Program-made: the position numbers and the translations under genes
Notes under the pieces: model-generated
What the model was told of the DNA's origin: nothing
Databases searched by the model: none
What the model saw: only the letters and a program-made list of their open reading frames with translations
IMG/VR virus record: IMGVR_UViG_3300030376_002811
Span: 5,183-69,182 of that record
Source of the DNA: a virus
Lineage: Duplodnaviria; Caudoviricetes
Direction: 5' to 3' (one strand)
Length of the DNA: 64,000 nucleotides
In this document: piece after piece, positions 1-64,000 of the stretch
Position numbering within the stretch: the stretch's first letter is position 1
Layout of the letters: every line of letters starts with the position of its first letter

Positions 1-187
1 ATCTATAAAAGCTGTTTATTTTTATAGGTCCACCAACCCATTCTCTTAGCGGCTCAAATACTTCCTTAGCGATAATCTCCATAAAATGTAAGTGGTCATC
101 TGTAGGAGTATTGTCTATACCTCTTCTTGTGGCGGTGTTACTGTGAACACCTTCTTTGTAACTTACGTGTTTACTTATTTTATTCAT
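1..187 (-). CDS. Peptidase M15-family endolysin, N-terminal part (runs off the window edge; not in ORF track)
   Basis: Manual translation from ATG at 187: MNKISKHVSYKEGVHSNTATRRGIDNTPTDDHLHFMEIIAKEVFEPLREWVGGPIKINSFYR, matching the usual M15A N-terminus (S..ATR.GIDNTP...EPLR...GPI.INS.YR). Confidence 0.75.
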   Translation of the reverse strand, partial: MNKISKHVSYKEGVHSNTATRRGIDNTPTDDHLHFMEIIAKEVFEPLREWVGGPIKINSFYR

Positions 188-519
188 TATATCTTATTGT
201 TTATAGTATAAGTTAAAAAAGCACTAACGCTGGGCGATGATCCACCAACCTCATCAGCAAGTACTTTTAAATCAAAAATCTCAGCGTTGTACTCTATAGG
301 TGAATCGTAATAAAAAGTAGTTGTAGCTTTAACTAAAACGCCTTTAACTATGTAGTGTATGGTTCCATCAGCTTTTTCTATGTATAAGTTTACATTAACG
401 TCAGATGCATCCGCATTAGCTATTAACACGCTTTTTATAACAGCGGTGCTTTTAGTAGCATCTTTAGCTAGCAAGTTTGTAGCTGATTCGTTTGTTATAT
501 TTATTTGTGCGTTTGCCAT
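187..519 (-). CDS. Hypothetical protein, 110 aa, beta-rich; probably tail-fibre associated
   Basis: ORF coupled to its neighbours; lies between tail fibre genes and the endolysin. Confidence 0.6.
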   Translation of the reverse strand: MANAQINITNESATNLLAKDATKSTAVIKSVLIANADASDVNVNLYIEKADGTIHYIVKGVLVKATTTFYYDSPIEYNAEIFDLKVLADEVGGSSPSVSAFLTYTINNKI

Positions 520-522
520 AGT

Positions 523-1365
523 TTAATCTAAGTTAGGTTGGTTTAATTTAAACACTACTGTAACGTAGTAATTTTTATTTCCTGTAGGTAGATTGTTTGC
601 AAAGTCTAATCCAACTAGCAGTCTATCTCCTTTCACAAAAGACAAACTTGCACCCTTATTGAGTGGATTTAAAGCAAAATCTCCTTCTATAAGGTTATTG
701 CCGGCAGCCGTAAGTAAGCTAATAGTTCCGTGCGTTTCTAGTGTAGTACTACTGTTAGGGGTTTTTTCAAATGTAGCAGTGAGAATTTGTGCTTTACCAC
801 CGCTAAGCGTACTGTTAGGCGAGCTTATATGAATACTTTTAATTTGACCAGAACAAGGGGCAACAAATACATTTCTAGGACTTGTAGCAGCCGCGCTTTC
901 AGTAATACCGTCAGAGAAAGGAACGTATTGCTTGTTAACTAAGTTAGCGTTTAACATGTTACAAACTACAGGAAAGTATATATCAGTAGCATCGCGCTTA
1001 GCTGTGTTAGCTGTGATAGCGCTAGCTTGGCTGGTTGATATACCTGTTTTAGCTGTGTTCGCTGTAATAGCATTAGCTTGAGTTGTGGTTATCCCTTCAC
1101 CATCATCAGACGTGTTAACAACGTTTTTAGCTAACATGTGTAAAAAAGCTCTTAAAGCTTCGTTATCTATTTGTGGATTAAACTCTAATCCACCACCAAC
1201 GTCTACTTCAGATACAAACAACTCTTCTACCATATCTAGTATCTCAGCTCTAGTTCTAAGCTCGTCACTAGCTATTGTCACCTTAGTAGGTGTTGACGCT
1301 GGTTTCTTAATTAAAGCCTTATATCTTGCCTTAGTATTACTATCTGTATAATCTCCCTTTGCCAT
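523..1365 (-). CDS. Tail fibre-associated protein, 280 aa
   Basis: Tandem repeat TQANAITANTAKTGISTSQASAITANTAK followed by a beta-sandwich-like C-terminus; adjacent to a fibre gene. Confidence 0.55.
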   Translation of the reverse strand: MAKGDYTDSNTKARYKALIKKPASTPTKVTIASDELRTRAEILDMVEELFVSEVDVGGGLEFNPQIDNEALRAFLHMLAKNVVNTSDDGEGITTTQANAITANTAKTGISTSQASAITANTAKRDATDIYFPVVCNMLNANLVNKQYVPFSDGITESAAATSPRNVFVAPCSGQIKSIHISSPNSTLSGGKAQILTATFEKTPNSSTTLETHGTISLLTAAGNNLIEGDFALNPLNKGASLSFVKGDRLLVGLDFANNLPTGNKNYYVTVVFKLNQPNLD

Positions 1366-3017
1366 TAGTATCTAAATTTAATTGTTATGTCTCCAAATAT
1401 AGTGCCAGACCAAGCGGTATTTTTTCTTATTACTGGTAATAACTGGGAGCCAGCCGCAAGCGCGTAACCAGTAGTATCGGTGGCTGTATGTAGGTAATTA
1501 GCACTAGCGTTTCCTGTTATAGAATATTGTTTTAATAAATTAGTTGTATTGTCAGACGATCCGCTACCAGGTACAATTTCCCAAAGCTCAAAGACGTAAT
1601 CATCACCACTACCACCACCAGTATCTGTAAAGTTGTACATAACTGTGTGTATACTACAAGCTGTTATAGCTTGATAATGGCTCCACTTCGAGCTATTTTT
1701 ATTAACTACACCACCACCATCTGAATAAGCTGTAGCGCCAATATTAAAGTTGTAGTGACCGCCATAACTCATGTATTGATTAGCGCTGGCAGCTGACATA
1801 AACAAGTTTATATGTAGATAATCAAAGTGATGATTAACCTCTCCTAAATCTACATCTTCGTCAGGAACTGTTATTGTTCTATCACCTGTTGGATTTGTTA
1901 TACTAAAAGTTGTTTCGTGCACGTCTGGAACTGACCCTTCAAATATAAGGTTACCTTGTAAAAGAGTATCTCCATCAGCTCTAAAGCTAGCTATCACATT
2001 AGTTCCTCTAAGTGCAGTTGAACTACTAGCGTTTGTTTCTCCAGCTTGTATTATCACGCCACCACCAGCACCACTACCAGTTGCTCTACCACCAAACAAC
2101 TGTAAATTACCTCCATTTTTATCAGTACCAGTAGCATCGCCACCTCTTACATATAAATCTCCGCCAAATTCATCAGTGTGCCTTAATCTTCTTATAGTAG
2201 CAGCCCCTTCGTCATCAGCTCCAATATCAAGTATTTCGCCATCATAAGATAACGTTGATTCAGCTTGAATCGCAGATGTACCATTACCTGTTAGTATAGA
2301 GTTTGATGTTAAGGATGTAGCCCCTGTACCACCGCTGCCGACAGCTAATAACGAAGATAAACCTGCAGCTGTACCTGTTGTGTTTTGATTTAATGTAGGT
2401 ATGTTAGCCGCATTTATTGTAGCTGTCCCACTTATGTCTGTGTCCCAACGATAATGCTCTTCTGCTACAAAGTTTAATAACGAGTCATGATCTACTTCAC
2501 TGGCATCAACCGCGACCGTAAATGTACCACCTTGAGCTTGAGAGGTATCTATACCAGTTCCTCCAGCTAAAACCCAACTTACAGAACCTGAGGTAACATT
2601 GGTTACATTACTATCATCTGTCGCTAGTCTAATAGAAGATATAGTTCCTGTATTAGTAGTATAACCAGCTCCATTGGCTATGTACTGATTGTCTAAAGCC
2701 CCACCGTTACCAGTGTACGTAGAGAGAGCTGTATTTTCAACGTTGCCTAAATCTACGTCTGACTTAGTTGTGTTTGAATTAAGTAGTGTAGATATACTAT
2801 TAAGACCTGTACCACCGTTGGCAACAGGTAAAATGCCAGTAACCTCACTAGTTAAATCTACAGAGCTTCCAACTTCTGCAGCTTTTACTATTTTATTGTT
2901 TGAGTCTAAGCCTAGGTTACCACCACTCGCTATAGTTCCAGCAGCTATATCTTCTAAGTAGACGTCATTTTTAAATCTAGCTACTAAGTTTTGTATGAAC
3001 GCACCTATAAACTTCAT
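1365..3017 (-). CDS. Tail fibre-like protein, 550 aa
   Basis: G/T/S/N-rich, with fibre-type motifs ILPVANGGTG and LAVGSGGTGATSLT and a glycine-rich GGDLYVRGG/GGNLQLFGG segment. Confidence 0.65.
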   Translation of the reverse strand: MKFIGAFIQNLVARFKNDVYLEDIAAGTIASGGNLGLDSNNKIVKAAEVGSSVDLTSEVTGILPVANGGTGLNSISTLLNSNTTKSDVDLGNVENTALSTYTGNGGALDNQYIANGAGYTTNTGTISSIRLATDDSNVTNVTSGSVSWVLAGGTGIDTSQAQGGTFTVAVDASEVDHDSLLNFVAEEHYRWDTDISGTATINAANIPTLNQNTTGTAAGLSSLLAVGSGGTGATSLTSNSILTGNGTSAIQAESTLSYDGEILDIGADDEGAATIRRLRHTDEFGGDLYVRGGDATGTDKNGGNLQLFGGRATGSGAGGGVIIQAGETNASSSTALRGTNVIASFRADGDTLLQGNLIFEGSVPDVHETTFSITNPTGDRTITVPDEDVDLGEVNHHFDYLHINLFMSAASANQYMSYGGHYNFNIGATAYSDGGGVVNKNSSKWSHYQAITACSIHTVMYNFTDTGGGSGDDYVFELWEIVPGSGSSDNTTNLLKQYSITGNASANYLHTATDTTGYALAAGSQLLPVIRKNTAWSGTIFGDITIKFRY

Positions 3018-4894
3018 TTTATAAGTTTTCGTTCTACAGTTCCATCGTTGTATCTAAAGAATAATACTGTGTTTTTAATTACTTTTGATGGTCTACCTAG
3101 TACATCAGTAATTGATATTAACTCTCTTTCTACTAGCCTTCTAGGCATAGGACCTGTCCAAGTGCCATCACAATAGTCGTATGTAAGCTGGCATATATCG
3201 TCCCATTCGTTTTCACAGCAATAGTTGTCTACATCAATAACCCACTCGTAACATTCATCGTTTAACCAATAAGGATTTCCTGGACCAGTAATACAGTTAG
3301 CAGCATAGAGACAAGATAAAGAGTCGTCAACGTTAGCAAATGAATCGTAGTTATATGCTGATTGATCCATGCAGCCCTCAACAACCTCAATACATGAGCC
3401 GTTATCCGTGTTAGCCAATGAGTCAAAATTAATAGCGGTACTATCCGTACACCCATACAAATAAGAAATACAACTAAAATCCTCCGTGTTTGCTTCTGGG
3501 TTATAATTAAGCATAGAAGGATCTGTGCAACCAAATATGTAAGGTATACAAGAGTTATTATCACTATTAGCTAATGGGTTATAATTAAACATTGTTGAGT
3601 CTGTACAACCAAATACAAAAGGAATACAGCTGCCATCATCTGTGTTTGCGTTGGAATCATAGTTATACATTGTAGCATCAGTACAACCGTAATAAAGTGG
3701 TATACAACTACCGTCGTCAACGTTGGCATTAGGATTGTAGTTAAATGCCAACTGATTCATACAACCCTCTATTACAGATATACAAGATCCCTGTAGTTCT
3801 GTGTTTGCTAGTGGATCATAGTTTAAAGCTGTAGAGTCCATACAGCCTAAAACTATCAAAGTCTGACAGCTACCATCGTCAAAGTCAGCTGCTAAGTTAT
3901 ATTCTAAATATATAGGGTTTGTGCAGCCAGCTAAATAATAGCACGTGGTATCATCTGTGTTAGCTAAACTATCATAATTTAAAGCTAGAGTATCTGTACA
4001 GCCATAAATTCTTTCAATACAATCATCTCCACAATAAGGCATGCCTTCTACTATTATGAAAGGTACTAGTGGACTAGCGAAGCCGCCGGGCGCATCAATA
4101 GCCACGTGCTCTTCTGAGTACACACTATAACCACATTGCACTGACGTAAACTGCGACTGCTGTGTTATATTAAACTTAACACTAATAGGTTCTAGTATGC
4201 TTAATTCAAATGTAAACGTAGTATCAAATCCATCATCAAGAGTAAATACACCTAAGAAGTTGTTACCTTGAAATACCTGTAGATACGCTCCAGCCCAACC
4301 ATTGCCAGCTAAGTCTGTTAACTCTAACGTGTGAGTGCAACTGTCTACTAATATGTCTGTATTAGCAGAGTCTACATAATTATAAGCTAGTGAGTCGGTG
4401 CATCCAAAGACTTTAGGGGTTAAACACATACCTGTGTCTAATGTTGCTATTGGTAAAAACTCTACAAAGCTATTATCCATGCAACCATAAATAGGTGGTG
4501 GTGGAGCGCAGTCATCTACTGTAAAACCATGGTAAGCAGCAAAGCCAAAATTAGCTGAATCTATTTCAACTATTGTGTCGTTGCATCTTACTAGGTAGTA
4601 CGAGCCATCTTGTCCGCCCCATAAACTACCTTGCATACCATCTCCATATCCATCGCTCACTACAAATTCGTAATCACCATTAGGCACACAAAGCTGAGTT
4701 ACTTGAGGTGAATAGTCTACTATATTATCATAAGGGCCTCCAGTAACAACAGTATCTAGGTTGCTATCTAGTATAAGCCAAGACGTCTCCTCTGGATATT
4801 GATCTGGGTTTATTATAATGTCTAAATAAGTGCCGTTAGGGCACTGTGCAAACGCTATATTAACGCAAAATATTAGTGTGATTAAATGTTTCAT
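3014..4894 (-). CDS. Exported Cys-rich repeat protein with a T9SS-like C-terminal sorting domain, 626 aa
   Basis: Signal peptide MKHLITLIFCVNIAFA, a DGYGDG domain, about ten GC(T/M)DxxAxNY(D/N)xxANxDDGSC repeats, and C-terminus LISITDVLGRPSKVIKNTVLFFRYNDGTVERKLIK. Confidence 0.7.
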   Translation of the reverse strand: MKHLITLIFCVNIAFAQCPNGTYLDIIINPDQYPEETSWLILDSNLDTVVTGGPYDNIVDYSPQVTQLCVPNGDYEFVVSDGYGDGMQGSLWGGQDGSYYLVRCNDTIVEIDSANFGFAAYHGFTVDDCAPPPPIYGCMDNSFVEFLPIATLDTGMCLTPKVFGCTDSLAYNYVDSANTDILVDSCTHTLELTDLAGNGWAGAYLQVFQGNNFLGVFTLDDGFDTTFTFELSILEPISVKFNITQQSQFTSVQCGYSVYSEEHVAIDAPGGFASPLVPFIIVEGMPYCGDDCIERIYGCTDTLALNYDSLANTDDTTCYYLAGCTNPIYLEYNLAADFDDGSCQTLIVLGCMDSTALNYDPLANTELQGSCISVIEGCMNQLAFNYNPNANVDDGSCIPLYYGCTDATMYNYDSNANTDDGSCIPFVFGCTDSTMFNYNPLANSDNNSCIPYIFGCTDPSMLNYNPEANTEDFSCISYLYGCTDSTAINFDSLANTDNGSCIEVVEGCMDQSAYNYDSFANVDDSLSCLYAANCITGPGNPYWLNDECYEWVIDVDNYCCENEWDDICQLTYDYCDGTWTGPMPRRLVERELISITDVLGRPSKVIKNTVLFFRYNDGTVERKLIK

Positions 4895-5241
4895 TAAAAT
4901 TTACTCATTATTAGTTCTTCAATATAATCTTGTACTTCTTCTCTAGTAGCAGCCATTTTAAAACTTAAGTCTGCTTGAAACCGTTTGACTTCTTCGTCAT
5001 CATCAAAAACAATGATAGTAGGTACAATAGCAATAGCATATTTTTTTTGTATTTCTGTGTCGTCTATACTTAAACTTTTCTTACCAGCGTCTGATATTTT
5101 ATCGAACCACTCAACATCGTTAGCTGAGTTCCAGCCAGCGTTAAAGTGTATGACTTTAATCTGACCATAAGCTGTTGATGCTGTAAATACTAATATCATT
5201 ATTAGTACGTACAGGTAGTTTGCTATACATATCTTTTTCAT
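4894..5241 (-). CDS. Exported thioredoxin-fold protein lacking CxxC, 115 aa
   Basis: Hydrophobic N-terminal signal, then VIHFNAGWN...KKYAIAIVPTIIVFDDDEEVKRF (Trx pattern with cis-Pro VPT). WNSAN replaces WCxxC. Confidence 0.65.
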   Translation of the reverse strand: MKKICIANYLYVLIMILVFTASTAYGQIKVIHFNAGWNSANDVEWFDKISDAGKKSLSIDDTEIQKKYAIAIVPTIIVFDDDEEVKRFQADLSFKMAATREEVQDYIEELIMSKF

Positions 5242-5513
5242 CTTAACTGGTCTATCTTATCTTCTATACGTCTGATGTCGTCTTTTATCTCTTTAACATC
5301 TTCTTGCGTAGTCATGATAGTTTGTCGAACGTTTTGGTCCTTCATGTCAAACTCCATGCGGGTAACATCCGGAGTGGGAAGCTCTTTAGCGTCAGCTATA
5401 TCAGCTTGCAGTGCAAACCACATACCAATAATAGTAGCCATAGCAAACCCTATGCCTATCAACGTTTGAATACTAACCTTAAAGCTAGTGTTTTCATTTA
5501 ATTCTTTTGCCAT
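5238..5513 (-). CDS. Single-TM protein with C-terminal coiled coil, 91 aa
   Basis: TM segment IQTLIGIGFAMATIIGMWFAL followed by heptad-like VKEIKDDIRRIEDKIDQL. Confidence 0.6.
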   Translation of the reverse strand: MAKELNENTSFKVSIQTLIGIGFAMATIIGMWFALQADIADAKELPTPDVTRMEFDMKDQNVRQTIMTTQEDVKEIKDDIRRIEDKIDQLR

Positions 5514-5519
5514 TTTAAC

Positions 5520-5813
5520 TTATGATTTTTTATTTGCTCTACAAAATTTAGCTGCAGCCTCTCTGCTACCAAAGCCCCATTTTTTTAACGCCATAGCATA
5601 AGGAGTAGGTTCTCCCTTAGCTGTTTTCATACTACCTTTCATGCCCGCGAATCTACAAGCGAAAGAAACTCTACGACTGTCTTTACCGCTAGTTTGTCGT
5701 TTACCTAGTGTTTTACCAGTTTCACTTTTATGCTCTGAGCGCATTTTTTTATTTCGCTTATTATAAGCTTTTTCAGTAATTTTTAGTGGTTCTGTTTTTT
5801 TATCGTATGCCAT
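5520..5813 (-). CDS. Small basic phage protein (DUF6321-like); start reassigned to ATG 5813
   Basis: Motif RRVSFACRFAGMKGSMK...PTPYAMALKKWG is typical of this phage family. The upstream part of the track ORF overlaps the previous gene. Confidence 0.55.
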   Translation of the reverse strand: MAYDKKTEPLKITEKAYNKRNKKMRSEHKSETGKTLGKRQTSGKDSRRVSFACRFAGMKGSMKTAKGEPTPYAMALKKWGFGSREAAAKFCRANKKS

Positions 5814-5817
5814 AACT

Positions 5818-6075
5818 TTATTTTTTTTGACAACTACCAGGAGCACAAGGCTTAGTTCCAGGAACACGCTTGTATCCGTCCCAGCAATTACATTTCTTCA
5901 TCGCAGCTGGCGTTTGTGATTCTTTTAACGCTTCGTCAGTAGGGTAATTTTTATCACCAGGCTTTGCGGGAGATTCACCTCTCGCTCTTTTAGCATGCAT
6001 GTTAGCCCATAAACCCTTTTTTCCTTGTAAAGGAGGCTTAACAAATCCACCGAATTCTTTTTGTCTATACCCCAT
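5818..6075 (-). CDS. Small basic phage protein, 85 aa
   Basis: Motif GLWANMHAKRARGESPAKPGDKNYP, plus a Cys-containing tail CWDGYKRVPGTKPCAPGSCQKK. Confidence 0.6.
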   Translation of the reverse strand: MGYRQKEFGGFVKPPLQGKKGLWANMHAKRARGESPAKPGDKNYPTDEALKESQTPAAMKKCNCWDGYKRVPGTKPCAPGSCQKK

Positions 6076-6076
6076 T

Positions 6077-6163
6077 TTACTTTTTACATTTACTGGAGCA
6101 GTGTCCTAAGCACACCTTGCCAAACGTTAAAAACTTAATTAAGTTGCAAATTTCTTTTTTCAT
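6077..6163 (-). CDS. Small Cys-rich peptide, 28 aa (not in ORF track)
   Basis: MKKEICNLIKFLTFGKVCLGHCSSKCKK fills the gap between neighbouring genes exactly. Confidence 0.5.
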   Translation of the reverse strand: MKKEICNLIKFLTFGKVCLGHCSSKCKK

Positions 6164-6165
6164 TT

Positions 6166-7224
6166 TTAAAATATTATGTAGTTAATACCAAATTTAAAAT
6201 CGTACCAAGTTCTATTCCAGTACTTGTTATATTTACCCTCTACGAAAGCTCCTAGGTTTTTATTGATTTTCCAGCCGCAAATTAATCCGCCTGAATAATC
6301 ATACCATTGTCCACCTACAAAGTTATGATAAGAGTACGTAGACTTCATTTCGTAGTGGTAAGGCATTAAGTTTGCCCAAGCATGTAGCCATGATTTCTTT
6401 GAATAAGTATAGTAATCAAATCCAAGAACTATAGAGTGGTTCCACTCTTCTTTTAGTGCGTCTCTTTGCTCTTCCACATAAGTAGCTAGTATATTTGGTA
6501 TAATTACAGATTCCCAGACATCTTTACTTGTCGCTACTAAGTTTCCATTAGGATCAAAATATTCCCCTTCATATACATTTACATTGTAGCCTTGCTGTAG
6601 TGCTAAATAAGTATAATGTATGTCACCTGTTTCCAATAACCACTCATCTAAAGGATCAAAACCGTAGGGCTCCGCTAACCTAGTAACTCCTCCTACGTTA
6701 AAAGAAAGTTTGTCGTTTAATTTGTATCTAAATCTTTGTGACGCTTCATAGTATTCTACGTCCGCAAAACCATCCACTAGATACTCTACTTTAGTTAACC
6801 ACATTGGCCTAACATATCTCAAAAAGTGATGTTGATCTAAGTACTCTATACCTTCCTGTCTTTTTAAATCTACTTCAAACAAAAACTCTAGACCGTTCAT
6901 TTTACCAAGCGTCGCCGCATCAGACCAAGAGTCTTCAGTTCCATCATAGAAAGTATTAGCTCTGTTTTCATAACCAAATCTAGCTATTTTACGTACTCCA
7001 AAAGCCACATTGTAATCGTATGGCGTTTTAACTGTCGATGTTTGTAAGCCATCTGTAACAGAAAAAGTTTCTATATCTGATATAGATGTTCCGCCGTTTA
7101 CAGCCGCGTAGAAAGTAGAAAACTTAAAAGCTTTCTTTAATACTTGTGAGCAACACTCTTTAGGAGTTGCGCAAGAAGCTATTATAAATGTTAGTATTAT
7201 TAATAGTTTTTTACTGATGTGCAT
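6166..7224 (-). CDS. Putative outer-membrane beta-barrel protein, 352 aa
   Basis: N-terminal signal/lipobox-like LTFIIASC, alternating aromatic/hydrophobic beta-strands, and a BAM-type terminal strand YDFKFGINYIIF ending in Phe. Confidence 0.65.
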   Translation of the reverse strand: MHISKKLLIILTFIIASCATPKECCSQVLKKAFKFSTFYAAVNGGTSISDIETFSVTDGLQTSTVKTPYDYNVAFGVRKIARFGYENRANTFYDGTEDSWSDAATLGKMNGLEFLFEVDLKRQEGIEYLDQHHFLRYVRPMWLTKVEYLVDGFADVEYYEASQRFRYKLNDKLSFNVGGVTRLAEPYGFDPLDEWLLETGDIHYTYLALQQGYNVNVYEGEYFDPNGNLVATSKDVWESVIIPNILATYVEEQRDALKEEWNHSIVLGFDYYTYSKKSWLHAWANLMPYHYEMKSTYSYHNFVGGQWYDYSGGLICGWKINKNLGAFVEGKYNKYWNRTWYDFKFGINYIIF

Positions 7225-10200
7225 AGCATTTACCGTTTTTATTTTCTGTTAAGTTTTTACATTGTGGGCCTTTACCCTTTCTGGTTTTAGCGGTACAGCG
7301 AGTCATAGCTGCTTCTTTCTTTTTTCTTTCTTCTTCAGCTTTTCTTACTTCTTCTGCTCTTTTTCTTTTCTTATCTTCTTTTTTAGCATCTCTTATTCTT
7401 TTACCAGATTCTAAAAGATCTTGATTTTTAACACCAACATCCCAAGTGTTCCAACCCATCATCATAGCCACACGTTGCCACGCTTCGTTATTTTGGTTTA
7501 AAGCTTCTTTAATGTTTCTAACTTTATTAACTGCTCTATCCATTGGAACGTTTGTAATAGCAGAGACTGTATTACCTACAGTTTGCCACATTGGATTATC
7601 AATATCAAGCTTGTCCATCTCGTACATCTCTTCTTTATTAAATTTGTACGTTGTTAAACCAGAGTATAACTTTCTAGCCTTAGATCCAACAGGTGGCGAT
7701 AGGTTTAACATTTCTACTAAAACTCTACCTTGATCCATTTGGCCCCCACGTTTATCTTGCTCTATAAATTTAATTATCATGTTTTTAAACGTAGCTGCAA
7801 TAGCTCCGTAAACACCTGTACCTCTCAAGAAACTATCAACAACACTGTTAGCCATTCTAGCTTTAGCCTTATCTTCTGCTTCCTCATCTTCATCGTACAT
7901 GAATTTAAACATAGCTGATTGTAGACTAGAGAATATAATATTTTGAGCAGCGCCGTAGTATATTATTCTTGATATATGCTGTTTAGCATCGCCTCTACCG
8001 TTTATTAAGTCTAACGCAGCTTTTTTAGTTAACCTAGCGTACTGCATTGGAGTGTTTTGGAAAGCTAGTATAAATCTACCTAAAGCAGAGGCTTGCTGTT
8101 GTGATATTAAATCAGGTCTTGATGACTGCTGAGTTTCTTCTGCTATTTCTTGAAAGTCGATCATAGCTTGTGCTTCTGCATCTGCTTTTGACATACCGTC
8201 TTTCGTGTACGCTTTAACTTGATTTCTGTAGAAACTAGCACCACCAGCTGCTATAGCAAAACTATCCGCTATTTGTGTTGGTAAAAAACCTATTTTTAAT
8301 AGATACTGTAGCGCCGCTTTAGGATTACCTCCTGACGCTTCGACTGCCGCAGCTATTTCACTTTGATTTATATCTGATTTTAAACCAGCTCGTCTTTGCT
8401 TTAACATGTCAGAGTTAAATAACATTGAAAAGTCAGACCAATATTGTTTTTGATTAGCAAAAGCTTTAGCAGCTGCAAATACATTATTATTACCAAAGTT
8501 AATAAAGTTAACCGTAGACAGTGTTTGTAGCGCGGCTGATCTAGCGTTAAAGAACATAATAGCACCAACTGAATTGTTGATCCAGTTAGCAAACGAATTT
8601 ACCAATCTGTTATCGCCAAAGGTTCTATTAGTACCATTTTCCATACGCCACAACATATCTGTCAAAGCCTCTCTAAATCTAGTGCCGTATATAGCTTCTA
8701 TTTTATTCATATTCGGTCCAACAAGTTTTTTACCTTGCCAATCTCCAAATATTTGTGATCTTTTTTGTTTGAAGGGTTCTAAGTATTTTTCTCTACCAAC
8801 CTCTTGTGTTAGCTTGTTTAGGTCAGATCCTATAGTTTCTGTCACCCAAAACTCTCCAGGAGCAAGGTAACCATCGGGCTGCTTGGTTATCAAGCTTAAA
8901 TCATTCGCGTAAGCCACAACATCACCTTCTTTACCCAAAGCAGCTAATACTTTATTTTTATCTGTAGGCGATAATCCAGGTATATCAAAACCTGCTCTAT
9001 CCCATAAAGCAATTCTAACACCCTGATCGTAAGTAAACTCTGTTCCAGGTATTTTCTTTCTTAGCTTTTTAATAACTGGCTTATGCTGCTTTTTAATAGT
9101 TTTGTAATCTCTGTTTATAGATTGCTGCGCCGCGTCGATCTGTCTTTGTGCTTTAGCGTACGGATCAATTAACTCTTGTTTGAAAAAGCTAAATTGTGCT
9201 TCACCTTGTTTTCCTTTACCTAAAAAGTTATATAATAAACCTTTAAAATCTTCTGCTGATGGAGGTATAAAAAACCTAAATCTTCCTTTGTCTTTACCTC
9301 TTTGCCTTGCTTTTGCTTCAGAAAACTCTTTAAAACTTTCTACACCCGTAACTTCTTCTAGTATGTTGTTAAAATCTAAACTAGGGTTAGCACTACTCTC
9401 GCTGTTTCTTACTAACACAGCTTTACCTTTGTTATCAAACTGATCAAACACATGTTGTACAGCGTCTACGTTTGGCTTAGCGTCATCTACAAAGTACATG
9501 TCGTTATAGCCTTCAGCGTACTTATCTACAAACCACTGAGCTTTAGCATCACCCCTACTATCACCTAAACCTGTTATGTTTTTCAACGGCAGGCTTATAC
9601 CTTGAGAATCAAGCCAAGCTTGTATCGCTGGTGCCGCCTCAGCTGGTCTTGCTGTTAGTATAAATACGTTATCTGTTCCGTACTTTGCTATTTGATTTCT
9701 AAACTTTTGCATTAACGGTCCTTCTACACCGCCTCTAACATTTATAAAATCGTCAAAGTTGAAGTCAAAGCCTTGGGCAGCGTACTGTGGCCCAAGTATA
9801 GGCCAGTCACCAGAGCTAATAGTAACAGTCTGATCTCCTTTGGTTGCTATAATAGTATTTTCTCCTTTATCAATTAACGTTTCGTCAAAATCAAATACTG
9901 AAGCACCTACAGATTCACCTTCTGAAAGTTTTACGTTTTCCTTAGCTTTATCCATGTTCTGAAGATTAAGCCTAACCTCTTGCCCTAACCTCTGTGTTAA
10001 CTCAGTGGCTTTTTGGTTTATCAAACTTACAACGTCGCCACCCTGTTTTACGTCTACATAGTTTTTTAACTCAGGAGATATAGCTAAATTTCTTGAATAA
10101 CCTATTTGACTTGTAGAACCTAAACGTGAATCTTGAGTGTCAGAATCTATTTTTGGCCCTAGACTTTGATCAAAGTTTATTAGCTCTAATTGAGTGTCAG

Positions 10201-13200
10201 CGTAGAATTCATTTATTATTTGCTGTTGATCTTCTGGTCTAGCCTCCGCTAATCTAGTAGCTAAGTCTAATGTATTCTTTAATAGTTTAGACTGTAATGG
10301 AGCGCTAGGATCTATATGCTCTCCTTTGTTAGAAAGTAGTTCGCCAATCTTCTTTTCATCTCCCTTAGCCATTTCAAATGCTCTCTGAAAATCTGGGTGA
10401 TTTCTATTTACTTGGTTTGCTACAAGCTCACCTTTTACTTTAGAAGTTTTAGAGTTTGTAGGTTTTCCGTTAGGTGTAACGTATGGAGCTTGTGATCCGT
10501 CCATTACTTTAATCATACCTAAATCAGTAAGACCTCTAAAGCCGTTCACGTTGTTTGTAGCTGTTTGTTGAAATACAGCAAGACCAAGAGATAAGCTTTT
10601 ATCTTTAGCAACTTCTTTACCCATTTCCCCAAGCATCCACGCTAAAGCTTTCTTATTATTAGCGTTAGCGGCATCCATTCTAGGTTGTAACTTTTCTAGT
10701 TTTTTCTTCTTTTCGTCAGCTGTAATATCTTCGTTTAAGATGCTTTGTACATCATTCATTAAACCTTTCTTAGAGTTCATTATCTCTATACCATTGGGAT
10801 CAAATGGTAGGTTTAACTCACCGCCTTTTTGATTAGCTTTATTTTGAAGTTTTTGTCTTGTAGGGAAGTACTTGCCTTGACTACCGTCTTGCTTTGTCTC
10901 TGCGCCATCAAGCATTCTATGATTGTTTAATCCAAAGAATTCATAACCTAATACATCTAAAAGCTTAGGTGGGCAAACATCAATCATTTTTAAGACAAGA
11001 TTGTTGTATGACTCTTTATGGCTCGCTGGCATTTTACTATGAGCGTTCTCTTTATAGTCGCTCATTTGATCAGCATATCTATCGCCCCAGTCCATTTCTT
11101 TAACCGTATCCATGAACCTCTTTGTTTTACCAAACATGTCATATAGTCCTAAGGTTTTAAACGCGGCGACAGCTTCTGGGTTGCGACCTTCAAGCATTTG
11201 ATCGAGCTCTGTAGTACCTCCTGTTTTTTTATTGTATTTAGAAGCGATGTCCTTAAGCATGTCGTTTACTTCAAACATAATAGCATCACCAACTATATTT
11301 TGGCTAGACTCGCCTGTTTCGCTAAACTTAGCGGTACCTCTTTCGATTTGCCTACCTATTTCTTCAACGTAATTTTCAGCTAATACTCTATCGAATAACT
11401 CTTGTCTACCTTTAAACGTTTCAGATATTGGACCTTCATTGTTTAGATCGTTTTTAAAGACCTCTAGTCCATATTCTTGACCTAACATCATAGATAGCTT
11501 ATCCAGTCCGTTACGTCTAATATCTGTCATTGTCTCTCCTTTAGCAAAGTTGCTAAGCATTTCCGCGTTTGTAACCTTAGAGTCTGCAGCTGGATGTCTT
11601 CTCATGACTTGCGGCCCAGAAGTATTACCTCTATATGGGCCAACGTCGTTAGCATTCCATCTATCTATTTTTTGACCTTGCCAATCACTAGTCCAATTAG
11701 GCATGAACTTAGTTGTTCCATCTGCGTTTTTAACTCTTGTTCCACCAACAGACTTCTGAACAGCTGATGGCATGTTTTTAGCTAGCCAACTTGTAGGAGC
11801 TGATCTTAATATAGACCCTTTGTTTTTTGGATCTGTTAAGAAAGCTTCAACATCTGCTTTTGTTTTACCTATAGTATTTAGTATTGCTTTATGTATAGGT
11901 CCATTTTTAGTGCCAAAAACTTTCTTAAGCGCAGATATAAAAGGTGTTGTAAACTTATTTTTTGAAACCTGCTTGTCTATAGCTGGTAGTTCTACACCAA
12001 CAGCTCTGTTGACAGTTTCGTTTATTACATTGCTATTCTCTTCAGATATATCTAAGTTTTCTGTTAACGGTAAATCTGGGTTTGTTATTTTTTCAGACTC
12101 CTGCTCAAAAGCGTCTTCAGCTGTAAAGTCAGATTCTATACCCTTTGCATCATCTATGTTTACATCTATACCTCTACCACCGTATTCTGTTGTAGATTCA
12201 ACACCAAGTTCTCTAGCTATATCTTTTGATCTTTCATTAAGTAGGAAAGAAACATATTTATCTAAAGACATTTTGCTTGGATTGTAACCTTTGCTCATTA
12301 TTTCCCAAGCCTTTGTTACTACAGATTCCTTAAATTCATTTCTTGATATTCCTTTTCTAGCATCTGGTGCTATAGGGTCAAATAGTTTTTTAGTTATACT
12401 CTCTACTAAACCACCTACGTTTTGCGCAAGCTCAGACTCTAATATGGTGCCGTCAACTGGTGACCCATCTGGTTTTCGCATTAACATATCTGTAGCTAAA
12501 CTAGCCGCGTCTGCCGACGTAGCATCTGTTCCAAAGTTTTGATCTAATCTTTCTTGCAAGTTGCTAGAAGCTCTATAACCTTTTGAATCTACATTTTCTT
12601 GATTCTTTTTATTATCTAGCTTTCTTTTTTGTAACTCACCAACCTCACCGTTTTCAAAACCAGTCAAGTAACTACCCATCCAAGCCGCAGCGTCATTAGC
12701 ATTGTTTATATTAAACTGCCCACCAACAACACCTCTCATTTTGTTTAAAAATCCAGTCTGTGATTGGTTTTGTATTTTTTGTTTATGTCTAGCGTTAGAT
12801 TCAAACTGTAGCACGTCCTGAGCCCTCTTAGTATATTCATCTTTAGCTTCACTTGTTTGATCTTCAAAGTTTTTGCTTTCATCATATCTAGCATCACCGC
12901 TTAACTTGTTATTATGTTTTATAACTTGATCGTGAATGCTAGGCATTTCCGCAGATATGTAATCATGTAAGTTATTAGCATAACCATCTCGCTCTTCAGC
13001 GTTCATAGCCGTGTCATCTATAAAGTGACCTATCTCATGAGACATTGCTGTACCAGCTAATAAATCGCCACTTTCTATAGCAGCTTCTGTAGCCTCTTTC
13101 TCTGTTGTTATATATTGATTACCTACAATAGCCGCTTTAACCTTACCGTCTTTTACACCCTTTATAAGTTGATCAGCTTTCTCTTGAGATATATTACCTT

Positions 13201-16200
13201 GCTCAACTTGTTGTTGTATCTTTAGCTCTAGGTCTTGTGATCCATTAGCCTCTTCAACAGTTAAATCTGAAAGTCTTTTATCTTGAAGTATAGCTTTTGT
13301 GCTTACGTCAGCTTTTGTTTTTAAAACTAAAGCTTCTGCTTTTCTAGACTGAACAAAGTTAGCAACCATGTTAAAAAACGAATCTTCTTTTGCTTTTAAA
13401 TCGCTAGGAACTCTTTTTCTATTATTCTGCTCAAGCCACTCTGCTTTTGTTATACCATTACCATCTTTATCTTTGTATACTTCCCTTTCTACGTCTTCAA
13501 CAATTTTCTTATCTTTCTTAGCTTCTCTAACCGCTTGAGCTTGGTCTGAAGCTTGCATAGCATCAAAAACTTGTCTTGCCTGTTCTTTAGCTGATAGGTC
13601 TTTAAAACCAGGATCTTTTTTAGATAAAGCCTCTGCCTTAGCTAAGCCCTTAGCTCCAAACGTGTTCCATATAAAACCTCCACTAACATTTCCGTCTTTA
13701 TCGACATCGTATTTTGTAGCGTCTTTTGGATTTCCATAATCTACGTTGTCTCTAACATCAATAGCTTTTCTAGTTAAATCTAAGTTTGTTTTAAAGTTTG
13801 CTCTTTCCTCACTGTCCATTCCGTCCATGTGATCGTTTAGCTTTTGCTCTATTTCAGCGTCGCTATCACCAACGTCAACACCTGCTTGCTGATATAAATC
13901 CTGCAGATTATTTTGGTTCATTATAATATCTTGAGCAGACTCAGCTCCAAACTGATCTAATAAAGCTAGAGCATTAACCGCTTGCTCTGAGCTTAGGTTA
14001 GCCATCTTTTCAATTTGCCCTAAGTAGTTGTTTTGTAGCACCTTCATTTTACGATCGTACTTTGGATCGCTAGGATCTAGCGCTTTCATTGCTTCATCGA
14101 TTCTAAATAGCTCTGGTTTTACTTCATTAAACCAAGTGCTTCTATCACTTGAACTACCTAAATGATTTCTCACTTGATTGACAGCATTACCAAATGCAGA
14201 TGTTGGAGTAGCTGAAACAACAGTACTAAAAATAGTTTCTTTAGCCTCTGATCCAAGTTCGTTTAAATCAACGTCATCTCCAAGAATAATTTTATCACCA
14301 AGTGTGTCTCCACCTAGAACTATTAATTCTTCCACTATTTCACCACCTATCATCTTACCTGTTCCTATCGTGAAATCAAAAAGTCTTCGATAGCCACTTT
14401 TCAACATCTCACTACCAGCGCCAGACGTTTGTCCACCTAGTAAACCTTTAAGTTTTAAAGCATTTGTAGCCTCACCAAGAAATAGCATAGTACCACCTTC
14501 AACAATACCACTTATACCAGACGCGCTATTTATTTGCAATCGTGACAAACCACCTAATGATATTGTTTTATTTAAGTTTATCATGCTATCCCTGTAGGAT
14601 TCGTAGTCTGTTATCAAGCCTTTGTCAAAAGCTTCTTTTAACTCTATTTTTGTTTTTTCCGCCTTTTCCGCTTGTTCGTTTCTAGTAATTAGCTCAACCT
14701 TTTTTCCACCAAAAGAGCTAAGTCCAAAAGCACTAGCTGTACCCCAGGTTGAAGCTGAGATACCAAGGAACGTACTACCTGGTAAAAGGTAACTTGAGCT
14801 TATAGCTATAACAGTGTTTGCTCCTTGCTGAGCCATAGTTCTTTTCACGTTGAACGCTTGATCGCCAAGCTCCGAAGCTTGATCTACAGTTAGCTTTGTC
14901 ATCGTATATGCCTTACCAGCATTCTTGCTTTGCGCTCTTCTTTGAAACTCTTCACTACCAAAACCAGCTGGTATATTATAACCAAAAGATCTAAAACCAT
15001 CAAAAAAGTCTTGCCAAAGTATTTTAGTCTTGTCGTAGTCTTTGCTAACCAAAGCATTTAGTTTCTCTTCTTCACCAAGAATGTCAGCGTGAGCTTTAAT
15101 CCAAGAATCATTTTTAGTATTATACTCGCCCCAAGCTGTGTCAAAACCGTTGTTTATTACTTTGCTTTGACTCATCAAGTCTTCTAGCTTCTTTTGATAT
15201 TTTAATCTAACATTTTCATCTGGATGCTGAACAACAACAGTAGCATCATCTCCTTCACCAATGACTTTAACACCACAACCTGCGTTTTTCATCATGGTGT
15301 TTATGTTGTCAAATCTTTTATTTAGAACAGAAATATCTTGCTTATAACTTCTAATTAAATCTCCACCAATTGTGTCAAGATCTTGTCTTTCTCTTCTTAG
15401 AGTATTTACTGTTTTATTTGTTATATCGCTAGACGAAAGCTTTACATCTATGTTTTTCCCTAAGTATACCTCAGCTGCTAAACTACCGTGACTATCGATT
15501 AATTGTTTTTTCTTGTTACTTAGCCTTGTTTGTTCTAAAGCTTTTTTGCTATCAAGATAATTTACCAACAAATTGTAGTCTTGTTCTGGTAGTTTATCTT
15601 TTAAGTCTTTTAAAGTGTTAAATCTTTCTTCTTGCCAATCCTCTTTCTGTATAATTTTGGCTTCGCCAAACATATCACTTTCATCATCTTTTTCATTCTT
15701 GACTTCTAGTATAGGCTTTTCTAAGTGATTTTTTATAATTGCCTTACTTTTTCTAGTCATACCGCTATAGTCAGGCATGTTGTTTAAATCAAACATCATG
15801 TTATCTATAACATTACCGTCTTTAAAGTAAGCTTTGTAAACCTCTTCTTCATTAAGCTCTTCAGCTTTTATTTTCTTTTTAGCACTTATTTCGTTTATTA
15901 AGTTTTTTCTTTGATCAAGATTGTATTTGTCAAGTTTGTCTTTATCTTCGTTATCTAAAGATTTGTAAATGAAAGCGCTTGCTTCGTTGGCGTCTTTCAC
16001 ACCATGAGTTCCGTATGGAGAGTTAATAAGGTAGCCGACTGCACCGCCTTTTGTAATACTATAGTCCAATCCAGCTTCTTTAAATACTTTGTTAGCAGCG
16101 TCTAAACCATCGTTGCTTAGCATTTTAGAGTTAGATACTCTTCTTTCACTTAATATGCTAGTTACAGAGTATTTTATATCTCCGCTTTTTACTAACCTGT

Positions 16201-17440
16201 CATAGTCATCTACAAACCTTTGAAACTCGTTTATACCATTTTCTTCGTAGTTACTATATAAGTCTACTTGGTAGGTTGTTCCATCAGGGCCTGTTACTGT
16301 GACAGCATTGCCAATCCCTCTCTCCTCAACAGTTACATTTTCAAAGTTATTTTCGATCATACCTCTGACCAACTCCTCATCTTTTTTTACCCACGTTTTA
16401 ACGTTTCTATAGTCAATATCATCGTCAACGCCAAGACCTTTTACTTCAGCCACATCTTCGTCACTAAGACCACCTGTCCAAGAGTTTTCTTTTCTAAATT
16501 GTTTAAGGTCTTGCGTTAAATCTAAAGATCTTTGCTGCATATCTACGTCACTTATATTTAAGTAATCGTTAAGATCTACCTCTGAAACTTCTTCACCGTT
16601 AGAAGCTCTCTCTCCAACACTTCTAACTGAATTAATTTTATCGACAAACTCTTGTGGCATTTCTCGACCCGGAAAGTCTGCTAAGTTACTTGGATCATAT
16701 TGTAATCCAAAGTCAAGTTGATTCGGATCTAATGGTTGTTTATACCATTTTCCGTCCATATATATTATTCTATGGTCACCTCTTATATAGACGTTATCAC
16801 CATCTCCCGCCTTAGTAAGATTCATGTCTTCGATAGTAGATGGATTTTCTTGTCTATACTTTCTATCTTCTTCCCTTTCTTTTAGCTCAGTTTCATATTG
16901 CTTAGCTTTAAAGTAAGCTTCTTTGTCAAAAGCCTCTTCGCCATAATGCCCTAACTCTTGGCCTATACTAATGTAAGCGGGGTTTGTTATATTTCCTTCT
17001 TCGTTAGCGTTAGCGTCTACTTCTATCCAGTCATCAGATCCAGTTCTTTTAGTATAGTATAATGGAAAACCACTTTCGTCAAGCTCGTACTTGTAGTCGT
17101 ATCCATCTCCACCGCTATGATTTTGGCCTGGTTGAAACTTAGGAGGTTGTGATTCCGAAGAACCATCGTCCGATGTTGATTCCGTACCTGTAGATACTGT
17201 TTGAGGCTCTGCAGGAGCATCGGTCGCCTGAGAGCCTTTTTCCTTTTTTGAGGCTTGAAGTTCTTGCCAAATATCTTCCGGTGTTTTCCAATTACCATCA
17301 GCATTTTTATGCATGTGGTTTGGATCAGAAGTATCGATTTGCTGCTGCTTATAATGAGCAACTATTTTATCTAGATTTTCTTGCGGCTGACCGTCGTCTG
17401 CCATTTGCTTTAGTACGGCGCCTAACTGTTCTTTATTCAT
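7211..17440 (-). CDS. Giant internal virion/ejection polyvalent protein, 3409 aa
   Basis: Follows tail and smaller ejection-type genes. Contains HEIGH (aa 1468), a sigma-region-2-like segment, a HAD domain (DFDET...ILTAR...K...FVDD) and a terminal C-C-C-H Zn motif. Confidence 0.7.
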   Translation of the reverse strand: MNKEQLGAVLKQMADDGQPQENLDKIVAHYKQQQIDTSDPNHMHKNADGNWKTPEDIWQELQASKKEKGSQATDAPAEPQTVSTGTESTSDDGSSESQPPKFQPGQNHSGGDGYDYKYELDESGFPLYYTKRTGSDDWIEVDANANEEGNITNPAYISIGQELGHYGEEAFDKEAYFKAKQYETELKEREEDRKYRQENPSTIEDMNLTKAGDGDNVYIRGDHRIIYMDGKWYKQPLDPNQLDFGLQYDPSNLADFPGREMPQEFVDKINSVRSVGERASNGEEVSEVDLNDYLNISDVDMQQRSLDLTQDLKQFRKENSWTGGLSDEDVAEVKGLGVDDDIDYRNVKTWVKKDEELVRGMIENNFENVTVEERGIGNAVTVTGPDGTTYQVDLYSNYEENGINEFQRFVDDYDRLVKSGDIKYSVTSILSERRVSNSKMLSNDGLDAANKVFKEAGLDYSITKGGAVGYLINSPYGTHGVKDANEASAFIYKSLDNEDKDKLDKYNLDQRKNLINEISAKKKIKAEELNEEEVYKAYFKDGNVIDNMMFDLNNMPDYSGMTRKSKAIIKNHLEKPILEVKNEKDDESDMFGEAKIIQKEDWQEERFNTLKDLKDKLPEQDYNLLVNYLDSKKALEQTRLSNKKKQLIDSHGSLAAEVYLGKNIDVKLSSSDITNKTVNTLRRERQDLDTIGGDLIRSYKQDISVLNKRFDNINTMMKNAGCGVKVIGEGDDATVVVQHPDENVRLKYQKKLEDLMSQSKVINNGFDTAWGEYNTKNDSWIKAHADILGEEEKLNALVSKDYDKTKILWQDFFDGFRSFGYNIPAGFGSEEFQRRAQSKNAGKAYTMTKLTVDQASELGDQAFNVKRTMAQQGANTVIAISSSYLLPGSTFLGISASTWGTASAFGLSSFGGKKVELITRNEQAEKAEKTKIELKEAFDKGLITDYESYRDSMINLNKTISLGGLSRLQINSASGISGIVEGGTMLFLGEATNALKLKGLLGGQTSGAGSEMLKSGYRRLFDFTIGTGKMIGGEIVEELIVLGGDTLGDKIILGDDVDLNELGSEAKETIFSTVVSATPTSAFGNAVNQVRNHLGSSSDRSTWFNEVKPELFRIDEAMKALDPSDPKYDRKMKVLQNNYLGQIEKMANLSSEQAVNALALLDQFGAESAQDIIMNQNNLQDLYQQAGVDVGDSDAEIEQKLNDHMDGMDSEERANFKTNLDLTRKAIDVRDNVDYGNPKDATKYDVDKDGNVSGGFIWNTFGAKGLAKAEALSKKDPGFKDLSAKEQARQVFDAMQASDQAQAVREAKKDKKIVEDVEREVYKDKDGNGITKAEWLEQNNRKRVPSDLKAKEDSFFNMVANFVQSRKAEALVLKTKADVSTKAILQDKRLSDLTVEEANGSQDLELKIQQQVEQGNISQEKADQLIKGVKDGKVKAAIVGNQYITTEKEATEAAIESGDLLAGTAMSHEIGHFIDDTAMNAEERDGYANNLHDYISAEMPSIHDQVIKHNNKLSGDARYDESKNFEDQTSEAKDEYTKRAQDVLQFESNARHKQKIQNQSQTGFLNKMRGVVGGQFNINNANDAAAWMGSYLTGFENGEVGELQKRKLDNKKNQENVDSKGYRASSNLQERLDQNFGTDATSADAASLATDMLMRKPDGSPVDGTILESELAQNVGGLVESITKKLFDPIAPDARKGISRNEFKESVVTKAWEIMSKGYNPSKMSLDKYVSFLLNERSKDIARELGVESTTEYGGRGIDVNIDDAKGIESDFTAEDAFEQESEKITNPDLPLTENLDISEENSNVINETVNRAVGVELPAIDKQVSKNKFTTPFISALKKVFGTKNGPIHKAILNTIGKTKADVEAFLTDPKNKGSILRSAPTSWLAKNMPSAVQKSVGGTRVKNADGTTKFMPNWTSDWQGQKIDRWNANDVGPYRGNTSGPQVMRRHPAADSKVTNAEMLSNFAKGETMTDIRRNGLDKLSMMLGQEYGLEVFKNDLNNEGPISETFKGRQELFDRVLAENYVEEIGRQIERGTAKFSETGESSQNIVGDAIMFEVNDMLKDIASKYNKKTGGTTELDQMLEGRNPEAVAAFKTLGLYDMFGKTKRFMDTVKEMDWGDRYADQMSDYKENAHSKMPASHKESYNNLVLKMIDVCPPKLLDVLGYEFFGLNNHRMLDGAETKQDGSQGKYFPTRQKLQNKANQKGGELNLPFDPNGIEIMNSKKGLMNDVQSILNEDITADEKKKKLEKLQPRMDAANANNKKALAWMLGEMGKEVAKDKSLSLGLAVFQQTATNNVNGFRGLTDLGMIKVMDGSQAPYVTPNGKPTNSKTSKVKGELVANQVNRNHPDFQRAFEMAKGDEKKIGELLSNKGEHIDPSAPLQSKLLKNTLDLATRLAEARPEDQQQIINEFYADTQLELINFDQSLGPKIDSDTQDSRLGSTSQIGYSRNLAISPELKNYVDVKQGGDVVSLINQKATELTQRLGQEVRLNLQNMDKAKENVKLSEGESVGASVFDFDETLIDKGENTIIATKGDQTVTISSGDWPILGPQYAAQGFDFNFDDFINVRGGVEGPLMQKFRNQIAKYGTDNVFILTARPAEAAPAIQAWLDSQGISLPLKNITGLGDSRGDAKAQWFVDKYAEGYNDMYFVDDAKPNVDAVQHVFDQFDNKGKAVLVRNSESSANPSLDFNNILEEVTGVESFKEFSEAKARQRGKDKGRFRFFIPPSAEDFKGLLYNFLGKGKQGEAQFSFFKQELIDPYAKAQRQIDAAQQSINRDYKTIKKQHKPVIKKLRKKIPGTEFTYDQGVRIALWDRAGFDIPGLSPTDKNKVLAALGKEGDVVAYANDLSLITKQPDGYLAPGEFWVTETIGSDLNKLTQEVGREKYLEPFKQKRSQIFGDWQGKKLVGPNMNKIEAIYGTRFREALTDMLWRMENGTNRTFGDNRLVNSFANWINNSVGAIMFFNARSAALQTLSTVNFINFGNNNVFAAAKAFANQKQYWSDFSMLFNSDMLKQRRAGLKSDINQSEIAAAVEASGGNPKAALQYLLKIGFLPTQIADSFAIAAGGASFYRNQVKAYTKDGMSKADAEAQAMIDFQEIAEETQQSSRPDLISQQQASALGRFILAFQNTPMQYARLTKKAALDLINGRGDAKQHISRIIYYGAAQNIIFSSLQSAMFKFMYDEDEEAEDKAKARMANSVVDSFLRGTGVYGAIAATFKNMIIKFIEQDKRGGQMDQGRVLVEMLNLSPPVGSKARKLYSGLTTYKFNKEEMYEMDKLDIDNPMWQTVGNTVSAITNVPMDRAVNKVRNIKEALNQNNEAWQRVAMMMGWNTWDVGVKNQDLLESGKRIRDAKKEDKKRKRAEEVRKAEEERKKKEAAMTRCTAKTRKGKGPQCKNLTENKNGKCYAHQ

Positions 17441-17448
17441 ATTGAATT

Positions 17449-18954
17449 TTACTTAATGTTATACATTGATAAAAGTTCCTCAGTGGTCATATCTTTAAAT
17501 TGTTCTTCTTTTTTAGATATTGGAGCCATAGTTCCGTCAGAAGTTCTAACGTAAGATTGGCCATTTATTTGTAATGTCTCAGCCTGTTCAGCCATTTTCT
17601 CGCCTCGCTTTTTTTCAACTGTATTCTTATAGTTGTTATATAGATTTTGCGTAAAATAACTAGTTAACAATCCTTTTGAAGCTTCTGCATCATAGTTTTC
17701 ATTATCAGGATTTGTTAAAGCGTCTATAAGCATATTCACATCATTTTCCGTTAAATTATCACTCCAGTGCTCTTCATTTTCATCAGCCTCTATTCCTAGC
17801 TCCATAGTTCTTAAATCTGCTCCTAAGTTTTTTAAATCAGGATGCTCTGCTAGGTGATCTTTAAAGCTCTTTGTACCACCAAGCATAGGATCATTCATCA
17901 TGGAATATATGTTACCGTCTTTCACTAAAGCATTAACTTTTTCACCTATACTGTTCATGTCAGGCTCTGGAACATCTTCACCAATACCTATGTCTATATT
18001 TCTAGCGGCTTTCATAATCTCCTGCTGAGCGTCATTAAAACTAACCTGGGCCTTGGTGTCCACGGTGTAGTTGTTTAGCATTTTGTCAAAATCATCAGAA
18101 GTTATCCATCCGTCACCATATTTAACGGCGTAGTCCATACTGCCATCTTCATTTTTTAACACCTTACGCTCCGTGGTAGGAGAGAAAAACGCGTGAGACT
18201 TCTTCATAAACTCAGGATCTTTTAGTGCTCTTTCACTCATAGAACCGTCTGTCCACATAGTGCTAAAATCATTGTTTAGTTCTTTTTGTTTTTGAGTTAC
18301 AGTGCTAAGCGTATTTAGGTCCATCATTCCAGCTCCAGCTTCTTCAGTATCAGGATTGTCTATATTTTTATAATATGCGTCAGCTAATTCTTTTATAAAT
18401 GGCTCTGCGGCTTTATAGTGGCTTTCATTTAAAGCCCCTTCTTGATCTATACCTTGATTAGCAAAGTTTTGACAAGATTTACTTATAGCATCTAACAGTT
18501 TGTCCTGCTCTTTTTGCTTAGCAATTCTTTCATTTTCTTGTTTAAGTAGTTCTTTTTTTAATACTTTTCTTTCTCCTCTCTTTTCTTTTCTAGCAGCCTT
18601 ACGCTCTTCTCTAGTTGCGCCACCTTTCCTAAGATCTTTCATTTCCTGTCGATCTTCTTTTCTAGCCGCGCCCATAGCATCCCTTCGCTCTTTAGTTTGA
18701 GCGTTACGCATTATAGCATAATCCATAAACTTATCGCCAAGAGCACCTATAGCATCCATGCCTTGACTGAAGCCATCTTGCTTTGTAGCATCAGCCATTA
18801 AAGCGTTACCATAAGAGCTCTGCTTTGCAGGCGTTGATGGTTTTTCATGATTCCAACCTTTCTTTTTCAAAGCTAAGTGTTCCTCATAGGTGTTGGCCAT
18901 TTTACTTTCGCCTTTAGGCCCATACATCATGTGTTTTTTAAATTTGTCTGCCAT
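17449..18954 (-). CDS. Putative internal virion protein, 501 aa
   Basis: Helical and charged, located between the giant protein and a pilot-like gene; basic N-terminal extension KFKKHMMYGPKG...EEHLALKKKGWNH. Confidence 0.55.
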   Translation of the reverse strand: MADKFKKHMMYGPKGESKMANTYEEHLALKKKGWNHEKPSTPAKQSSYGNALMADATKQDGFSQGMDAIGALGDKFMDYAIMRNAQTKERRDAMGAARKEDRQEMKDLRKGGATREERKAARKEKRGERKVLKKELLKQENERIAKQKEQDKLLDAISKSCQNFANQGIDQEGALNESHYKAAEPFIKELADAYYKNIDNPDTEEAGAGMMDLNTLSTVTQKQKELNNDFSTMWTDGSMSERALKDPEFMKKSHAFFSPTTERKVLKNEDGSMDYAVKYGDGWITSDDFDKMLNNYTVDTKAQVSFNDAQQEIMKAARNIDIGIGEDVPEPDMNSIGEKVNALVKDGNIYSMMNDPMLGGTKSFKDHLAEHPDLKNLGADLRTMELGIEADENEEHWSDNLTENDVNMLIDALTNPDNENYDAEASKGLLTSYFTQNLYNNYKNTVEKKRGEKMAEQAETLQINGQSYVRTSDGTMAPISKKEEQFKDMTTEELLSMYNIK

Positions 18955-18964
18955 AATTATATTT

Positions 18965-19582
18965 TTAAACTACTCCACCAGTTACAGCCTTAGTTACACC
19001 GCCTGCTGCGCTACTTATACCTGACCACATTTTTGCATCAGCTCTACCCTCAGCGGCAGCGGCAGCGGCCATCTCAGCAGCCTCCATGTCCATCATTGTT
19101 CCAATTTTATTTTGCTCCATTTGTCTACTCATAATCTCACCTTCGCGCTCTTGAGCTTGTATTTGCGCGGAAGCTTTTCTTTCGGCCATTTGATTAGCTG
19201 TCTCCTGCTTGCCAATAGACACCGCTGCTTTTTGAGCGTCAAGAGAACCTTGGTTAGCTAGGGTTTGTGCTAATGCAGCTATACCAGATCCACCAGCAGC
19301 ACCTTTCATGTTAGCCATTATATTAGCTTGGTTTTGTTGTTGAGTCTGTCTAGTGAACTCTGCTTCTTGTTGATTTACAGTTAAGTCTTCCATTTTGTTT
19401 TCCATATTCTTAAATGGATTACTTGTGTCCATTTCTGAAAACTGCTTTTTTCTTAACTCCATCTGTGCTTTGGCAGCCTCCTTTTCAGCTCTCGCTTTCT
19501 TCTTTTGCTTACCGCCAGATATAGCTTTTGCCACACCTGCGCCAACTGTTACCGCCGCTGCACCTACTAATAAAAAACTCAT
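18965..19582 (-). CDS. Putative ejection/DNA pilot protein, 205 aa
   Basis: Gly/Ala-rich hydrophobic termini flanking a Gln/Met/Ala-rich coiled coil, as in podoviral pilot proteins. Confidence 0.55.
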   Translation of the reverse strand: MSFLLVGAAAVTVGAGVAKAISGGKQKKKARAEKEAAKAQMELRKKQFSEMDTSNPFKNMENKMEDLTVNQQEAEFTRQTQQQNQANIMANMKGAAGGSGIAALAQTLANQGSLDAQKAAVSIGKQETANQMAERKASAQIQAQEREGEIMSRQMEQNKIGTMMDMEAAEMAAAAAAEGRADAKMWSGISSAAGGVTKAVTGGVV

Positions 19583-19585
19583 ATC

Positions 19586-20038
19586 TTATTTATTTTTAAT
19601 ATATTCTTCATAATCTTCAAAATCTTTAGCAACAATGTCTTTTTCTAATTGTTGTATGTCTTGTGTGTTTGTCGGGTTTTTGTGTATATTTACAAATATA
19701 CTTTCTTCGTTAGCATATATAACTCTCTTTGTGCCAGGCGTTGCCACCACATAGCAAGGTGCTATATATTCCTCTATATCATCTTCTGTAGCTACAGCTA
19801 TGTTACCCTTTAGTAAAAACCACACATGCAAGTGTTTATGTATAGCTCCTACAACACAAGAACCTTTTCTCATTGACATTTGTCTAACGTATACACCATC
19901 AGCAAACGTGTGTTTTAACGGAAACAACTCGGAGTCTTGATGTGTAACTATATTAACCTCATCAGCGTTAGCCATTAAGTTGTTTTGAAAGTTTAGTATT
20001 TCTTTTCTTTTTGTTTTACGAACCTCGTTTTTAGACAT
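19586..20038 (-). CDS. Cupin-like protein, 150 aa
   Basis: LKHTFADGVYVRQMSMRKGSCVVGAIHKHLHVWFLLKG...PGTKRVIY resembles the cupin-like ORFs common in phage tail modules. Confidence 0.6.
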   Translation of the reverse strand: MSKNEVRKTKRKEILNFQNNLMANADEVNIVTHQDSELFPLKHTFADGVYVRQMSMRKGSCVVGAIHKHLHVWFLLKGNIAVATEDDIEEYIAPCYVVATPGTKRVIYANEESIFVNIHKNPTNTQDIQQLEKDIVAKDFEDYEEYIKNK

Positions 20039-20063
20039 ATAATTAAATTTCTATTTAACTATA

Positions 20064-20088
20064 ATTACACTTATTGATGATTATTTAC
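20064..20088 (-). promoter_or_regulatory. Candidate late promoter GTAA-N16-GTAAT
   Basis: GTAA ataatcatcaataagt GTAATTATA upstream of 20038; same spacing at three other late-gene starts. Confidence 0.45.
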
Positions 20089-20440
20089 TACTTTCAAACG
20101 TTCCTACGCTAACCTGAAACAGCTCTGCGTAGTCTGTAGATGTGTTTACCATTTTAGCTTGAGCAAAATAACCTAGTAAAGATGACAATGAAGCAGAGTT
20201 GTTTTTAGTGAAAAGTATAAAGTCAGTTGCCGTTGGATAGTTAACAGCGGGTAAAGCTGTGTCTACAGTTATAGAGTTATTAGCAAATGTTACCGCTGTT
20301 ATCGAACCTATTTCTACAATGCTAGCGTGAGCTCCTACTGGAAACTGACCTGAGTTGGCTGTCGGTACGTAATAAGCCGTGTCACCTATAGCACAAGATA
20401 TATTTACGTTTGCTGGAAATGTTAATGTTAATAGTGGCAT
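20081..20440 (-). CDS. Tail-associated hypothetical protein, 119 aa
   Basis: Directly downstream of the large tail gene; beta-rich. Confidence 0.55.
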   Translation of the reverse strand: MPLLTLTFPANVNISCAIGDTAYYVPTANSGQFPVGAHASIVEIGSITAVTFANNSITVDTALPAVNYPTATDFILFTKNNSASLSSLLGYFAQAKMVNTSTDYAELFQVSVGTFESSK

Positions 20441-20442
20441 AG

Positions 20443-23400
20443 TTAAGTTATTAATGAATCAATATTAAACGTCAAGGCTAAAGGAGATGTAAATTTACTC
20501 ACGTCACCTATTTTAAAATATCCATATATTCTAGCGTTGTTACCCTCGTTAATTACTTTGTTTATTTCAAGGTCAACCTCTGTTCCACCGTTGGTGGTTG
20601 CGTTGAAATCAGCGCTTTTTATCAACTTATAATTGTTCAGATGTAGATTTGGATCTACTAATATAGATATTACCCTAGAAGTGCTAGGAGTTATTATGAA
20701 GTTAAACTCGTGGTACACGTAGCCATCGTTATATAAGTTGTAAAATTTGCCATTAGCGTCTGAATAGTCGTAATATTTTGTAGAATCAGAAGATGTTGGT
20801 CTCTTAGTAGTCTTTATTATTCTAGGCGTAACAGCGTAAGTGCTCACGGCTGGCATTGAACCAAAGTCTCCTGCGCTTGTTGTTGGAGCTAAAGTTATAT
20901 TCATATCACCCTTTTGTATTATACTACGCTTAGAGCTAGATATTGGTAATCCAGATTTTATAGTATCTCCACCTGCGTTTTGCGTAAGCCATATAGTGTA
21001 TGTTATATCAGAACTAGCGGCACCGTAGTTCACGTAGCACGTGCTAACCAAACTAGTTCCTACCGTAACATCTTTATCAGCGGCACCAGATTGAAACGCA
21101 TTGGTAGCAAAATTGTAGTAGTGGTTGTCACTACTTCTTTGAACATTTATTTTACAACCCGCTGTAGATTGATTACCCGTAACAGATATAGTCATTCTTC
21201 CACCTTTTTTGTCTAACGTTTTGTCAACGCTGAAACCTGTTATCTCGTCCGTAACGGCTCCTGTTATAGCTTGTTCTTCGTATTTCAATCCTATCACTAT
21301 AGGATTTTGAGCAGCAAACTCGTCTACAGTCATAACTGTTCCATCATCATTTGTGTGGTAAGGATCTCCATAGGCAGGTGCCGTGTAGTATCCGTATACT
21401 CTCCAGGATGTTACCAAACCGCTAGAGTTTGTTACAGCTGGACTTGTTACAAAGTTCCAGTCACCAGTTTCAGCCTCTACTATTGTATTTTGTTCAGCTC
21501 TTCTATCTACAAAGCTTTCGGGTAGATAATTGAACAAGTTTGCCTCTACTCCTTCAATGTACTTGTTTGAACCAGCAGCTATTGTAACATCAAAGACTAA
21601 AGTTTCAACACCTGGAACAACTGTTCTAGAAACTCTTCTCGATGTCATGTTAGGTATAGACGTTAATGCCGAGCCGTATGTTGTGCCAGTAACAGCGTTT
21701 TCGGTATAAGTTACTGTCGAGTTAGCAAAGGCGGTTTGAGCAGTTCTAGATGTATCTAGTCTAGTTGAAAATCTATTATCATTTACTCTAGCTAAGTCAG
21801 CTGATATTGGAACATCTACTAAGTCTGCGCTTGCTATAACCAAAGGTAAGGTGAAACTAGTATCATCATTAGGAGTTGCCGAGGAAAAAGTTACAGTTAC
21901 CGTGTATCCAGAATTTAAAGGATTTGTATTTGTTATAACAACCTGAGCTATACCAGCTGGTAAGTTAGATGTATAAGTTCTAGAGTTGGCGTCATCAGCA
22001 GAAGGAGACGCTCCCGTTATGGTTACCGTATTATCTATTGTTGCGGCATCTTCAAAGCCCGCTGCGCTAGAGAAAGTAAACACGTGGGTGACAGTATTTA
22101 TGTTATCACCTACTGTAATATTATTTCCTTTTATTAGTTGATCTGGCTCCACTTGGTTAACTCCTGCACCGCTAAGACTTAAGGTGGTGGCAATAGCTAT
22201 TTTTTCGCCCGCTAAACCACCAGCTTGCGCGCTTATTCCAACTGTAGCATAACCTATACCTTGCGTTGTAAACTCTCTTTCATCTAAATTACTTAAACTT
22301 GTTTCTACACCGTATATAGCATTAAACCACTTACCTTCTTTATTTAAAAACTCAGGAACTTCACCCTCTTGCAAATCTGAAACAATGCTATCGCAGTGCC
22401 AACCAGTTTTTGCGGTTAAGTTGTAATACTCGCCATCATCGTAAGTAACACCATCAATAGCTTGAGTTATAAATTGATCTATTTTAGCTTGCGTGCCTTC
22501 ATAGTTCATTGTGTTGTAGCTCTTAACAGCCGTAGGCATATCATTGAACATTATGTCAACGCTAGCAAAACTAGAGCTATTAGGGGTAGCACCGTAAAAA
22601 CTACAATGAGTATTATTCGAGTGATGTTCCCACATACTACCATCTTTCCATGTAAAGTATCTATTGTTTAAGCTTAAGCCTTGCTCTGGATAGAAAGTTT
22701 TAAAACTTGACCAACCCTTTGACTTTTCGCTATAAGTTATGGTTTGACTTGTATATAGGCCAGCGTTTTTGATACGCTTGTTTTTAGTATTTATATATAA
22801 GTTGTAATTTGATTTCTTTTCATCGTAACTACCTATACATCTATGAAGAAAAGAATTTTTTAATAAGTCAGAGAAGTAATCAGACATTCCTACTTGAGAT
22901 ATAGGTGCCATTGCGTCGCCTTTCATTTGCATCACAGATCCTCTTTGTGAATCAACAAAGTAACAGTTTGTAGCATAAGCAGCAAATGATTCTGGATTAG
23001 TTGATATTCCGTAATCACCCATTATCGGTATAGCTTGACCTAAAACATTTGCGCTAGCCGTAACGTTACTACTACCGTCAGCGTTAAATAAAGCGTCTTT
23101 ATTAGCTTGTATTTTTAACACTTTATCTTCACAGAACGTTAATAGATTTGTTTCTCTAGTATAAAGTTTTTGTATACTACCGTAGTCTGGGTTTAAATCT
23201 TTTGTTATCTTTTCTGCAGCTATAAATTGATTTGTATCATTTACACCTGACGTAGAATTGTATATACCAGAGTAAATTAAACCTGATTTTCTACGCTCTT
23301 CTCTATAAGGTGTTGCCACTGTACTAGATGCTTTAACACCATTTACCAACTTTGTTAAGTTAAATCCATCTCTTACTCGATCAGACTCTACACCATTACC

Positions 23401-26400
23401 AAATGATATACAGTTCCACCAAGCTGGTATTGTTCTTTGTCCATGTTGTTGATAAGTCCCACCAGAACCACCATGTAGTAGCACGTTGTCAACGTTGTTT
23501 TGCGCTCCATCAACAGCTACATAAACTAAACCACCATAAGTTGTGTATATTGCTACTGTTTCTAAGTCAGCAAAAGATAACGTTGTTGTAGCCGCTCCAG
23601 AAGGAACTTCCTCTTGATGAAAATGCATCGTCGTAGTACTCCAACTTTCTATAAAATATTTCACCCCGCCTTTGAAAAACCAAGAACCTACAGGCGCTAA
23701 CATTTCGTTTGTATCGGCTGTTATGTTCATTGGATACGTAGGTCCCATTTCATAGTAAATATCTAAACCTACATCCTCTTTAGGTTCAGTTTCCCATATA
23801 GCAGGATTACTAACATACTCTTTGGTTTCGTCTTCTGATGGATCAAATATATCTAAAAATTCCATAGTTAGATAGTTGTTGGCCCAATCATCTAGTCCAG
23901 CAAAGTTATAAGGTCTTCCAACACTACTCTGTCCCTGCACGACTACCGCTGCTCCAGTTTCGTCTACAGCGTTAATAGTTGGATGAAAACGGTGTGTAGT
24001 TGTGTCACCAAATCCAAAACCAGGATTATTTAATGGTTGAAACTTCAGCGACCACCTAACTCTTCTATTTGATGTGTAGTGTTCACTATTACCAGATGTA
24101 CTGTAGTTTTTTATTTCAATCTGCTTTTCAGTTCTTATTATTTCGTAAACTTGTTTGTCAGGATCTTCTCTCCATCTAAACTTGGCACCTACAGTGTCAC
24201 ATAATTGTGCCCAACCCCAGTCGTCTTGTTCGTCAGGATTACCTTCTATGTCAAAACTAGTAGGCTCTCCTGATGATCCAGTTTTTCTTATACCAAACTT
24301 AGATAAGTGCATAACGTTGTGAGCAAGATTTATTCCAGTACCACCTCTATAAAGATCGGCTGGATCAGTACCTGCTACAGCATTTCCAGTTCCAGATCTA
24401 CCATTCGCGCCAGTTTTGTCTCCAGATCCTTGAACTCTTGATCCGTCATTCACTCTGTCTCCTCCGTAACTATAACCCTGTTGATCCCTGTGTATGCCTC
24501 GGCCAGCACCACCCTTGGCGGCCATTTCGTTATCTATAAACCATTTTCCGTTTTGATCTTTAAACCAACCTTCAGAAGAAGTTTCCTGGGTGCTATAACT
24601 AGAGCCAAGCATTGATGTATCGTAAGGTGTTCCAATATAACCACCGCTACCAGTTGTGTTTTCTTGAGTAGCATCACCATTCCAGTAAATATAGTTATCA
24701 GGAGGATTATAGCCGTCATCAACCTGTAACGATTGAGAAAAGTCAATATGTGACTTAGCATGATATATTCTCCTAGACATGTTAACGCTATATTGACTTG
24801 CTGGTTGCGCTCCTAAAACGTTTTCTTCTAGCACTAAGTCTCTATATATTTTAACAAAAAACTTACCATCGAACTCAGGTCTATTCTCTACTATTTCTCT
24901 TCTAAATTCCATTTGGTGAGCAACAGCGCTAGCAAACGAGTTAGCTGTGGAAGTTATGTCCATATCAGTTCCAAACTTACCGTCTATTTTTATGTCGTAA
25001 TAGTTTAGACTGGTGTTATTTGAATCTGGAACAACCAAGGATATTTTAACTACTTGATACCAATCAGAAGCGTCGTCACCAACGACAGATCTAAAGAAAA
25101 GCTCACCATCCATAGCAAACTTTTGCAAGTCGTTTTCACCATTGCTAACACCAAAAGCAGAGTCTAAAGTAGACTGCAGCACATATACGTATGTCAAATC
25201 TGGTAGAGGATACCCACTAGACTGAAACCCTGAAGAAGGCGCAGTACCCAAGCCCATTCGATTTATTTTTATAAAATCAGGTGCATCAGGTGATATAGCT
25301 AATATTTTATATCTTGCTTTGTCTGTAACCGGCTGGCTTGTTCCGTGTTTTTTCTTAAGTATTAAGTAAGTGTCTATATCTACTTTATTTCTTTCAGCAG
25401 AAGGAAATGAAATCCATATATTACCATCTTCAGCATTATACCAGCGATCCATCGCTAGGTTGTAATACTCGTTAGACGTTTCTTTAATATAATACTTATA
25501 ATGTGTTGCCCAGCTAGGAGCGTTGTGTAAATTTTGTATTCTTATTCTGTTTTCTCTAGGTGCATAACTTTTTTCTAAGTATATAGAACCAGATTTTTTG
25601 TCAGTTAACACCGGCGTCTCTCTACCAAATCTATCACAGTAAACAATACCTACCTGATAGTTTCTTAAACTTTTTACACTCTTAGCAGGAGATTGGCCAT
25701 CGGATGGTAGTGCATAGTTCCAGAAATCTATATTAAATTCTGGTTTTATCTCTCTACCCGCGTATTTTAAATCGTAGTTTTGGACATAATTACCATACAC
25801 AATTCTGTTACCAGTAACCTCTTGCGCTAAAGCTTTTCTAGGAACATTATCCCAAGGTCTTAGCATTTGGTTAGACGGCACTACAGCGTGTATCATTTCA
25901 GAGGTTATCTCTAATTCACCCCTAGCTGCTGGATTAGTTTGTAGGTTTGGAAATATTAAATTACCAGGAGCTGCTACCGTAAAGTCACTTCTGCTTAACG
26001 TTTTTACAGTGTAAACTGTTGGTGAACTATCCTCCTTGTACAATATGTCAACTTCTACTATATCTTCTGGTATAGCGCCTCTCTCAACGAGATAGTCTTT
26101 AATAAATAACTGTCTAAGATTATTTACCATACCTAAGTTGTAACCTTTCTTAGGCTCATAGTCAAAACCTTCCATTAAGAAAGCAGGTTGAGACCAAGGT
26201 GAAAAAGGTGAGTATTCACCATCAGTGTATTTGTATCTATATGCAAACCTAGGAAACTTTGTTATAAACATAGCTTCAGGTCTTTCCAAGTTGAACCAAT
26301 ATTGTTCGCTTGAGCCAGACAGCGTGCTAGTTGTTGATATAGCTAGAACAGTAAATGTAAAATTTGTAAGGAGGTTGTTTGGATTACCCACGCCGGCGGT

Positions 26401-27621
26401 AACTTCGTATCTTATTAAGAAGTCTGTAAAATTTGACGGATCTGTTGGTTGTTCGTCTGTAACTAATACAACGTCACCAACTCTCCAATCACAAGCAGTG
26501 TCAACTGTTATTGTTATAGTATCTCCAGCGACAATATTTGTACCACCAACCTGGTGAACACCAGTATATGTTGAAGATGTGTTATTTACTATGCCAGTAG
26601 TTGTATTTCTTCTACCTAGCTTTTCGGAAGACATTCTTAGTGTAGGTGGAGTTTTAGGTGCTTTTCTAATAACTGTTATCTCATCTAATCCACACCAGAT
26701 AGGTTTGCTTTCATCTGATTCATACTTACATCTTATAAGCATTAAAGGGTTAAACTCACCATATAGTCTAGTTTGAAAGTCTGTATTAGTGCCGTTATTA
26801 TTAGTTGTATTACTTGGAGGTAAAGCGGTTGCACCACCTGTTCCAGCAATACCTCTTGTTATATTTACTTTTTTAGGCTCAGTCCAGTTATCTGTCCAGA
26901 AAAGTAAATCATCTATAATGTTTATAGCTGTTATTTTGTTAAAAGGAGTAAAGTGTAAAGCTCTTTCAAAGTTAAATACTATTTGAGTGTTTACCGGTAT
27001 ATTGAAAGCTAAATCACTATCTAGTTTGACAACAGTGCTACTATAATTAGTTGTACCGTTTGTAAAAGTGTCTAATACTGTAGCATGTTGTGTTACTTGA
27101 CCCGCTATGTTCCAACTAACTTTCATTCCATTTCTTATGTACTTATTGTCGGAAAAAGTAAGGTATGCTTGACCAGAGTTACATTGAGCACTAACGGTAA
27201 CAAAAACTTGATAATTGTCTACAAAAACATACTTATGCGTATCATCATCAGTATTGTACTCTAGTATAAAGTCTTGATTTACAAAACCGTGCTGAGTGTC
27301 TTCCACACTGCTACCGATATAGAATTTTCTTGGATTGTGTATTAGCGAGTATATTTTATTATTTTTTTCATCAGCTATGACACCTACACAAATTGGGTTG
27401 CGATCACTTTCGTCTCCCATTGCCGACAACGGCGTGGCTGATATAACACCATCAGTTCTTTCAGTATTACCCATTACAGACTGAACAGATCCAACGTTAG
27501 ATCCTTCAGAAGTTGAAACTTCTATATTATTCGCGTCTCTATACTCTCCAGGCTTTACTAGTCGTTCGTCAAGATCTTTATTCATCTTTCCGCCCGAGAA
27601 ATTACGTTTCATTTCTGACAT
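20443..27621 (-). CDS. Large tail protein (nozzle/stabilisation-type), 2392 aa
   Basis: N-terminus KRNFSGGKMNKDLDERLVKPGEYRDANNIEVSTSEG and core FGNGVESDRVRD...YSGIYNSTSGVNDTNQF...LNPDYGSIQKL resemble crAss-like tail stabilisation proteins; T/S/G-rich C-terminal extension. Confidence 0.7.
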   Translation of the reverse strand: MSEMKRNFSGGKMNKDLDERLVKPGEYRDANNIEVSTSEGSNVGSVQSVMGNTERTDGVISATPLSAMGDESDRNPICVGVIADEKNNKIYSLIHNPRKFYIGSSVEDTQHGFVNQDFILEYNTDDDTHKYVFVDNYQVFVTVSAQCNSGQAYLTFSDNKYIRNGMKVSWNIAGQVTQHATVLDTFTNGTTNYSSTVVKLDSDLAFNIPVNTQIVFNFERALHFTPFNKITAINIIDDLLFWTDNWTEPKKVNITRGIAGTGGATALPPSNTTNNNGTNTDFQTRLYGEFNPLMLIRCKYESDESKPIWCGLDEITVIRKAPKTPPTLRMSSEKLGRRNTTTGIVNNTSSTYTGVHQVGGTNIVAGDTITITVDTACDWRVGDVVLVTDEQPTDPSNFTDFLIRYEVTAGVGNPNNLLTNFTFTVLAISTTSTLSGSSEQYWFNLERPEAMFITKFPRFAYRYKYTDGEYSPFSPWSQPAFLMEGFDYEPKKGYNLGMVNNLRQLFIKDYLVERGAIPEDIVEVDILYKEDSSPTVYTVKTLSRSDFTVAAPGNLIFPNLQTNPAARGELEITSEMIHAVVPSNQMLRPWDNVPRKALAQEVTGNRIVYGNYVQNYDLKYAGREIKPEFNIDFWNYALPSDGQSPAKSVKSLRNYQVGIVYCDRFGRETPVLTDKKSGSIYLEKSYAPRENRIRIQNLHNAPSWATHYKYYIKETSNEYYNLAMDRWYNAEDGNIWISFPSAERNKVDIDTYLILKKKHGTSQPVTDKARYKILAISPDAPDFIKINRMGLGTAPSSGFQSSGYPLPDLTYVYVLQSTLDSAFGVSNGENDLQKFAMDGELFFRSVVGDDASDWYQVVKISLVVPDSNNTSLNYYDIKIDGKFGTDMDITSTANSFASAVAHQMEFRREIVENRPEFDGKFFVKIYRDLVLEENVLGAQPASQYSVNMSRRIYHAKSHIDFSQSLQVDDGYNPPDNYIYWNGDATQENTTGSGGYIGTPYDTSMLGSSYSTQETSSEGWFKDQNGKWFIDNEMAAKGGAGRGIHRDQQGYSYGGDRVNDGSRVQGSGDKTGANGRSGTGNAVAGTDPADLYRGGTGINLAHNVMHLSKFGIRKTGSSGEPTSFDIEGNPDEQDDWGWAQLCDTVGAKFRWREDPDKQVYEIIRTEKQIEIKNYSTSGNSEHYTSNRRVRWSLKFQPLNNPGFGFGDTTTHRFHPTINAVDETGAAVVVQGQSSVGRPYNFAGLDDWANNYLTMEFLDIFDPSEDETKEYVSNPAIWETEPKEDVGLDIYYEMGPTYPMNITADTNEMLAPVGSWFFKGGVKYFIESWSTTTMHFHQEEVPSGAATTTLSFADLETVAIYTTYGGLVYVAVDGAQNNVDNVLLHGGSGGTYQQHGQRTIPAWWNCISFGNGVESDRVRDGFNLTKLVNGVKASSTVATPYREERRKSGLIYSGIYNSTSGVNDTNQFIAAEKITKDLNPDYGSIQKLYTRETNLLTFCEDKVLKIQANKDALFNADGSSNVTASANVLGQAIPIMGDYGISTNPESFAAYATNCYFVDSQRGSVMQMKGDAMAPISQVGMSDYFSDLLKNSFLHRCIGSYDEKKSNYNLYINTKNKRIKNAGLYTSQTITYSEKSKGWSSFKTFYPEQGLSLNNRYFTWKDGSMWEHHSNNTHCSFYGATPNSSSFASVDIMFNDMPTAVKSYNTMNYEGTQAKIDQFITQAIDGVTYDDGEYYNLTAKTGWHCDSIVSDLQEGEVPEFLNKEGKWFNAIYGVETSLSNLDEREFTTQGIGYATVGISAQAGGLAGEKIAIATTLSLSGAGVNQVEPDQLIKGNNITVGDNINTVTHVFTFSSAAGFEDAATIDNTVTITGASPSADDANSRTYTSNLPAGIAQVVITNTNPLNSGYTVTVTFSSATPNDDTSFTLPLVIASADLVDVPISADLARVNDNRFSTRLDTSRTAQTAFANSTVTYTENAVTGTTYGSALTSIPNMTSRRVSRTVVPGVETLVFDVTIAAGSNKYIEGVEANLFNYLPESFVDRRAEQNTIVEAETGDWNFVTSPAVTNSSGLVTSWRVYGYYTAPAYGDPYHTNDDGTVMTVDEFAAQNPIVIGLKYEEQAITGAVTDEITGFSVDKTLDKKGGRMTISVTGNQSTAGCKINVQRSSDNHYYNFATNAFQSGAADKDVTVGTSLVSTCYVNYGAASSDITYTIWLTQNAGGDTIKSGLPISSSKRSIIQKGDMNITLAPTTSAGDFGSMPAVSTYAVTPRIIKTTKRPTSSDSTKYYDYSDANGKFYNLYNDGYVYHEFNFIITPSTSRVISILVDPNLHLNNYKLIKSADFNATTNGGTEVDLEINKVINEGNNARIYGYFKIGDVSKFTSPLALTFNIDSLIT

Positions 27622-27627
27622 ACGGTA

Positions 27628-28530
27628 TTAGTGTTTAATTATTTTTGAGCTACCTCTTAGTATTTGAGTAATCTCTTCTATTTTAATGTTTGAAAGTCTT
27701 ATTTTAGCTTTTCTAGTTTCAGCAAATCTTTCTTTTTTTATCAATGCTAGTCTACCTCCATCGGTAGAAGTTAGAGCTGATAAGCATCCATAAGCTATAT
27801 GTTTATAACAAGCTTCTTCAGCAAATTTATGAATAATAGCTGCACCGTGAGTTATACTATCACTGTCAGCAGAATAACCTAAGCCATCGCTTATATATTC
27901 TAATATTAATGTTTTACCAGCTAAGTTCGAGCTAAAGTATATTTTACCCAATATAGTATCTATAAAGTAAGATCCATTTATTTGAGCGTGAGCTGGATCG
28001 ATGCCATACCTAGAGCCAAACACATCTTTCAGCGTTTCATCATCATGACTAGTTACGTTTTGTGTTGGTGTTTGAGATTGATATTTAGAAAGTGTATCTG
28101 ATGTTTCGTCGCTATCTAAAACGTTAGCTGTAAAGCTATAAGTATCAGTAGCAGCGTCATAACCTATATCTGTAGGGTTTGATGTAACTCTAGCAGGATA
28201 TATAACGTGCTCGACTCCAGCAGTATCACTCCAGGAAAGCTTAACATGTCCAACATAATCTCTAGGCATAAGCATAGACAGTGTGTTTGGAACCTCTAGC
28301 TCTTGTGTTTTCACAGATCTTAAAGTATCATAGCTCAACTCTTGAAATGCTCTTGTCGCGTGAAAATATACATCGTTAGGGTGTACGTTTTGGCAAATCT
28401 TACCATCACCAACGTATGTAGCTATAAACGTCTCTACTATTTCTTCTAGAGTTAAAAATTGATACAACCCGTGATCGCCACCACCTACGTAGTAACCAGC
28501 ATCATTTGCATTTGGAAGTGTTATAGGCAT
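27628..28530 (-). CDS. Tail ring/tubular (head-tail connector) protein, 300 aa
   Basis: Sits between the capsid-linked genes and the tail; motif RAFQELSYDTLRSVK...MPRDYVGHVKLSW. Confidence 0.55.
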   Translation of the reverse strand: MPITLPNANDAGYYVGGGDHGLYQFLTLEEIVETFIATYVGDGKICQNVHPNDVYFHATRAFQELSYDTLRSVKTQELEVPNTLSMLMPRDYVGHVKLSWSDTAGVEHVIYPARVTSNPTDIGYDAATDTYSFTANVLDSDETSDTLSKYQSQTPTQNVTSHDDETLKDVFGSRYGIDPAHAQINGSYFIDTILGKIYFSSNLAGKTLILEYISDGLGYSADSDSITHGAAIIHKFAEEACYKHIAYGCLSALTSTDGGRLALIKKERFAETRKAKIRLSNIKIEEITQILRGSSKIIKH

Positions 28531-28533
28531 ATT

Positions 28534-29238
28534 TTATTGTTTTTCAATTTGTGTTTCTGCAGTTTCTTTTCCACCAGCTATCTGCACTAACCCTGGTTTA
28601 TTAATTGTTACACCCGCTAACTCTAGTATTTTCATTACTAAAGAGCTTTCTTCAGATTCGTGTAAAACAAAGTTTACAGTATTGCCTCCTGAGTTGTGAA
28701 GTGCTTTTTCTCCAACAACTACATAATCCCATTCTACAGACGCAGGTCTCGTATAAACTTCGCAAGTAACGTTACCACCAATAACTTGGCCGGCGTTATT
28801 GTAAACCTCAATATCTTCTCCATTAGTTACGCTAATACAGTATACAGGATTACGAGCTAAATAAGCAGCGTGTCTAGAAGATTGCTGAATACTTAACACC
28901 TCGTTTCTTGGTAACTCCGTACAAACTCTGCTATTTGTAAAGATTCTACCAACCATATAATTTGCTGGATAAGTTGTGCCGTTTGTAACCGTGGCGATTG
29001 TTTTGAATGGCGCTAGTTTTTCTTCAATTAAAACTTCGACATCTTCTGCGCCAGCTTTGGCGTCTTTAACTTGTTCAAGTCTTTTTCTCTGATTGAGATC
29101 GTAGAAGTATTGCTCAAATATTTCATATTGAGCCTGGTTGGCAAGTAAGTTAAACTCCTGAGGCGTGATATAGCCCCTTTGCTCTTTATTAGCTAAAGCT
29201 AAAACTCTTTGATATACCGTGTCTATATTTACTGCCAT
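28534..29238 (-). CDS. Head-tail adaptor/ring protein, 234 aa
   Basis: N-terminus VYQRVLALANKEQRGYITPQEFNLLANQAQ, as in crAss-like ring proteins; position supports the call. Confidence 0.55.
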   Translation of the reverse strand: MAVNIDTVYQRVLALANKEQRGYITPQEFNLLANQAQYEIFEQYFYDLNQRKRLEQVKDAKAGAEDVEVLIEEKLAPFKTIATVTNGTTYPANYMVGRIFTNSRVCTELPRNEVLSIQQSSRHAAYLARNPVYCISVTNGEDIEVYNNAGQVIGGNVTCEVYTRPASVEWDYVVVGEKALHNSGGNTVNFVLHESEESSLVMKILELAGVTINKPGLVQIAGGKETAETQIEKQ

Positions 29239-29257
29239 TTTTTATATTTTTATAGTT

Positions 29258-29281
29258 GGTGGCTACCCGAAGATAACCACC
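29258..29281 (-). other. Intergenic UUCG hairpin (attenuator or mRNA-stabilising)
   Basis: GGTGGTTATC-TTCG-GGTAGCCACC, 10-bp stem, no following U-run. Confidence 0.55.
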
Positions 29282-29290
29282 ATCTATTAT

Positions 29291-30163
29291 TTAACCTAAT
29301 CTTTTTTCTAAAGCTGTGAAGATTTCCATACCTTCGTCAGTTTTAAACCAAGCTGCTAGAGCTGAGTAAGGATGCTCGTCAAAAGGAACATTCATAAGCT
29401 TTCTATCGTTAGAAGCCCAAGAAAAAGTTCTGTTATCTCGTGACAACTTTATAATACCCATTTCAGTAGCTTTTATACCCATATTTCTAAGCTGTATGTT
29501 ATCATCTGTCGCTAAGTCTATGAACAAACTAGGATTTTGTCTAGCCATAAGTAGTAAATCTCTCTTAAGTTCCTTAGAACTCATCTCTGTTACCTTAGAT
29601 CCTAACTCTACTCGCATAATAGCTTCTGCAAAATCAATATCCATTTGGTTAGCCAAGTTCATAGCGTTCATTTGAAGTTCTAACATATCTAAGTCAGAAG
29701 CAGCCTCAACGTCAGCTTGTCTTTCAGCATATATTCTATCTTTAGCTGGGTGGTATAAAGATAGAAGTTTTTGTAATATAACTTTGTTTTTAGGAACGAA
29801 TAATGCTCCGTTTCTAAATATAATATGATCTAATTGAGCCGTTGAACCTTCTGGAAACTCATCAACAAAAACTGTTCTCATGTTTCTTGTTAATTTAAGC
29901 TCTCTTTCGTAACCTTTTTCTTCATCAAACCAAAATATGTTTGCAGATTTTAAATGATGTGAAACAGGCGATTTACCATTTTTTAAAAAATAGTATCTAT
30001 CTTTTATTTCCCAAGTAGGTTTTTTAGGTTTTGCTTTAGCTACAGGAGCTTTAACAACTGGTTCTTCAATAACCACTTCAACCATTTCATTTGTAGCTTT
30101 TACTTCTGGTTGTTCTACATCAACCTCTGGTGCAGCTTTTGCCGCAGCTTTTTTCTTTGCCAT
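29291..30163 (-). CDS. Conserved virion-module protein downstream of the MCP, 290 aa
   Basis: Lys/Ala/Pro-rich disordered N-terminus and a globular C-terminus; immediately follows the capsid gene. Confidence 0.55.
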   Translation of the reverse strand: MAKKKAAAKAAPEVDVEQPEVKATNEMVEVVIEEPVVKAPVAKAKPKKPTWEIKDRYYFLKNGKSPVSHHLKSANIFWFDEEKGYERELKLTRNMRTVFVDEFPEGSTAQLDHIIFRNGALFVPKNKVILQKLLSLYHPAKDRIYAERQADVEAASDLDMLELQMNAMNLANQMDIDFAEAIMRVELGSKVTEMSSKELKRDLLLMARQNPSLFIDLATDDNIQLRNMGIKATEMGIIKLSRDNRTFSWASNDRKLMNVPFDEHPYSALAAWFKTDEGMEIFTALEKRLG

Positions 30164-30190
30164 AATAATATATAATAAAATTAATAAATA

Positions 30191-30219
30191 AAGGGTCGAG
30201 GCCGAAGCCTCGATCCCTT
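30191..30219 (-). terminator. Rho-independent terminator after the major capsid gene
   Basis: AAGGGATCGAGGC-TTCG-GCCTCGACCCTT followed by TATTTATT. Confidence 0.8.
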
Positions 30220-30229
30220 ATAAGTATGA

Positions 30230-31690
30230 TTACTTAATCATGAAGAAGTTGTTTGCACCTTGTACAACTAAACATCTTTCAGATAAGTACTGAACTTGCA
30301 TTGCATCCAAGTCAGAAGTAGTAGCTCCAACAGATCCAGTGATCCAAGTTTTAAGCTTTCTATCTTCCATTTGAGAAGCACGGTAACGAACGTGTAAGAA
30401 CGGACGTTTTAGGTTACGACCTAATTGCTGATCGTATACAGATGATACACCTGCAGGGATCATAATACCTCTGATGTTAGTCAAAGTATTAGCAATACCG
30501 CCTCGCGTAGACTTATCGTTCAAGTATTTGAAGTCAGACTTATAGAAGTCATAAGATCCTCTACGGAAACCAGAGAAACCTAAGTTCAACGCCATATCTT
30601 CAGAGTTGTTGAATACACCGTAAGATGTACCACCAGCACCGTAAGAATTCATTGAAGCTAACATATCGTCCATAGCAAGAGAAACTCCGCGGTTAACGAA
30701 TAACATGTTTTCTTCAATAGCACCGTTCTTGTCTAGTTCAGCTAGCATTAAGTCGAACTCAGCTAAATCGCCAGGTCCAGTGATACCAGTAATACCGTTA
30801 GTGATGTTACCTCTATCTTCTACAGCGTAGAATAAACCTTCTGTACCTTCGATGAAACCAGCACCAGCAGCAGACGTAGGGTTAACAGCGATAGCAGCGT
30901 TACCAGCAGTAGCAGGCTCAGCTTCTAACATTGTCATCTCTAAGTAGTCAGCAAAACGAGTACGAGTATCGCCTTCAGCTTTCAAGTACCATAAGAAACC
31001 GTTTTGTCCGTCTTCACCAGAAACTTCAACCCAACCGATTTGAGATGCATCAGATCCAGATACCTCGTAAATGTCTTTGATGATGATTGGCTTGTTAGTG
31101 AAAGATTGGAAATTTGGGCTTACAGCGTTACCTGATCCAGTTCCAGCAGTACCTTTAGCATGCTCAGAACCAAACACCATTAACGTAACAGCACCAGCAA
31201 CTTGTGATAGTGCAGCGAAAACCGCAGCTTGTGTTTCAGTGTAAGGGTGTAATTCAATAACTGATAAAGCAGCAGCTGATGCAGTTCTTACGTAACACTT
31301 GTATGAAGCGTTAGCATCAGATAAAATTACTGTGTCACCATCGCGAACAGCACCGTTAACTGTAGGAACATTTCCATCAATATCAGTAACGATAGTAAAT
31401 GAAAGTCCGTTAGCATTGGTCATAGTTCCAACATACGATAGGTGTAAACGTCCTTGCTCAGACCAGATAACCTGATCAGAAGTCATAGACTCTTCAGCGC
31501 CTACTTGCTCCAAGAAACCTGAGATAGTTCTGTTACCGAAAACCTCAGCTTCTTTTTCAAGTAAGTCTGGTAAATATTGTTGTGACCAATCAACACCAGT
31601 TCCTGATGCAAAGTCGATATAGTTTGTAATCAACGTCTGCTTGGCAGGAGCTGGAACAACTTGATAATTTGGTCCAAATGAAATTGCCAT
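30230..31690 (-). CDS. Major capsid protein, 486 aa
   Basis: Follows portal and scaffold, has a strong terminator downstream, and carries crAss-like MCP motifs (F..FTNKPIIIKD.Y.VSGSD; LGFSGFRRGSYDFYK; YLSERCLVVQGANNF). Confidence 0.85.
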   Translation of the reverse strand: MAISFGPNYQVVPAPAKQTLITNYIDFASGTGVDWSQQYLPDLLEKEAEVFGNRTISGFLEQVGAEESMTSDQVIWSEQGRLHLSYVGTMTNANGLSFTIVTDIDGNVPTVNGAVRDGDTVILSDANASYKCYVRTASAAALSVIELHPYTETQAAVFAALSQVAGAVTLMVFGSEHAKGTAGTGSGNAVSPNFQSFTNKPIIIKDIYEVSGSDASQIGWVEVSGEDGQNGFLWYLKAEGDTRTRFADYLEMTMLEAEPATAGNAAIAVNPTSAAGAGFIEGTEGLFYAVEDRGNITNGITGITGPGDLAEFDLMLAELDKNGAIEENMLFVNRGVSLAMDDMLASMNSYGAGGTSYGVFNNSEDMALNLGFSGFRRGSYDFYKSDFKYLNDKSTRGGIANTLTNIRGIMIPAGVSSVYDQQLGRNLKRPFLHVRYRASQMEDRKLKTWITGSVGATTSDLDAMQVQYLSERCLVVQGANNFFMIK

Positions 31691-31715
31691 AATTAAATGA
31701 GTTTAAAGTTAAAAA

Positions 31716-32855
31716 TTATTTTTTATTCCTAAACTTTAAGCCGGATGAGTTTTGATCACCTACAACTTTAAATTTAAGACCACCAACCTCAATCTCACCG
31801 TGAGATTTTCTGGCTGATGTATTTACATTTTTCGCTTTATCTACAGTTTCTTTCAACGCGTCTGCTTTTCCTTGCTCATAAAAATGTTGAGCTATAGCAT
31901 CGGGGTTGTTAGCTGTGTATAAAGCTTTGTGATAACCATTCGCATCTTCCATTAGATTATCTTTGTTTAAGAACTTCTTAACAAAGTTGTTAATATCTAA
32001 CTGATTCTGTTTCACGTTATCAGCATTGTTTACATTAAATCTAAACTTCTTTTCACCGACATTGTATTCAAAACCTTTGAACTCATCGTTAAAAACACCT
32101 TCTGTTTTTTCTTGAAATTTTGATTGTTGCATTTTGAATGTTTTTTCAGATTCCTCTGATTCTTTGTTATATCTATTAAAAAAGTCAATAGCTTTTTGTT
32201 GTTCAGCATCTAGACCAGTACTCTTAGTTTTAATATCCTCGTAGTACTTAGATTTTAAATTATCTAAATGGTTTTTAGCGTCAGCTACTTGCTCTTTTAA
32301 TTCAAGTTTCTTTCTTCTTACTTCCTTTTCGTCATCAACTTCTTCGTCGTAAGAAAACCTATCTTCTAGCATAAAGTTTATCTCTTCAGCGTTTAGATGT
32401 GGTTTTGTTTTTTCGTAGTAATCACGAAGTATTTCAGAGTCATCTTCTTCTTCGTAATTTTTGTTTAGCTCTACGTAGTCGTTAAGTGTCCCACCAGTTT
32501 CGTTCATAAAATCAGCTAACTTTTTCAAGTTCTCTGGTAAAACTGTTGTGGGTTCTTCTATTACTTGCTCTTGGGGTACGGGTTGCTCATTTTGAACTTC
32601 TTTATTTTCTTCTGTGATCTCTTCAACGACATTTGCGCTGGTGACTTGCTCTCCCAATCCTCCGCTATCTCCGGGTGATTCTTCCACAGGTACCTCCTCT
32701 GTTTTTCGCTCTTGAACGGCATTGTCTTCTGTTTTAGGTTTACTTAAATCTACTTTTACAACTGAATCATCTCCAGCTGACTTAAATTTACTTTCGTCAA
32801 TTTGTTTCTCTTCGACTTTAGTCTCCTCTACATTTGTTTCATTGTTTTCTTCCAT
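31716..32855 (-). CDS. Capsid scaffolding protein, 379 aa
   Basis: Very acidic disordered N-half and coiled-coil C-half, located between portal and MCP. Confidence 0.7.
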   Translation of the reverse strand: MEENNETNVEETKVEEKQIDESKFKSAGDDSVVKVDLSKPKTEDNAVQERKTEEVPVEESPGDSGGLGEQVTSANVVEEITEENKEVQNEQPVPQEQVIEEPTTVLPENLKKLADFMNETGGTLNDYVELNKNYEEEDDSEILRDYYEKTKPHLNAEEINFMLEDRFSYDEEVDDEKEVRRKKLELKEQVADAKNHLDNLKSKYYEDIKTKSTGLDAEQQKAIDFFNRYNKESEESEKTFKMQQSKFQEKTEGVFNDEFKGFEYNVGEKKFRFNVNNADNVKQNQLDINNFVKKFLNKDNLMEDANGYHKALYTANNPDAIAQHFYEQGKADALKETVDKAKNVNTSARKSHGEIEVGGLKFKVVGDQNSSGLKFRNKK

Positions 32856-32872
32856 AATATAATATTAAATAA

Positions 32873-35284
32873 TTAGTTTTTAGTCAATCCACCTATATTG
32901 ATACCTTGGCCAGACCCTAAGCTATCATTACCTGCAGACTCAAATCTTTTAGGTGGTTTTCCACCTTTCTTTTGCTCAATCATTTGACTTTGTTGAGAAG
33001 CGGCTTGAGCTTGCCTTTCATCTTTTCTATCTTCTCTCATATTTTCTTGCGATTGCTGTTGTTGCAATTCCATTTGTCTGAGCTTTTTATTTATCTCAAA
33101 CTCGTGATCCATAAGTTGTCTTTTCATTAAAGCTTCTTGCTTTAAGTATTCCAACTTAAGAGTATTATCGTGTGTTTTTAAAGCTTTTTGAGTTTCTGTT
33201 AACTGTTGTGCTTTTTGAACCTCTGCTTGAGCAGCTGCTTGTTGAGCTTGCGATTGCGCCTGAGCTTGTGACTTTTGATTTTCTTGTTGGATTTGTTGGT
33301 CACGCTGAAGCTTCTTTTTCTTCTTAAGTTTTAGTAATTGATTTGCTAGTTTTAGATTTCTAACCTCTCTAATATCTATAGCATCGTCTAAATCAATTAA
33401 CTTTTGTGATATTGCTAGGCTTATATTATTTTCTAGCATTTGCTTTTCTTCTTCGTCTGGCGCCAACTGAATGAATATACCAAAATCATATAAGTGTAAC
33501 TCAGACATTTCTTTTAGTGTAGCTACATTGTGAGCTCCTATAGCTTGCACAAACGCGTCTCTTGTTGGTGAGTATTCTATAATATCAGAAACTCTTAACG
33601 ATACAGACTCAGCTACTTCCTCGGTTAAAAACAGCATTGCTTGTAATATATGTCTAGTTGCTACATTAGAATTAGCAGCCGCTAATTTTTGAACACCTAC
33701 TAAACTGTTAGCGTCAGGTGTTGAAGCATCTCTCGCCTCGTTCAATCCGGTCACATCACGAATCATTTGCAGGTAATAGTTATACGTAGACGTTAAGCTT
33801 TGTATCTTGTTACTACCAGCTCCACTTTGTATTTGCTGAATAGGTATTTTACCTGGATTAGGATCGCCATCTTGTGTAAAAGATCTTCCTAAAACAGAAC
33901 CTGTCTGGAAGAACATATTTAACGCTTCTTGTGGGTTGTAGTTTGTTCCGTTGCCCAAATCTATTTCAGCTAAACCATCAGCGTCTAAGTAAACGCCATC
34001 TGGAACCATACGAGACATTACTTGCTGTAACTTTAAATGTGTTAACTGAATCATGTCAGCGAAACCAGTAATACGACCAACGAGAGACTCTATTTTACCG
34101 TTATACATTCTAGGAGCTACCACAGAGTAATTCATTCTCACCTTGTTGTAGTCACTTTTATCTCTCATCATGTTTTCAGACACCTGCCACTTTAAAAGCT
34201 TGTTTGTGCCGACTACCATAGCGCCTTCGTAAAGAACTTCTACTTGTCTAGCTAGTCTCGAGAAAGGAGCATCTTCACTGCTAGGAGCTTTAAAAGTATC
34301 CGGCTTTGGAATTGCTTTATCTGCGCCGGAAGAGGTCTTTTTAACTTTGTAAGTATCAGTATGAAAAGTTTTCCAGTTAAAGTATAAAACTTGTACTTTA
34401 TTTTTGTCTTTCTCGTGAACATGACCAGATCTATTAGAGTATCTTTTACTTTTTGTTTTTAGTTCTTTTAATTCTTCTTTGTCTATACTAGGAAACTCTC
34501 TTATCAACTCGTTGATAGGTATAGTTTTTACCTCACCAACGTAGTATACGTCTTCAAAATATGGAGATTCAGTGTGAGAGTATACTAGGTTTGCTGGGTC
34601 GACATACTCAACTGTAACACCTCTTGAGTAATCAAAGTTTGTTTTAACAGCACCAATACCGCAAACTGTTATATCTCTTAAAACTCTTCTTCTTGTTAAA
34701 TCGTATTTATTTCCTTTCAATAATACGTTTATAGCTTGCTCGTTAGCCGTTTCTACAGATTGCTTATAGTCTAGTTGCATGTGTAGTTCTAGCTCTTCCA
34801 CGCTATCAGGCAGCTTATCCTCATCTGTCTGTGCTAACTTTACGTTAAATTGCTTTTTAGCTTGAGCATTGAAATCTTTCATTTTCATATCTCTCAATAT
34901 GGTTTCCATGTAAGCTGTTCGCTTGCTAACACCATATTCATCTTGAGCATAGCATGATACATCGTAATTTCTAGCACTCATTCCATTTACAACTATATCT
35001 ACAAATTTAGGTATAATTGGAACTGGTTTCCAGTCTAGGTTTAAGTAGCTTAAGTCACCATTTATAGATAACTCGTCTTTATATTTTTGAACAGACTGTT
35101 CGCCTCTAGCATAAAGCCTTAAGTCATGAAATCTTTTTTGTGAGTAAGAATATCTATTAGAGGCAGGACCATCAAACCATTCCTTTTCAATAGCTCTAGC
35201 TACTTCAAGCCCATAATCTGAACTTTGCTTTTCCAGATCGCTAACTATCTGAGAAGGAAAATCTGTTGTAATCGAATTAGCCAT
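32873..35284 (-). CDS. Portal protein, 803 aa
   Basis: Follows TerL; motifs YLNLDWKPVPIIPKFVDIVVNGM and VTGLNEARD, and a Gln-rich C-terminal barrel. Confidence 0.85.
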   Translation of the reverse strand: MANSITTDFPSQIVSDLEKQSSDYGLEVARAIEKEWFDGPASNRYSYSQKRFHDLRLYARGEQSVQKYKDELSINGDLSYLNLDWKPVPIIPKFVDIVVNGMSARNYDVSCYAQDEYGVSKRTAYMETILRDMKMKDFNAQAKKQFNVKLAQTDEDKLPDSVEELELHMQLDYKQSVETANEQAINVLLKGNKYDLTRRRVLRDITVCGIGAVKTNFDYSRGVTVEYVDPANLVYSHTESPYFEDVYYVGEVKTIPINELIREFPSIDKEELKELKTKSKRYSNRSGHVHEKDKNKVQVLYFNWKTFHTDTYKVKKTSSGADKAIPKPDTFKAPSSEDAPFSRLARQVEVLYEGAMVVGTNKLLKWQVSENMMRDKSDYNKVRMNYSVVAPRMYNGKIESLVGRITGFADMIQLTHLKLQQVMSRMVPDGVYLDADGLAEIDLGNGTNYNPQEALNMFFQTGSVLGRSFTQDGDPNPGKIPIQQIQSGAGSNKIQSLTSTYNYYLQMIRDVTGLNEARDASTPDANSLVGVQKLAAANSNVATRHILQAMLFLTEEVAESVSLRVSDIIEYSPTRDAFVQAIGAHNVATLKEMSELHLYDFGIFIQLAPDEEEKQMLENNISLAISQKLIDLDDAIDIREVRNLKLANQLLKLKKKKKLQRDQQIQQENQKSQAQAQSQAQQAAAQAEVQKAQQLTETQKALKTHDNTLKLEYLKQEALMKRQLMDHEFEINKKLRQMELQQQQSQENMREDRKDERQAQAASQQSQMIEQKKGGKPPKRFESAGNDSLGSGQGINIGGLTKN

Positions 35285-35286
35285 AT

Positions 35287-37506
35287 TTATCTTTTAATTA
35301 TTTTTGATGAATAGCCTTTATTATTATATTTAGCTATGTTTAAATTTAAATCGGTTTTTTCTCGTATTGGATTTGGTGTGTATAAATGTCTATTGCAAGC
35401 CATTATAGCTAAACCAGAACTAATAGTAGCATCAAACTTTGTTCTTTTGGTTATATCAAACTTTGACCAATCGTTCAACGTTCTATTAAAATACATGTTA
35501 CCGTAATTGCCCTCTGTTATTTGACCTACGTGATTCTGTATGTACATCTCGATAGCGGCTGCGTGAGCTTGCTTAATGTCTTCACTTGAGTTTGGTATAC
35601 CACCTATTTCTTTTTCTGTAACAGATAGTTTATTCCAAGTTTTATCAGGTCTGTTCATACTAAAGCCTCTATAGCCTCTTCTTCTAAAATAGTATAGTAG
35701 CCTAGGTTTGTTGTTCTCACACAGTATGGGCATACCATAAAAAACACATGCCATTAGTACATCTTCAAAAAATATATCGGCAGTTTGTGGTCTAGCTAAG
35801 TACTCTAAAAAAAAGCTATTAGCGGGAGCATCCTCCATGCTAAACTTTGTTAAACCATGCAAAGCTCCTTTAGAACCTTGACCATCTACTGTTCCACTAA
35901 TATCATAACTATCACAGCCAAAGGCTCCCATGTGTTCGTTACCTGGATACTTTACGCCATTTTTTACGTAAACTTTGTTTTGTATGTTTTGGTTAGGTAT
36001 CCAACTTATTTTAAATCTACCTTTTGGATCTGGATAAAACATCACCTGTGTATCTTTAACACCGGCAACCCATTGAAAGTTTCCAGTAGTAAGACCGAGT
36101 GTTCTAACCATCTCCTCGTTGTAGTCTATTTGATCGTATATTCTAACTAAGTTAAATATACTGTTTTTTGTTTCATCTCTAAACGCGTGCTCTTCAGTTT
36201 TAGGAAACTGACGATAAAATTCGTTTAGTGCATCTTGATCAGATTTTAAACCATCAGCTTCATTTTGCCAGTGATCTATAACACCTACATCTATTAGTTC
36301 ACCATCTGGTCCGAGTACATCATCGCTAGGGTTATCAAATACAGGTTGTCCATATTGGTCAAGAAATCCTTCAAAGTTCCATTCCATTGGGATAAACAAA
36401 GAATATAAACCAGACTTTGTCTGTCCATTTCTATTTCGCTGCGTGACGTCTGATGCATTGTATAGTTTTTTAAAATTATCACCACCTTTATCCAAAGCGT
36501 TTGATGTTGATCCCATCATACACTTACCTATAATTCTACTACCTAATCTTAAACAAGTTTTTGTTACTCGCCAGTTATTTAGTATATTATCAGGCCTTTC
36601 CCACTTACCACTTTCATCGTGTACTAATAACGCTAATTTTTCACCATCATAACTATTATCTCCGGTGTTTTTCCAGTCAATAGTCGTATCTAATCCTTCT
36701 AATTCCTCAACTTGCTCGTTAGAAGTTATTTTTCTTCTAGTAAACTTACTTGCAGGAACTCTATACGCTAGCTCTGTTTTTGGTCTATCCATACCGTCTT
36801 GTATGGGCTTAAAAAAGAAAGGATAGTTTATAGATATTGGAACAACCTTATCGGTAAACATTTTCTTAGCATCAGCACCAGTTTTAGAAAGTATCCCAAA
36901 CCTACTATCACCTGCTAATGTAGCTAAATTAACTGTTTCGGCACTAGACATGAAAGAAAAACCAGAACGTCTATTCTTTAGATAACACATTCCATAAGAT
37001 CTTTTGTCTGCTTTACAAGCTTCCCAAAATATAAAGAACAATCTGTTGGCCTCTCTAAAGTCAGGTGCACCTACATCAATTTTACTCCATTGTAAATACA
37101 TATAGTGTGTACCCGTTATGTACGTTGGCTTACCACTGTTTGTAAACCAAAAACCTTCTTCACGTCTTTTAAATTCGACATCTATATAATCGTACCACTG
37201 ATCCTTAGACTCCTCCGGATAGTTTCTCCAATCAAATATATTCTTTAATCGAGAAAGCTCCTTAGGTTGCTCCATTTTAACCCACATATCACTCTCATGC
37301 TTATATACGTCTTTAGGAGTTTTAGGTAGGGCAATTTGTAGGTTTTGTATTTCTATAATTTCACCTATTTGACCTGTTTTAGATATTACAACAATATCGT
37401 GCTCTTTATTGTAGCCATACTTCCACTTTCTACCCTTGTTCATTCTGCTTATGGTAGAAAGCTTTATAGGTTGTACTATGCTATATAAACTTTGCTTGTA
37501 ACTCAT
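35287..37506 (-). CDS. terL: Terminase large subunit, 739 aa
   Basis: Walker A-like KNRRSGFS, Walker B LLVHDESGK, coupling motif GSTSN, and nuclease acidic residues (FGCDSYD, CENNK, FDATISSGLA). Confidence 0.9.
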   Translation of the reverse strand: MSYKQSLYSIVQPIKLSTISRMNKGRKWKYGYNKEHDIVVISKTGQIGEIIEIQNLQIALPKTPKDVYKHESDMWVKMEQPKELSRLKNIFDWRNYPEESKDQWYDYIDVEFKRREEGFWFTNSGKPTYITGTHYMYLQWSKIDVGAPDFREANRLFFIFWEACKADKRSYGMCYLKNRRSGFSFMSSAETVNLATLAGDSRFGILSKTGADAKKMFTDKVVPISINYPFFFKPIQDGMDRPKTELAYRVPASKFTRRKITSNEQVEELEGLDTTIDWKNTGDNSYDGEKLALLVHDESGKWERPDNILNNWRVTKTCLRLGSRIIGKCMMGSTSNALDKGGDNFKKLYNASDVTQRNRNGQTKSGLYSLFIPMEWNFEGFLDQYGQPVFDNPSDDVLGPDGELIDVGVIDHWQNEADGLKSDQDALNEFYRQFPKTEEHAFRDETKNSIFNLVRIYDQIDYNEEMVRTLGLTTGNFQWVAGVKDTQVMFYPDPKGRFKISWIPNQNIQNKVYVKNGVKYPGNEHMGAFGCDSYDISGTVDGQGSKGALHGLTKFSMEDAPANSFFLEYLARPQTADIFFEDVLMACVFYGMPILCENNKPRLLYYFRRRGYRGFSMNRPDKTWNKLSVTEKEIGGIPNSSEDIKQAHAAAIEMYIQNHVGQITEGNYGNMYFNRTLNDWSKFDITKRTKFDATISSGLAIMACNRHLYTPNPIREKTDLNLNIAKYNNKGYSSKIIKR

Positions 37507-37778
37507 TTCGATCTGCCTTCCGCGAAGCCTTTAAATACTCGTTCTTCTTTCTTTTCTTGTGTCTTTCCTTCCAGAATATTTTCTTCTTCTTGTATACGGT
37601 TGAGGATTTCAAATGCATCAAATATAGCTAACTTTTTAGTAGCTGCAGCATTTTTTAATCTATCAGCAGATATATCATCGTCACTATCGACAATAGCTTC
37701 TTTAGCTACCTTAATCAACTCCTCAACTGCTTTGTGCCCAGCTTGGATTATACGTTTTTTCGTTTGTTTTATATCCAT
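37503..37778 (-). CDS. terS: Probable terminase small subunit, 91 aa
   Basis: Short helical protein overlapping the TerL start; ends in KGFAEGRSK. Confidence 0.55.
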   Translation of the reverse strand: MDIKQTKKRIIQAGHKAVEELIKVAKEAIVDSDDDISADRLKNAAATKKLAIFDAFEILNRIQEEENILEGKTQEKKEERVFKGFAEGRSK

Positions 37779-38313
37779 ATTTCATTGTAATTAAATTTGA
37801 TTTAACTCTATATAATAACTTCCCATCAATTACAAACTCATATTCTGAACCTGGATGAAAACCTATTATTTCGTTTTCTTTACAAAAACCATCTGAATAA
37901 ACAATAACACCTACGTTTTTCTTTTCTACTAAATCCTCAAACCTATCAACTTCTTGTATAGGTTGAACAAAGCAAAAACCTTTTAAAGATTTCCACTGGC
38001 CTTCACTTTTGTAAGCGAATATTTGATCTGGTTGAACTAAAAACTCGTCTTCATTTAAATAGCCTCTACTGTTTTTTTCTTGCTTGCGGATATTATACCA
38101 CCTTCTAAAAACGTTGTGATGTATAGCTACTTCGTCACCTTCTTTTATAGACGTCTTATTTAACGCAGGGCATGCAACAACAATACCTGTTTTATTTATA
38201 AATTTATAGTTAGATATTTCAGTGTTTATTATTAGCTCTTTATCTCCAACTTTTTTAGTATTATTGTATCTTTGTCCTTTTGGTTTTATTATAAAATTGT
38301 AAGGACTTTTCAT
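37723..38313 (-). CDS. GroES-like co-chaperonin domain protein, 196 aa
   Basis: FIIKP...GIVVACP...IKEGDEVAIHH and a second half GVIVY...NEIIGFHPGSEYEFVIDGKLLYRV suggest two GroES-like beta-barrels. Confidence 0.5.
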   Translation of the reverse strand: MKSPYNFIIKPKGQRYNNTKKVGDKELIINTEISNYKFINKTGIVVACPALNKTSIKEGDEVAIHHNVFRRWYNIRKQEKNSRGYLNEDEFLVQPDQIFAYKSEGQWKSLKGFCFVQPIQEVDRFEDLVEKKNVGVIVYSDGFCKENEIIGFHPGSEYEFVIDGKLLYRVKSNLITMKYGYKTNEKTYNPSWAQSS

Positions 38314-38534
38314 TAATACTCTAAATTATATTCTATTGATATTGCCATGTTCTTATTAAAATCTTTCCAAGGCAGAACATCGTTACCTTTTTTTATATAC
38401 ACAGAATACTTATCTTTTTCTTCTACTATATCTGATATAGTGTGACCACCGTAGACTTCTTGACCAACCGCGTAATGCATTGCGTCATTTTTGTAGTCTC
38501 GACCAACACTAATCTTTCTTATTAGCTTCGCCAT
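38313..38534 (-). CDS. Conserved phage hypothetical protein, 73 aa
   Basis: IRKISVGRDYKNDAMHYAVGQ...WKDFNKNMAISIEY; coupled ORF. Confidence 0.6.
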   Translation of the reverse strand: MAKLIRKISVGRDYKNDAMHYAVGQEVYGGHTISDIVEEKDKYSVYIKKGNDVLPWKDFNKNMAISIEYNLEY

Positions 38535-38796
38535 TTGATTCGTAGTTTAATTCTCCAGTTTGCACGTTTACATCAAATGTTCCGTACTCTTCTTGAAGTT
38601 TATTTTGAGTTAATTTCATTTCATCTTCTAATCCAGCCAAGTAGTGTAGTATCTTATGCTTTTGAACATCTAATCCACCTAAATCAAATTGAGCTTTGTT
38701 TAGATTAGACACAATACTTTGGATTTTCTTTAATTGTTCTTCTGAAACTTTTTCAGCGCGAAGGTTAGCCACCTTCGGAGTTTTTCTTTTTGCCAT
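38509..38796 (-). CDS. Coiled-coil hypothetical protein, 95 aa
   Basis: Heptad-rich, ends YGTFDVNVQTGEL. Confidence 0.55.
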   Translation of the reverse strand: MAKRKTPKVANLRAEKVSEEQLKKIQSIVSNLNKAQFDLGGLDVQKHKILHYLAGLEDEMKLTQNKLQEEYGTFDVNVQTGELNYESNGEANKKD

Positions 38797-38821
38797 GATA
38801 TAATATTATTTAATTAGTTAG

Positions 38822-38995
38822 TTACTTTTTGTAAGGAAAGATTTTATTTAAAAAATTCTTTCTACCTGTGCAGCCGCAGTCATTAAAACCCAGTGCGTTT
38901 ATTATTTTTTCTACAAGACTTTTGATACCTGTTTTTTTAGTTATTTTTTCCACGGTATCTCCTAAGCCAATATCTTCTACTTTAGTCCTTTTCAT
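38822..38995 (-). CDS. Small phage protein, 57 aa (not in ORF track)
   Basis: MKRTKVEDIGLGDTVEKITKKTGIKSLVEKIINALGFNDCGCTGRKNFLNKIFPYKK; the GLGDTVEK...DCGC..R motif is common in such phages; TAATG-coupled. Confidence 0.65.
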   Translation of the reverse strand: MKRTKVEDIGLGDTVEKITKKTGIKSLVEKIINALGFNDCGCTGRKNFLNKIFPYKK

Positions 38996-40068
38996 TAGCA
39001 GTTAGCTATACTAGTTACAATACCGTCAGAACTAACTGTTACTTGTTTTACAACACCAGGAGTTATCTCAACAGGATATGTTCCTGCGGCAAGCTGACCA
39101 ACAGCGTTAAAATCTTGGAAAGCCCAGTCGTTAACTTCTACTGTTGTATCTTGATTGTAGCCTGTTGAGTTAAAAGTATTGCCTTCGGCATGACTTACAT
39201 CTACGTACCAAAACGCTCCTGGAGATATTGATATATCTATACCTACAGCGTTAGTAGCAGGGTTTGATAACGTAGCAACATTTGGATTACCTCCAACGTT
39301 GACAGCTGATATTCTTGTGTAAAGCGGTATGCCTGGACCAAACACAAACTCATTAATTGAACCTGATATATCTGATCCTGCGTTAAGTGTAGTTCCGCCT
39401 GTTATTGCCGCGCCTGTAAGCAGATTTATTGTAGAGCAAGCTTTTCCTTCTCCACCCATTGCCTTTCCATTCAAGTTCTTCGCACAGTACATGTCAACCC
39501 TCCAGCCTGTTCCAGGGCATGGTCCATCTATAACTAAAGTTACGTTTGTAGGAGATAAGCTTGGTTTTGGAATAACCATAGTACAATCTCCAGGAGCACT
39601 GTTAGTTAAAGTTACTTGAGAAGCTGTATAAGCATTACCTCCGTTTAAGTCTACAGTAGTACCATCTGATTCAAAAGCTTCAGCTTCAGTATCGTAATAA
39701 TGATTGTTTCCAGTAAAAGTTGCACCGTTGCTACCATTAGCGTTTGTTAAACCACAGTTTGATCCAGCAGATATAGTTCCAACAACGCCTTCTAAATAAC
39801 CTTCACTTGCTGAAGAATACTCTGAAGCTGTAGTACCATCGTAGGTCCAAGCACATCTATCAGGAACTGACAAAGGATTGAACTTAACTATCACGGCGCC
39901 AGTTGGAGAACCCATATTACCAATTAAAGTATATAAGCCTCTACCACCAGCTCCATTAATTTGAACTGGACAAGCTATAATAGGGTTTTCGCCAGAAACG
40001 TCATCCGCTAAAATGTGGTAAGACATTTCACTATGGTTTAGGCCCACGGCCATTCCGTGTTTACTCAT
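38995..40068 (-). CDS. Putative structural/adhesin-like protein, 357 aa
   Basis: G/T/S/N-rich beta protein with several Cys. Confidence 0.5.
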   Translation of the reverse strand: MSKHGMAVGLNHSEMSYHILADDVSGENPIIACPVQINGAGGRGLYTLIGNMGSPTGAVIVKFNPLSVPDRCAWTYDGTTASEYSSASEGYLEGVVGTISAGSNCGLTNANGSNGATFTGNNHYYDTEAEAFESDGTTVDLNGGNAYTASQVTLTNSAPGDCTMVIPKPSLSPTNVTLVIDGPCPGTGWRVDMYCAKNLNGKAMGGEGKACSTINLLTGAAITGGTTLNAGSDISGSINEFVFGPGIPLYTRISAVNVGGNPNVATLSNPATNAVGIDISISPGAFWYVDVSHAEGNTFNSTGYNQDTTVEVNDWAFQDFNAVGQLAAGTYPVEITPGVVKQVTVSSDGIVTSIANC

Positions 40069-40691
40069 TATACACCGTAATAACAGATTATACCGCCGTC
40101 ATCATCTGCAGATGGCTTAACCTCTGCCCAACGTCCATAGATAATCATACCTTTTGGATAAACAATAGCCGCAGCATCTTCACCACCCGCACCAGATCCA
40201 GCAGAATCTAGAAACGTTAAAGTAGTACCCCCGCCGTTTGCGGCCTTAATAGGTTGATCAATATGTACTTTTAAACCTCCGCCAGTAACCTTAGTAACAA
40301 ACGCACCTTCATAAGATCCGTCAGGAACCAATAAGTTTGTTGTAGCATTACCAGTACCGTTTTGCTCGATTACCATTTGGCCAACTTTGATATTAGCGTT
40401 TACCGCGTTTAGTGTAATCTCTTGATTCGGCGTGTACGTTACAGTACCACCAGTGCCGTTTGGAATAGTAGCAGTTGTAGTACCATCAGCATGAGCAGCT
40501 TCACCAATAGCGAAACACTCAAAGTTCTTTCTATTTCTTTCGTCCATCTGTCTTAAAACAGTTGGGGTGTTAGCCGCTAAAAACTGTATTGCTACAATAG
40601 CCATACCTTTTGGAGGATACACAGAGTTAGCGGTTTTACAGTGTACACTACCCATTTGGCCGAAGCCATAACTTACAATATCGTCTGCCAT
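40068..40691 (-). CDS. Putative structural protein, 207 aa
   Basis: N-terminal PPKGMAIVAIQFLA and C-terminal YPKGMIIYGRW flank a T/G-rich insert. Confidence 0.5.
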   Translation of the reverse strand: MADDIVSYGFGQMGSVHCKTANSVYPPKGMAIVAIQFLAANTPTVLRQMDERNRKNFECFAIGEAAHADGTTTATIPNGTGGTVTYTPNQEITLNAVNANIKVGQMVIEQNGTGNATTNLLVPDGSYEGAFVTKVTGGGLKVHIDQPIKAANGGGTTLTFLDSAGSGAGGEDAAAIVYPKGMIIYGRWAEVKPSADDDGGIICYYGV

Positions 40692-40695
40692 TTTT

Positions 40696-41088
40696 TTATT
40701 TTTTTACTTTTTCTAGTGAGCGTCCGCCGAAATAAGCGCCGATCACGGTTATTAATACTAGTTGAAGAAGGTCTATATATGAGTCCTTCACGTTAAATTT
40801 AATTGCACCAGCATCAATAAATATTAATAGCATCGTGCATACTATTAAGAATATTAACGTCATTGGACGTACATTCTTGCTAAGCCATGAATCTGACTTT
40901 AAATCTGCCTCCCAACGAGATGTGATATTCTTTTCCATCTCAACCTCGTAGTTAGCGATTAATTCTTTTATTTTTCTTTCAGCTTCGAGTTTCTCTTCTT
41001 TAGATGTAGTTAAGTTATCTAAAACTCCACCTACATTCTTTACAAGATCAGCAGCGCCACCTGAAAACATTTTAGTTAATATACTCAT
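40696..41088 (-). CDS. Holin, GTA 3TM type, 130 aa
   Basis: LVKNVGGVLDNLTTSKEEKLEA...RWEADLKSDSWLSKNVRPMTLIFL...YFGGRSLEKVKK. Confidence 0.8.
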   Translation of the reverse strand: MSILTKMFSGGAADLVKNVGGVLDNLTTSKEEKLEAERKIKELIANYEVEMEKNITSRWEADLKSDSWLSKNVRPMTLIFLIVCTMLLIFIDAGAIKFNVKDSYIDLLQLVLITVIGAYFGGRSLEKVKK

Positions 41089-41303
41089 TTAGATTTTACT
41101 TTTTCAAACGAACTAATGCCAAAGCAACCTAACGTAACCCATACAAATGAATTGTAAACAACCTCGTTTATAATTAAATCTTTATCAGCTAAAACGCTAG
41201 TGCCAAGATCAGCTACAGCAAATAATACCATAACTACGAACGAAGCAAAACCTACCACGTTCTTTTCGTTGATTTCGTTTTTATCTTTAAAAAGACTCCA
41301 CAT
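41085..41303 (-). CDS. Two-TM membrane protein, 72 aa
   Basis: Two hydrophobic segments; adjacent to the holin. Confidence 0.6.
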   Translation of the reverse strand: MWSLFKDKNEINEKNVVGFASFVVMVLFAVADLGTSVLADKDLIINEVVYNSFVWVTLGCFGISSFEKVKSK

Positions 41304-41304
41304 A

Positions 41305-41721
41305 TTACTTTTTCTTTGGCTTCTTAGGAACTACTGGAGGAGTAGCATAAATTGTATCTGAAGGATTATCTAGGTTTGTAGCAAAGAGTCTACCCGTCTT
41401 ATCCTTTTGTAGTTCGCTAGTTTGCTCTTCTGTGATATTTGTTCTTGGTGTCCCATCTTTGTTATACATGTCAGTTTTATACGTCATGTAATCACCTTCT
41501 TTTAGCTCATCAGATGGTATATACTTCGTATCGGTTTTCCAATTTTTGCGATCATGCTGCTTATCTAACTCAGCCATAAGACGCGCTTGTGTTTCTTCTT
41601 TTGTTTCCCCTTTTTTAGCCATAGGATCCGTTTGGTTCAGTGGAGAACCAGTACTCTTCATTTTACCATAAAAAGAAGAACCTTTCATTTTAAATCCTGT
41701 GTTAGGTTTGAATTTTGGCAT
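41305..41721 (-). CDS. Basic protein with FKMKG-type N-terminal tag, 138 aa
   Basis: MPKFKPNTGFKMKGSSFY...GSPLNQ. Confidence 0.6.
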   Translation of the reverse strand: MPKFKPNTGFKMKGSSFYGKMKSTGSPLNQTDPMAKKGETKEETQARLMAELDKQHDRKNWKTDTKYIPSDELKEGDYMTYKTDMYNKDGTPRTNITEEQTSELQKDKTGRLFATNLDNPSDTIYATPPVVPKKPKKK

Positions 41722-41724
41722 TGT

Positions 41725-42072
41725 TTAATTTTTTGCGTAAGCTACTTTTTCCCAAGGAAAACTTTTACTTCCCTCTTCTAACCACTTACCGTTATACTTT
41801 ATTTTTCCGTTTTTTCTAGGATATGTTTTACCACTCCATCTTAAGTAATCATCACCATAAGATAATTTACCACTTCTCATATCATTCACGTGCTGAGTTT
41901 CATGTCTAATAACACTTTTATCTAAAGCGCTACCAGGCTTTACATCTTTATCAATATGAACTTCACCATTGTCATGAGCCTCTCCATAAATACCGTCTAG
42001 ATCACGCCTAACAATTTTAACATTGCTGGAATTTTTCATACCTCTAGATTCTTTACCCATTTTAAAACCCAT
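41725..42072 (-). CDS. Small zincin-like (HExxH) protein, 115 aa
   Basis: VHIDKDV...VIRHETQHVNDM; N-terminus MGFKMGK. Confidence 0.55.
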   Translation of the reverse strand: MGFKMGKESRGMKNSSNVKIVRRDLDGIYGEAHDNGEVHIDKDVKPGSALDKSVIRHETQHVNDMRSGKLSYGDDYLRWSGKTYPRKNGKIKYNGKWLEEGSKSFPWEKVAYAKN

Positions 42073-42073
42073 A

Positions 42074-42514
42074 CTATCTATCTTTATCTTTTATCATATC
42101 ATCAATAGCCTTGTTGTAAACTTTATCAGTATATGACTTGTTATTGTAAAAAATACTTCTATCTGATGTCGGTAAATCTTCTTCACCCAAGAGTATTCTA
42201 TAAATCCTACTTATTAATTGAGAACATTTAAAAGAAGTTTTATAAATTGAATATTTAATGTCTGTTCTGTTTCTTTGTCTCCAGACCTCAATCCAACCAG
42301 CTCTTCTTAATCGCTCCCAACGGTCTTTATCCCAACTCATGGTATAAACACCATCTATAAATTCTTGTCTTGTAAACCTTTGTTTGCAGTCAAGATATAT
42401 TAAAAGTTCTAAATCCGCATCTTTTAATCCGTAAGTCTTACAAGCCCACTTTCTAGTGAGCCTGTAATACTTAAAGATTTGTAGCTCTCTTATATCGTTA
42501 GAACTTATTCTCAA
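42074..42514 (-). CDS. Putative winged-helix DNA-binding protein, 146 aa
   Basis: DLELLIYL...FTRQEF...WERLRRAGWIEVWR...YKTSFK fits a MarR-like wHTH pattern. Confidence 0.45.
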   Translation of the reverse strand: MRISSNDIRELQIFKYYRLTRKWACKTYGLKDADLELLIYLDCKQRFTRQEFIDGVYTMSWDKDRWERLRRAGWIEVWRQRNRTDIKYSIYKTSFKCSQLISRIYRILLGEEDLPTSDRSIFYNNKSYTDKVYNKAIDDMIKDKDR

Positions 42515-42515
42515 A

Positions 42516-43337
42516 TTACTGGTTTAAAGCAATTGAAATACCAGCAACGTTTAAGTTAGGGTGACTAAGTAGGTCACTATCAAAGTGATCGCCTCCGTCA
42601 TAAACAGGAATTAAACCTTGGTACATTTTACCAGCATTTACAGCGTTAGTAAGAACGTTCATGATCTCTTTCTCATCACCACCAGCTCCAGCGTGGAATA
42701 TAGAAACAATATCTCTAGCCCAAGTACCAGCAACTGATTTAAAGTGAACATCAATTTGTGTTTGGCTTACAACCTCAGCTCCTAAGAAAGAAGATTCAGG
42801 CCATATAGCGAACAAACCACTTCTGTCAGCATCGTTGTCATGGTCGTGACCACCAACAGCATCACCAGCCGCGGCACCTTTGTATCTAATCTCTACAATG
42901 TCTCCATCTGCACCTTTAACACCGTGATCAGTGTCTGCGCCAGAACCACTCATTCCTTTAATCACAATATCCTGTGAATTGTTAGCGAACGTGTAGCTTT
43001 CAGTTTCAGTTAAAAGATACCTTGTTCCCGCTACAGCAGCTTGGCTTCCAAATTTACCACCCGCGTTATAATCTGCGCCAAAGTAAGAACCGGCGTCAGC
43101 GGTTGCAGGTATGATAGTAACATCTATGTCAGCTTGCTCAGCAGAAGTTCTGTATGCAGATCCACCCATTTGAGCAGCGCCTTCGATTGCATCTGATACA
43201 GCTCCTTTACCAGATGTTCTTGATCTATGCTGCATACGAATAACTTTATCTAGTTCAATAGTAAGAGTGCCGTCGATTGCCCCCGCCATTCTATTACGAA
43301 TCTTATCGTTGATAGCGAAATATAAATAATTTTTCAT
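42516..43337 (-). CDS. Paralog family member with large insertion, 273 aa
   Basis: YLYF at the N-terminus; the C-terminal half aligns with the two upstream ORFs. Confidence 0.55.
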   Translation of the reverse strand: MKNYLYFAINDKIRNRMAGAIDGTLTIELDKVIRMQHRSRTSGKGAVSDAIEGAAQMGGSAYRTSAEQADIDVTIIPATADAGSYFGADYNAGGKFGSQAAVAGTRYLLTETESYTFANNSQDIVIKGMSGSGADTDHGVKGADGDIVEIRYKGAAAGDAVGGHDHDNDADRSGLFAIWPESSFLGAEVVSQTQIDVHFKSVAGTWARDIVSIFHAGAGGDEKEIMNVLTNAVNAGKMYQGLIPVYDGGDHFDSDLLSHPNLNVAGISIALNQ

Positions 43338-43365
43338 TTTCTTTTTTTTTATTTTATGTTAAACA

Positions 43366-43731
43366 CTAGTCAGCAACCACTATAGAACAGTTAGTAATTT
43401 CAGGAAGTATATACAACCCGTTTCTCTTGTCTGCTACTTTAATAAACTTGCGACCTTCAGCTTGGATCATTTTAATCAATTCATTACATATTTGAGGTAA
43501 AGTATAAGTAGCGCTTGTTGCTGTTAAACTAACATAATCTACATCATCATCACCGTGTAAGCTTCTGAACAGAATATCTATAGTTCTACCAGTTGCACGA
43601 ACCATGATACCCGTGATAGTATCAGTAGGTATCAAGACATCAGTGTAGTCGTTAGATCCAGTTTTTGTTGAGGCAGTAGTAATATCTGAGAAAAACAGAT
43701 AGTTACTTAAACCTTTTACATTATTTGCCAT
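43366..43731 (-). CDS. Paralog family member, 121 aa
   Basis: NYLFFSD...ITGI...IDILF...DYVSLT...IKVAD. Confidence 0.55.
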   Translation of the reverse strand: MANNVKGLSNYLFFSDITTASTKTGSNDYTDVLIPTDTITGIMVRATGRTIDILFRSLHGDDDVDYVSLTATSATYTLPQICNELIKMIQAEGRKFIKVADKRNGLYILPEITNCSIVVAD

Positions 43732-43758
43732 TTTCTAATTTTTTTAATAAGTTAATAA

Positions 43759-44175
43759 TTACGCGTCAAAAGCAATACTTGTTCCTAACGTAGTTGTTTT
43801 CATTGGTAAGTTCTTAGCGAACAATCTATTTTGATCATCAGCAACTACGATCATAGTTCTGTTAGGATTTTGAGTAAAAATCTCAGCTAGACCTTCACAA
43901 ATAACTTCAAACGCAGGTATTGTTACCGCTGTTCTTGTGCCGTCTGCATTTTTAGTAAAACCAGTTTGCACAGTAGCATCATGCGTGATTGTAACAACGT
44001 CAACAGCTGCACCAGCAGAAGTAGCGTCGTGTGTTTGAGGTTCAAAGTGAATAGTCGTAGTGGTAGTACTCAAAGGTCTAACACCTAATAAACGTGATGC
44101 TCTAAACAATCCACCAGAGTTTGACCCGCTGACGTCAGAAAAGTACACATAAACTTCATCATTTCCAGAATTCAT
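43759..44175 (-). CDS. Paralog family member, 138 aa
   Basis: YVYFSD...SRLLGV...TIHF...DVVTITH...IVVADD. Confidence 0.55.
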   Translation of the reverse strand: MNSGNDEVYVYFSDVSGSNSGGLFRASRLLGVRPLSTTTTTIHFEPQTHDATSAGAAVDVVTITHDATVQTGFTKNADGTRTAVTIPAFEVICEGLAEIFTQNPNRTMIVVADDQNRLFAKNLPMKTTTLGTSIAFDA

Positions 44176-44246
44176 AATTCTTCTTTTTTTTTAGTTAATA
44201 AATAGTTTTGTTTTTAAGTTTACAGGTCTAGGTTTACGGTTTAGGT

Positions 44247-44504
44247 TTATTCCACTAAAACAACATCGTTTACGCGGATTACGTAATACAACTTATCATT
44301 CCATGTTATTCCATGGCCTGCGTGTTTATCATAGAATATAATATCTCCATCTTTTAATCCTTCAATAAGATTTCCAACGGATATAATTTTTCCTTTAAAA
44401 TATCTATTGTCCTCATCTAATTCCTCAGTGAAGACCATTCCACCTATTTCTTTTAGGCTTTCTTTTATTTCGTCTACAATTATATAGTTATTTACTGCTT
44501 TCAT
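44247..44504 (-). CDS. groES: Co-chaperonin GroES, 85 aa
   Basis: KAVNNYIIV...GGMVF...GKIISVG...LKDGDIIFYDKHAG...YYVIRVNDVV; overlaps the groEL start. Confidence 0.85.
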   Translation of the reverse strand: MKAVNNYIIVDEIKESLKEIGGMVFTEELDEDNRYFKGKIISVGNLIEGLKDGDIIFYDKHAGHGITWNDKLYYVIRVNDVVLVE

Positions 44505-46065
44505 CTGATCTCATATTTGAAATTACACATTCAGCAGAAACTACAGTTGTAGCGACAGATATTGCATTTTTTAAAGCTGACTTAGTTACAAGGACTGGAT
44601 CTATAATACCAGTTTTAACCATATCAACTTCTTTGCCAGTTGTAACATCAACACCAAATCCTTCTTTATAAATATCTTTTATTTCAAGATTTGCGTTATC
44701 CATTATAGTTGCAAAGGGTGATTTTATAGCTTCAAACAATATTTTTTCACCATCGTTTTCAGCTTTTAAGTTTATTGATGCATTTAGCAAAGCAATACCA
44801 CCGCCAGGTACAATACCTTCTTTTAGCGCTGCTTTTGTGGCGTGTATAGCATCTTCAACTCTATCTTTCTTTTCTTTTAATTCTACTTTTGAATCAGCAC
44901 CAACCTTCATAATAGCAACTGATCCACATAGCATAGCTAATCTTTCTTCTAGTTTCTTTTTAATAAAACCGTTTTTCTCTTTAGCTATTTTATTTTTTAC
45001 AAGCTTAACTCTATCTTTTAGCTCTTTTGTTTTTTCTTCACTATTAAGAGTTAACACTGTTTTGTCAGAGTACGTTATACTTGTTGAAACCTCACCAAGC
45101 TCTTCTGGTGTCATTAAATCTAAATCATCACCTAAAGACTCGTTGTAAACTTTTGCATTTACTAATAATGCTAAATCTTGTATAGTATCTGGTCTAGTAG
45201 GTCCAAAGCCTGGAGGATCGATAATATTTACACTAATATTACCTTTCATCTTATTCATGTATAAAGCACTCTGAACTTGTTGAGACACCTTAGATACTAT
45301 AAGTAAAGATCTTTTGTTTTTGATTACATACTCTAGTATGCTTTGTATTTTTCTAGTGCTAGGTATTTCCGATGCACTAACTAATACTAGCGGATCTTCT
45401 AATTCACAAACACCTTTATCTGTATCTGTTATAAAATGAGCAGATGTTATTCCACATGTATTAAGTTGTACTCCTTCTACTACATTTACGTAGGTTTCGT
45501 TCGTTTCAGACTCTTCCATCAGAACAACACCGTCTTTACCTACTTTTTCGTAAGCGGTGGCTATAATCTCTCCAAGAACTGCGTCGTTGTTACAACTAAT
45601 AGATCCCACGCTCTTAAGCATGTCTCCTTCAACTGCAATAGATATATTTTCAAGATACTTGTAGATTTTTTCCAGTCCTGAATAAATACCTGCTTTAATT
45701 TCTCTAACATTTTTATTGCTTGTTGTTTTGTATATGTACTGTATCAATGACTCAGCCAATACTGTAGCTGTAGTAGTTCCATCACCAGCCTCTCTTACTG
45801 TGTTTTGAGCGGCCTCTTTAATTAGTGTGGCACCCATGTTTTCAACCGGATCATACAAGACTACGCTTTCTGCAACGGTTACACCGTCTTTTGTGATTAC
45901 CGGTTTACCGAGCGCGTCTTCGTAAATTACACACTTACCGGAAGCTCCGAGTGTTGATTTTACTGCTTTTGCAAGTTTTTCGACGCCGCTCACAATTTTC
46001 TCTCTAGCTTCCGACGAAAAGTTTAAATCTTTTATCAGAAGCGAAGGATTGTTAAATTCGCTCAT
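44488..46065 (-). CDS. groEL: Chaperonin GroEL, 525 aa
   Basis: STLGASG, ITKDGVTVA, AGDGTTTATVLA, KDRVEDAIHATKAALKEGIVPGGG and GIIDPVLVT; no GGM tail. Confidence 0.95.
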   Translation of the reverse strand: MSEFNNPSLLIKDLNFSSEAREKIVSGVEKLAKAVKSTLGASGKCVIYEDALGKPVITKDGVTVAESVVLYDPVENMGATLIKEAAQNTVREAGDGTTTATVLAESLIQYIYKTTSNKNVREIKAGIYSGLEKIYKYLENISIAVEGDMLKSVGSISCNNDAVLGEIIATAYEKVGKDGVVLMEESETNETYVNVVEGVQLNTCGITSAHFITDTDKGVCELEDPLVLVSASEIPSTRKIQSILEYVIKNKRSLLIVSKVSQQVQSALYMNKMKGNISVNIIDPPGFGPTRPDTIQDLALLVNAKVYNESLGDDLDLMTPEELGEVSTSITYSDKTVLTLNSEEKTKELKDRVKLVKNKIAKEKNGFIKKKLEERLAMLCGSVAIMKVGADSKVELKEKKDRVEDAIHATKAALKEGIVPGGGIALLNASINLKAENDGEKILFEAIKSPFATIMDNANLEIKDIYKEGFGVDVTTGKEVDMVKTGIIDPVLVTKSALKNAISVATTVVSAECVISNMRSDESSK

Positions 46066-46086
46066 TATTTTATTAAATTAAATTAA

Positions 46087-46111
46087 ATTACTTTTATTTA
46101 AAAGTTTTTAC
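46087..46111 (-). promoter_or_regulatory. Candidate late promoter GTAA-N16-GTAAT
   Basis: GTAA aaacttttaaataaaa GTAAT upstream of groEL. Confidence 0.4.
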
Positions 46112-46387
46112 GACCTTAGGTCCTTTTGACGTTTCAATCTTCTTATTGAAATGTTCAATCGTTCCATCAATAGCTGCTTCAGCTCCTTCCATCGTTTCTC
46201 GTCTAGTGACATCTTTCCAGTTTTCAATTTCACCTGGTTTAGAAACTTCTGTTTGATAGAATCCATTTGGTAGTTGAGTTATTCTCCAGTTTGCCTTATC
46301 GGCTAAGTGTTTCCACTCTTCAACTGTTTTCTCACTCGGTTTTTGGTTGCTAGCGTACGTGCTAGTCTTGTAATACAAATAAGTCAT
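46094..46387 (-). CDS. Conserved phage hypothetical protein, 97 aa
   Basis: KANWRITQLPNGFYQTE...VTRRETMEGAEAAIDGTIEHF; adjacent to groEL. Confidence 0.6.
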   Translation of the reverse strand: MTYLYYKTSTYASNQKPSEKTVEEWKHLADKANWRITQLPNGFYQTEVSKPGEIENWKDVTRRETMEGAEAAIDGTIEHFNKKIETSKGPKVVKTFK

Positions 46388-46444
46388 AATTTTGGTTTTT
46401 TTTGGTTAATATTGACTTGGTTTAGGGGCTTTCCCTATTTTTTC

Positions 46445-47170
46445 TTATTTATTTCTAATTTTTGATGCTTTATTAAATTTTCTAGCAGCTCTCTTGTCTA
46501 GTCTATCTGATTTTTTGGTGTTTCCAGCATCAAACTCATCCATAGCCTTAGCTTGAATTTCGTGACCTTTCTTTCTTAGCCTGTCATGTCTTCTACCGTA
46601 TTCTGATTCTGATTGTGGAGTTGGCGAATATTTTTGCATCATTGCAGCTTCTCCACCCATCGCTGGGTTTCTAGCTAATACACTAGCAGGATTATCTACT
46701 ACACCATCTATTGCTCCTTGTACCTTTTCACCTCCAATAATTCTAGCTGCTTTAGCAACTGGATTTAAAAAGCCTAAAGCTCCTTGACCAGATGCGATAT
46801 TTTTAATACCACCTACAAGTCCTTTTAAGAATTTAGCTGGAGGTGCCTTTGTTCCGTAGTTTATACCGCTGCCAGACTCTTTTTCGTTCTTCTTGATTGC
46901 TAAGCTTTGTTTCAACGTTTCAACCTTGTCATTTGATTCTTTAACGTTGTTCTTTGTTTCGCCTGTTGTAGCACCATCTTTTTGCATTTTCCTTGCATCA
47001 GCAGGAGTAAAGCCCTCAGCAATAAGATCTTCTATAGATTTTTTATCTGCTGTTTGCTGAAGCGGGCTAGAGTTAGCTCTTCCGTCCTTAGCAGTTTTAT
47101 AATCTCTAGCTACGTTTAATTTTTTATATCCTGGGTATAATCCCGGGCCTTTCATTTTAAAGTCACCCAT
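46445..47170 (-). CDS. FKMKG-tag protein, 241 aa
   Basis: MGDFKMKGPGLYP; internal SPLQQ and SPTPQ; amphipathic Gly/Ala-rich middle. Confidence 0.65.
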   Translation of the reverse strand: MGDFKMKGPGLYPGYKKLNVARDYKTAKDGRANSSPLQQTADKKSIEDLIAEGFTPADARKMQKDGATTGETKNNVKESNDKVETLKQSLAIKKNEKESGSGINYGTKAPPAKFLKGLVGGIKNIASGQGALGFLNPVAKAARIIGGEKVQGAIDGVVDNPASVLARNPAMGGEAAMMQKYSPTPQSESEYGRRHDRLRKKGHEIQAKAMDEFDAGNTKKSDRLDKRAARKFNKASKIRNK

Positions 47171-47194
47171 TTTTTCTTGTTTTATGTATATATT

Positions 47195-47219
47195 ATTACT
47201 TGTTTTGTAAATAAGTTAC
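47195..47219 (-). promoter_or_regulatory. Candidate late promoter GTAA-N16-GTAAT
   Basis: GTAA cttatttacaaaacaa GTAATAATA upstream of 47170. Confidence 0.45.
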
Positions 47220-47710
47220 CCTCTGTTTTTGCCGTCATCAATCTTAGGTACACTTACACCTATTTTCGATGTTGATGGTTTGCTTGATTTAGCAACTTGA
47301 TCAACCATTTGATCACCTCTTTTAATAACTTCTTTTGTTTTCTTAACGGTTTTAGCTGTTTTAGCAATTTTAGAAGCTGTAGATCCGGCTTTGTAAGCGA
47401 GTCTACCTCCAACAACAGCTTGACCTGCTATAGGAATTGCCGCAGCTAAATTTAAAGCAACGTTACCAGCATGCTTTTTAGCTCCTTTTGTATCTCCTGT
47501 AACCGCCGCGTAGCCACTTCTCACTCCTGATATACCAGCGTTTACTAAATCTGCAGCATTTCCAAAGGCTGGTATCAATCCTGCAGCCATTACACCAGTT
47601 TGAACATTATCCAATGCTTTCGACCAATCAAAATGTAAAGGACTACCCATATATCCCACAGGTGTCTTCCTATTATTACCTGAAAATTTAGCTTCTTTTC
47701 TTTTTCCCAT
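47216..47710 (-). CDS. Protein with a pre-toxin TG-like domain, 164 aa
   Basis: LDNVQTGVMAAGLIPAFGNAADLVNAGIS...VTGD...ALNLAAAIPIAG resembles PT-TG helical hairpins. Confidence 0.5.
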   Translation of the reverse strand: MGKRKEAKFSGNNRKTPVGYMGSPLHFDWSKALDNVQTGVMAAGLIPAFGNAADLVNAGISGVRSGYAAVTGDTKGAKKHAGNVALNLAAAIPIAGQAVVGGRLAYKAGSTASKIAKTAKTVKKTKEVIKRGDQMVDQVAKSSKPSTSKIGVSVPKIDDGKNRG

Positions 47711-48159
47711 TATTCTTTTGGTTTACCTGTTTTCTTGTCAACAGGGACTTTAACAACTTTGCCATCTACTAACTTCATAGTGTAACCGCGCTTTTTAGCT
47801 ATTTCAATCATTTTAGCATCTTCACGAGCGGCTTCAGCATCCATGTCAGAGCTAGACTCTTTTTCTTTAACTTTCTTCTGTGGAGTTGGTGATTTTCTAA
47901 GTGATTCTGTTAAAGCTTTCTTTTTAGCGTTATATTCGTCTTTAGTGATTTTACCATCTTTTAAATCCTGCATTAGCTTTCCAGCTCCTTTCTCATAAGC
48001 AGCGTTATTTCCACCAGTAACAGGATCTACCTTGTTTATATCGCTAGGATTTTCTTTTTCGTTAGCTTTATCTCTACTAGCTGTAGGTCCTGATTGAGGT
48101 TTTCTTTGTTTAGTGGGCGTATTTCTGTATAAAGAAGGCCCTTTCATCTTAAATGTCAT
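47710..48159 (-). CDS. FKMKG-tag basic protein, 149 aa
   Basis: MTFKMKGPSLYRNTPTKQ. Confidence 0.65.
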   Translation of the reverse strand: MTFKMKGPSLYRNTPTKQRKPQSGPTASRDKANEKENPSDINKVDPVTGGNNAAYEKGAGKLMQDLKDGKITKDEYNAKKKALTESLRKSPTPQKKVKEKESSSDMDAEAAREDAKMIEIAKKRGYTMKLVDGKVVKVPVDKKTGKPKE

Positions 48160-48170
48160 GTTTTTTATAT

Positions 48171-48692
48171 TTATTCGTCAGTAGTATACATGCTATTATA
48201 AGGAGACATGTCTCTTTTTATCCATTTCGCCTTATTGAGTCGTCTTTTACTCTTTTTTAGCTTATTTTTAGTCTTATTACTCTTAGCTTTTTTAATTTTG
48301 CCTTCTTTATCGAATTTTATTACAGATCTATAGTTGCCTTCTTTGTTACCTGAGCCTCTTACGTCTTTAGTAACTACTTTTTTGAACGTTCCGTCCTTTC
48401 TAGTCTTTAGTTTCGACTTCCAAATAGCGTCTTGCTCAAGAGGAGTCTCTAAAACAGACTTATCACCGTCGAAAGTGTACTCTTTGCCAGGCTCCATAAT
48501 CTTGGTTTGGCCAGTTGTAGTGCCAACACCTTTGATTGGGCCCTTTTCTAGAGGCTTTCCATCGTCTTCCTTCATGCTGATCTCATTACTAGGTATAAGA
48601 TTCTGCTCGTTATCAACGTCTGGACTATTTTTTCTGTAACCCGTCGTGGTTATCTTAGGATAAAGTGACGGGCCTTTCATCTTAAAACTCAT
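48171..48692 (-). CDS. FKMKG-tag basic protein, 173 aa
   Basis: MSFKMKGPSLYP, then GYRKNSPD...IPSNEISMK...MEPGKEYTFDGD. Confidence 0.65.
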   Translation of the reverse strand: MSFKMKGPSLYPKITTTGYRKNSPDVDNEQNLIPSNEISMKEDDGKPLEKGPIKGVGTTTGQTKIMEPGKEYTFDGDKSVLETPLEQDAIWKSKLKTRKDGTFKKVVTKDVRGSGNKEGNYRSVIKFDKEGKIKKAKSNKTKNKLKKSKRRLNKAKWIKRDMSPYNSMYTTDE

Positions 48693-49084
48693 TATTTCGG
48701 CTTGTTTGCTTCGTCTATCGCTTTTTCTTTTTCGTAGTCACTAACTTGACCAGTATGTAAAGTGCCATCTGCAGCTTGATAAAACTTCTTACCGTCTTTG
48801 TAAATTATCTTACCTTTCTTAGGCTTTTTAGTTGTTGTTTTCTTAGCGCCTTTAGACATTTGCTTTTTATATTCTTCCTCGCTTATGTCAGCGCCAGGGA
48901 AAGCAGGTACAAAATCTTCTTGACTTGTCTTTTTCTGTTGAGCTGGAGAGTTAGCATCAATTTTACTTTGACGATTAGCTTCGTAGCCAGATAGCTTTCC
49001 ATCTTTGTCTAAATCCCCTTTCATAGGAGTTGCTGATTTGCGATAAAGAGATGGTCCTCTCATCTTAAATGGTGTGTATGACAT
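48692..49084 (-). CDS. FKMKG-tag basic protein, 130 aa; first gene of the minus arm
   Basis: MSYTPFKMRGPSLYRKSATPMK; DLDKDGKLS is EF-hand-like. Confidence 0.65.
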   Translation of the reverse strand: MSYTPFKMRGPSLYRKSATPMKGDLDKDGKLSGYEANRQSKIDANSPAQQKKTSQEDFVPAFPGADISEEEYKKQMSKGAKKTTTKKPKKGKIIYKDGKKFYQAADGTLHTGQVSDYEKEKAIDEANKPK

Positions 49085-49121
49085 TGTCTTATTTTTATGT
49101 GTTAGTATACTAATTAGTATT

Positions 49122-49146
49122 ATTACATAGAAAGTGAAATTATTAC
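49122..49146 (-). promoter_or_regulatory. Candidate late promoter GTAA-N16-GTAAT at the head of the minus arm
   Basis: GTAA taatttcactttctat GTAATAATA, fully intergenic. Confidence 0.5.
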
Positions 49147-49151
49147 AAAAC

Positions 49152-49196
49152 GTGACAACAGCCTATTACTCATACCTATTCATAGGCTAGTGTCAT
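49152..49196. repeat. Inverted repeat element IR-A: GTGACA-N33-TGTCAT
   Basis: GTGACAACAGCCTA...TAGGCTAGTGTCAT. Confidence 0.7.
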
Positions 49197-49233
49197 ATAA
49201 AAAAAACGTTATAAATATAGAAGTGTAGCGTTG

Positions 49234-49295
49234 CCCCCTCCCGAGTAGGCCACCCGCCCCCTACCAAAACTCATATTTTTAGGCCAACCCCGGCC
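49234..49295 (-). other. C-rich island (G-rich on the minus strand) at the strand switch
   Basis: C5-T-C3-N10-C3-G-C5 and two AGGCCA(A)CCC copies in an AT-rich background. Confidence 0.6.
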
Positions 49296-49356
49296 TCTTA
49301 TTTATATATATTATCATCTTTTTCTCGTTTTTACATTGCATTTCATTTACAACGCT

Positions 49357-49378
49357 AATACGACTTACAATTGATAAT
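49357..49378 (+). promoter_or_regulatory. Early promoter motif copy 1
   Basis: AATACGA-cttacaatt-GATAAT. Confidence 0.75.
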
Positions 49379-49387
49379 AAATACGTA

Positions 49388-49483
49388 ATGAGAAACAATA
49401 ATAATAAATACAACAAAAGAAATACATTGATACTTCAAATATCATTTATTACAATACAATTAACATTATTCTTCTTACTATAA
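49388..49483 (+). CDS. Small hydrophobic peptide, 31 aa
   Basis: MRNNNNKYNKRNTLILQISFITIQLTLFFLL starts 10 nt after promoter copy 1. Confidence 0.35.
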   Translation: MRNNNNKYNKRNTLILQISFITIQLTLFFLL

Positions 49484-49493
49484 ATACAAAGTT

Positions 49494-49515
49494 GATACGA
49501 CTACAACTTGATAAT
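49494..49515 (+). promoter_or_regulatory. Early promoter motif copy 2
   Basis: GATACGA-ctacaactt-GATAAT. Confidence 0.75.
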
Positions 49516-49555
49516 ATAAATGTAAATAAAAACTATTAAACTAAATTAAATTATT

Positions 49556-49774
49556 ATGATTACTAAAAGATTCGTTATTCGCAAAACTCTAATCGGTACA
49601 AATACAATTGTACAATTCACTAACAAAAAAGGTATTACGTATAAGTATGACCACGATGCAGTTTACTCTGCAAATCAAGAAAAACTAGAAACTATGAATT
49701 GTTTTCAACAATATGGTAACTATACAAATAGTAATAACTTACCAACATGGGCGAGAGAGTTTACAGTTGAATAA
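49556..49774 (+). CDS. Early hypothetical protein, 72 aa (paralog of 50958-51188)
   Basis: KRFVIRKTLIG...FTNKKG...YDHD...KLETMNCF. Confidence 0.7.
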   Translation: MITKRFVIRKTLIGTNTIVQFTNKKGITYKYDHDAVYSANQEKLETMNCFQQYGNYTNSNNLPTWAREFTVE

Positions 49775-49776
49775 AC

Positions 49777-49824
49777 TGTGACACTTGCCTACTACTCTAA
49801 CCTATTTAACTACCTAATGTCACA
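49777..49824. repeat. Inverted repeat element IR-B: TGTGACA...TGTCACA (34 nt between GTGACA and TGTCAC)
   Basis: Perfect 7-bp arms; the interior resembles IR-A. Confidence 0.7.
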
Positions 49825-49984
49825 CTTATGTTACTACAAATACTACACGATATTACTATATTGATTATACTCGGAATTATACTACAATTTATTGAAACTA
49901 TAATTACAAACAAAGAAGTGCGCGGTAATACCTGACAACTAAATTTATCAACTAAACGTTTTACCTACTTTTATATACAAACTA

Positions 49985-50006
49985 AATACGACTATAATCA
50001 GATAAT
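49985..50006 (+). promoter_or_regulatory. Early promoter motif copy 3
   Basis: AATACGA-ctataatca-GATAAT. Confidence 0.8.
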
Positions 50007-50032
50007 ATAGATGAATATAAAAAATAAATAAA

Positions 50033-50161
50033 ATGGAGAAATTAAAAATTAAATTATTAGAATTATTATTAAAGAATATATTTAAATATAACGAGAATGA
50101 ATGTCGAGAAAAATATATGGAAACAACTATAGACGACCTAACTTATTTATTAAACAATTAA
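50033..50161 (+). CDS. Small early protein, 42 aa (not in track)
   Basis: MEKLKIKLLELLLKNIFKYNENECREKYMETTIDDLTYLLNN follows promoter copy 3. Confidence 0.45.
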   Translation: MEKLKIKLLELLLKNIFKYNENECREKYMETTIDDLTYLLNN

Positions 50162-50175
50162 AAGAAAATACCATT

Positions 50176-50430
50176 ATGACTACAATTGATAGATTACACA
50201 GAGAATATCTTAAACAACAATTACTTCATCACGATTACTCAAATACTCCTGAAGACAAATCAATACTTGTCGAGTTAGACTACAAACAAATTACTGTGTC
50301 TACTGAAGGTCCAAGTGGATTTACTCACTGGAAATCATCAGGTGGTTCTATTGAAAACTTAATTGACTTAATGAACAGAGAAGTATCTCGTCATCCAGAG
50401 TATGATTTGATAATAGTAGACAAAGAATAG
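50176..50430 (+). CDS. Early hypothetical protein; start reassigned to MTTIDRL
   Basis: In frame with track ORF 50101-50430; AACCATTATG-like start context. Confidence 0.55.
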   Translation: MTTIDRLHREYLKQQLLHHDYSNTPEDKSILVELDYKQITVSTEGPSGFTHWKSSGGSIENLIDLMNREVSRHPEYDLIIVDKE

Positions 50431-50440
50431 TTACAAATTA

Positions 50441-50462
50441 AATACGACTGTCAACTGATAAT
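50441..50462 (+). promoter_or_regulatory. Early promoter motif copy 4
   Basis: AATACGA-ctgtcaact-GATAAT. Confidence 0.8.
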
Positions 50463-50489
50463 ATAGATGAACTTAAAATAAAATATACA

Positions 50490-50714
50490 ATGTCAAAATT
50501 AAAAATCTCACCTTCAACAAATATTATTAAACTAAATAATAAAACTTATATACCTTTTCAACTACATCAATTACCAGATTACTATCAAGAAATATCTCTA
50601 TCTGACCAATTCAAATTAAAAGGTTATATCTATATAAATCAACATGCACTAAAGTCTTACAACAAAGACACTCACACACTTAATCGAGACTTAGACTATA
50701 GACTAAGAAGATAA
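50490..50714 (+). CDS. Early hypothetical protein, 74 aa (paralog of 59466-59621)
   Basis: YIPFQLHQLP...DQFKLKGYIYI. Confidence 0.6.
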   Translation: MSKLKISPSTNIIKLNNKTYIPFQLHQLPDYYQEISLSDQFKLKGYIYINQHALKSYNKDTHTLNRDLDYRLRR

Positions 50715-50721
50715 CAATATA

Positions 50722-50743
50722 AATACGAATACTAAAAGATAAT
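50722..50743 (+). promoter_or_regulatory. Early promoter motif copy 5
   Basis: AATACGA-atactaaaa-GATAAT. Confidence 0.75.
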
Positions 50744-50753
50744 ATATACAGTT

Positions 50754-50951
50754 ATGCAAAAGAAATTACAACAGTACAAATACCATTACAACTACGCTAA
50801 ACAATATGGCGATACCGACTTACAAGTTATATACTTTAATAAAATACAAGACTTGTTGGCTCAAGAAATATACTCAGAGTTCGGTTATGATACTTGTAAA
50901 ATGGTAGAAAAAGAAGAAATATTAACTAAAACAATTAACTTATTAAATTAA
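50754..50951 (+). CDS. Early hypothetical protein, 65 aa
   Basis: ORF directly after promoter copy 5. Confidence 0.55.
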   Translation: MQKKLQQYKYHYNYAKQYGDTDLQVIYFNKIQDLLAQEIYSEFGYDTCKMVEKEEILTKTINLLN

Positions 50952-50957
50952 ACTATT

Positions 50958-51188
50958 ATGTCTGAAGCATTAAAAATGAAGAGATTCGTTATGAGAAAGT
51001 CTCTTGTAGGTAAAAACGTGTTAATCACTTTCACAAATAAAAAAGGTGACGAAGTAACTTACAATCACGATAAAGCGTTTGCTATCATGAAAGATAAGCT
51101 AGAATCTATGAACTGTTGGGAAAAGTACAAGTCTTACACTTGCACGAATAATATTCCAGTAGTATTAAGAGACAAGGAGCTTGTATAA
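50958..51188 (+). CDS. Early hypothetical protein, 76 aa (paralog of 49556-49774)
   Basis: KRFVMRKSLVG...FTNKKG...YNHD...KLESMNCW. Confidence 0.7.
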   Translation: MSEALKMKRFVMRKSLVGKNVLITFTNKKGDEVTYNHDKAFAIMKDKLESMNCWEKYKSYTCTNNIPVVLRDKELV

Positions 51189-51193
51189 ACTCA

Positions 51194-51234
51194 AGTGTGA
51201 ATGGTTAACAGTGGTTCGATTCCACTCCACACTA
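51194..51234 (+). ncRNA. tRNA-like minihelix (acceptor-like stem plus T-arm, no D or anticodon arm)
   Basis: AGTGTGA-atggttaac-AGTGG-TTCGATT-CCACT-CCACACT-A. Confidence 0.5.
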
Positions 51235-51236
51235 CT

Positions 51237-51374
51237 ATGAAAATTACGATTAAAAATAAGAGAAGTATACGACGTCAAGTCGACATAGAACTAGGTAAAA
51301 TAGTGCCTACAACTAAAGTATACAAGAATAAAAAAAAGTATAACAGAAAGAAAAAACATAAAAATTATGACTAA
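51237..51374 (+). CDS. Very basic small protein, 45 aa (not in track)
   Basis: MKITIKNKRSIRRQVDIELGKIVPTTKVYKNKKKYNRKKKHKNYD. Confidence 0.55.
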   Translation: MKITIKNKRSIRRQVDIELGKIVPTTKVYKNKKKYNRKKKHKNYD

Positions 51375-51600
51375 ATTAGAATTAGCAAAAATGCTACAAA
51401 ACTTTGACCACTATACTCAGTATTCAGAAGACTTTAGTGTGTTCAAGCGAGGTAGAAAGCAAGCTGAATATGTATCACAGCAACTAGACAAGTTGTTTGA
51501 TAAGAAATCTGAAGCTCTCGAGTTTTACAATGACAATACACCTGAAGGTGTAGGTTATATGCAAAGTTATATTGATGAATTAAAAAAAGAAGGAAACTAA
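51367..51600 (+). CDS. Early hypothetical protein, 77 aa
   Basis: LQNFDHYTQYSEDFSVFKRG motif; coupled ORF. Confidence 0.6.
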   Translation: MTKLELAKMLQNFDHYTQYSEDFSVFKRGRKQAEYVSQQLDKLFDKKSEALEFYNDNTPEGVGYMQSYIDELKKEGN

Positions 51601-51601
51601 T

Positions 51602-51775
51602 ATGAAATTTACTTGGAAACAATACGGAATAAGTATATCTATTGACAAAGATAACAACGTGAAAAAAGAACAAATCAAAATTAAACACGAGCACGATAAG
51701 TTTGCTGAGTTTGATAAGTGGTTTGCTAAATTTGAAAAACAATACAATGAAGAACAGGAGAATAAATACTACTAA
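51602..51775 (+). CDS. Small early protein, 57 aa (not in track)
   Basis: MKFTWKQYGISISIDKDNNVKKEQIKIKHEHDKFAEFDKWFAKFEKQYNEEQENKYY fills the gap exactly. Confidence 0.5.
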   Translation: MKFTWKQYGISISIDKDNNVKKEQIKIKHEHDKFAEFDKWFAKFEKQYNEEQENKYY

Positions 51776-51776
51776 A

Positions 51777-51884
51777 ATGAGCGATAGAACTAAAGAAGCC
51801 ATAAACTTTGGCATAATGTATTTAGGAATAATAGCATTTCTAACATCTATAATATACAATATATGTACGAGTGGACTTGGGTAA
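51777..51884 (+). CDS. Small single-TM protein, 35 aa; start reassigned
   Basis: MSDRTKEAINFGIMYLGIIAFLTSIIYNICTSGLG. Confidence 0.45.
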   Translation: MSDRTKEAINFGIMYLGIIAFLTSIIYNICTSGLG

Positions 51885-51926
51885 TAATAGCTTTCTGGTA
51901 TTTATCAGTAGCAATATACAGAGCAA

Positions 51927-52238
51927 ATGAAGAGAATTAAATTAACTGTAGCATCTATACTACTAGGTGGTATGTGCTACGCTCAGTGTACAGTGGAAAC
52001 TAGAACTGAGTTAGAGAAAGAAAGACAAGCAATTGAGTATCGATTACTAGATATGATAGATGCTATACGCATGGATATGTATTACGGCAAAGTGTTTGAA
52101 GACGCAGGCATGTATTACATTAACGAGATAAATGCTATTAGAGCGCAAAACCACCGTTTAGCTAACACTCTAGATACTACTTATGTAGAAACAGATGTGT
52201 ACTATACTGACTGTGAAAACTGCGATGAGATTGACTAA
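51927..52238 (+). CDS. Early exported protein, 103 aa
   Basis: Signal peptide MKRIKLTVASILLGGMCYA followed by Q; C-terminal CxxC. Confidence 0.6.
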   Translation: MKRIKLTVASILLGGMCYAQCTVETRTELEKERQAIEYRLLDMIDAIRMDMYYGKVFEDAGMYYINEINAIRAQNHRLANTLDTTYVETDVYYTDCENCDEID

Positions 52239-52248
52239 TTGCAAAATA

Positions 52249-52270
52249 AATACGACACTTGTCAGATAAT
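52249..52270 (+). promoter_or_regulatory. Early promoter motif copy 6
   Basis: AATACGA-cacttgtca-GATAAT. Confidence 0.8.
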
Positions 52271-52294
52271 ATATATGACAAAAGCTTATTAAAT

Positions 52295-52510
52295 ATGAAC
52301 AACTATTGTAAATGTGGTGAACCCGTACACCCAGTTAGACAAAAATACGGGTATAAAACGTGTGTTAGTTGTAGTGGCGTCGAGCGTGTAGCGTCGGCAC
52401 CTATCACCAATCACAAGACAGGTAATACAATACAAATAGTATCGCAAGCACAATCAATAGCGATACATAAGGCAAGCCGTCGTAAAGGTTACGGCACATG
52501 CCTTAGATAA
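52295..52510 (+). CDS. C4 zinc-finger protein (DksA/TraR-finger-like); start reassigned
   Basis: YCKCGEPVHPVRQKYGYKTCVSC. Confidence 0.55.
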   Translation: MNNYCKCGEPVHPVRQKYGYKTCVSCSGVERVASAPITNHKTGNTIQIVSQAQSIAIHKASRRKGYGTCLR

Positions 52511-52511
52511 A

Positions 52512-52880
52512 GAAACTAGTCAGGTTTAACAATAAGCAAAGCACCAGAAGTGGTGTCGCAATGACGAAGAGTAGTGGCGTTGGACCATAGGTCGCGAGTG
52601 CCCTAAAAATCCCTGCTCACCTGACGCCGGTATACGAGCGTGGCGCGTGAGACGTGTATGTAGAGAATAAATGTGTCCGAACGGATGGAAGCAATGCTAG
52701 CGAACTGAACACTACAATCTTACTCACTTGGCCACCTCGTTTTATATACGTGTAGAACCAGCGGATTGAATCGGTTCAAAGCTAGGTACAGGAGTACGGT
52801 ATGAATCAGTAGACGTTTTCACGAGCTGATTTACCAGAAGGTACAACTGACGAGTTTGAGGTTCGATTCCTCACTAGCTA
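52512..52880 (+). ncRNA. Putative structured ncRNA (~370 nt) with a tRNA-like 3' end
   Basis: No long ORF; core about 53% GC by hand count versus about 25% in a nearby coding line; multiple long-range helices; terminal TGAGG-TTCGATT-CCTCA T-arm. Confidence 0.6.
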
Positions 52881-52887
52881 CAAAACA

Positions 52888-52909
52888 AATACGACACGAG
52901 TCGGATAAT
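52888..52909 (+). promoter_or_regulatory. Early promoter motif copy 7
   Basis: AATACGA-cacgagtcg-GATAAT. Confidence 0.8.
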
Positions 52910-52921
52910 AAATTAAACATT

Positions 52922-53122
52922 ATGATTATATTAACAGTATTAGACTTTGAATGTGGCTTAGTATTTCAGTATACTATAGAAGTACTTCAAGATGGCAGTA
53001 AGCCTGAATTACAATCAGAAGACTTTGAAAAACTTATGGCAGAACGAGGTCACAACTTAGCAAACTGTGAGTGGATGTCACATAGTGATGACACTATTAA
53101 CAAGATTAAAATTGAATTATGA
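52922..53122 (+). CDS. Early hypothetical protein; start reassigned to MIILTVLDF
   Basis: In frame with track ORF 52856-53122; follows promoter copy 7. Confidence 0.55.
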   Translation: MIILTVLDFECGLVFQYTIEVLQDGSKPELQSEDFEKLMAERGHNLANCEWMSHSDDTINKIKIEL

Positions 53123-53439
53123 AAGACACTAATGAAATAGAAAAGCAACTACAGCATAAAGCTGACAAGTACATCGAGCAAAAAGCAAAAGAAATGTTTG
53201 AAGTTCACAGAGAAATAGCTATGTATCTAGGCGGTAGGCTCCCAACCTATATTGACTACATCACTGACTTTACTGAATACAGTAGAGATATAATGGCAAA
53301 CAGAGATAACTACTTTACTTCTAGCTCTCCTTCATCAATGGAACTCAAGTTCCAGAAAGATCTAGAGAAAAACTACAAACATAAACTTGTAGCTAAATAC
53401 ACGAAAGAACTAATAACTAAACTAGATATACTCGGATAA
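53119..53439 (+). CDS. Hypothetical protein, 106 aa
   Basis: Coupled ORF. Confidence 0.55.
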   Translation: MKDTNEIEKQLQHKADKYIEQKAKEMFEVHREIAMYLGGRLPTYIDYITDFTEYSRDIMANRDNYFTSSSPSSMELKFQKDLEKNYKHKLVAKYTKELITKLDILG

Positions 53440-53440
53440 T

Positions 53441-53953
53441 ATGGAATATATGTCAACAGAAATCAGAAGTGCCCGCGAAGCACTAACTATATTTAAGATA
53501 CTAGGTATCAAAGATGTAACTACAAATCGTCAACGTAAGAACGGCACAACAGTGTATGAATTACCAATACAACAAATGTGGCAAACACTTAACCCTAAAC
53601 CTTTACGTTTTGCTACATACAAAGCAGGTTATGTTAGAAATGTAAGCGAGTACAACTCAAGTCCTTACCAAATTAACAAAACGGAAACAGTACAACTTCC
53701 GGGCTATGCTTATGATGTTATTAAGCGTATACTTATACCAAACTGGGAAGAGCGAATAATATACTTAGCTAAGTTTATTATTAAAAACTACTATCAAAAA
53801 CCTACATACTTAATGAACGATTATACTATTAAGTGTTTGAAAGAAGCTTATTACGAGCAGAACAAAACGGGTTTACCATTTCATGAAGAAGGCGATATGC
53901 ATTCGCCAGATATTAAAGTAATTATTAACGGACACAGATACAATTTATCATGA
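53441..53953 (+). CDS. Hypothetical protein, 170 aa
   Basis: Coupled ORF; motif RFATYKAGYVRN...YQINK. Confidence 0.55.
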   Translation: MEYMSTEIRSAREALTIFKILGIKDVTTNRQRKNGTTVYELPIQQMWQTLNPKPLRFATYKAGYVRNVSEYNSSPYQINKTETVQLPGYAYDVIKRILIPNWEERIIYLAKFIIKNYYQKPTYLMNDYTIKCLKEAYYEQNKTGLPFHEEGDMHSPDIKVIINGHRYNLS

Positions 53954-54165
53954 GCGCATTTTACAGAGACACAAGGTTTAACGGTAAGCTAGTTAGACTA
54001 GAAGACGTTATAGATGAAATATATAATAGAGCATTAAAGACTATAGACGATGGTCTCTATGAGCTTCTAGATGAAAAAGATGACGAAGAATTCTACATGG
54101 ATTACAAAGAAGCTTTCGGTCATATAGTAGAAGAACTACACAAGTTTCACTATTTAGAAGACTAA
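53950..54165 (+). CDS. Acidic small protein, 71 aa
   Basis: D/E-rich: ELLDEKDDEEFYMDY. Confidence 0.55.
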   Translation: MSAFYRDTRFNGKLVRLEDVIDEIYNRALKTIDDGLYELLDEKDDEEFYMDYKEAFGHIVEELHKFHYLED

Positions 54166-54174
54166 TACAAACTA

Positions 54175-54196
54175 AATACGAACACCAACAGATAAT
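54175..54196 (+). promoter_or_regulatory. Early promoter motif copy 8
   Basis: AATACGA-acaccaaca-GATAAT. Confidence 0.8.
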
Positions 54197-54222
54197 AATA
54201 TAAACCAATTAAATAAACCATT

Positions 54223-54600
54223 ATGACTAAAGTAGAAATAGAAGTAAAGTTAGAAGCTTTACAAAAGTTGCTTGAAGAAAAAGCGAACGAACAAAACACT
54301 TATCAAAGCCAGATAGATGACTTACAAAAACAACTAGCAGACTTAAACAAACCAAAGCTTACGCCAGCACAGTTTGACTTAGTTAACAACGCTATTGAAG
54401 AAGCTATTAGCGGATGGGACTTTGATGACCTTGACAACTATAGCATTGACTATGGCATTGACTATGATAACAGAATAACGTGTGAGTCATTTTGTTTTGA
54501 CAATGCTTACGATCTACAATGTGAAATATACAACAACGTAGAGGCGGTATTTGCAGAAGCGGATGCGCCTGAAGATGATAACCAAGAAAACCAAGACTAA
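54223..54600 (+). CDS. Coiled-coil protein with an acidic C-terminal half, 125 aa
   Basis: Heptad N-terminus; C-half WDFDDLDNYSIDYGIDYD...EADAPEDDNQENQD. Confidence 0.6.
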   Translation: MTKVEIEVKLEALQKLLEEKANEQNTYQSQIDDLQKQLADLNKPKLTPAQFDLVNNAIEEAISGWDFDDLDNYSIDYGIDYDNRITCESFCFDNAYDLQCEIYNNVEAVFAEADAPEDDNQENQD

Positions 54601-54601
54601 T

Positions 54602-54838
54602 ATGCAGACATTGTATGATAAACTCAAGCCAGAGTATAAACAAAAACTAGAAGAAGAAGCAGTTGATTACCCATCGTTAGTCGGTGGTGTTATTAACTCT
54701 TTGAAAGATAATTATCTATGGTCACACTTAACTATTGGCCAAGCAAAAGATCTTATACAATTCACAGATAAAAGCTACGGAGGAATGTCTAGCTATGACT
54801 GGTCTTTCGGTGAAACATTTTTTACATGCGAAGACTAA
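54602..54838 (+). CDS. Hypothetical protein; start reassigned to MQTLYDKLK
   Basis: In frame with track ORF 54551-54838; begins 2 nt after the previous stop. Confidence 0.55.
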   Translation: MQTLYDKLKPEYKQKLEEEAVDYPSLVGGVINSLKDNYLWSHLTIGQAKDLIQFTDKSYGGMSSYDWSFGETFFTCED

Positions 54839-54929
54839 TATACGATATGTACTATAAAGATGAAATATCTGTAGACATAGCAATGAGATTACTAGATAAA
54901 TTAACAGAACTTTCAAATAAAAAACGAAG

Positions 54930-55181
54930 ATGACAAAAACAGAATTACCAAAATGGTTTCATGGTCAAGTTTATGACGAAGGAGCCGAAGTAACAAACCG
55001 TTTCGGCGGTGACAGTTGCTACCTAAACGCAGAAGAACTTAGTATGTATGACTTTATCATAGGCGCTAGTAATATGTATGAGATGGGCATGCACCACGAT
55101 ACATTAGTAACCGATTTAAGAAAAGGTCTTGATTGGTTTAGAAAATATAACCCGTCAGCTTACATGACACTATTAGATTAA
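54930..55181 (+). CDS. Hypothetical protein, 83 aa
   Basis: GAEVTNRFGG..CYLNAEELSMYDFIIG...WFRKYNPSAYMTLLD. Confidence 0.6.
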   Translation: MTKTELPKWFHGQVYDEGAEVTNRFGGDSCYLNAEELSMYDFIIGASNMYEMGMHHDTLVTDLRKGLDWFRKYNPSAYMTLLD

Positions 55182-55183
55182 AC

Positions 55184-55453
55184 ATGAATATAACAGGAGA
55201 ACAAGTAGAAAACTATATAACAACTCAACTAGAGTGTAAACCAAGACATAACTGTATAGCTTTAGCAGAAGCAATAAACCATATTGCAGATGAAGTTGAT
55301 TATGAACCATTTGCACTTATGCAATTGTTGTTAGAAAATAAAGAAATACCAGACTTACATACACATAGCTACGGATTTCACACGGCTAACGGTAGGTCGT
55401 TAATCGAGCGTATGCAAGAAACTTATTATACCGAAGTACAATTTTATGCATAA
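55184..55453 (+). CDS. Hypothetical protein, 89 aa
   Basis: Coupled ORF. Confidence 0.55.
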   Translation: MNITGEQVENYITTQLECKPRHNCIALAEAINHIADEVDYEPFALMQLLLENKEIPDLHTHSYGFHTANGRSLIERMQETYYTEVQFYA

Positions 55454-55682
55454 AGAAAATACAATAGGAAACTATTTGACAATAGAACTACGAGCATTAG
55501 CAGATGCTATACAAGATAAAGCTGTTGATGATAACCCTTTTATTCCAGAAGCTGAAACTAGCTTAATAGGCGGTGTCATAGCTTTGTTAGAACATTATAT
55601 TGAAAGTCAAGAGTTAGATGATTTAAGATTTGCAATAAGAACTAAAAATAAAGAAATAGAATCATGGCAACTAAAGCAATAA
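55446..55682 (+). CDS. Hypothetical protein, 78 aa
   Basis: Coupled ORF. Confidence 0.5.
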   Translation: MHKENTIGNYLTIELRALADAIQDKAVDDNPFIPEAETSLIGGVIALLEHYIESQELDDLRFAIRTKNKEIESWQLKQ

Positions 55683-56134
55683 TTAGATTTGCTGAACGTG
55701 AAGAAGGAGTATCGTTCAGCGAGCATCCACAAAATGTTACACATCAGATATATCATCACTATGATGGTTACCCTGAATTTTTAGGTGTTGCATTATCAGA
55801 GTTTATAAGTGAGCGAGACAAAGAAAAATATGACAATCCAAACCGTTTATTTAACGGCACGGACTGCCTTGCCGCTCAAGTGTTAACACACCTAAAGTTA
55901 GGTATACACTATGGTAAATGTAGTATTGATGCGTATAACGTGTATTTAGAGACGCCTGAGCCGCCTGACGTTTGCTTAACTCGCTGTGTTGACTATATAT
56001 ACTATATATGGACAAAAAACGAAACAAACGAGGTGTGGATTAGCATTTTTGATTATACAGGTGATTGTATATTTGTAGGTCAACCTCAAAAATTAACCTT
56101 TAAATACAAACTGAATACGAACGATGACAGATAA
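55664..56134 (+). CDS. Conserved phage hypothetical protein with a YxHxDGYP motif, 156 aa
   Basis: MATKAII...IYHHYDGYPEFLG...DYIYYI. Confidence 0.6.
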   Translation: MATKAIIRFAEREEGVSFSEHPQNVTHQIYHHYDGYPEFLGVALSEFISERDKEKYDNPNRLFNGTDCLAAQVLTHLKLGIHYGKCSIDAYNVYLETPEPPDVCLTRCVDYIYYIWTKNETNEVWISIFDYTGDCIFVGQPQKLTFKYKLNTNDDR

Positions 56135-56135
56135 T
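56114..56135 (+). promoter_or_regulatory. Early promoter motif copy 9
   Basis: AATACGA-acgatgaca-GATAAT, overlapping the end of 55664-56134. Confidence 0.75.
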
Positions 56136-56420
56136 AAACACATGACAGAGACAGAACTTAACAAACTAGCGTCAACTATTGTAGGAAAAATGATGCAGTT
56201 AAAAACTATGGAAGACTGGTTTGATTACGTTAGAGACACACATGTAGCAGCATCAACAGATTATGAAAACCTAAAAATATCTAAAGAAGATAATGCTTTA
56301 GGCGAAGCTGCTAAACTAATGACTTTAATGAACTTATTCCAAGAACGAGAGGAATATGAAAAATGTGCTATTGTACAAAGAAGATTAGACTCTATAAACG
56401 AAATACTTAAAAACTTATGA
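56124..56420 (+). CDS. Protein with a C-terminal UVR-like coiled coil (likely start 56142)
   Basis: LFQEREEYEKCAIVQRRLD resembles the UvrB/UvrC interaction motif. Confidence 0.5.
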   Translation: MTDNKHMTETELNKLASTIVGKMMQLKTMEDWFDYVRDTHVAASTDYENLKISKEDNALGEAAKLMTLMNLFQEREEYEKCAIVQRRLDSINEILKNL

Positions 56421-57286
56421 TGAGAAAAAAACCAATGCTAGCATATCCTGTTAGCGATAAACCAATAGACTACAACAATACCGTATTTATGCAACCAAAG
56501 CTTGACGGCGTGCGTTGTCTTATACAAGCTGAGCAAGTAAACCATTTCAGTAGACCTATTGAATACGAAGTAAAGGCATATTCACGTACAGGTAAACAGT
56601 GGCTAAACATTGACCACATACTACAAAGTCTTAAACCTTTCTTTGAAGCTAACCCTTTTGTTATACTCGATGGCGAGCTATACAACCACACGTTACGCGA
56701 TGACTTTGAAAAGATTATATCTTGTGTACGTAAACAAAAGCCAACAGATGCTAACAGAGCTGAGTCTCGTAAGCTTGTACAGTTTCATTGCTATGATATT
56801 GTAAATGAAAAAATGCCATTTGTAGATCGTATACGCTGGCTAAGAAAAAATCTTGCTCCTTTCCCTTATGGCTTTAGATTAGTTGCAACCGAGTCTGTTC
56901 TTGATAGAAGAGATTCTGAGTTATATCACGACTTATGCCTTGAACAGGGTTACGAAGGCTCTATACTACGTACTAATGATGTATACAAATGTGGTAGATC
57001 ATGGTCACTACGTAAGTTCAAAGACTTTCACGATGCTGAAGCTACAATAACCGACTGGGTTGAAGGTAAAGGCAAACGTAAAGGCACGATCGGTAAGTTC
57101 ATGGCAGTTGATGCCGATGGCGTTGAGTTCGGTATGCCAGTTATGGACAATTTCAAAAAGTTACAAACAATGTTTAAAGAAATGCAATCATGGGTTGGCA
57201 AAGAAGCTACGTTCACATACTTCGAGCGTACAAAAGCTAACTCATACAGACACCCATTATTTAAAGCAATACGTGATTATGAGTAA
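56417..57286 (+). CDS. lig: ATP-dependent DNA ligase, 289 aa
   Basis: Motif I QPKLDGVRC, LDGELY, FHCYDI, GYEGSILR and LRKFKDFHDAE, plus an OB-fold ending RHPLF. Confidence 0.92.
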   Translation: MMRKKPMLAYPVSDKPIDYNNTVFMQPKLDGVRCLIQAEQVNHFSRPIEYEVKAYSRTGKQWLNIDHILQSLKPFFEANPFVILDGELYNHTLRDDFEKIISCVRKQKPTDANRAESRKLVQFHCYDIVNEKMPFVDRIRWLRKNLAPFPYGFRLVATESVLDRRDSELYHDLCLEQGYEGSILRTNDVYKCGRSWSLRKFKDFHDAEATITDWVEGKGKRKGTIGKFMAVDADGVEFGMPVMDNFKKLQTMFKEMQSWVGKEATFTYFERTKANSYRHPLFKAIRDYE

Positions 57287-57569
57287 AACAATAAAAGAAT
57301 TTGTAAAAGAAAGAGCAGAGCAAGTATCTAGCGCTTCTAAAAACGGAATAAATGTTGATATACTTAATTTAGCTGTGAATGAGTATTTAAAAAGAGACAA
57401 GGAGATGACTGATAAAGAAAAAGTTAATTTATCATTTGAAGATATAGCTAAAATAGTTTGTTTACACAATATTATATCAGTTTATCACTTTGGACCTAAT
57501 ACTTTTAGATGGGACGGTAGCTCTCACGTTAAAAAAATAGACCCTTATGGAAAACAATACTACGTTTAA
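57279..57569 (+). CDS. Hypothetical protein; start reassigned to MSKTIKEF
   Basis: The upstream part of track ORF 57060-57569 overlaps the ligase; ATG 57279 is coupled to the ligase end. Confidence 0.45.
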   Translation: MSKTIKEFVKERAEQVSSASKNGINVDILNLAVNEYLKRDKEMTDKEKVNLSFEDIAKIVCLHNIISVYHFGPNTFRWDGSSHVKKIDPYGKQYYV

Positions 57570-58272
57570 TATAGAGTTTAAAAACGTACAAGTAAGAAAT
57601 CACACTGATTTTAAACTTAAAAACGTAAGCTTAAATCTAACTCCTGGTTGTTATGCTTTATGTAGCTATAGCGGAGGCGGTAAATCTTTAATTAGAAGAG
57701 TTATAGCCGGCATAGTAAAACCGACTTTTGGAACTATTAACTTAAACAATATAAGTTACAAAGATATTTGCTGGACAAGTCAAGGTGAACACTTACCACA
57801 TCACTTGACCGTTTCTGAATATTTAGAAGTTATATGTATGTTAAAGTGGCAAAAAAAAGACAGAAAACAAAAAGTAAATTCTATAGCTAAAAAACTAGAC
57901 ATATCAAACAAGATATTAAAAACAAAAACTAAAGAATTAAGCGTGTTTAACACAAGAAAGTGTATATTAGCCTCTAAATTGATACTTGAACCTAAAGTTT
58001 TTATATCAGACGAACTTTATGGATCTATGCCTTATGAAAAAGGATCTAAATTAGTCAAGTTAACCAAAGCTTATGTTGAAGAAAACAACCTTATATGGTT
58101 AGATTCAACACATTTAACTTGCGACATATTAACTATGGATAAAATATTATATATAGAAGATGGTTATATACACGACGACTCTTCAGATGAGTTTAAAAAA
58201 TGGCTATATGCTGAATCTAATTTACTTCAATGCTTAAAAACTAAAAATTATGAACATATTTTATTTACATAA
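57547..58272 (+). CDS. Degenerate ABC-type ATP-binding protein, 241 aa
   Basis: LKNVSLNL, Walker A SYSGGGKS, signature LSVFN (canonical LSGGQ), Walker B VFISDE and H-loop STH. Confidence 0.75.
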   Translation: MENNTTFNIEFKNVQVRNHTDFKLKNVSLNLTPGCYALCSYSGGGKSLIRRVIAGIVKPTFGTINLNNISYKDICWTSQGEHLPHHLTVSEYLEVICMLKWQKKDRKQKVNSIAKKLDISNKILKTKTKELSVFNTRKCILASKLILEPKVFISDELYGSMPYEKGSKLVKLTKAYVEENNLIWLDSTHLTCDILTMDKILYIEDGYIHDDSSDEFKKWLYAESNLLQCLKTKNYEHILFT

Positions 58273-58735
58273 AGATCCAGAAAAAGCAGCTAGGTATCAA
58301 TACAACAAGCACGTTGTTAAAATGATACTTGAGTCTGCTCAAATGTTGTGCACAGCTCACCATTGTATTATGACTGACGATGCTGACGTACCATACAAAA
58401 TCGCTCACAAAAACCACCCATCAACTATATGGGCTAGGCAATCAGGCGAAAATTATGCATGGCTATACTACCACATGATGGAGTTAGGCAGAGAGTACGA
58501 AAGACGTTACGGCAAAAAGCATTTGACTATAATTAAATGCGAAGACAAACTAGCTAAGCTGCCAGGTGGTATATTAGAAACAGGTCTAACAGATATGCCA
58601 CAGTGTATGCCTGATGAATACAAAGACAAGTGCAGCATACAAGCTTATTGGAACTATTATATTAACGACAAAAAGAATATTGCAAACCTAAAAACCGAAA
58701 CATTATATGAGCAACGACCTGAAGAAACGTATTAA
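58250..58735 (+). CDS. Pyrimidine-dimer DNA glycosylase (DenV-like) family protein, 161 aa
   Basis: MNIFYL...KHVVKMILESAQMLCTAH...HKNHPSTIWARQS.ENY.WL...EYERRYGKKH. Confidence 0.8.
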   Translation: MNIFYLHKDPEKAARYQYNKHVVKMILESAQMLCTAHHCIMTDDADVPYKIAHKNHPSTIWARQSGENYAWLYYHMMELGREYERRYGKKHLTIIKCEDKLAKLPGGILETGLTDMPQCMPDEYKDKCSIQAYWNYYINDKKNIANLKTETLYEQRPEETY

Positions 58736-58841
58736 GCAATTTAATAAAATTAAATTTGCTGACGGAAGCAGTAAAAGAATTATTATAGCATCGTTAAAAC
58801 CAATGGGGACTGTGACAACAGCCCCTAAGAATAAAGAATAA
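58707..58841 (+). CDS. Small basic protein, 44 aa (not in track)
   Basis: MSNDLKKRIKQFNKIKFADGSSKRIIIASLKPMGTVTTAPKNKE. Confidence 0.4.
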   Translation: MSNDLKKRIKQFNKIKFADGSSKRIIIASLKPMGTVTTAPKNKE

Positions 58842-58856
58842 CAGGCTTATGTCACA
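58811..58856. repeat. Inverted repeat element IR-C: TGTGACA...TGTCACA (32 nt between GTGACA and TGTCAC), overlapping the ATG of 58849
   Basis: TGTGACAACAGCC...AGGCTTATGTCACA shares GTGACAACAGCC with IR-A. Confidence 0.7.
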
Positions 58857-59469
58857 CGAAAGAAACCTAAAATACCTAAATGATAGACGCATGATATATA
58901 GGCGTTTACCACAAACTGATAAAGCTACTATAGAAACTAAAGAGTTTTTATATTATGAACATGGTACACATCAATGTTATGAGCTATTTAGATCGTCAGC
59001 AAAGATTACAACTTATAAATCTTTAAAATGGCATTTGTTAGTTTTATGGTATTTAAACCCTAACCTTAACCCAGACGATTTTACAGCGTTAGCGGCATAT
59101 ATAGCGCATAAACCAAACGGATTTATTAGTTTTAGCATATCAGATAACATGTTGAATAAAATAGTGTATGAGGTTAGTATGTGTGACTTAGATACACCAC
59201 CAACTAATAAATTACGTAAAGTAATATTTAAACCATTTAGCGGATTGACTAAAAAGCAGAAATTATCTATAGTTGGCCAACTTATAGGACAAGGCCCTAG
59301 GATTTGTTCTGACGACATATACGCGTGTATGATAGATATGCACGACATGGGGAAAAAGATTACAATAGGACGCATCGCAGGCTTATTAGACTGTTCATCG
59401 CGTACAGTGCACAGACACATGTGTAACACGCTTAAAAAAGAAAAAGAACTATTAAACCAGGAATTATGA
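58849..59469 (+). CDS. DNA-binding protein with a C-terminal HTH, 206 aa
   Basis: C-terminal ITIGRIAGLLDCSSRTVHRHM; the central helical domain may be PriCT-like. Confidence 0.65.
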   Translation: MSHERNLKYLNDRRMIYRRLPQTDKATIETKEFLYYEHGTHQCYELFRSSAKITTYKSLKWHLLVLWYLNPNLNPDDFTALAAYIAHKPNGFISFSISDNMLNKIVYEVSMCDLDTPPTNKLRKVIFKPFSGLTKKQKLSIVGQLIGQGPRICSDDIYACMIDMHDMGKKITIGRIAGLLDCSSRTVHRHMCNTLKKEKELLNQEL

Positions 59470-59621
59470 AAGTAATAAAACATCTTAAAGACAATAAAAT
59501 ACTAATAGACGGAGTTGTATGGAAACCTCACTATTTAAATGATATACCACCAAGCTTCGGCTCTACAAAAGGAATATCAGAATGGTTTAACTACAAAGGA
59601 TACTGTTATATAAAAGCATAA
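59466..59621 (+). CDS. Small protein, 51 aa (not in track; paralog of 50490-50714)
   Basis: MKVIKHLKDNKILIDGVVWKPHYLNDIPPSFGSTKGISEWFNYKGYCYIKA. Confidence 0.55.
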   Translation: MKVIKHLKDNKILIDGVVWKPHYLNDIPPSFGSTKGISEWFNYKGYCYIKA

Positions 59622-59623
59622 AC

Positions 59624-60379
59624 ATGAAACATTACAACATACGAAATTACGTAGCATATAAAGAAGATATAGAAAAGTCTATTAAAAATATAGGCAAAAA
59701 AGAATTTATAGATTATACTAGAGATGAGTTAGTGGTAACATTTACACCTCTTGTAGAAAAACTTGCTAGAAAGTTTTCAACATCACAACAAGCTAGTGGC
59801 GTTATGACTATTATGGATTTAATAGACGAGGGTAACGTTGGCTTAATAAAAGCTGTTGACAAAATAGTTTGGGAAACAATATATGATACTGATGACCCTG
59901 AAAAAAGATTAAAATCTTTTCTATCTAAAAGAATTAAAGGATCAATACGTAGAGCTATAGATATGAACAGAGGCGGAATTAGAATACCTGAACACAAACT
60001 AAACGAAATGCGTAAAGCAGCAGGCGATGATAAGAAAGCTGTTGAAATGTTTTTTAACTCTATATTTCAAAGCCTTGACGATGATACTAACGGCACATCA
60101 GCCTTAGCAGAGTCTATAGAAGACATTAAAGAGTACGATGTAAATATGCTTAACGCTTATATAATGGGTATATTAAAAATACATTTAGACTCTAAAGAGT
60201 TTGAGATAATTAGAATGAGTTTTGGCCTTGATTGTGATAAGCATACAGCTAGTGAAATAGCAGCAAAACTTAACATAAAAGGTAGCAGCTCATACGTTCG
60301 TATTTCGCAATTAAAAAAGCAAGCCTTAGATAAGCTAATAGCTAACGTTAGCTACGAGCAAGTAGTTGACTTTCTTTAA
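59624..60379 (+). CDS. Phage sigma70-family RNA polymerase sigma factor, 251 aa
   Basis: Region 2 PLVEKLARKF...DLIDEGNVGLIKAVDK...RIKGSIRRAI; region 4 EFEIIRMSFGL...SEIAAKLNI...RISQLKKQALDKL. Confidence 0.88.
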   Translation: MKHYNIRNYVAYKEDIEKSIKNIGKKEFIDYTRDELVVTFTPLVEKLARKFSTSQQASGVMTIMDLIDEGNVGLIKAVDKIVWETIYDTDDPEKRLKSFLSKRIKGSIRRAIDMNRGGIRIPEHKLNEMRKAAGDDKKAVEMFFNSIFQSLDDDTNGTSALAESIEDIKEYDVNMLNAYIMGILKIHLDSKEFEIIRMSFGLDCDKHTASEIAAKLNIKGSSSYVRISQLKKQALDKLIANVSYEQVVDFL

Positions 60380-60441
60380 CTTATAAGTTTAAAAGCGCAT
60401 TGCTATTGTGTAATTATATATATAACTAAACCATATACCAA

Positions 60442-60984
60442 ATGAAAGATTTAACTAAAAAATTAGCTGATGTTCAGACTAAGCTAAAAGCTAAAAAGTC
60501 TTCATATAATAGCTTTGGAAAATACTATTTCCGTAAAGCTGAAGACATTCTCGAGGGCGTAAAGCCATTCCTATTACAACATAACATTTATGTAACTGTA
60601 TCAGAAGAACTAATCTCTACAGACCCAGTTCCTATGATACAGACTACAGCTACTATTAGCGACGGTGAAAGCATTATTAATGCCACCGCGGTAGTCGGTG
60701 TAGACTTACAGCAAAAAGGTATGCAGACGGCCCAACAGTTTGGAGCAGCATCTACTTATGCTAAAAAATATGCTCTTGGCAACTTATTTTTAATTGATGA
60801 TACTGAAGACGCTGATGCTACAAACACGCACGGTAAAGCTCAACAAGTTCAAGCTAAACCTAAAACTAAGATAACAAAAGAGCAAATGACTAAAGCTGTT
60901 AAGTTTGTAAAAGATGGAGGCTCAGTTGATGCTATTAAAAAGAAATATGATCTAACTCCAGCGCAAATTAAACAACTAGCGTAA
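60442..60984 (+). CDS. ERF-family ssDNA annealing protein, 180 aa
   Basis: YYFRKAEDILEGVKP...Q.FGAASTYAKKYALGNLFLIDDTEDAD. Confidence 0.85.
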   Translation: MKDLTKKLADVQTKLKAKKSSYNSFGKYYFRKAEDILEGVKPFLLQHNIYVTVSEELISTDPVPMIQTTATISDGESIINATAVVGVDLQQKGMQTAQQFGAASTYAKKYALGNLFLIDDTEDADATNTHGKAQQVQAKPKTKITKEQMTKAVKFVKDGGSVDAIKKKYDLTPAQIKQLA

Positions 60985-61718
60985 TGACAAAAGAAATTTA
61001 CAATAAACTAAAAGACGACGAACATTACTACGGTGACTATGGTAAACAGTTTCTAAGCAACTCGGATATATCAACACTATTGAAAAATCCTAAAGACTTG
61101 CACAAGCCAAGGCCTAGTAGTCCAGCGTTTCTAGTTGGCGGTTACTTTCATACCGCAATACTTGAGCCTGATAAGCTTAAGAGGTTTAAGATAGTTGAAT
61201 CTACAACTCGTAATACAAAGGCTTATAAAGAAGCTAGCGATGGTGAGTTATGCTTACTGCAACATGAAGTTGACAAAACTGTACTCATGACTGAAGCTAT
61301 TATGGACAACGATGTTTGTAGAGACTTAATTAAACCATTATTAAATGAAGTAGAATATGAACAGCCACGTGTTGGCAAAATCCACGGTCAAATGTGGAAA
61401 GGTAAAGCAGATATAATTAACCACGAGGAAAAACTTGTTATCGATCTAAAAACCACTGGTGATATAGATAGATTTCAATGGTCAGCTTCAAAGTTTAATT
61501 ATGATAGCCAAGCTTTCATATATTCAACCTTGTTTGGATACGAAATGCTATTCGTTGTAATCGACAAAGAAACGCACCAAATAGGTTTATTCGATTGTTC
61601 GCCTGACTTTTACAGTCGTGGTGAAGATAAAGTACGTAGAGCTTGTGATGCGTACGAGTTATTTTATCAAACAGATGACTTTGACCACAAGCAACATTTA
61701 TTAACTAAAACCCTTTAA
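60984..61718 (+). CDS. PD-(D/E)xK exonuclease (RecE/DUF3799-like), 244 aa
   Basis: LSNSDI...GGYFHTAILEP...KGKADII...IDLKTT...YDSQAFIY. Confidence 0.8.
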   Translation: MTKEIYNKLKDDEHYYGDYGKQFLSNSDISTLLKNPKDLHKPRPSSPAFLVGGYFHTAILEPDKLKRFKIVESTTRNTKAYKEASDGELCLLQHEVDKTVLMTEAIMDNDVCRDLIKPLLNEVEYEQPRVGKIHGQMWKGKADIINHEEKLVIDLKTTGDIDRFQWSASKFNYDSQAFIYSTLFGYEMLFVVIDKETHQIGLFDCSPDFYSRGEDKVRRACDAYELFYQTDDFDHKQHLLTKTL

Positions 61719-61722
61719 ACCA

Positions 61723-61890
61723 ATGGCTAGAACCAAATCTAGAATCTGCGATGTTTCAGGAATTAAAACATCAGAAAACAATTTTTATGCAAACCAAAGC
61801 CACGTAAAAGCTGTAGATAATCTGCGTAGATCGAGTGGCGCTACTAAATCACAGATGCAGCGTATGTTTCACCAATTAAATAATTACTAA
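61723..61890 (+). CDS. Small protein, 55 aa (not in track)
   Basis: MARTKSRICDVSGIKTSENNFYANQSHVKAVDNLRRSSGATKSQMQRMFHQLNNY fills the gap exactly. Confidence 0.55.
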   Translation: MARTKSRICDVSGIKTSENNFYANQSHVKAVDNLRRSSGATKSQMQRMFHQLNNY

Positions 61891-62202
61891 ATGGCAAGTA
61901 TTATTAAAACAAGTATTAACCTTAACGATATACCAAAAGATAAAATCTTTGTAGGTAAAAAAGGTAAATACTTACCGATCACAATTACACTGAACGATGA
62001 ACTAGATCAGTTTGGCAATCAAGGACCTGTAGTTGTTGAGCAAACTAAGGAGGAGAGAGATGCTAAGGCTCCTAAAACATACCTTGGCAATGTGAAAGTT
62101 GTCTGGACTAATGGCACAAACGTTGATACTGCTCCTAGAGAAGATCGACCTGCTGCTCCAGCTCCAGCTGCTCAACAAGTAGAAGAGGACTTACCATTCT
62201 AG
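61891..62202 (+). CDS. Single-stranded DNA-binding protein, 103 aa
   Basis: OB-like N-terminus, Pro/Ala linker and acidic tail EEDLPF. Confidence 0.7.
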   Translation: MASIIKTSINLNDIPKDKIFVGKKGKYLPITITLNDELDQFGNQGPVVVEQTKEERDAKAPKTYLGNVKVVWTNGTNVDTAPREDRPAAPAPAAQQVEEDLPF

Positions 62203-62203
62203 T

Positions 62204-63922
62204 ATGAACGTACAAGACAGAGAGATCAATGGATTCGCGATTGATGAGTTCAATCAGCATGACTTAGAAGTTGGGAAAACGCAGGGGACTTGTCCTCTGT
62301 GCTCCCACACTAGGAAACCTGAAAATAAGAAGGCTAAATGTGCTTCTTACGACTGGGAACGTGGTCTAGGAACCTGTCATAATTGTGATACTAGTTTTCA
62401 ACTTCATACTTATCAACGCAAGGGTGCAAGCGAAAAGGTTTATGTTAGACCTGACGAGCCCACCAACTTTAACGAGGTAAGTACAAAAGTTGAACAATGG
62501 TTTGAGCAACGCGGCATAACTAAACAAACCCTGGCTGACCTACGTGTAGGTGAAGGCCAGGAGTTTATGCCTCAAACAGGTAAGACTGAAAACACCATTC
62601 AGTTTAACTATTACATGGGTGATCAATTGATCAACATTAAATACCGCGATGGCCGTAAACACTTTAAGCTTTATAAAGGAGCTGAAAAAGTATTTTACAA
62701 CATCAACAGTATTGTTGGTTATGACGCTTGTGTCATAGTTGAAGGTGAGATGGACGTGCTTGCAATGCACGAAGCGGGAATTAAAAACGTAATATCAGTA
62801 CCTAATGGGGCTACGTTAAATTCAAACAATCTCGATTATTTAGATAATTGCATAGACTATTTTGATGACAAAGAAAAAGTTATATTAGCTGTTGACGCTG
62901 ATGAAGCTGGCCAAGCGCTACGACAAGAGTTTATTCGTCGTCTTGGTGCTGAAGTTTGTTATTTAGTCGATTTCGATGATTGTAAAGACGCAAACGATTA
63001 TTTAGTTAAGTATGGAAAGTCTGCCCTCAGACAAGTAATTGATAACATTAGACCTGTGCCTTTAGAAGGTGTGTCTACATTAAGAGATATTGAAGATGAA
63101 CTTAAAGATTTTGTTAAAAACGGGTTTAAGCCCGGCTTTCAAATCGGACTTAAAAACTTTGATAGTATTTTCTCTACTTACACCGGTCAGTTTATTACTG
63201 TTACTGGCGTACCCAGTAGCGGCAAGTCTGACTTTGTTGACCAAATGGTTGTGGGCTATAATCAACTTTACGGTTGGAAAACTGCGTATGCAAGTCCAGA
63301 AAACCAACCAGTGTATCTACACGCGCACAAGTTAATGCGTAAGCATTGGCAAGACATGCCAGCCGTAGGTGATATTGGCGGTGATAAATGGGAACAAGTT
63401 ACTGAACATGTTAATGACAACTACTTCTTTATTGATATGGATAAATATAATTTAGAAGCTGTATTACGCAAGGGCGCTGAGCTTGTTAAGCGTAAGGGTA
63501 TTAAATGTTTGGTTCTCGATCCATTTAATAAGATTAGAGATACAAACGCGGCGTCAGATGACGTTAACCGTTATACAATGGATTATTTAGCTAAGATCGA
63601 AGCTTTTTGCAAAAAGTATGATGTACTTACATTTATTGTAGCACACCCTACTAAAATGTATAAAGGCCAAGATGGCAAGATGGAAGAGCCAACGATGTAT
63701 AATATTAAAGGTGGTGGTGAATGGTATGATGCTAGTTATCACGGTTTGTTAGTCCATAGAGATTACGATGCTAAAACAACCAAAGTCAAGGTGCTTAAAG
63801 TTAAGTTCCAAAACCTTGGTGAAAACGGGGCTGAGTCCTTTTTTACATGGGAACCGCGATCTGGTAGCTTTATACCTCACGTAGGTGTTGAAGCTGAAGC
63901 AGAACCAATGCCTTGGGAATAA
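62204..63922 (+). CDS. Bifunctional primase-helicase (T7 gp4/Twinkle-like), 572 aa
   Basis: Zn finger CPLC...CHNC, Toprim VEGEMD / AVDADEAG / DANDYL, and SF4 helicase TGVPSSGKSDF, LVLDPFN, IVAHP. Confidence 0.92.
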   Translation: MNVQDREINGFAIDEFNQHDLEVGKTQGTCPLCSHTRKPENKKAKCASYDWERGLGTCHNCDTSFQLHTYQRKGASEKVYVRPDEPTNFNEVSTKVEQWFEQRGITKQTLADLRVGEGQEFMPQTGKTENTIQFNYYMGDQLINIKYRDGRKHFKLYKGAEKVFYNINSIVGYDACVIVEGEMDVLAMHEAGIKNVISVPNGATLNSNNLDYLDNCIDYFDDKEKVILAVDADEAGQALRQEFIRRLGAEVCYLVDFDDCKDANDYLVKYGKSALRQVIDNIRPVPLEGVSTLRDIEDELKDFVKNGFKPGFQIGLKNFDSIFSTYTGQFITVTGVPSSGKSDFVDQMVVGYNQLYGWKTAYASPENQPVYLHAHKLMRKHWQDMPAVGDIGGDKWEQVTEHVNDNYFFIDMDKYNLEAVLRKGAELVKRKGIKCLVLDPFNKIRDTNAASDDVNRYTMDYLAKIEAFCKKYDVLTFIVAHPTKMYKGQDGKMEEPTMYNIKGGGEWYDASYHGLLVHRDYDAKTTKVKVLKVKFQNLGENGAESFFTWEPRSGSFIPHVGVEAEAEPMPWE

Positions 63923-64000
63923 TGGCTTATGCTAAACGTAAACCATTTAAACCTGGGCTTAGAGCTTTATCAAAGCATGAGTCTAAAATGATTAGTTGGA
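63922..64000 (+). CDS. Start of a further ORF, truncated by the window edge
   Basis: TAATG-coupled; MAYAKRKPFKPGLRALSKHESKMISW stays open to the edge. Confidence 0.45.
   Translation, partial: MAYAKRKPFKPGLRALSKHESKMISW

Follow-up and report, generated by a model that had tools for sequence, protein, structure and literature searches.

Here we show that the giant late protein of a podovirus of marine Flavobacteriia contains a conserved domain of about 110 residues (aa 1640-1750; 12191..12523, minus strand) with the predicted four-helix fold of sigma-factor domain 2. Judged by its models, the domain is a highly diverged module of this type, made up of the region 1.2 helix and regions 2.1-2.4. 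All coordinates refer to the window, i.e. the whole stretch of 64,000 nucleotides analysed (positions 5,183 to 69,182 of IMG/VR record IMGVR_UViG_3300030376_002811). The giant protein, P0001 (3409 aa), was recognised from the ORF list and its translation and is encoded by ORF 7211..17440 on the minus strand. The domain opens a cassette of fixed order: after it come an acidic disordered linker (aa 1751-1786; 12083..12190, minus strand), identified from pLDDT values under 50 (model residues 113-136) and from composition (11 D/E vs 3 K/R among 36 residues), and then, invariably, a compact conserved alpha/beta domain of about 250 aa (aa 1787-2035; 11336..12082, minus strand).

A sigma-like character of this part of P0001 had been proposed from the letters alone, and at the level of fold the proposal was supported by AlphaFold2 (AF2) modelling, structural search and protein-language-model search. 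The AF2 model of aa 1640-2060 was confident, and its sigma-2-like domain reached pLDDT 77-93 with a 47-row alignment. Four helices (aa 1642-1654, 1670-1687, 1700-1718 and 1726-1744) follow one another in the order of sigma helices 1.2, 2.1, 2.2 and 2.3/2.4, and this predicted architecture resembles domain 2 of Pseudomonas aeruginosa sigma28 (9wsm_F), Escherichia coli sigma70 (1sig) and Mycobacterium tuberculosis SigA (4x8k). Sigma domain 2 structures were superposed over 65-86 residues at 2.1-3.6 A; on E. coli sigma70, the ITKKL helix corresponded to region 2.1, YNP to the end of region 2.2 and LDKYVS to the start of region 2.3. In the structural search, matches to sigma-2 far outnumbered those to any other helical family, no DNA-binding fold family besides sigma was enriched among the matches, and sigma factors made up 50/50 top entries of a second-look search. 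It should be added that Z stayed below 8 throughout the structural search and that Foldseek returned no match to the AF2 model at E<=0.001. The language-model search placed Sigma70_r2 in 20 of the 30 nearest ESM-atlas clusters, with nine further clusters being viral 'sigma factor' clusters; an atlas score of 0.95 was attained by about one in 100 shuffled proteins. The adjoining alpha/beta domain served as a control and, being also confidently modelled, showed no drift towards sigma; no fold match was found for it, and the remainder of the cassette gave no usable match in the ESM atlas. Prediction of a complex between the sigma-2-like domain and residues 200-400 of Flavobacterium johnsoniae beta-prime scored 0.06 against a mark of 0.32, a result that counts neither for nor against.

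The peptides on which the original prediction relied, ELAQNVGGLVESITKKLF (12380-12433, minus strand) and KAWEIMSKGYNPSKMSLDKYVSFLLNERSKDIAR (12212-12313, minus strand), are present exactly in the giant ORF and together span aa 1670-1743 (12212..12433, minus strand), i.e. the three C-terminal helices of the domain. They had been aligned by eye with the phage's own sigma factor. Homology of this kind was undetectable by BLASTP, Pfam, profile search and hhalign. BLASTP of the segment against the phage sigma gave E 0.8-1.6, not above chance, and no Pfam sigma model matched at E<=10 the segment, the surrounding 251-aa piece, 13 short homologues or 32 domain slices. When PF04542 was run on the six-frame genome, its sole match was the sigma gene itself, and the domain-family profile had no matches at E<=10 among PDB sequences. 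In hhalign, the domain family was scored at 8.9% and 1.7% against the phage-sigma family and at 0.3% against 30 diverse bacterial sigma-2 regions, whereas the phage sigma, as a positive control of the same run, matched bacterial sigma-2 at 97.7% (E 1.9e-12). The scan of genome contigs for sigmas returned only phage-sigma copies within MAGs, and the diverse sigmas were drawn from five of those genomes. The likeness in sequence thus did not rise above chance, while the register proposed by eye agreed with the predicted superposition, a register shared by the insignificant hhalign fragments; the resemblance would therefore be real at the level of fold and undetectable in sequence. Two other leads from these comparisons were rejected. 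A helix-turn-helix reading, in which RANxLAxxLGI was paired by hhalign with sigma-4 SAxEIAxxLGI, was dismissed because the probability was <=9% and the model places a disordered linker next, with no recognition helix. The sole match of the alignment A2 profile among PDB sequences, to a cysteine desulfurase, was spurious and came from one chimeric metagenomic protein, P0170.

The consensus of the domain reads ITKRLYDPI...TRxxY...EYDPxKQxLDKFxSNRLNLRANxLAxxLGI, and all 32 sequences share R1737. Conservation peaks on the last helix (Q, D, F/Y, S, R, L and the invariant R1737), which corresponds structurally to sigma regions 2.3/2.4; in sigma factors these regions read the -10 element through aromatic and basic residues. 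The conserved F/Y of the domain falls at aa 1729, in a register that the alignment ranges fix only to within one residue. As in the FDP...F..W of sigma factors, a Y/F-D-P turn follows the second long helix and leads into a helix start of the form Phi-x-x-aromatic-Phi; the W-W pair of regions 2.3/2.4 is absent from the domain. The DLxQEGNxGL motif of sigma70 region 2.2 carries the contacts with the beta-prime clamp helices. Unlike in sigma-70 domain 2, this motif has no counterpart in the family consensus, in which the equivalent helix reads TRxxYxxxLxxxAxxxxxxEYDP, and the rest of the cassette showed nothing like sigma-3 or sigma-4. In P0001 and its closest relative the last helix is itself divergent (SFLLNERSKDIA vs the consensus SNRLNLRANSLA). 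The cassette recurs in more than 100 giant proteins: coverage by the 171 homologues climbs from about 70 to 100-120 at aa ~1650 and remains at 100-120 over the cassette. In all 36 IMG/VR loci inspected the cassette lies inside a giant ORF and is never free-standing, and its position at residue ~1640 of a 3409-aa protein of the structural block sets it apart from sigma factors, which are free proteins of 20-70 kDa.

P0001 is one giant polypeptide combining the sigma-2-like domain with an HExxH motif, a HAD-type DxDxT set and two further conserved modules. The zincin-type motif HEIGH (aa 1468-1472; 13025..13039, minus strand) is located some 170 residues N-terminal to the sigma-2-like domain; 16 full-length homologues all share H1468, E1469, H1472 and D1475, which are nearly invariant in a set of 47, short homologues likewise carry HExxH upstream of the domain, and no Pfam peptidase family matched the region. 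A HAD-phosphatase-like region, found by regular-expression search (aa ~2510-2670; 9431..9913, minus strand; DFDET at 2517-2521), has D2517, D2519, T2521, K2633 and D2652/D2653 invariant across 16 homologues. C-terminal module B (aa ~2680-3350; 7391..9403, minus strand) shows the highest conservation in the family, being present in about 110-118 of the 171 homologues, and had no matches in Pfam, PHROG, NCBIfam or PDB sequences. Zeta_toxin/AAA_33 kinase domains are found in relatives. The HExxH and HAD motifs, together with the kinases of the relatives, would fit the architecture of polyvalent proteins, the giant multi-domain proteins of phages and conjugative elements that combine zincin-type HExxH with unrelated enzymatic modules and are proposed to be co-delivered with DNA to 'jump-start transcription or replication' (Iyer, Burroughs, Anand, de Souza and Aravind 2017, PMC5512222). 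Unlike in those proteins, no Pfam polyvalent-associated domains were detected in P0001. That survey nowhere uses the word 'sigma', and its catalogue of domains accordingly has no sigma-2-like module.

P0001 looks like a polyvalent, ejection-type protein, and gene order points the same way. Its gene closes the structural operon as the final large gene of the structural block, in the position occupied by Cellulophaga phi38:1 gp101 and Flavobacterium elemoD gp72, both annotated 'structural protein'. By analogy with the giants at this position in related podoviruses, P0001 most likely resides in the capsid until it is ejected together with the DNA; virion packaging is what we infer from synteny and gene order. 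No similarity was detectable between P0001 and phi38:1 gp101. Searches of GenBank phages with the central part of P0001 and with module B (blastn and tblastn) had zero matches, as had a Foldseek search of BFVD at E<=0.001. Initiation of phage transcription has two documented routes, the host holoenzyme or the virion's own polymerase (N4, crAss-like and phiKZ-like phages). In PMC13434306, the virion RNA polymerases N4 gp50 (about 3500 aa) and crAss-like phi14:2 gp66 are described as ejected and as starting early transcription. P0001 resembles them in being giant and encoded in a podovirus structural region and differs in having no detected polymerase motif or fold. The original statement that no virion RNA polymerase motif is evident held: DxDGD is missing from either giant ORF, PHROG, Pfam and NCBIfam gave no polymerase match in P0001, the giant-protein profile of the whole family had no match among PDB sequences, polymerases included, and the structural search detected no polymerase fold in the modelled part (aa 1640-2060). 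If it acts on transcription at all, P0001 would thus probably depend on the host enzyme. A precedent is T4 Alt, a virion protein that is ejected and redirects the host polymerase as infection begins (PMC5512222); Alt is an ADP-ribosyltransferase, unlike the sigma-like module of P0001.

The phage also encodes a canonical sigma factor. The second set of peptides in the original prediction was located in ORF 59624..60379 (plus strand), a genuine sigma-70-family gene of 251 aa supported by Pfam r2 (3.8e-5) and r4 (6e-6), by TIGR02937 (55.9 bits, cut-off 42.9) and by hhalign, with region 2.2 reading DLIQEGNxGL. There is one such gene in each of five related genomes, and metagenomic homologues number in the thousands. 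Its weak NCBIfam matches include MzaA, a defence-associated sigma, which indicates that sigma-dependent defence systems exist. The promoter motif of the original prediction was likewise real and unlike Bacteroidota promoters: ATACGA-N9-GATAAT has nine exact copies vs 0.38 expected, and with the extended consensus TACAAA-N4-ATACGA-N9-GATAAT the nine promoter-like sites span 49358..56135 (plus strand). The array is kept in 5/5 related genomes and does not occur in elemoD and phi38:1. Array and canonical sigma gene are found together in 6/6 genomes, therefore the giant protein cannot be credited with the array, and the canonical sigma alone could explain it. Moreover, phages with a divergent and with a consensus last helix have identical ATACGA-N9-GATAAT, thus helix and promoter do not co-vary. 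A T7-like reading of the sites, suggested by the likeness of ATACGAC to the T7 promoter, was set aside; the 69-kb record yielded no single-subunit polymerase, and the largest ORFs of the early strand encode a 572-aa primase/helicase and a 617-aa product.

The explanation we favour, tentatively and at somewhat less than even odds, is that the sigma-2-like cassette of an ejected giant protein docks on host core RNA polymerase and changes its transcription. P0001 would be packaged in the capsid and enter the cell with the DNA, where the cassette, possibly freed by the adjacent putative HExxH protease, would dock on the host core enzyme as sigma domain 2 does and alter its transcription before any phage gene is expressed. 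Polymerase binding, release and any effect on transcription are steps that we infer for the cassette. The conserved promoter array, unlike Bacteroidota promoters, and the lack of an RNA-polymerase signature in P0001 were counted in favour. Against it were counted the null results for sequence homology, the absence of the region 2.2 motif, the missing sigma-3 and sigma-4, the canonical sigma in every related genome, the lack of co-variation and a virion link through synteny only. More specific forms of this explanation are each rather improbable. The cassette might work as a specificity factor devoid of sigma-4, by analogy with T4 gp55, or, with similarly low probability, compete with the host primary sigma and displace it. 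T4 gp55 (PDB 7d7d chain F), a late sigma that is essentially one sigma-2-like domain, is synthesised as a separate protein once the cell has been infected and requires gp33 and the sliding clamp. In contrast to gp55, the domain described here sits in a presumed virion protein, and no equivalents of gp33 or the clamp were identified. It is likewise improbable that the sigma-2 module, with its partner domain replacing sigma-4, turns host core into a holoenzyme for TACAAA-N4-ATACGA-N9-GATAAT and that the canonical phage sigma follows later.

Delivery of a sigma-like factor by the virion is accordingly put forward as a hypothesis, and the predicted fold makes a virion-delivered transcription factor worth testing. 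If true, it would add a third route to the start of phage transcription, beside host sigma and virion RNA polymerase, and a sigma-like module in an ejected giant would be the cheaper option, conferring promoter specificity without a polymerase. Transcription aside, a sigma-2-like fold and a confidently modelled domain without fold match join the repertoire of polyvalent and ejection proteins, and the cassette of about 400 aa is a defined, expressible unit for biochemistry.

The main competing explanation, which we regard as unlikely though not greatly so, keeps the sigma-2-like fold and gives it, with its conserved last helix of polar and basic character, another target, namely DNA or a component of the virion or ejectosome, with a role in packaging, in holding the genome end or in DNA translocation inside a giant ejection protein. 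The residues with which sigma contacts beta-prime are not conserved in the domain, and its conserved surface, rich in R, N, S and Q, is like that of generic nucleic-acid binders. The confinement of the domain to giant ORFs of the structural block (36/36 loci) and its fixed partner, which matches no transcription-related fold, would also suit such a role, as would the description of podovirus giant ejection proteins, in the abstract of PMC13434306, as loosely connected domains. What this explanation does not account for is the specificity of the matches: the four-helix arrangement was found in sigma-2 far more often than in other helical families, sigma was the only enriched DNA-binding fold family, and the language-model search likewise indicated sigma.

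Two further explanations are less probable. PhyR contains a sigma-like domain, and mimics of the PhyR type retain both sigma-2 and sigma-4. By analogy, the P0001 domain might be a sigma mimic that has kept the fold and lost RNA-polymerase binding, and at the time of DNA entry it would titrate a host protein whose normal partner is sigma-2, be it an anti-sigma factor or a defence regulator that depends on sigma. A sigma-like fold without the hallmark sigma sequence is what such a mimic would look like, counter-defence effectors are typical of polyvalent proteins (PMC5512222), and the MzaA match of the phage's own sigma is a reminder that sigma-dependent defence exists. This proposal is a pure analogy to PhyR/NepR, however; no partner protein was identified, and sigma-2 alone is seen here. 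Most improbable is an artefact, in which AF2 and the language model drifted from a generic helical linker to a common, heavily represented fold. The uniformly negative sequence-based tests, the Z values below 8, the empty Foldseek search and the rate at which shuffled proteins attain the atlas score of 0.95 would all be expected then. Such a drift is, on the other hand, at odds with the agreement of two methods with different inputs, the pLDDT values obtained from 47 aligned rows, the behaviour of the control neighbour, the unanimous second-look entries and the hhalign fragments that, insignificant as they are, fall in the register of the structural superposition.

Marine Flavobacteriia are major degraders of algal bloom material, and the abundant podoviruses that infect them carry a large family of P0001-like proteins. 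About 170 homologues of 1500-3600 aa were retrieved from marine metagenomes, and the family retains more than 100 representatives after clustering at 50%. Two genes upstream of the giant gene, an ORF of 205 aa (18965..19582, minus strand) encodes a candidate small internal virion protein, with a weak match to Pfam T7_gp14 (E 0.013) and BLASTP similarity (E 0.001) to phi38:1 gp99, annotated 'virion structural protein'. The 2392-aa protein adjoining P0001 showed a weak match to the C-terminus of the crAss muzzle protein.

The giant late protein P0001 (3409 aa; ORF 7211-17440, minus strand) very probably contains, to judge from structure prediction, a domain with a sigma-2-like fold at aa 1640-1750. 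The ORF encloses window positions 12200-12440, where the original prediction had placed a sigma-like segment, and both peptides quoted for it were matched exactly at aa 1670-1743 (window 12212-12433, minus strand). Residues 1640-2060 were folded with an alignment of 47 rows; the model had a mean pLDDT of 81.6 (77-93 for model residues 1-100), with predicted helices at model residues 3-15, 31-48, 61-79 and 87-105, a disordered acidic linker at 113-136 and a compact domain in the remainder. Foldseek comparison of this model with the PDB returned nothing at E<=0.001; several weak rows were sigma factors, such as the SigE N-terminal domain (TM 0.63, 2.8 A over 75 columns). By an independent method, the ESM atlas search, 20 of the 30 named clusters nearest to aa 1640-1755 bore Sigma70_r2 and nine further ones were viral 'sigma factor' clusters, at a score of 0.95; both approaches agree on the predicted fold.

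Alignment with E. coli sigma70 paired model residues 30-106 with 377-446, 31-108 with 378-447 and 12-107 with 375-446. In this structural register, the counterpart of ITKKL is the region 2.1 helix (ISIAKKY); region 2.2 is matched by the long helix TR..Y...L...A......EY, F419-E420-Y421 by the Y-N/D-P turn and the first part of region 2.3 by L-D-K-Y/F-V-S. The alignment by eye of the segment with the phage's own sigma has the same register, also shared by two hhalign fragments without statistical meaning; it was not confirmable by sequence statistics, and the model indicates that it is a real structural correspondence.

Relatives of P0001 comprised about 170 proteins of 1500-3600 aa from marine metagenomes, with two widely common modules, mapped on P0001 at aa ~1650-2050 and ~2680-3350. 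Homologue coverage climbs from ~70 to 100-120 of 171 at aa ~1650, some 20 residues before the segment begins. Among 36 IMG/VR loci recovered with the domain alignment, the sigma-2-like domain was never a free gene and was always part of an ORF of 1200-3400 aa, lengths being limited by contig ends. An invariant HExxH...D motif precedes it by ~170 residues, in short homologues as well, and aa 2517-2653 carry the complete conserved HAD motif set, replaced by Zeta-toxin/kinase domains in some relatives. The second module (window 7391-9403, minus strand) is the most conserved part of P0001, with dozens of invariant residues, e.g. NSVGAIMFFN.RSA.LQ and QQSSRPD.ISQQQAS.LGR, and had no match in Pfam, PHROG, NCBIfam or PDB sequences. 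The extreme C-terminus (aa 3381-3409; window 7214-7300, minus strand) is a lysine-rich Cys-X10-Cys-X10-Cys-X2-His sequence (CTAKTRKGKGPQCKNLTENKNGKCYAH), kept in close homologues with the consensus CSAKTRKGKGPRCKNRTENKSGKCYAHQ, and could form a zinc knuckle, or else a tail for packaging or nucleic-acid binding. The giant ORF with its HExxH and HAD motifs, or Zeta-toxin/kinase domains in relatives, has the architecture of polyvalent proteins as surveyed by Iyer et al. 2017 (PMC5512222), who propose zincin-mediated processing and proteins co-delivered with DNA 'jump-starting transcription or replication', and nowhere mention 'sigma'. A full-text literature search of incomplete coverage found no description of a virion-delivered sigma-like domain.

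The virus record is of 69,182 bp (IMG/VR), of which the window covers 64 kb. Genes for the portal and large terminase lie on its minus-strand arm, together with several for PHROG 'virion structural proteins', one for a 2392-aa structural protein that weakly matches the crAss muzzle and one for a full-length GroEL-type chaperonin (44488-46065; PHROG 5725, 4e-134). Among cultured phages, its portal is most similar to those of Flavobacterium elemo, Cellulophaga phi38:1 (Pervagoviridae), Tenacibaculum and Maribacter phages, all from Flavobacteriia hosts. Gene order is the same in elemoD and phi38:1, where GroES adjoins the terminase and the final very large gene is annotated 'structural protein' (3757 and 1691 aa, respectively). 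No sequence similarity of P0001 to phi38:1 gp101 or to GenBank phages was detected; a 205-aa ORF two genes upstream of the giant gene weakly resembles T7 gp14 (E 0.013) and the virion structural protein gp99 of phi38:1 (E 0.001). Since gene position is what supports virion packaging, we infer it, and synteny and architecture make packaging and ejection of P0001 probable. Between the muzzle-like and giant genes lies a 150-aa ORF (19586-20038, minus strand; PHROG short tail fibre / tail fibre adhesin, 1e-29), odd in such a place if the block encodes internal proteins.

The promoter-like sites of the original prediction are real: nine exact ATACGA-N9-GATAAT copies, with 0.38 expected, form an array on the plus strand (49358-56135), with the extended consensus TACAAA-N4-ATACGA-N9-GATAATA (window 49328-56141). 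Full Bacteroidota-type TTTG...TAnnTTTG promoters were few and scattered, none of them upstream of the array's genes. Five related genomes, near-complete and encoding the giant protein (G001-G005, 63-71 kb), all have the motif in 6-12 copies on one strand, with ATACAA as a variant in G005 and GATTAT as one in G002, and exactly one canonical sigma gene of ~250 aa each. The counterpart here (59624-60379, plus strand), source of the 'own sigma' peptides, truly belongs to the sigma-70 family (Pfam Sigma70_r2 3.8e-5, r4 6e-6; TIGR02937 55.9 bits, cut-off 42.9). In six of six genomes the sigma gene follows the last copy on the same strand, at a distance of a few kb (from the reported coordinates, 0.3-2.7 kb in the five relatives, across record ends in G002); elemoD and phi38:1 are without the motif, the sigma-2-like domain and a gene of this sigma type. 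TACAAA-N19-GATAAT could be read by a sigma that has domains 2 and 4, and its spacing is long, as typical for Bacteroidota promoters. In P0001 and its closest relative the last helix is divergent (SFLLNERSKDIA), and it does not co-vary with the promoter: phages with divergent and consensus helices use the same motif. Because array, domain and sigma travel together, the array is not attributable to P0001 over the ordinary sigma, and direct responsibility of P0001 for these promoters is unlikely.

Sequence likeness of the segment to sigma is not above chance. BLASTP of 251 aa around it against the own sigma gave E 0.8-1.6; in Pfam, neither the segment nor 13 short homologues nor 32 clean domain slices matched a sigma family at E<=10; the sole Sigma70_r2 match in the six-frame genome was the own sigma gene, and the domain-family profile had no match at E<=10 among 177,635 PDB sequences. 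With hhalign, the domain family scored 8.9% and 1.7% against the phage-sigma family and 0.3% against 30 diverse bacterial sigma-2 regions out of five genomes, compared in the same run with 97.7% (E 1.9e-12) for the own sigma as control and 0.07% for the neighbouring domain. These values would suit a likeness that is an artefact of prediction, which the agreement of model and atlas makes very improbable.

By defining sequence features the domain is outside the sigma-70 family. The consensus of the 32 slices, ...GGIVExITKRLYDPIPxxxxxGxTRxxYxxxLxxxAxxxxxxEYDPxKQxLDKFxSNRLNLRANxLAxxLGI, has neither the W-W pair of region 2.3 nor the region 2.2 motif DLxQEGNxGL, which makes beta-prime contacts in sigma and is present in the own sigma family. 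Conservation is strongest in the last helix (R1737 invariant; Q, D, F/Y, S, R and L nearly so). Structural matches of the downstream 250-aa domain showed no sigma-3, sigma-4 or helix-turn-helix enrichment, and it had no neighbours in the ESM atlas. We tentatively prefer, given the fold, that the cassette acts on host RNA polymerase, where it would be either a specificity factor without sigma-4 or a competitor of host sigma. The missing beta-prime motif would suit a non-transcriptional DNA- or protein-binding role within an ejection protein, a somewhat doubtful reading in which the sigma-like fold would not serve polymerase binding, or, by analogy, a PhyR-like sigma mimic targeting a host regulator, which keeps that fold and seems rather unlikely. 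The original observation is partly confirmed, and the proposed delivery of a domain redirecting host polymerase to early promoters partly supported. The domain is of a type new to this known class of giant proteins from phages, and its putative function can be tested and could be important.

P0170, a metagenomic homologue of 300 aa, is probably chimeric through misassembly: in it the sigma-2-like domain is joined to a class-V aminotransferase N-terminus (Pfam 2e-62). It caused a spurious cysteine desulfurase match in a PDB profile search. The own sigma family is very abundant (at least 8000 database proteins at E<=0.001), with 61-67% identity for most among the matches listed; copies on short contigs binned in MAGs of unrelated phyla (Aliivibrio, Clostridium, Arcobacter, archaea) look like phage contamination of bins and not host range.

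Follow-up and report, generated by a model that had tools for sequence, protein, structure and literature searches.

What does it mean for a phage that several of its small late proteins, whose bodies share only weak, residual similarity, begin with nearly the same short peptide? The question is raised by the minus strand of a 64,000-nt stretch of virus record IMGVR_UViG_3300030376_002811 (hereafter the window, meaning the whole stretch analysed), where five full [FY]KM[KR]G..[LF]Y tags lie 1-10 residues after the start codons of late-strand genes. Six-frame translation of the window returns five matches to FKM[KR]G..[LF]Y, each 2-10 residues past the ATG of the minus-strand ORFs that start at 49084, 48692, 48159, 47170 and 41721, and none outside such starts, while the DNA core TTYAARATGARRGG occurs five times against an expectation of 0.02, a count reached in none of the 100 shuffles that set the chance level. 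There are two further, degenerate members, starting at 42072 and 47710, the former of which (MGFKMGK) we regard as a true member because its orthologues in related genomes begin MGFKMKGPSLY. The genes that the argument draws on are as follows.

48692..49084, minus strand: tagged gene 1 (130 aa), which opens the late operon; leader MSYTPFKMRGPSLY, tag codons 49043-49069
48171..48692, minus strand: tagged gene 2 (173 aa); leader MSFKMKGPSLY, tag 48660-48686
47710..48159, minus strand: tagged gene 3 (149 aa); leader MTFKMKGPSLY, tag 48127-48153
47216..47710, minus strand: degenerate member (164 aa), beginning MGKRKEAKFSGNN...GSPLHF
46445..47170, minus strand: tagged gene 4 (241 aa); leader MGDFKMKGPGLY, tag 47135-47161
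41725..42072, minus strand: predicted mini-zincin (115 aa); reduced tag MGFKMG, motifs HETQH..D..FPWE
41305..41721, minus strand: tagged gene 5 (138 aa); leader MPKFKPNTGFKMKGSSFY, tag 41668-41694, then GSPLNQ
17449..18954, minus strand: late protein of 501 aa between two giant genes, without a canonical tag

A preliminary description of this DNA had quoted six N-termini, all of which are found at minus-strand gene starts; its list of members passed over ORF 47216-47710 and a sixth full copy of the tag, MFKMKGSSFYGK, just beyond the window (G000:C1:4876-4902(-)). The observation is thus confirmed, and is larger than first reported.

The tag is the first part of a longer leader. In a profile search covering 1.84 billion proteins, 93 clusters were recovered, with the match beginning at residue 1 in all but one (92/93), and the leader emerged as a bipartite element of about 20 residues with the consensus M-A-[FY]KMKG[PS]S[LF]Y-x(0-12)-SP[ML]KQ. 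The same strict position is seen in IMG/VR, where 36 of 36 tag matches lie 1-9 residues from an ATG, an in-frame ATG being present upstream in every case. Pairs among the 37 unique 27-nt tags differ on average by 0.20 at the first, 0.12 at the second and 0.47 at the third codon position; glycine uses all four codons, serine both TCN and AGY, and leucine both TTR and CTN. The synonymous variation claimed from the window therefore holds (0.47 at third positions vs 0.12-0.20 at the other two), and because diversity is concentrated there, the tag is selected at the protein level. Conservation runs for about 20 codons up to SP[ML]KQ, which closes the leader in 21 of 54 proteins against 0.2 expected and is 52-fold enriched in tagged proteins.

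This leader is restricted to a single uncultured clade of marine podophages that are relatives of phages of Flavobacteriia. Each of the 64 tag-bearing IMG/VR contigs checked encodes a TerL 77-85% identical to that of the window, and the tag is absent from the records of six related phages (five of them in culture, the sixth an uncultured genome) and from 185,579 bacterial genomes; the nearest relatives share the head module yet lack the tag. Within the clade it is confined to late, head-proximal genes at the start of the late structural operon, and 38 of 38 tags, in 29 contigs, lie on the TerL strand.

What follows the leader is variable. Each genome has 2-8 small tagged late proteins, and the repertoire is very different even between genomes whose TerL proteins are about 80% identical. 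The bodies (median 106 aa, median pI 9.9, 22% K+R) form 93 single-linkage components, with only 125 of 9,870 pairs homologous, and across the 9,745 pairs without body homology the leaders are 73% identical. The bodies had been called unrelated, which is right insofar as many have no detectable similarity; they are, however, mosaics of shuffled ~50-aa modules linked by SPxKQ-like joints, neither simply unrelated nor the simple paralogues named as the contrary outcome. The motif is found at module boundaries within tagged proteins as well as at the end of the leader, and instead of a cut site it may mark a joint left by recombination or a turn that binds DNA. Tagged proteins are rich in lysine and low in hydrophobicity, with an [ST]Px[KR] density of 1.06 per 100 aa vs 0.03 in other late proteins, and one carries tandem GKSPAKKY repeats. 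The bodies look like disordered, lysine-rich, DNA-binder-like modules, and the tagged set as a whole is a hypervariable one of small, lysine-rich late proteins, predicted to be mostly disordered. The mini-zincin apart, the bodies have no enzyme domains (0 of 82 match Pfam or PHROGs), and the idea that the tag delivers 'diverse effectors' finds no support.

The genes of the window illustrate this modularity. In the product of tagged gene 1 (pI 9.6), the leader is followed by TPMKG and SPAQQ linkers and then by a C-terminal module (residues 46-130) that recurs behind another module in the metagenomic P0006 and P0007. Tagged gene 3 runs from leader through TPTKQ to module A (residues 34-89), SPTPQ and module B (residues 88-147), of which A is found alone in P0005, P0008 and P0009, and B is joined to other modules in P0004, P0006 and P0007. 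Tagged gene 4, a member of the most widespread body cluster (cluster 0) with no match in GenBank phages or the outgroups, has a leader, SSPLQQ, an EGFTPADA..MQKDG module and SPTPQ at residue 182; its product is probably mostly disordered, because the Atlas model has a pLDDT of 0.53 and a pTM of 0.23. The extended prefix of tagged gene 5 is found also in G008, as MPKFKENTGFKMKG, and two small membrane (holin-like) genes lie directly downstream of this gene. The degenerate 47216-47710 protein (pI 10.3, no Pfam match at E<=1) has a hydrophobic stretch rich in Gly/Ala; its likely orthologue in G004 and G020, matched by eye and not joined to it by BLAST clustering, begins MARKSKAKFKMKGHTLPG and has a similar Gly-rich stretch.

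One body module ties the system to a verified virion component. Residues 15-87 of tagged gene 2 match phrog_36695, 'virion structural protein' (E 6.8e-9), and tblastn matched phi17:2 gp041 and phi4:1 gp040 (E 9e-6), the module being homologous to the N-terminus of the latter. In the AF2 model the small beta-domain that follows the leader (residues ~30-85) has a pLDDT of 70-82, the leader itself only 33-47, and the best BFVD match is a phi4:1 structural protein. In the related Flavobacteriia-phage group, Cellulophaga phage phi4:1 gp040 is annotated as a virion protein, and gp069 and gp080 of Cellulophaga phages phi40:1 and phi38:1 (101-113 aa, pI 10.5-10.9) have their genes upstream of those for lysis and packaging; in phi40:1, the small basic proteins of this equivalent region are MS/MS-verified virion components. 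The virion status of all three is taken from GenBank annotations based on MS/MS proteomics. None of the three has the leader, and neither gp069 nor gp080 shows detectable homology in sequence to any tagged protein.

The remaining member, at 41725..42072, is of a different kind. Its gene is present in 14 of 14 clade genomes and 0 of 6 outgroups, although this link to the leader rests on a single clade and is one evolutionary event. Across 13 orthologues, 20 alignment columns are invariant, including H57, E58, H61 and D64. No sequence-level match was found in PDB or Pfam, eCIS_core (DUF4157) remaining below threshold (E 0.12, 13 bits vs a cutoff of 22), while the AF2 model (pLDDT 78.7) gives its best fold matches to minimal zincins and related protease domains, at modest Z scores of 4.4-5.9: PprI/IrrE 5.9, SPRTN 5.1, ArdC 4.8, abylysin 4.7 and selecase 4.4. 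The likeness to the minimal zincins (selecase, abylysin and jannalysin, the minigluzincins) and to the protease domains of IrrE/PprI, ImmA, SprT/Wss1 and ArdC lies in the conserved HExxH, borne by a predicted active-site helix that packs against a beta-sheet; the FPWE motif and the beta-rich half at the C-terminus are particular to this family. It extends to 2,845 metagenomic clusters, and of the 120 best of these, 119 start with M-x-[FY]K[LM]. The mini-zincin is a candidate leader or linker peptidase, or else a cargo protein. No classical serine prohead protease was detected in the late ORFs scanned, a set without the two giant genes or some of the smaller ORFs.

The obvious point of comparison is the capsid-targeting sequence (CTS) of phage T4, which reportedly goes back to work by Mullaney and Black in 1996 and which, as MKTYQEFIAE, has no evident sequence similarity to the present leader. 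The CTS sits on IPI, IPII, IPIII and Alt and is removed by the prohead protease gp21 (PMC9026906, PMC3012670); its first 10 residues are enough for targeting, and gp21 itself may be targeted via propeptides (PMC9026906). T-even internal proteins are diverse, with only the CTS conserved among them (PMC3012670). Here too a short N-terminal peptide is the sole conserved part of diverse, fast-changing, small, basic late proteins encoded alongside head genes, a short conserved motif and possible cut site follows it, and the putative protease bears the address as well. In its small size, basicity, predicted disorder and variable repertoire, the cargo resembles the T4 internal proteins. The differences are that this is a ~60-70 kb podophage-type phage and not a T4-like myovirus, that no gp21-type serine protease was detected and the enzyme proposed is an HExxH zincin of 115 aa, that SP[ML]KQ takes the place of L/I-x-E, and that the cargo consists of shuffled ~50-aa modules.

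By this analogy, our best, though tentative, reading is that of a T4-CTS-like leader for capsid loading with processing by the zincin. The leader would dock the proteins to a common procapsid partner before DNA packaging, perhaps a scaffold-like core, the portal or the inner capsid face; the co-conserved mini-zincin, with its shortened N-terminus, would be co-targeted; the leader would be cut, perhaps together with the SPxKQ-like linkers that join the modules; and the freed basic modules would remain with the DNA and be ejected with it into the host. The head-loading address proposed in the preliminary description is partly supported (an N-terminal, selected peptide on many bodies, in late head-proximal genes, in a pattern like that of T4 internal proteins), though not for 'effectors'. 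GroEL, suggested as a partner of the tag, is unsupported because the tag-less relative MW202828 also has GroEL. The capsid-loading reading is weakened by the tag-less nearest relatives that share the head module, by the giant proteins without a tag, by the single clade behind the zincin-leader link and by the serine prohead protease not detected among the late ORFs scanned.

Several other explanations start from the same features. The leader could be the recognition sequence of the mini-zincin in a system of precursor processing without packaging, by the logic of a single enzyme acting on many precursors with a common leader: leaders and SPxKQ linkers would be cut, and the small basic peptides so freed would act late in the infected cell, for example in DNA compaction, host nucleoid handling or defence interference. 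The perfect co-occurrence of leader and zincin, SP[ML]KQ at the end of the leader and again at module boundaries, and the polyprotein-like, poly-module layout all fit. We nonetheless think it unlikely, since the zincin's own reduced tag suits co-targeting better than plain substrate recognition, the tagged genes belong to the late operon for structural proteins, homology ties one body module to a verified virion protein, neither modification enzymes nor exporters are encoded in the neighbourhood, and the peptidase activity is a prediction from Z scores below 6. No likelier is a fast-evolving paralogue family of histone-H1-like DNA-binding proteins, whose N-terminal motif would be a contact for DNA or a partner, functional and never removed, rather than an address, the [ST]Px[KR] motifs being minor-groove-binding turns. 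Lysine-richness, high pI and low hydrophobicity agree with this, as do the density of [ST]Px[KR] and the GKSPAKKY repeats; runs of SPK(K/R) compact sperm chromatin (PMC9903204), and old paralogy could account for the weak residual similarity that the bodies of the window show. Yet the consensus is SP[ML]KQ and not SPKK, the motif is fixed at residues 2-10 whatever body follows, a folded beta-domain and the zincin included, and the modules occur in different combinations and do not form one diverging fold; packaging would be compatible with such proteins too, so that the rivalry concerns mainly the leader's role.

It is much less probable that the leader is a docking plug by which small accessory proteins, exchangeable for one another, are attached at a fixed site on the portal, the tail or the outside of the capsid, on the model of the N-terminal anchors shared by tail fibres and secondary receptor-binding proteins. 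Such sharing is seen on tail proteins of related phages (MARIKNT in phi38:1 gp085 and gp087, and an N-terminal anchor in Gundel_1 gp079 and gp082), but here the bodies are basic, disordered by prediction and without binding domains, unlike fibres or adhesins, the leader is itself predicted to be disordered and not an anchor domain, and 2-8 different small proteins per genome turn over rapidly. That the peptide is irrelevant, and that a conserved 5' coding sequence aids initiation in Bacteroidota-type hosts, is suggested by the A/T-rich surroundings of the starts (TTTAAAATGAAAGG). This is effectively refuted because the variation among the 37 unique tags is mostly synonymous, with four glycine codons in use, serine and leucine switching codon families and a conservative F/Y substitution; moreover, some 20 codons are conserved, through to SP[ML]KQ, and an in-frame ATG lies upstream in all cases.

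The proposed capsid loading by a leader has counterparts in other systems. In P1, an N-terminal signal of <=30 residues on DarB is sufficient to send a protein into the phage head (PMC9024508), and head addresses therefore exist outside T4, although this signal, unrelated in sequence, is described on one large protein and not on many small ones. The toxins of eCIS have N-terminal signal peptides or packaging domains, such as the Afp18 NtSP (bioRxiv 10.1101/2023.11.13.566157), and encapsulins use cargo-loading peptides (PMC7355545); in both, short, disordered, transferable peptides send unrelated cargo into a phage-derived particle or HK97-fold shell, but these are other machines without sequence similarity to the present leader, and encapsulin peptides are usually C-terminal.

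The tag system also reaches a larger gene. The giant proteins, expected to be ejection proteins, carry no tag, and the 17449..18954 protein that lies between their genes has no BLASTP homology to phi38:1 gp100. Its first ~45 residues (FKKHMMY...TYEEHLALKKKGW...STPAKQ) are a shuffling module and linker of the tag system. Besides its TPAKQ at residue 41, just one other linker-like motif lies outside the tagged genes, and in G039, G055 and G057 there are small proteins in which this N-terminal module stands behind a canonical leader.

The six N-termini quoted in the preliminary description are all present, and six-frame translation of the window gives five matches to FKM[KR]G..[LF]Y, every one of them 2-10 residues past the ATG of a late-strand ORF and none anywhere else, with the DNA core of the tag observed five times against an expectation of 0.02. 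A sixth full copy, MFKMKGSSFYGK, belongs to an 84-aa protein encoded just outside the window, where it adjoins a Peptidase_M15 gene. We regard MGFKMGK (42072) and ORF 47216-47710 as degenerate members, as the full tag is present in relatives of both. This ORF (minus strand) matched no Pfam family at E<=1, and hence not the PT-TG (pre-toxin TG) model; its Gly/Ala-rich hydrophobic stretch is like those of the 205-aa protein 18965-19582 and of the phi38:1 structural protein gp099. Conservation at the protein level with synonymous codon change, as stated in the preliminary description, is borne out by 37 unique tag sequences, in which diversity at codon positions 1, 2 and 3 is 0.20, 0.12 and 0.47, respectively, and Ser and Leu each change codon family. 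Selection acts on the tag peptide. The alternative of an RNA or translation feature is effectively refuted by this distribution of diversity over codon positions and by the Ser/Leu switches, and we give it almost no credence.

The tag forms the first part of a bipartite leader, with the consensus M-A-[FY]-K-M-K-G-[PS]-[SP]-[LFM]-[YQ] and then, 0-12 residues further on, [GKNS]-S-P-[MLAF]-K-Q; residue 3 is F or Y in 106 of 144 proteins. The leader comes in several subtypes, namely PSLYxNSPMKQ, SSFYGKSPLKQ, SPMQRNFGIGSPMKQ and SSLYGK.NLNRGGN...SSAFQ, and beyond the KQ the tagged sequences diverge completely. An AF2 model of the 48171-48692 protein has the leader disordered (pLDDT 33-47). One metagenomic protein of 264 aa (P0022) opens with a leader, has another complete one at residues ~108-132, and is probably a fusion of two tagged genes.

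The IMG/VR virus record that contains the window (as its bases 5183-69182) is 69,182 bp long and rated 100% complete. One late operon, on the minus strand, extends from 49084 to ~187 and includes the tagged genes and holin-like membrane genes.

Features of the minus strand referred to in the text
44488-46065, minus, GroEL, recognised from translation alone
44247-44504, minus, GroES, recognised from translation alone
41725-42072, minus, mini-zincin of 115 aa with HETQH..D and FPWE motifs
late operon, minus, TerL of 739 aa (phrog_6681, E 2e-169)
late operon, minus, portal of 803 aa (phrog_6547, E 2e-145)
late operon, minus, virion protein of 486 aa
30230-35284, minus, portal, 379-aa gene and capsid gene
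late operon, minus, two giant genes (2,392 and 3,409 aa)

By TerL and portal, the nearest GenBank phages are the uncultured Manatee Spring podovirus MW202828 (TerL 65%), followed by Flavobacterium elemo phages (45%) and by the Cellulophaga phi38:1, phi40:1 and Calle group (38%), with the phi19:3 group and Tenacibaculum Gundel_1 also among them; GenBank phages include no close DNA relative of the window, and the clade has no cultured member. The order TerL, portal, ~350-aa gene, capsid-type gene and giant gene is the same in the closest tag-less relatives, MW202828 (L040) and elemoD (L039), both of which have GroEL and/or GroES and lack the leader and the mini-zincin. The GroES/GroEL pair of the window (44247-46065, minus) lies inside the block of tagged genes. 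A link between the tag and GroEL, suggested earlier, was rejected because MW202828 encodes GroEL and GroES without carrying the tag. The middle of the late operon contains a small 2-TM protein and a weak match to GTA_holin_3TM (E 3e-4), and its far end a Peptidase_M15 endolysin candidate (window 40696-41303, minus, and L001:1533-1994, minus), and the holin-type genes and the Peptidase_M15 candidate are each flanked by a tagged gene.

Scanning IMG/VR with three back-translated patterns placed the tag on ~70 distinct contigs, and TerL is 77-85% identical to that of the window in all 64 tag-bearing records tested. On the 29 contigs of the first scan, tag and TerL share a strand for 38 of 38 tags, and an ATG stands 1-9 residues from every motif match. 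No tag turned up when the complete records of phi17:2, elemoD, MW202828 (an uncultured genome), phi38:1, phi19:3 and Gundel_1 were scanned by pattern, and an unbiased search of related records for N-terminal 4-mers common to several proteins returned ordinary tail-fibre anchors only. Two tail-type pairs share such N-termini, phi38:1 gp085/gp087 (L041:13871 and L041:17279) with MARIKNT..Y and a Gundel_1 pair (L043:25030 and L043:26962) with INNE.[IL]Y; both represent ordinary sharing of tail-fibre anchors and have no relation to the FKMKG leader. A host origin of the tag was rejected, as 185,579 bacterial and archaeal genomes gave a single, intergenic match, about our chance estimate for the pattern.

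In a profile search, 46 leader N-termini were compared with 1.84 billion protein representatives at E<=1e-3. It recovered 93 proteins of 33-264 aa, with the match starting from residue 1 in 92 of them, from marine metagenomes that include Tara <0.22 µm fractions; no protein carries a name. None of 82 representatives of the tagged proteins matched Pfam or PHROGs, a 241-aa tagged protein had no tblastn match among GenBank phages, the ESM Atlas returned just unnamed viral clusters with scores in the chance range (0.80-0.82), and a full-text literature search for FKMKG found no paper. The leader, its cargo families and the mini-zincin are uncatalogued in Pfam, PHROGs and the literature searched.

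Removal of the leader leaves 141 unique bodies, which fall into 93 single-linkage components, 78 of them singletons. The view that these bodies are unrelated is too simple: only 1.3% of pairs are homologous at E<1e-5, but the bodies are mosaics of shuffled modules. In 70% of the homologous pairs the common part spans <60% of at least one body. Simple paralogy, named earlier as the outcome that would count against a modular tag, is likewise too simple a description, as modules combine differently from protein to protein. Leader identity is 73% between proteins without detectable body similarity. The 47710-48159 protein is built as leader, TPTKQ, module A, SPTPQ and module B; module A stands alone in P0005, P0008 and P0009, and in P0006 and P0007 module B is coupled to the C-terminal module known from the 48692-49084 protein. 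By eye, P0004 has module B ahead of a module-A-like segment, an arrangement that BLAST did not recover, and a pairwise BLAST screen at E<1e-5 found no order-swapped modules. The first ~45 residues of a 501-aa late protein (17449-18954, minus) consist of a module and a TPAKQ linker, and small proteins of other clade genomes have this module after a canonical leader; BLASTP found no homology of the 501-aa protein to MS-verified phi38:1 gp100, to which it corresponds in position only. Tagged proteins of the window show a 52-fold enrichment (p 7e-7) of the linker motif, and 21 of 54 proteins have it <=35 residues after the tag, where 0.2 would be expected. The tagged proteins thus form a module library under one leader. 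They are small (median 106 aa), basic (median pI 9.9; K+R 22%, against 10% in other late proteins), low in hydrophobicity and predicted to be disordered. A search of the outgroups for the body modules, run without a positive control, found no match and is therefore uninformative.

The mini-zincin itself begins with a reduced tag, MGFKMG. It is predicted to carry a zincin-type HExxH on a helix within a zincin-like fold, and is a candidate peptidase: the AF2 model (pLDDT 78.7) matches zincins only, with modest Z scores (PprI/IrrE 5.9, SPRTN 5.1, ArdC 4.8, abylysin 4.7 and selecase 4.4), and 13 orthologues share 20 invariant alignment columns, among them H57, E58, H61 and D64. The family comprises 2,845 metagenomic clusters, many from Tara Oceans viral fractions; among the best 120 of these, HExxH..[DE] is present in 112 and the start M-x-[FY]K[LM]G in 119, with the full leader in a few members, so the candidate enzyme has a one-residue-shorter form of the same address. 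Pfam PF13699 eCIS_core (DUF4157) was considered and rejected (13 bits, below the cutoff of 22; E 0.12; no match to longer orthologues), and the PDB holds no sequence match. In P0127, the mini-zincin is duplicated in tandem within one 218-aa ORF. The protein is encoded in 14 of 14 clade genomes (12 of 12 of those >=90% complete) and in none of six outgroups, although this co-occurrence with the leader represents a single phylogenetic event and so makes the link suggestive only. Pfam and PHROGs revealed no prohead-protease family among the scanned late ORFs, a set that excluded both giant genes and a few of the smaller ORFs, and the mini-zincin is the only candidate processing enzyme.

In the 48171-48692 protein, residues 15-87 are similar to phrog_36695 (E 6.8e-9) and to the N-termini of phi17:2 gp041 and phi4:1 gp040 (E 9e-6), the latter annotated from experimental MS/MS, and the phi4:1 protein also gives the best BFVD fold match. 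Homology to gp040 is the one indirect sign that tagged proteins may be virion components. In the equivalent region, phi40:1 gp069 and gp080 (101-113 aa, pI 10.5-10.9) are MS/MS-verified structural proteins, so small basic particle proteins are a feature of this phage group; the relatives with verified virion proteins, phi4:1 and phi40:1, are without the leader. No homology to the tagged proteins was detected for phi38:1 gp069, gp077 or gp080.

In T4, diverse small basic internal proteins have in common only a 10-residue N-terminal CTS that is cut by the head protease, and closely related phages carry hypervariable sets of them (PMC3012670, PMC9026906); P1 illustrates the capsid-address principle in another phage (PMC9024508). 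As with the CTS, the same short N-terminal peptide here stands on otherwise unrelated late proteins, although the motif after the tag is SP[ML]KQ whereas the T4 gp21 site is L/I-x-E, and a zincin replaces the serine prohead protease as sole candidate in the late ORFs scanned. That the zincin carries a short form of the address parallels the proposal that gp21 is itself targeted by propeptides (PMC9026906). Established for the leader are the tag, its position, selection, clade restriction, modular cargo, late-operon location and zincin partner. Because this pattern matches the T4 paradigm, we rank first an address-and-cut leader for capsid loading, a reading that we hold tentatively, at somewhat short of even. 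The leader would dock the proteins, which would then be cut; the products would stay with the DNA and be ejected. The fuller proposal, that these phages have their own capsid-loading system in which a bipartite leader directs fast-shuffling DNA-associated modules into the head, a 115-aa zincin addressed along with them cuts them free and they are delivered into the host with the DNA, is more doubtful.

Other readings are less probable still. The leader may mark precursors of the zincin in a system without packaging, which we consider rather unlikely. As in RiPP precursor families, a conserved leader precedes a variable body, and a putative peptidase co-occurs; of the modification enzyme or exporter that neighbours RiPP precursors, the scanned late ORFs gave no sign. 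The bodies here reach 373 aa and are Lys-rich, unlike known cores. Equally improbable in our estimate is a family of H1-like DNA binders with the N-terminus as a working part. The tagged proteins are rich in [ST]Px[KR], which is ~35-fold denser than in other late proteins, and one 373-aa member (L053:12297-13415, minus) has tandem GKSPAKKY repeats, a histone-H1-like S/TPKK run that suggested the DNA-binding reading of the linker and recalls the SPK(K/R) motifs that compact DNA (PMC9903204); the consensus, however, is SP[ML]KQ. An external docking plug seems very unlikely.

N-terminal capsid addresses are a known concept. If the address-and-cut reading is true, new elements would be the different sequence, the small podophage setting, a zincin instead of a serine prohead protease and the module-and-linker cargo, and the T4 principle would extend to a small podophage without a detected classical prohead protease. 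The proteins inside phage heads are difficult to detect, since they lack a common fold and change fast; those of T4 include anti-restriction factors. The injected proteome of these phages would then be readable from sequence alone, and candidate packaged and injected proteins could be listed straight from metagenomes for an abundant marine clade. The leader would offer a ready-made tag for loading foreign proteins, and the mini-zincin would indicate a new family of minimal peptidases. The architecture of modules and linkers is a natural example of how a cargo library diversifies.

A Cys-rich mini-module without family assignment, C-x-C-W-x-G-[HY]-S-R-V-P-G-T-K-P-C-A-x-G-S-C, recurs at the C terminus of tagged proteins from other genomes of the clade (L044:14686-15009, minus; L061:2345-2689, plus; L131; L132) and looks like a 4-Cys knuckle.
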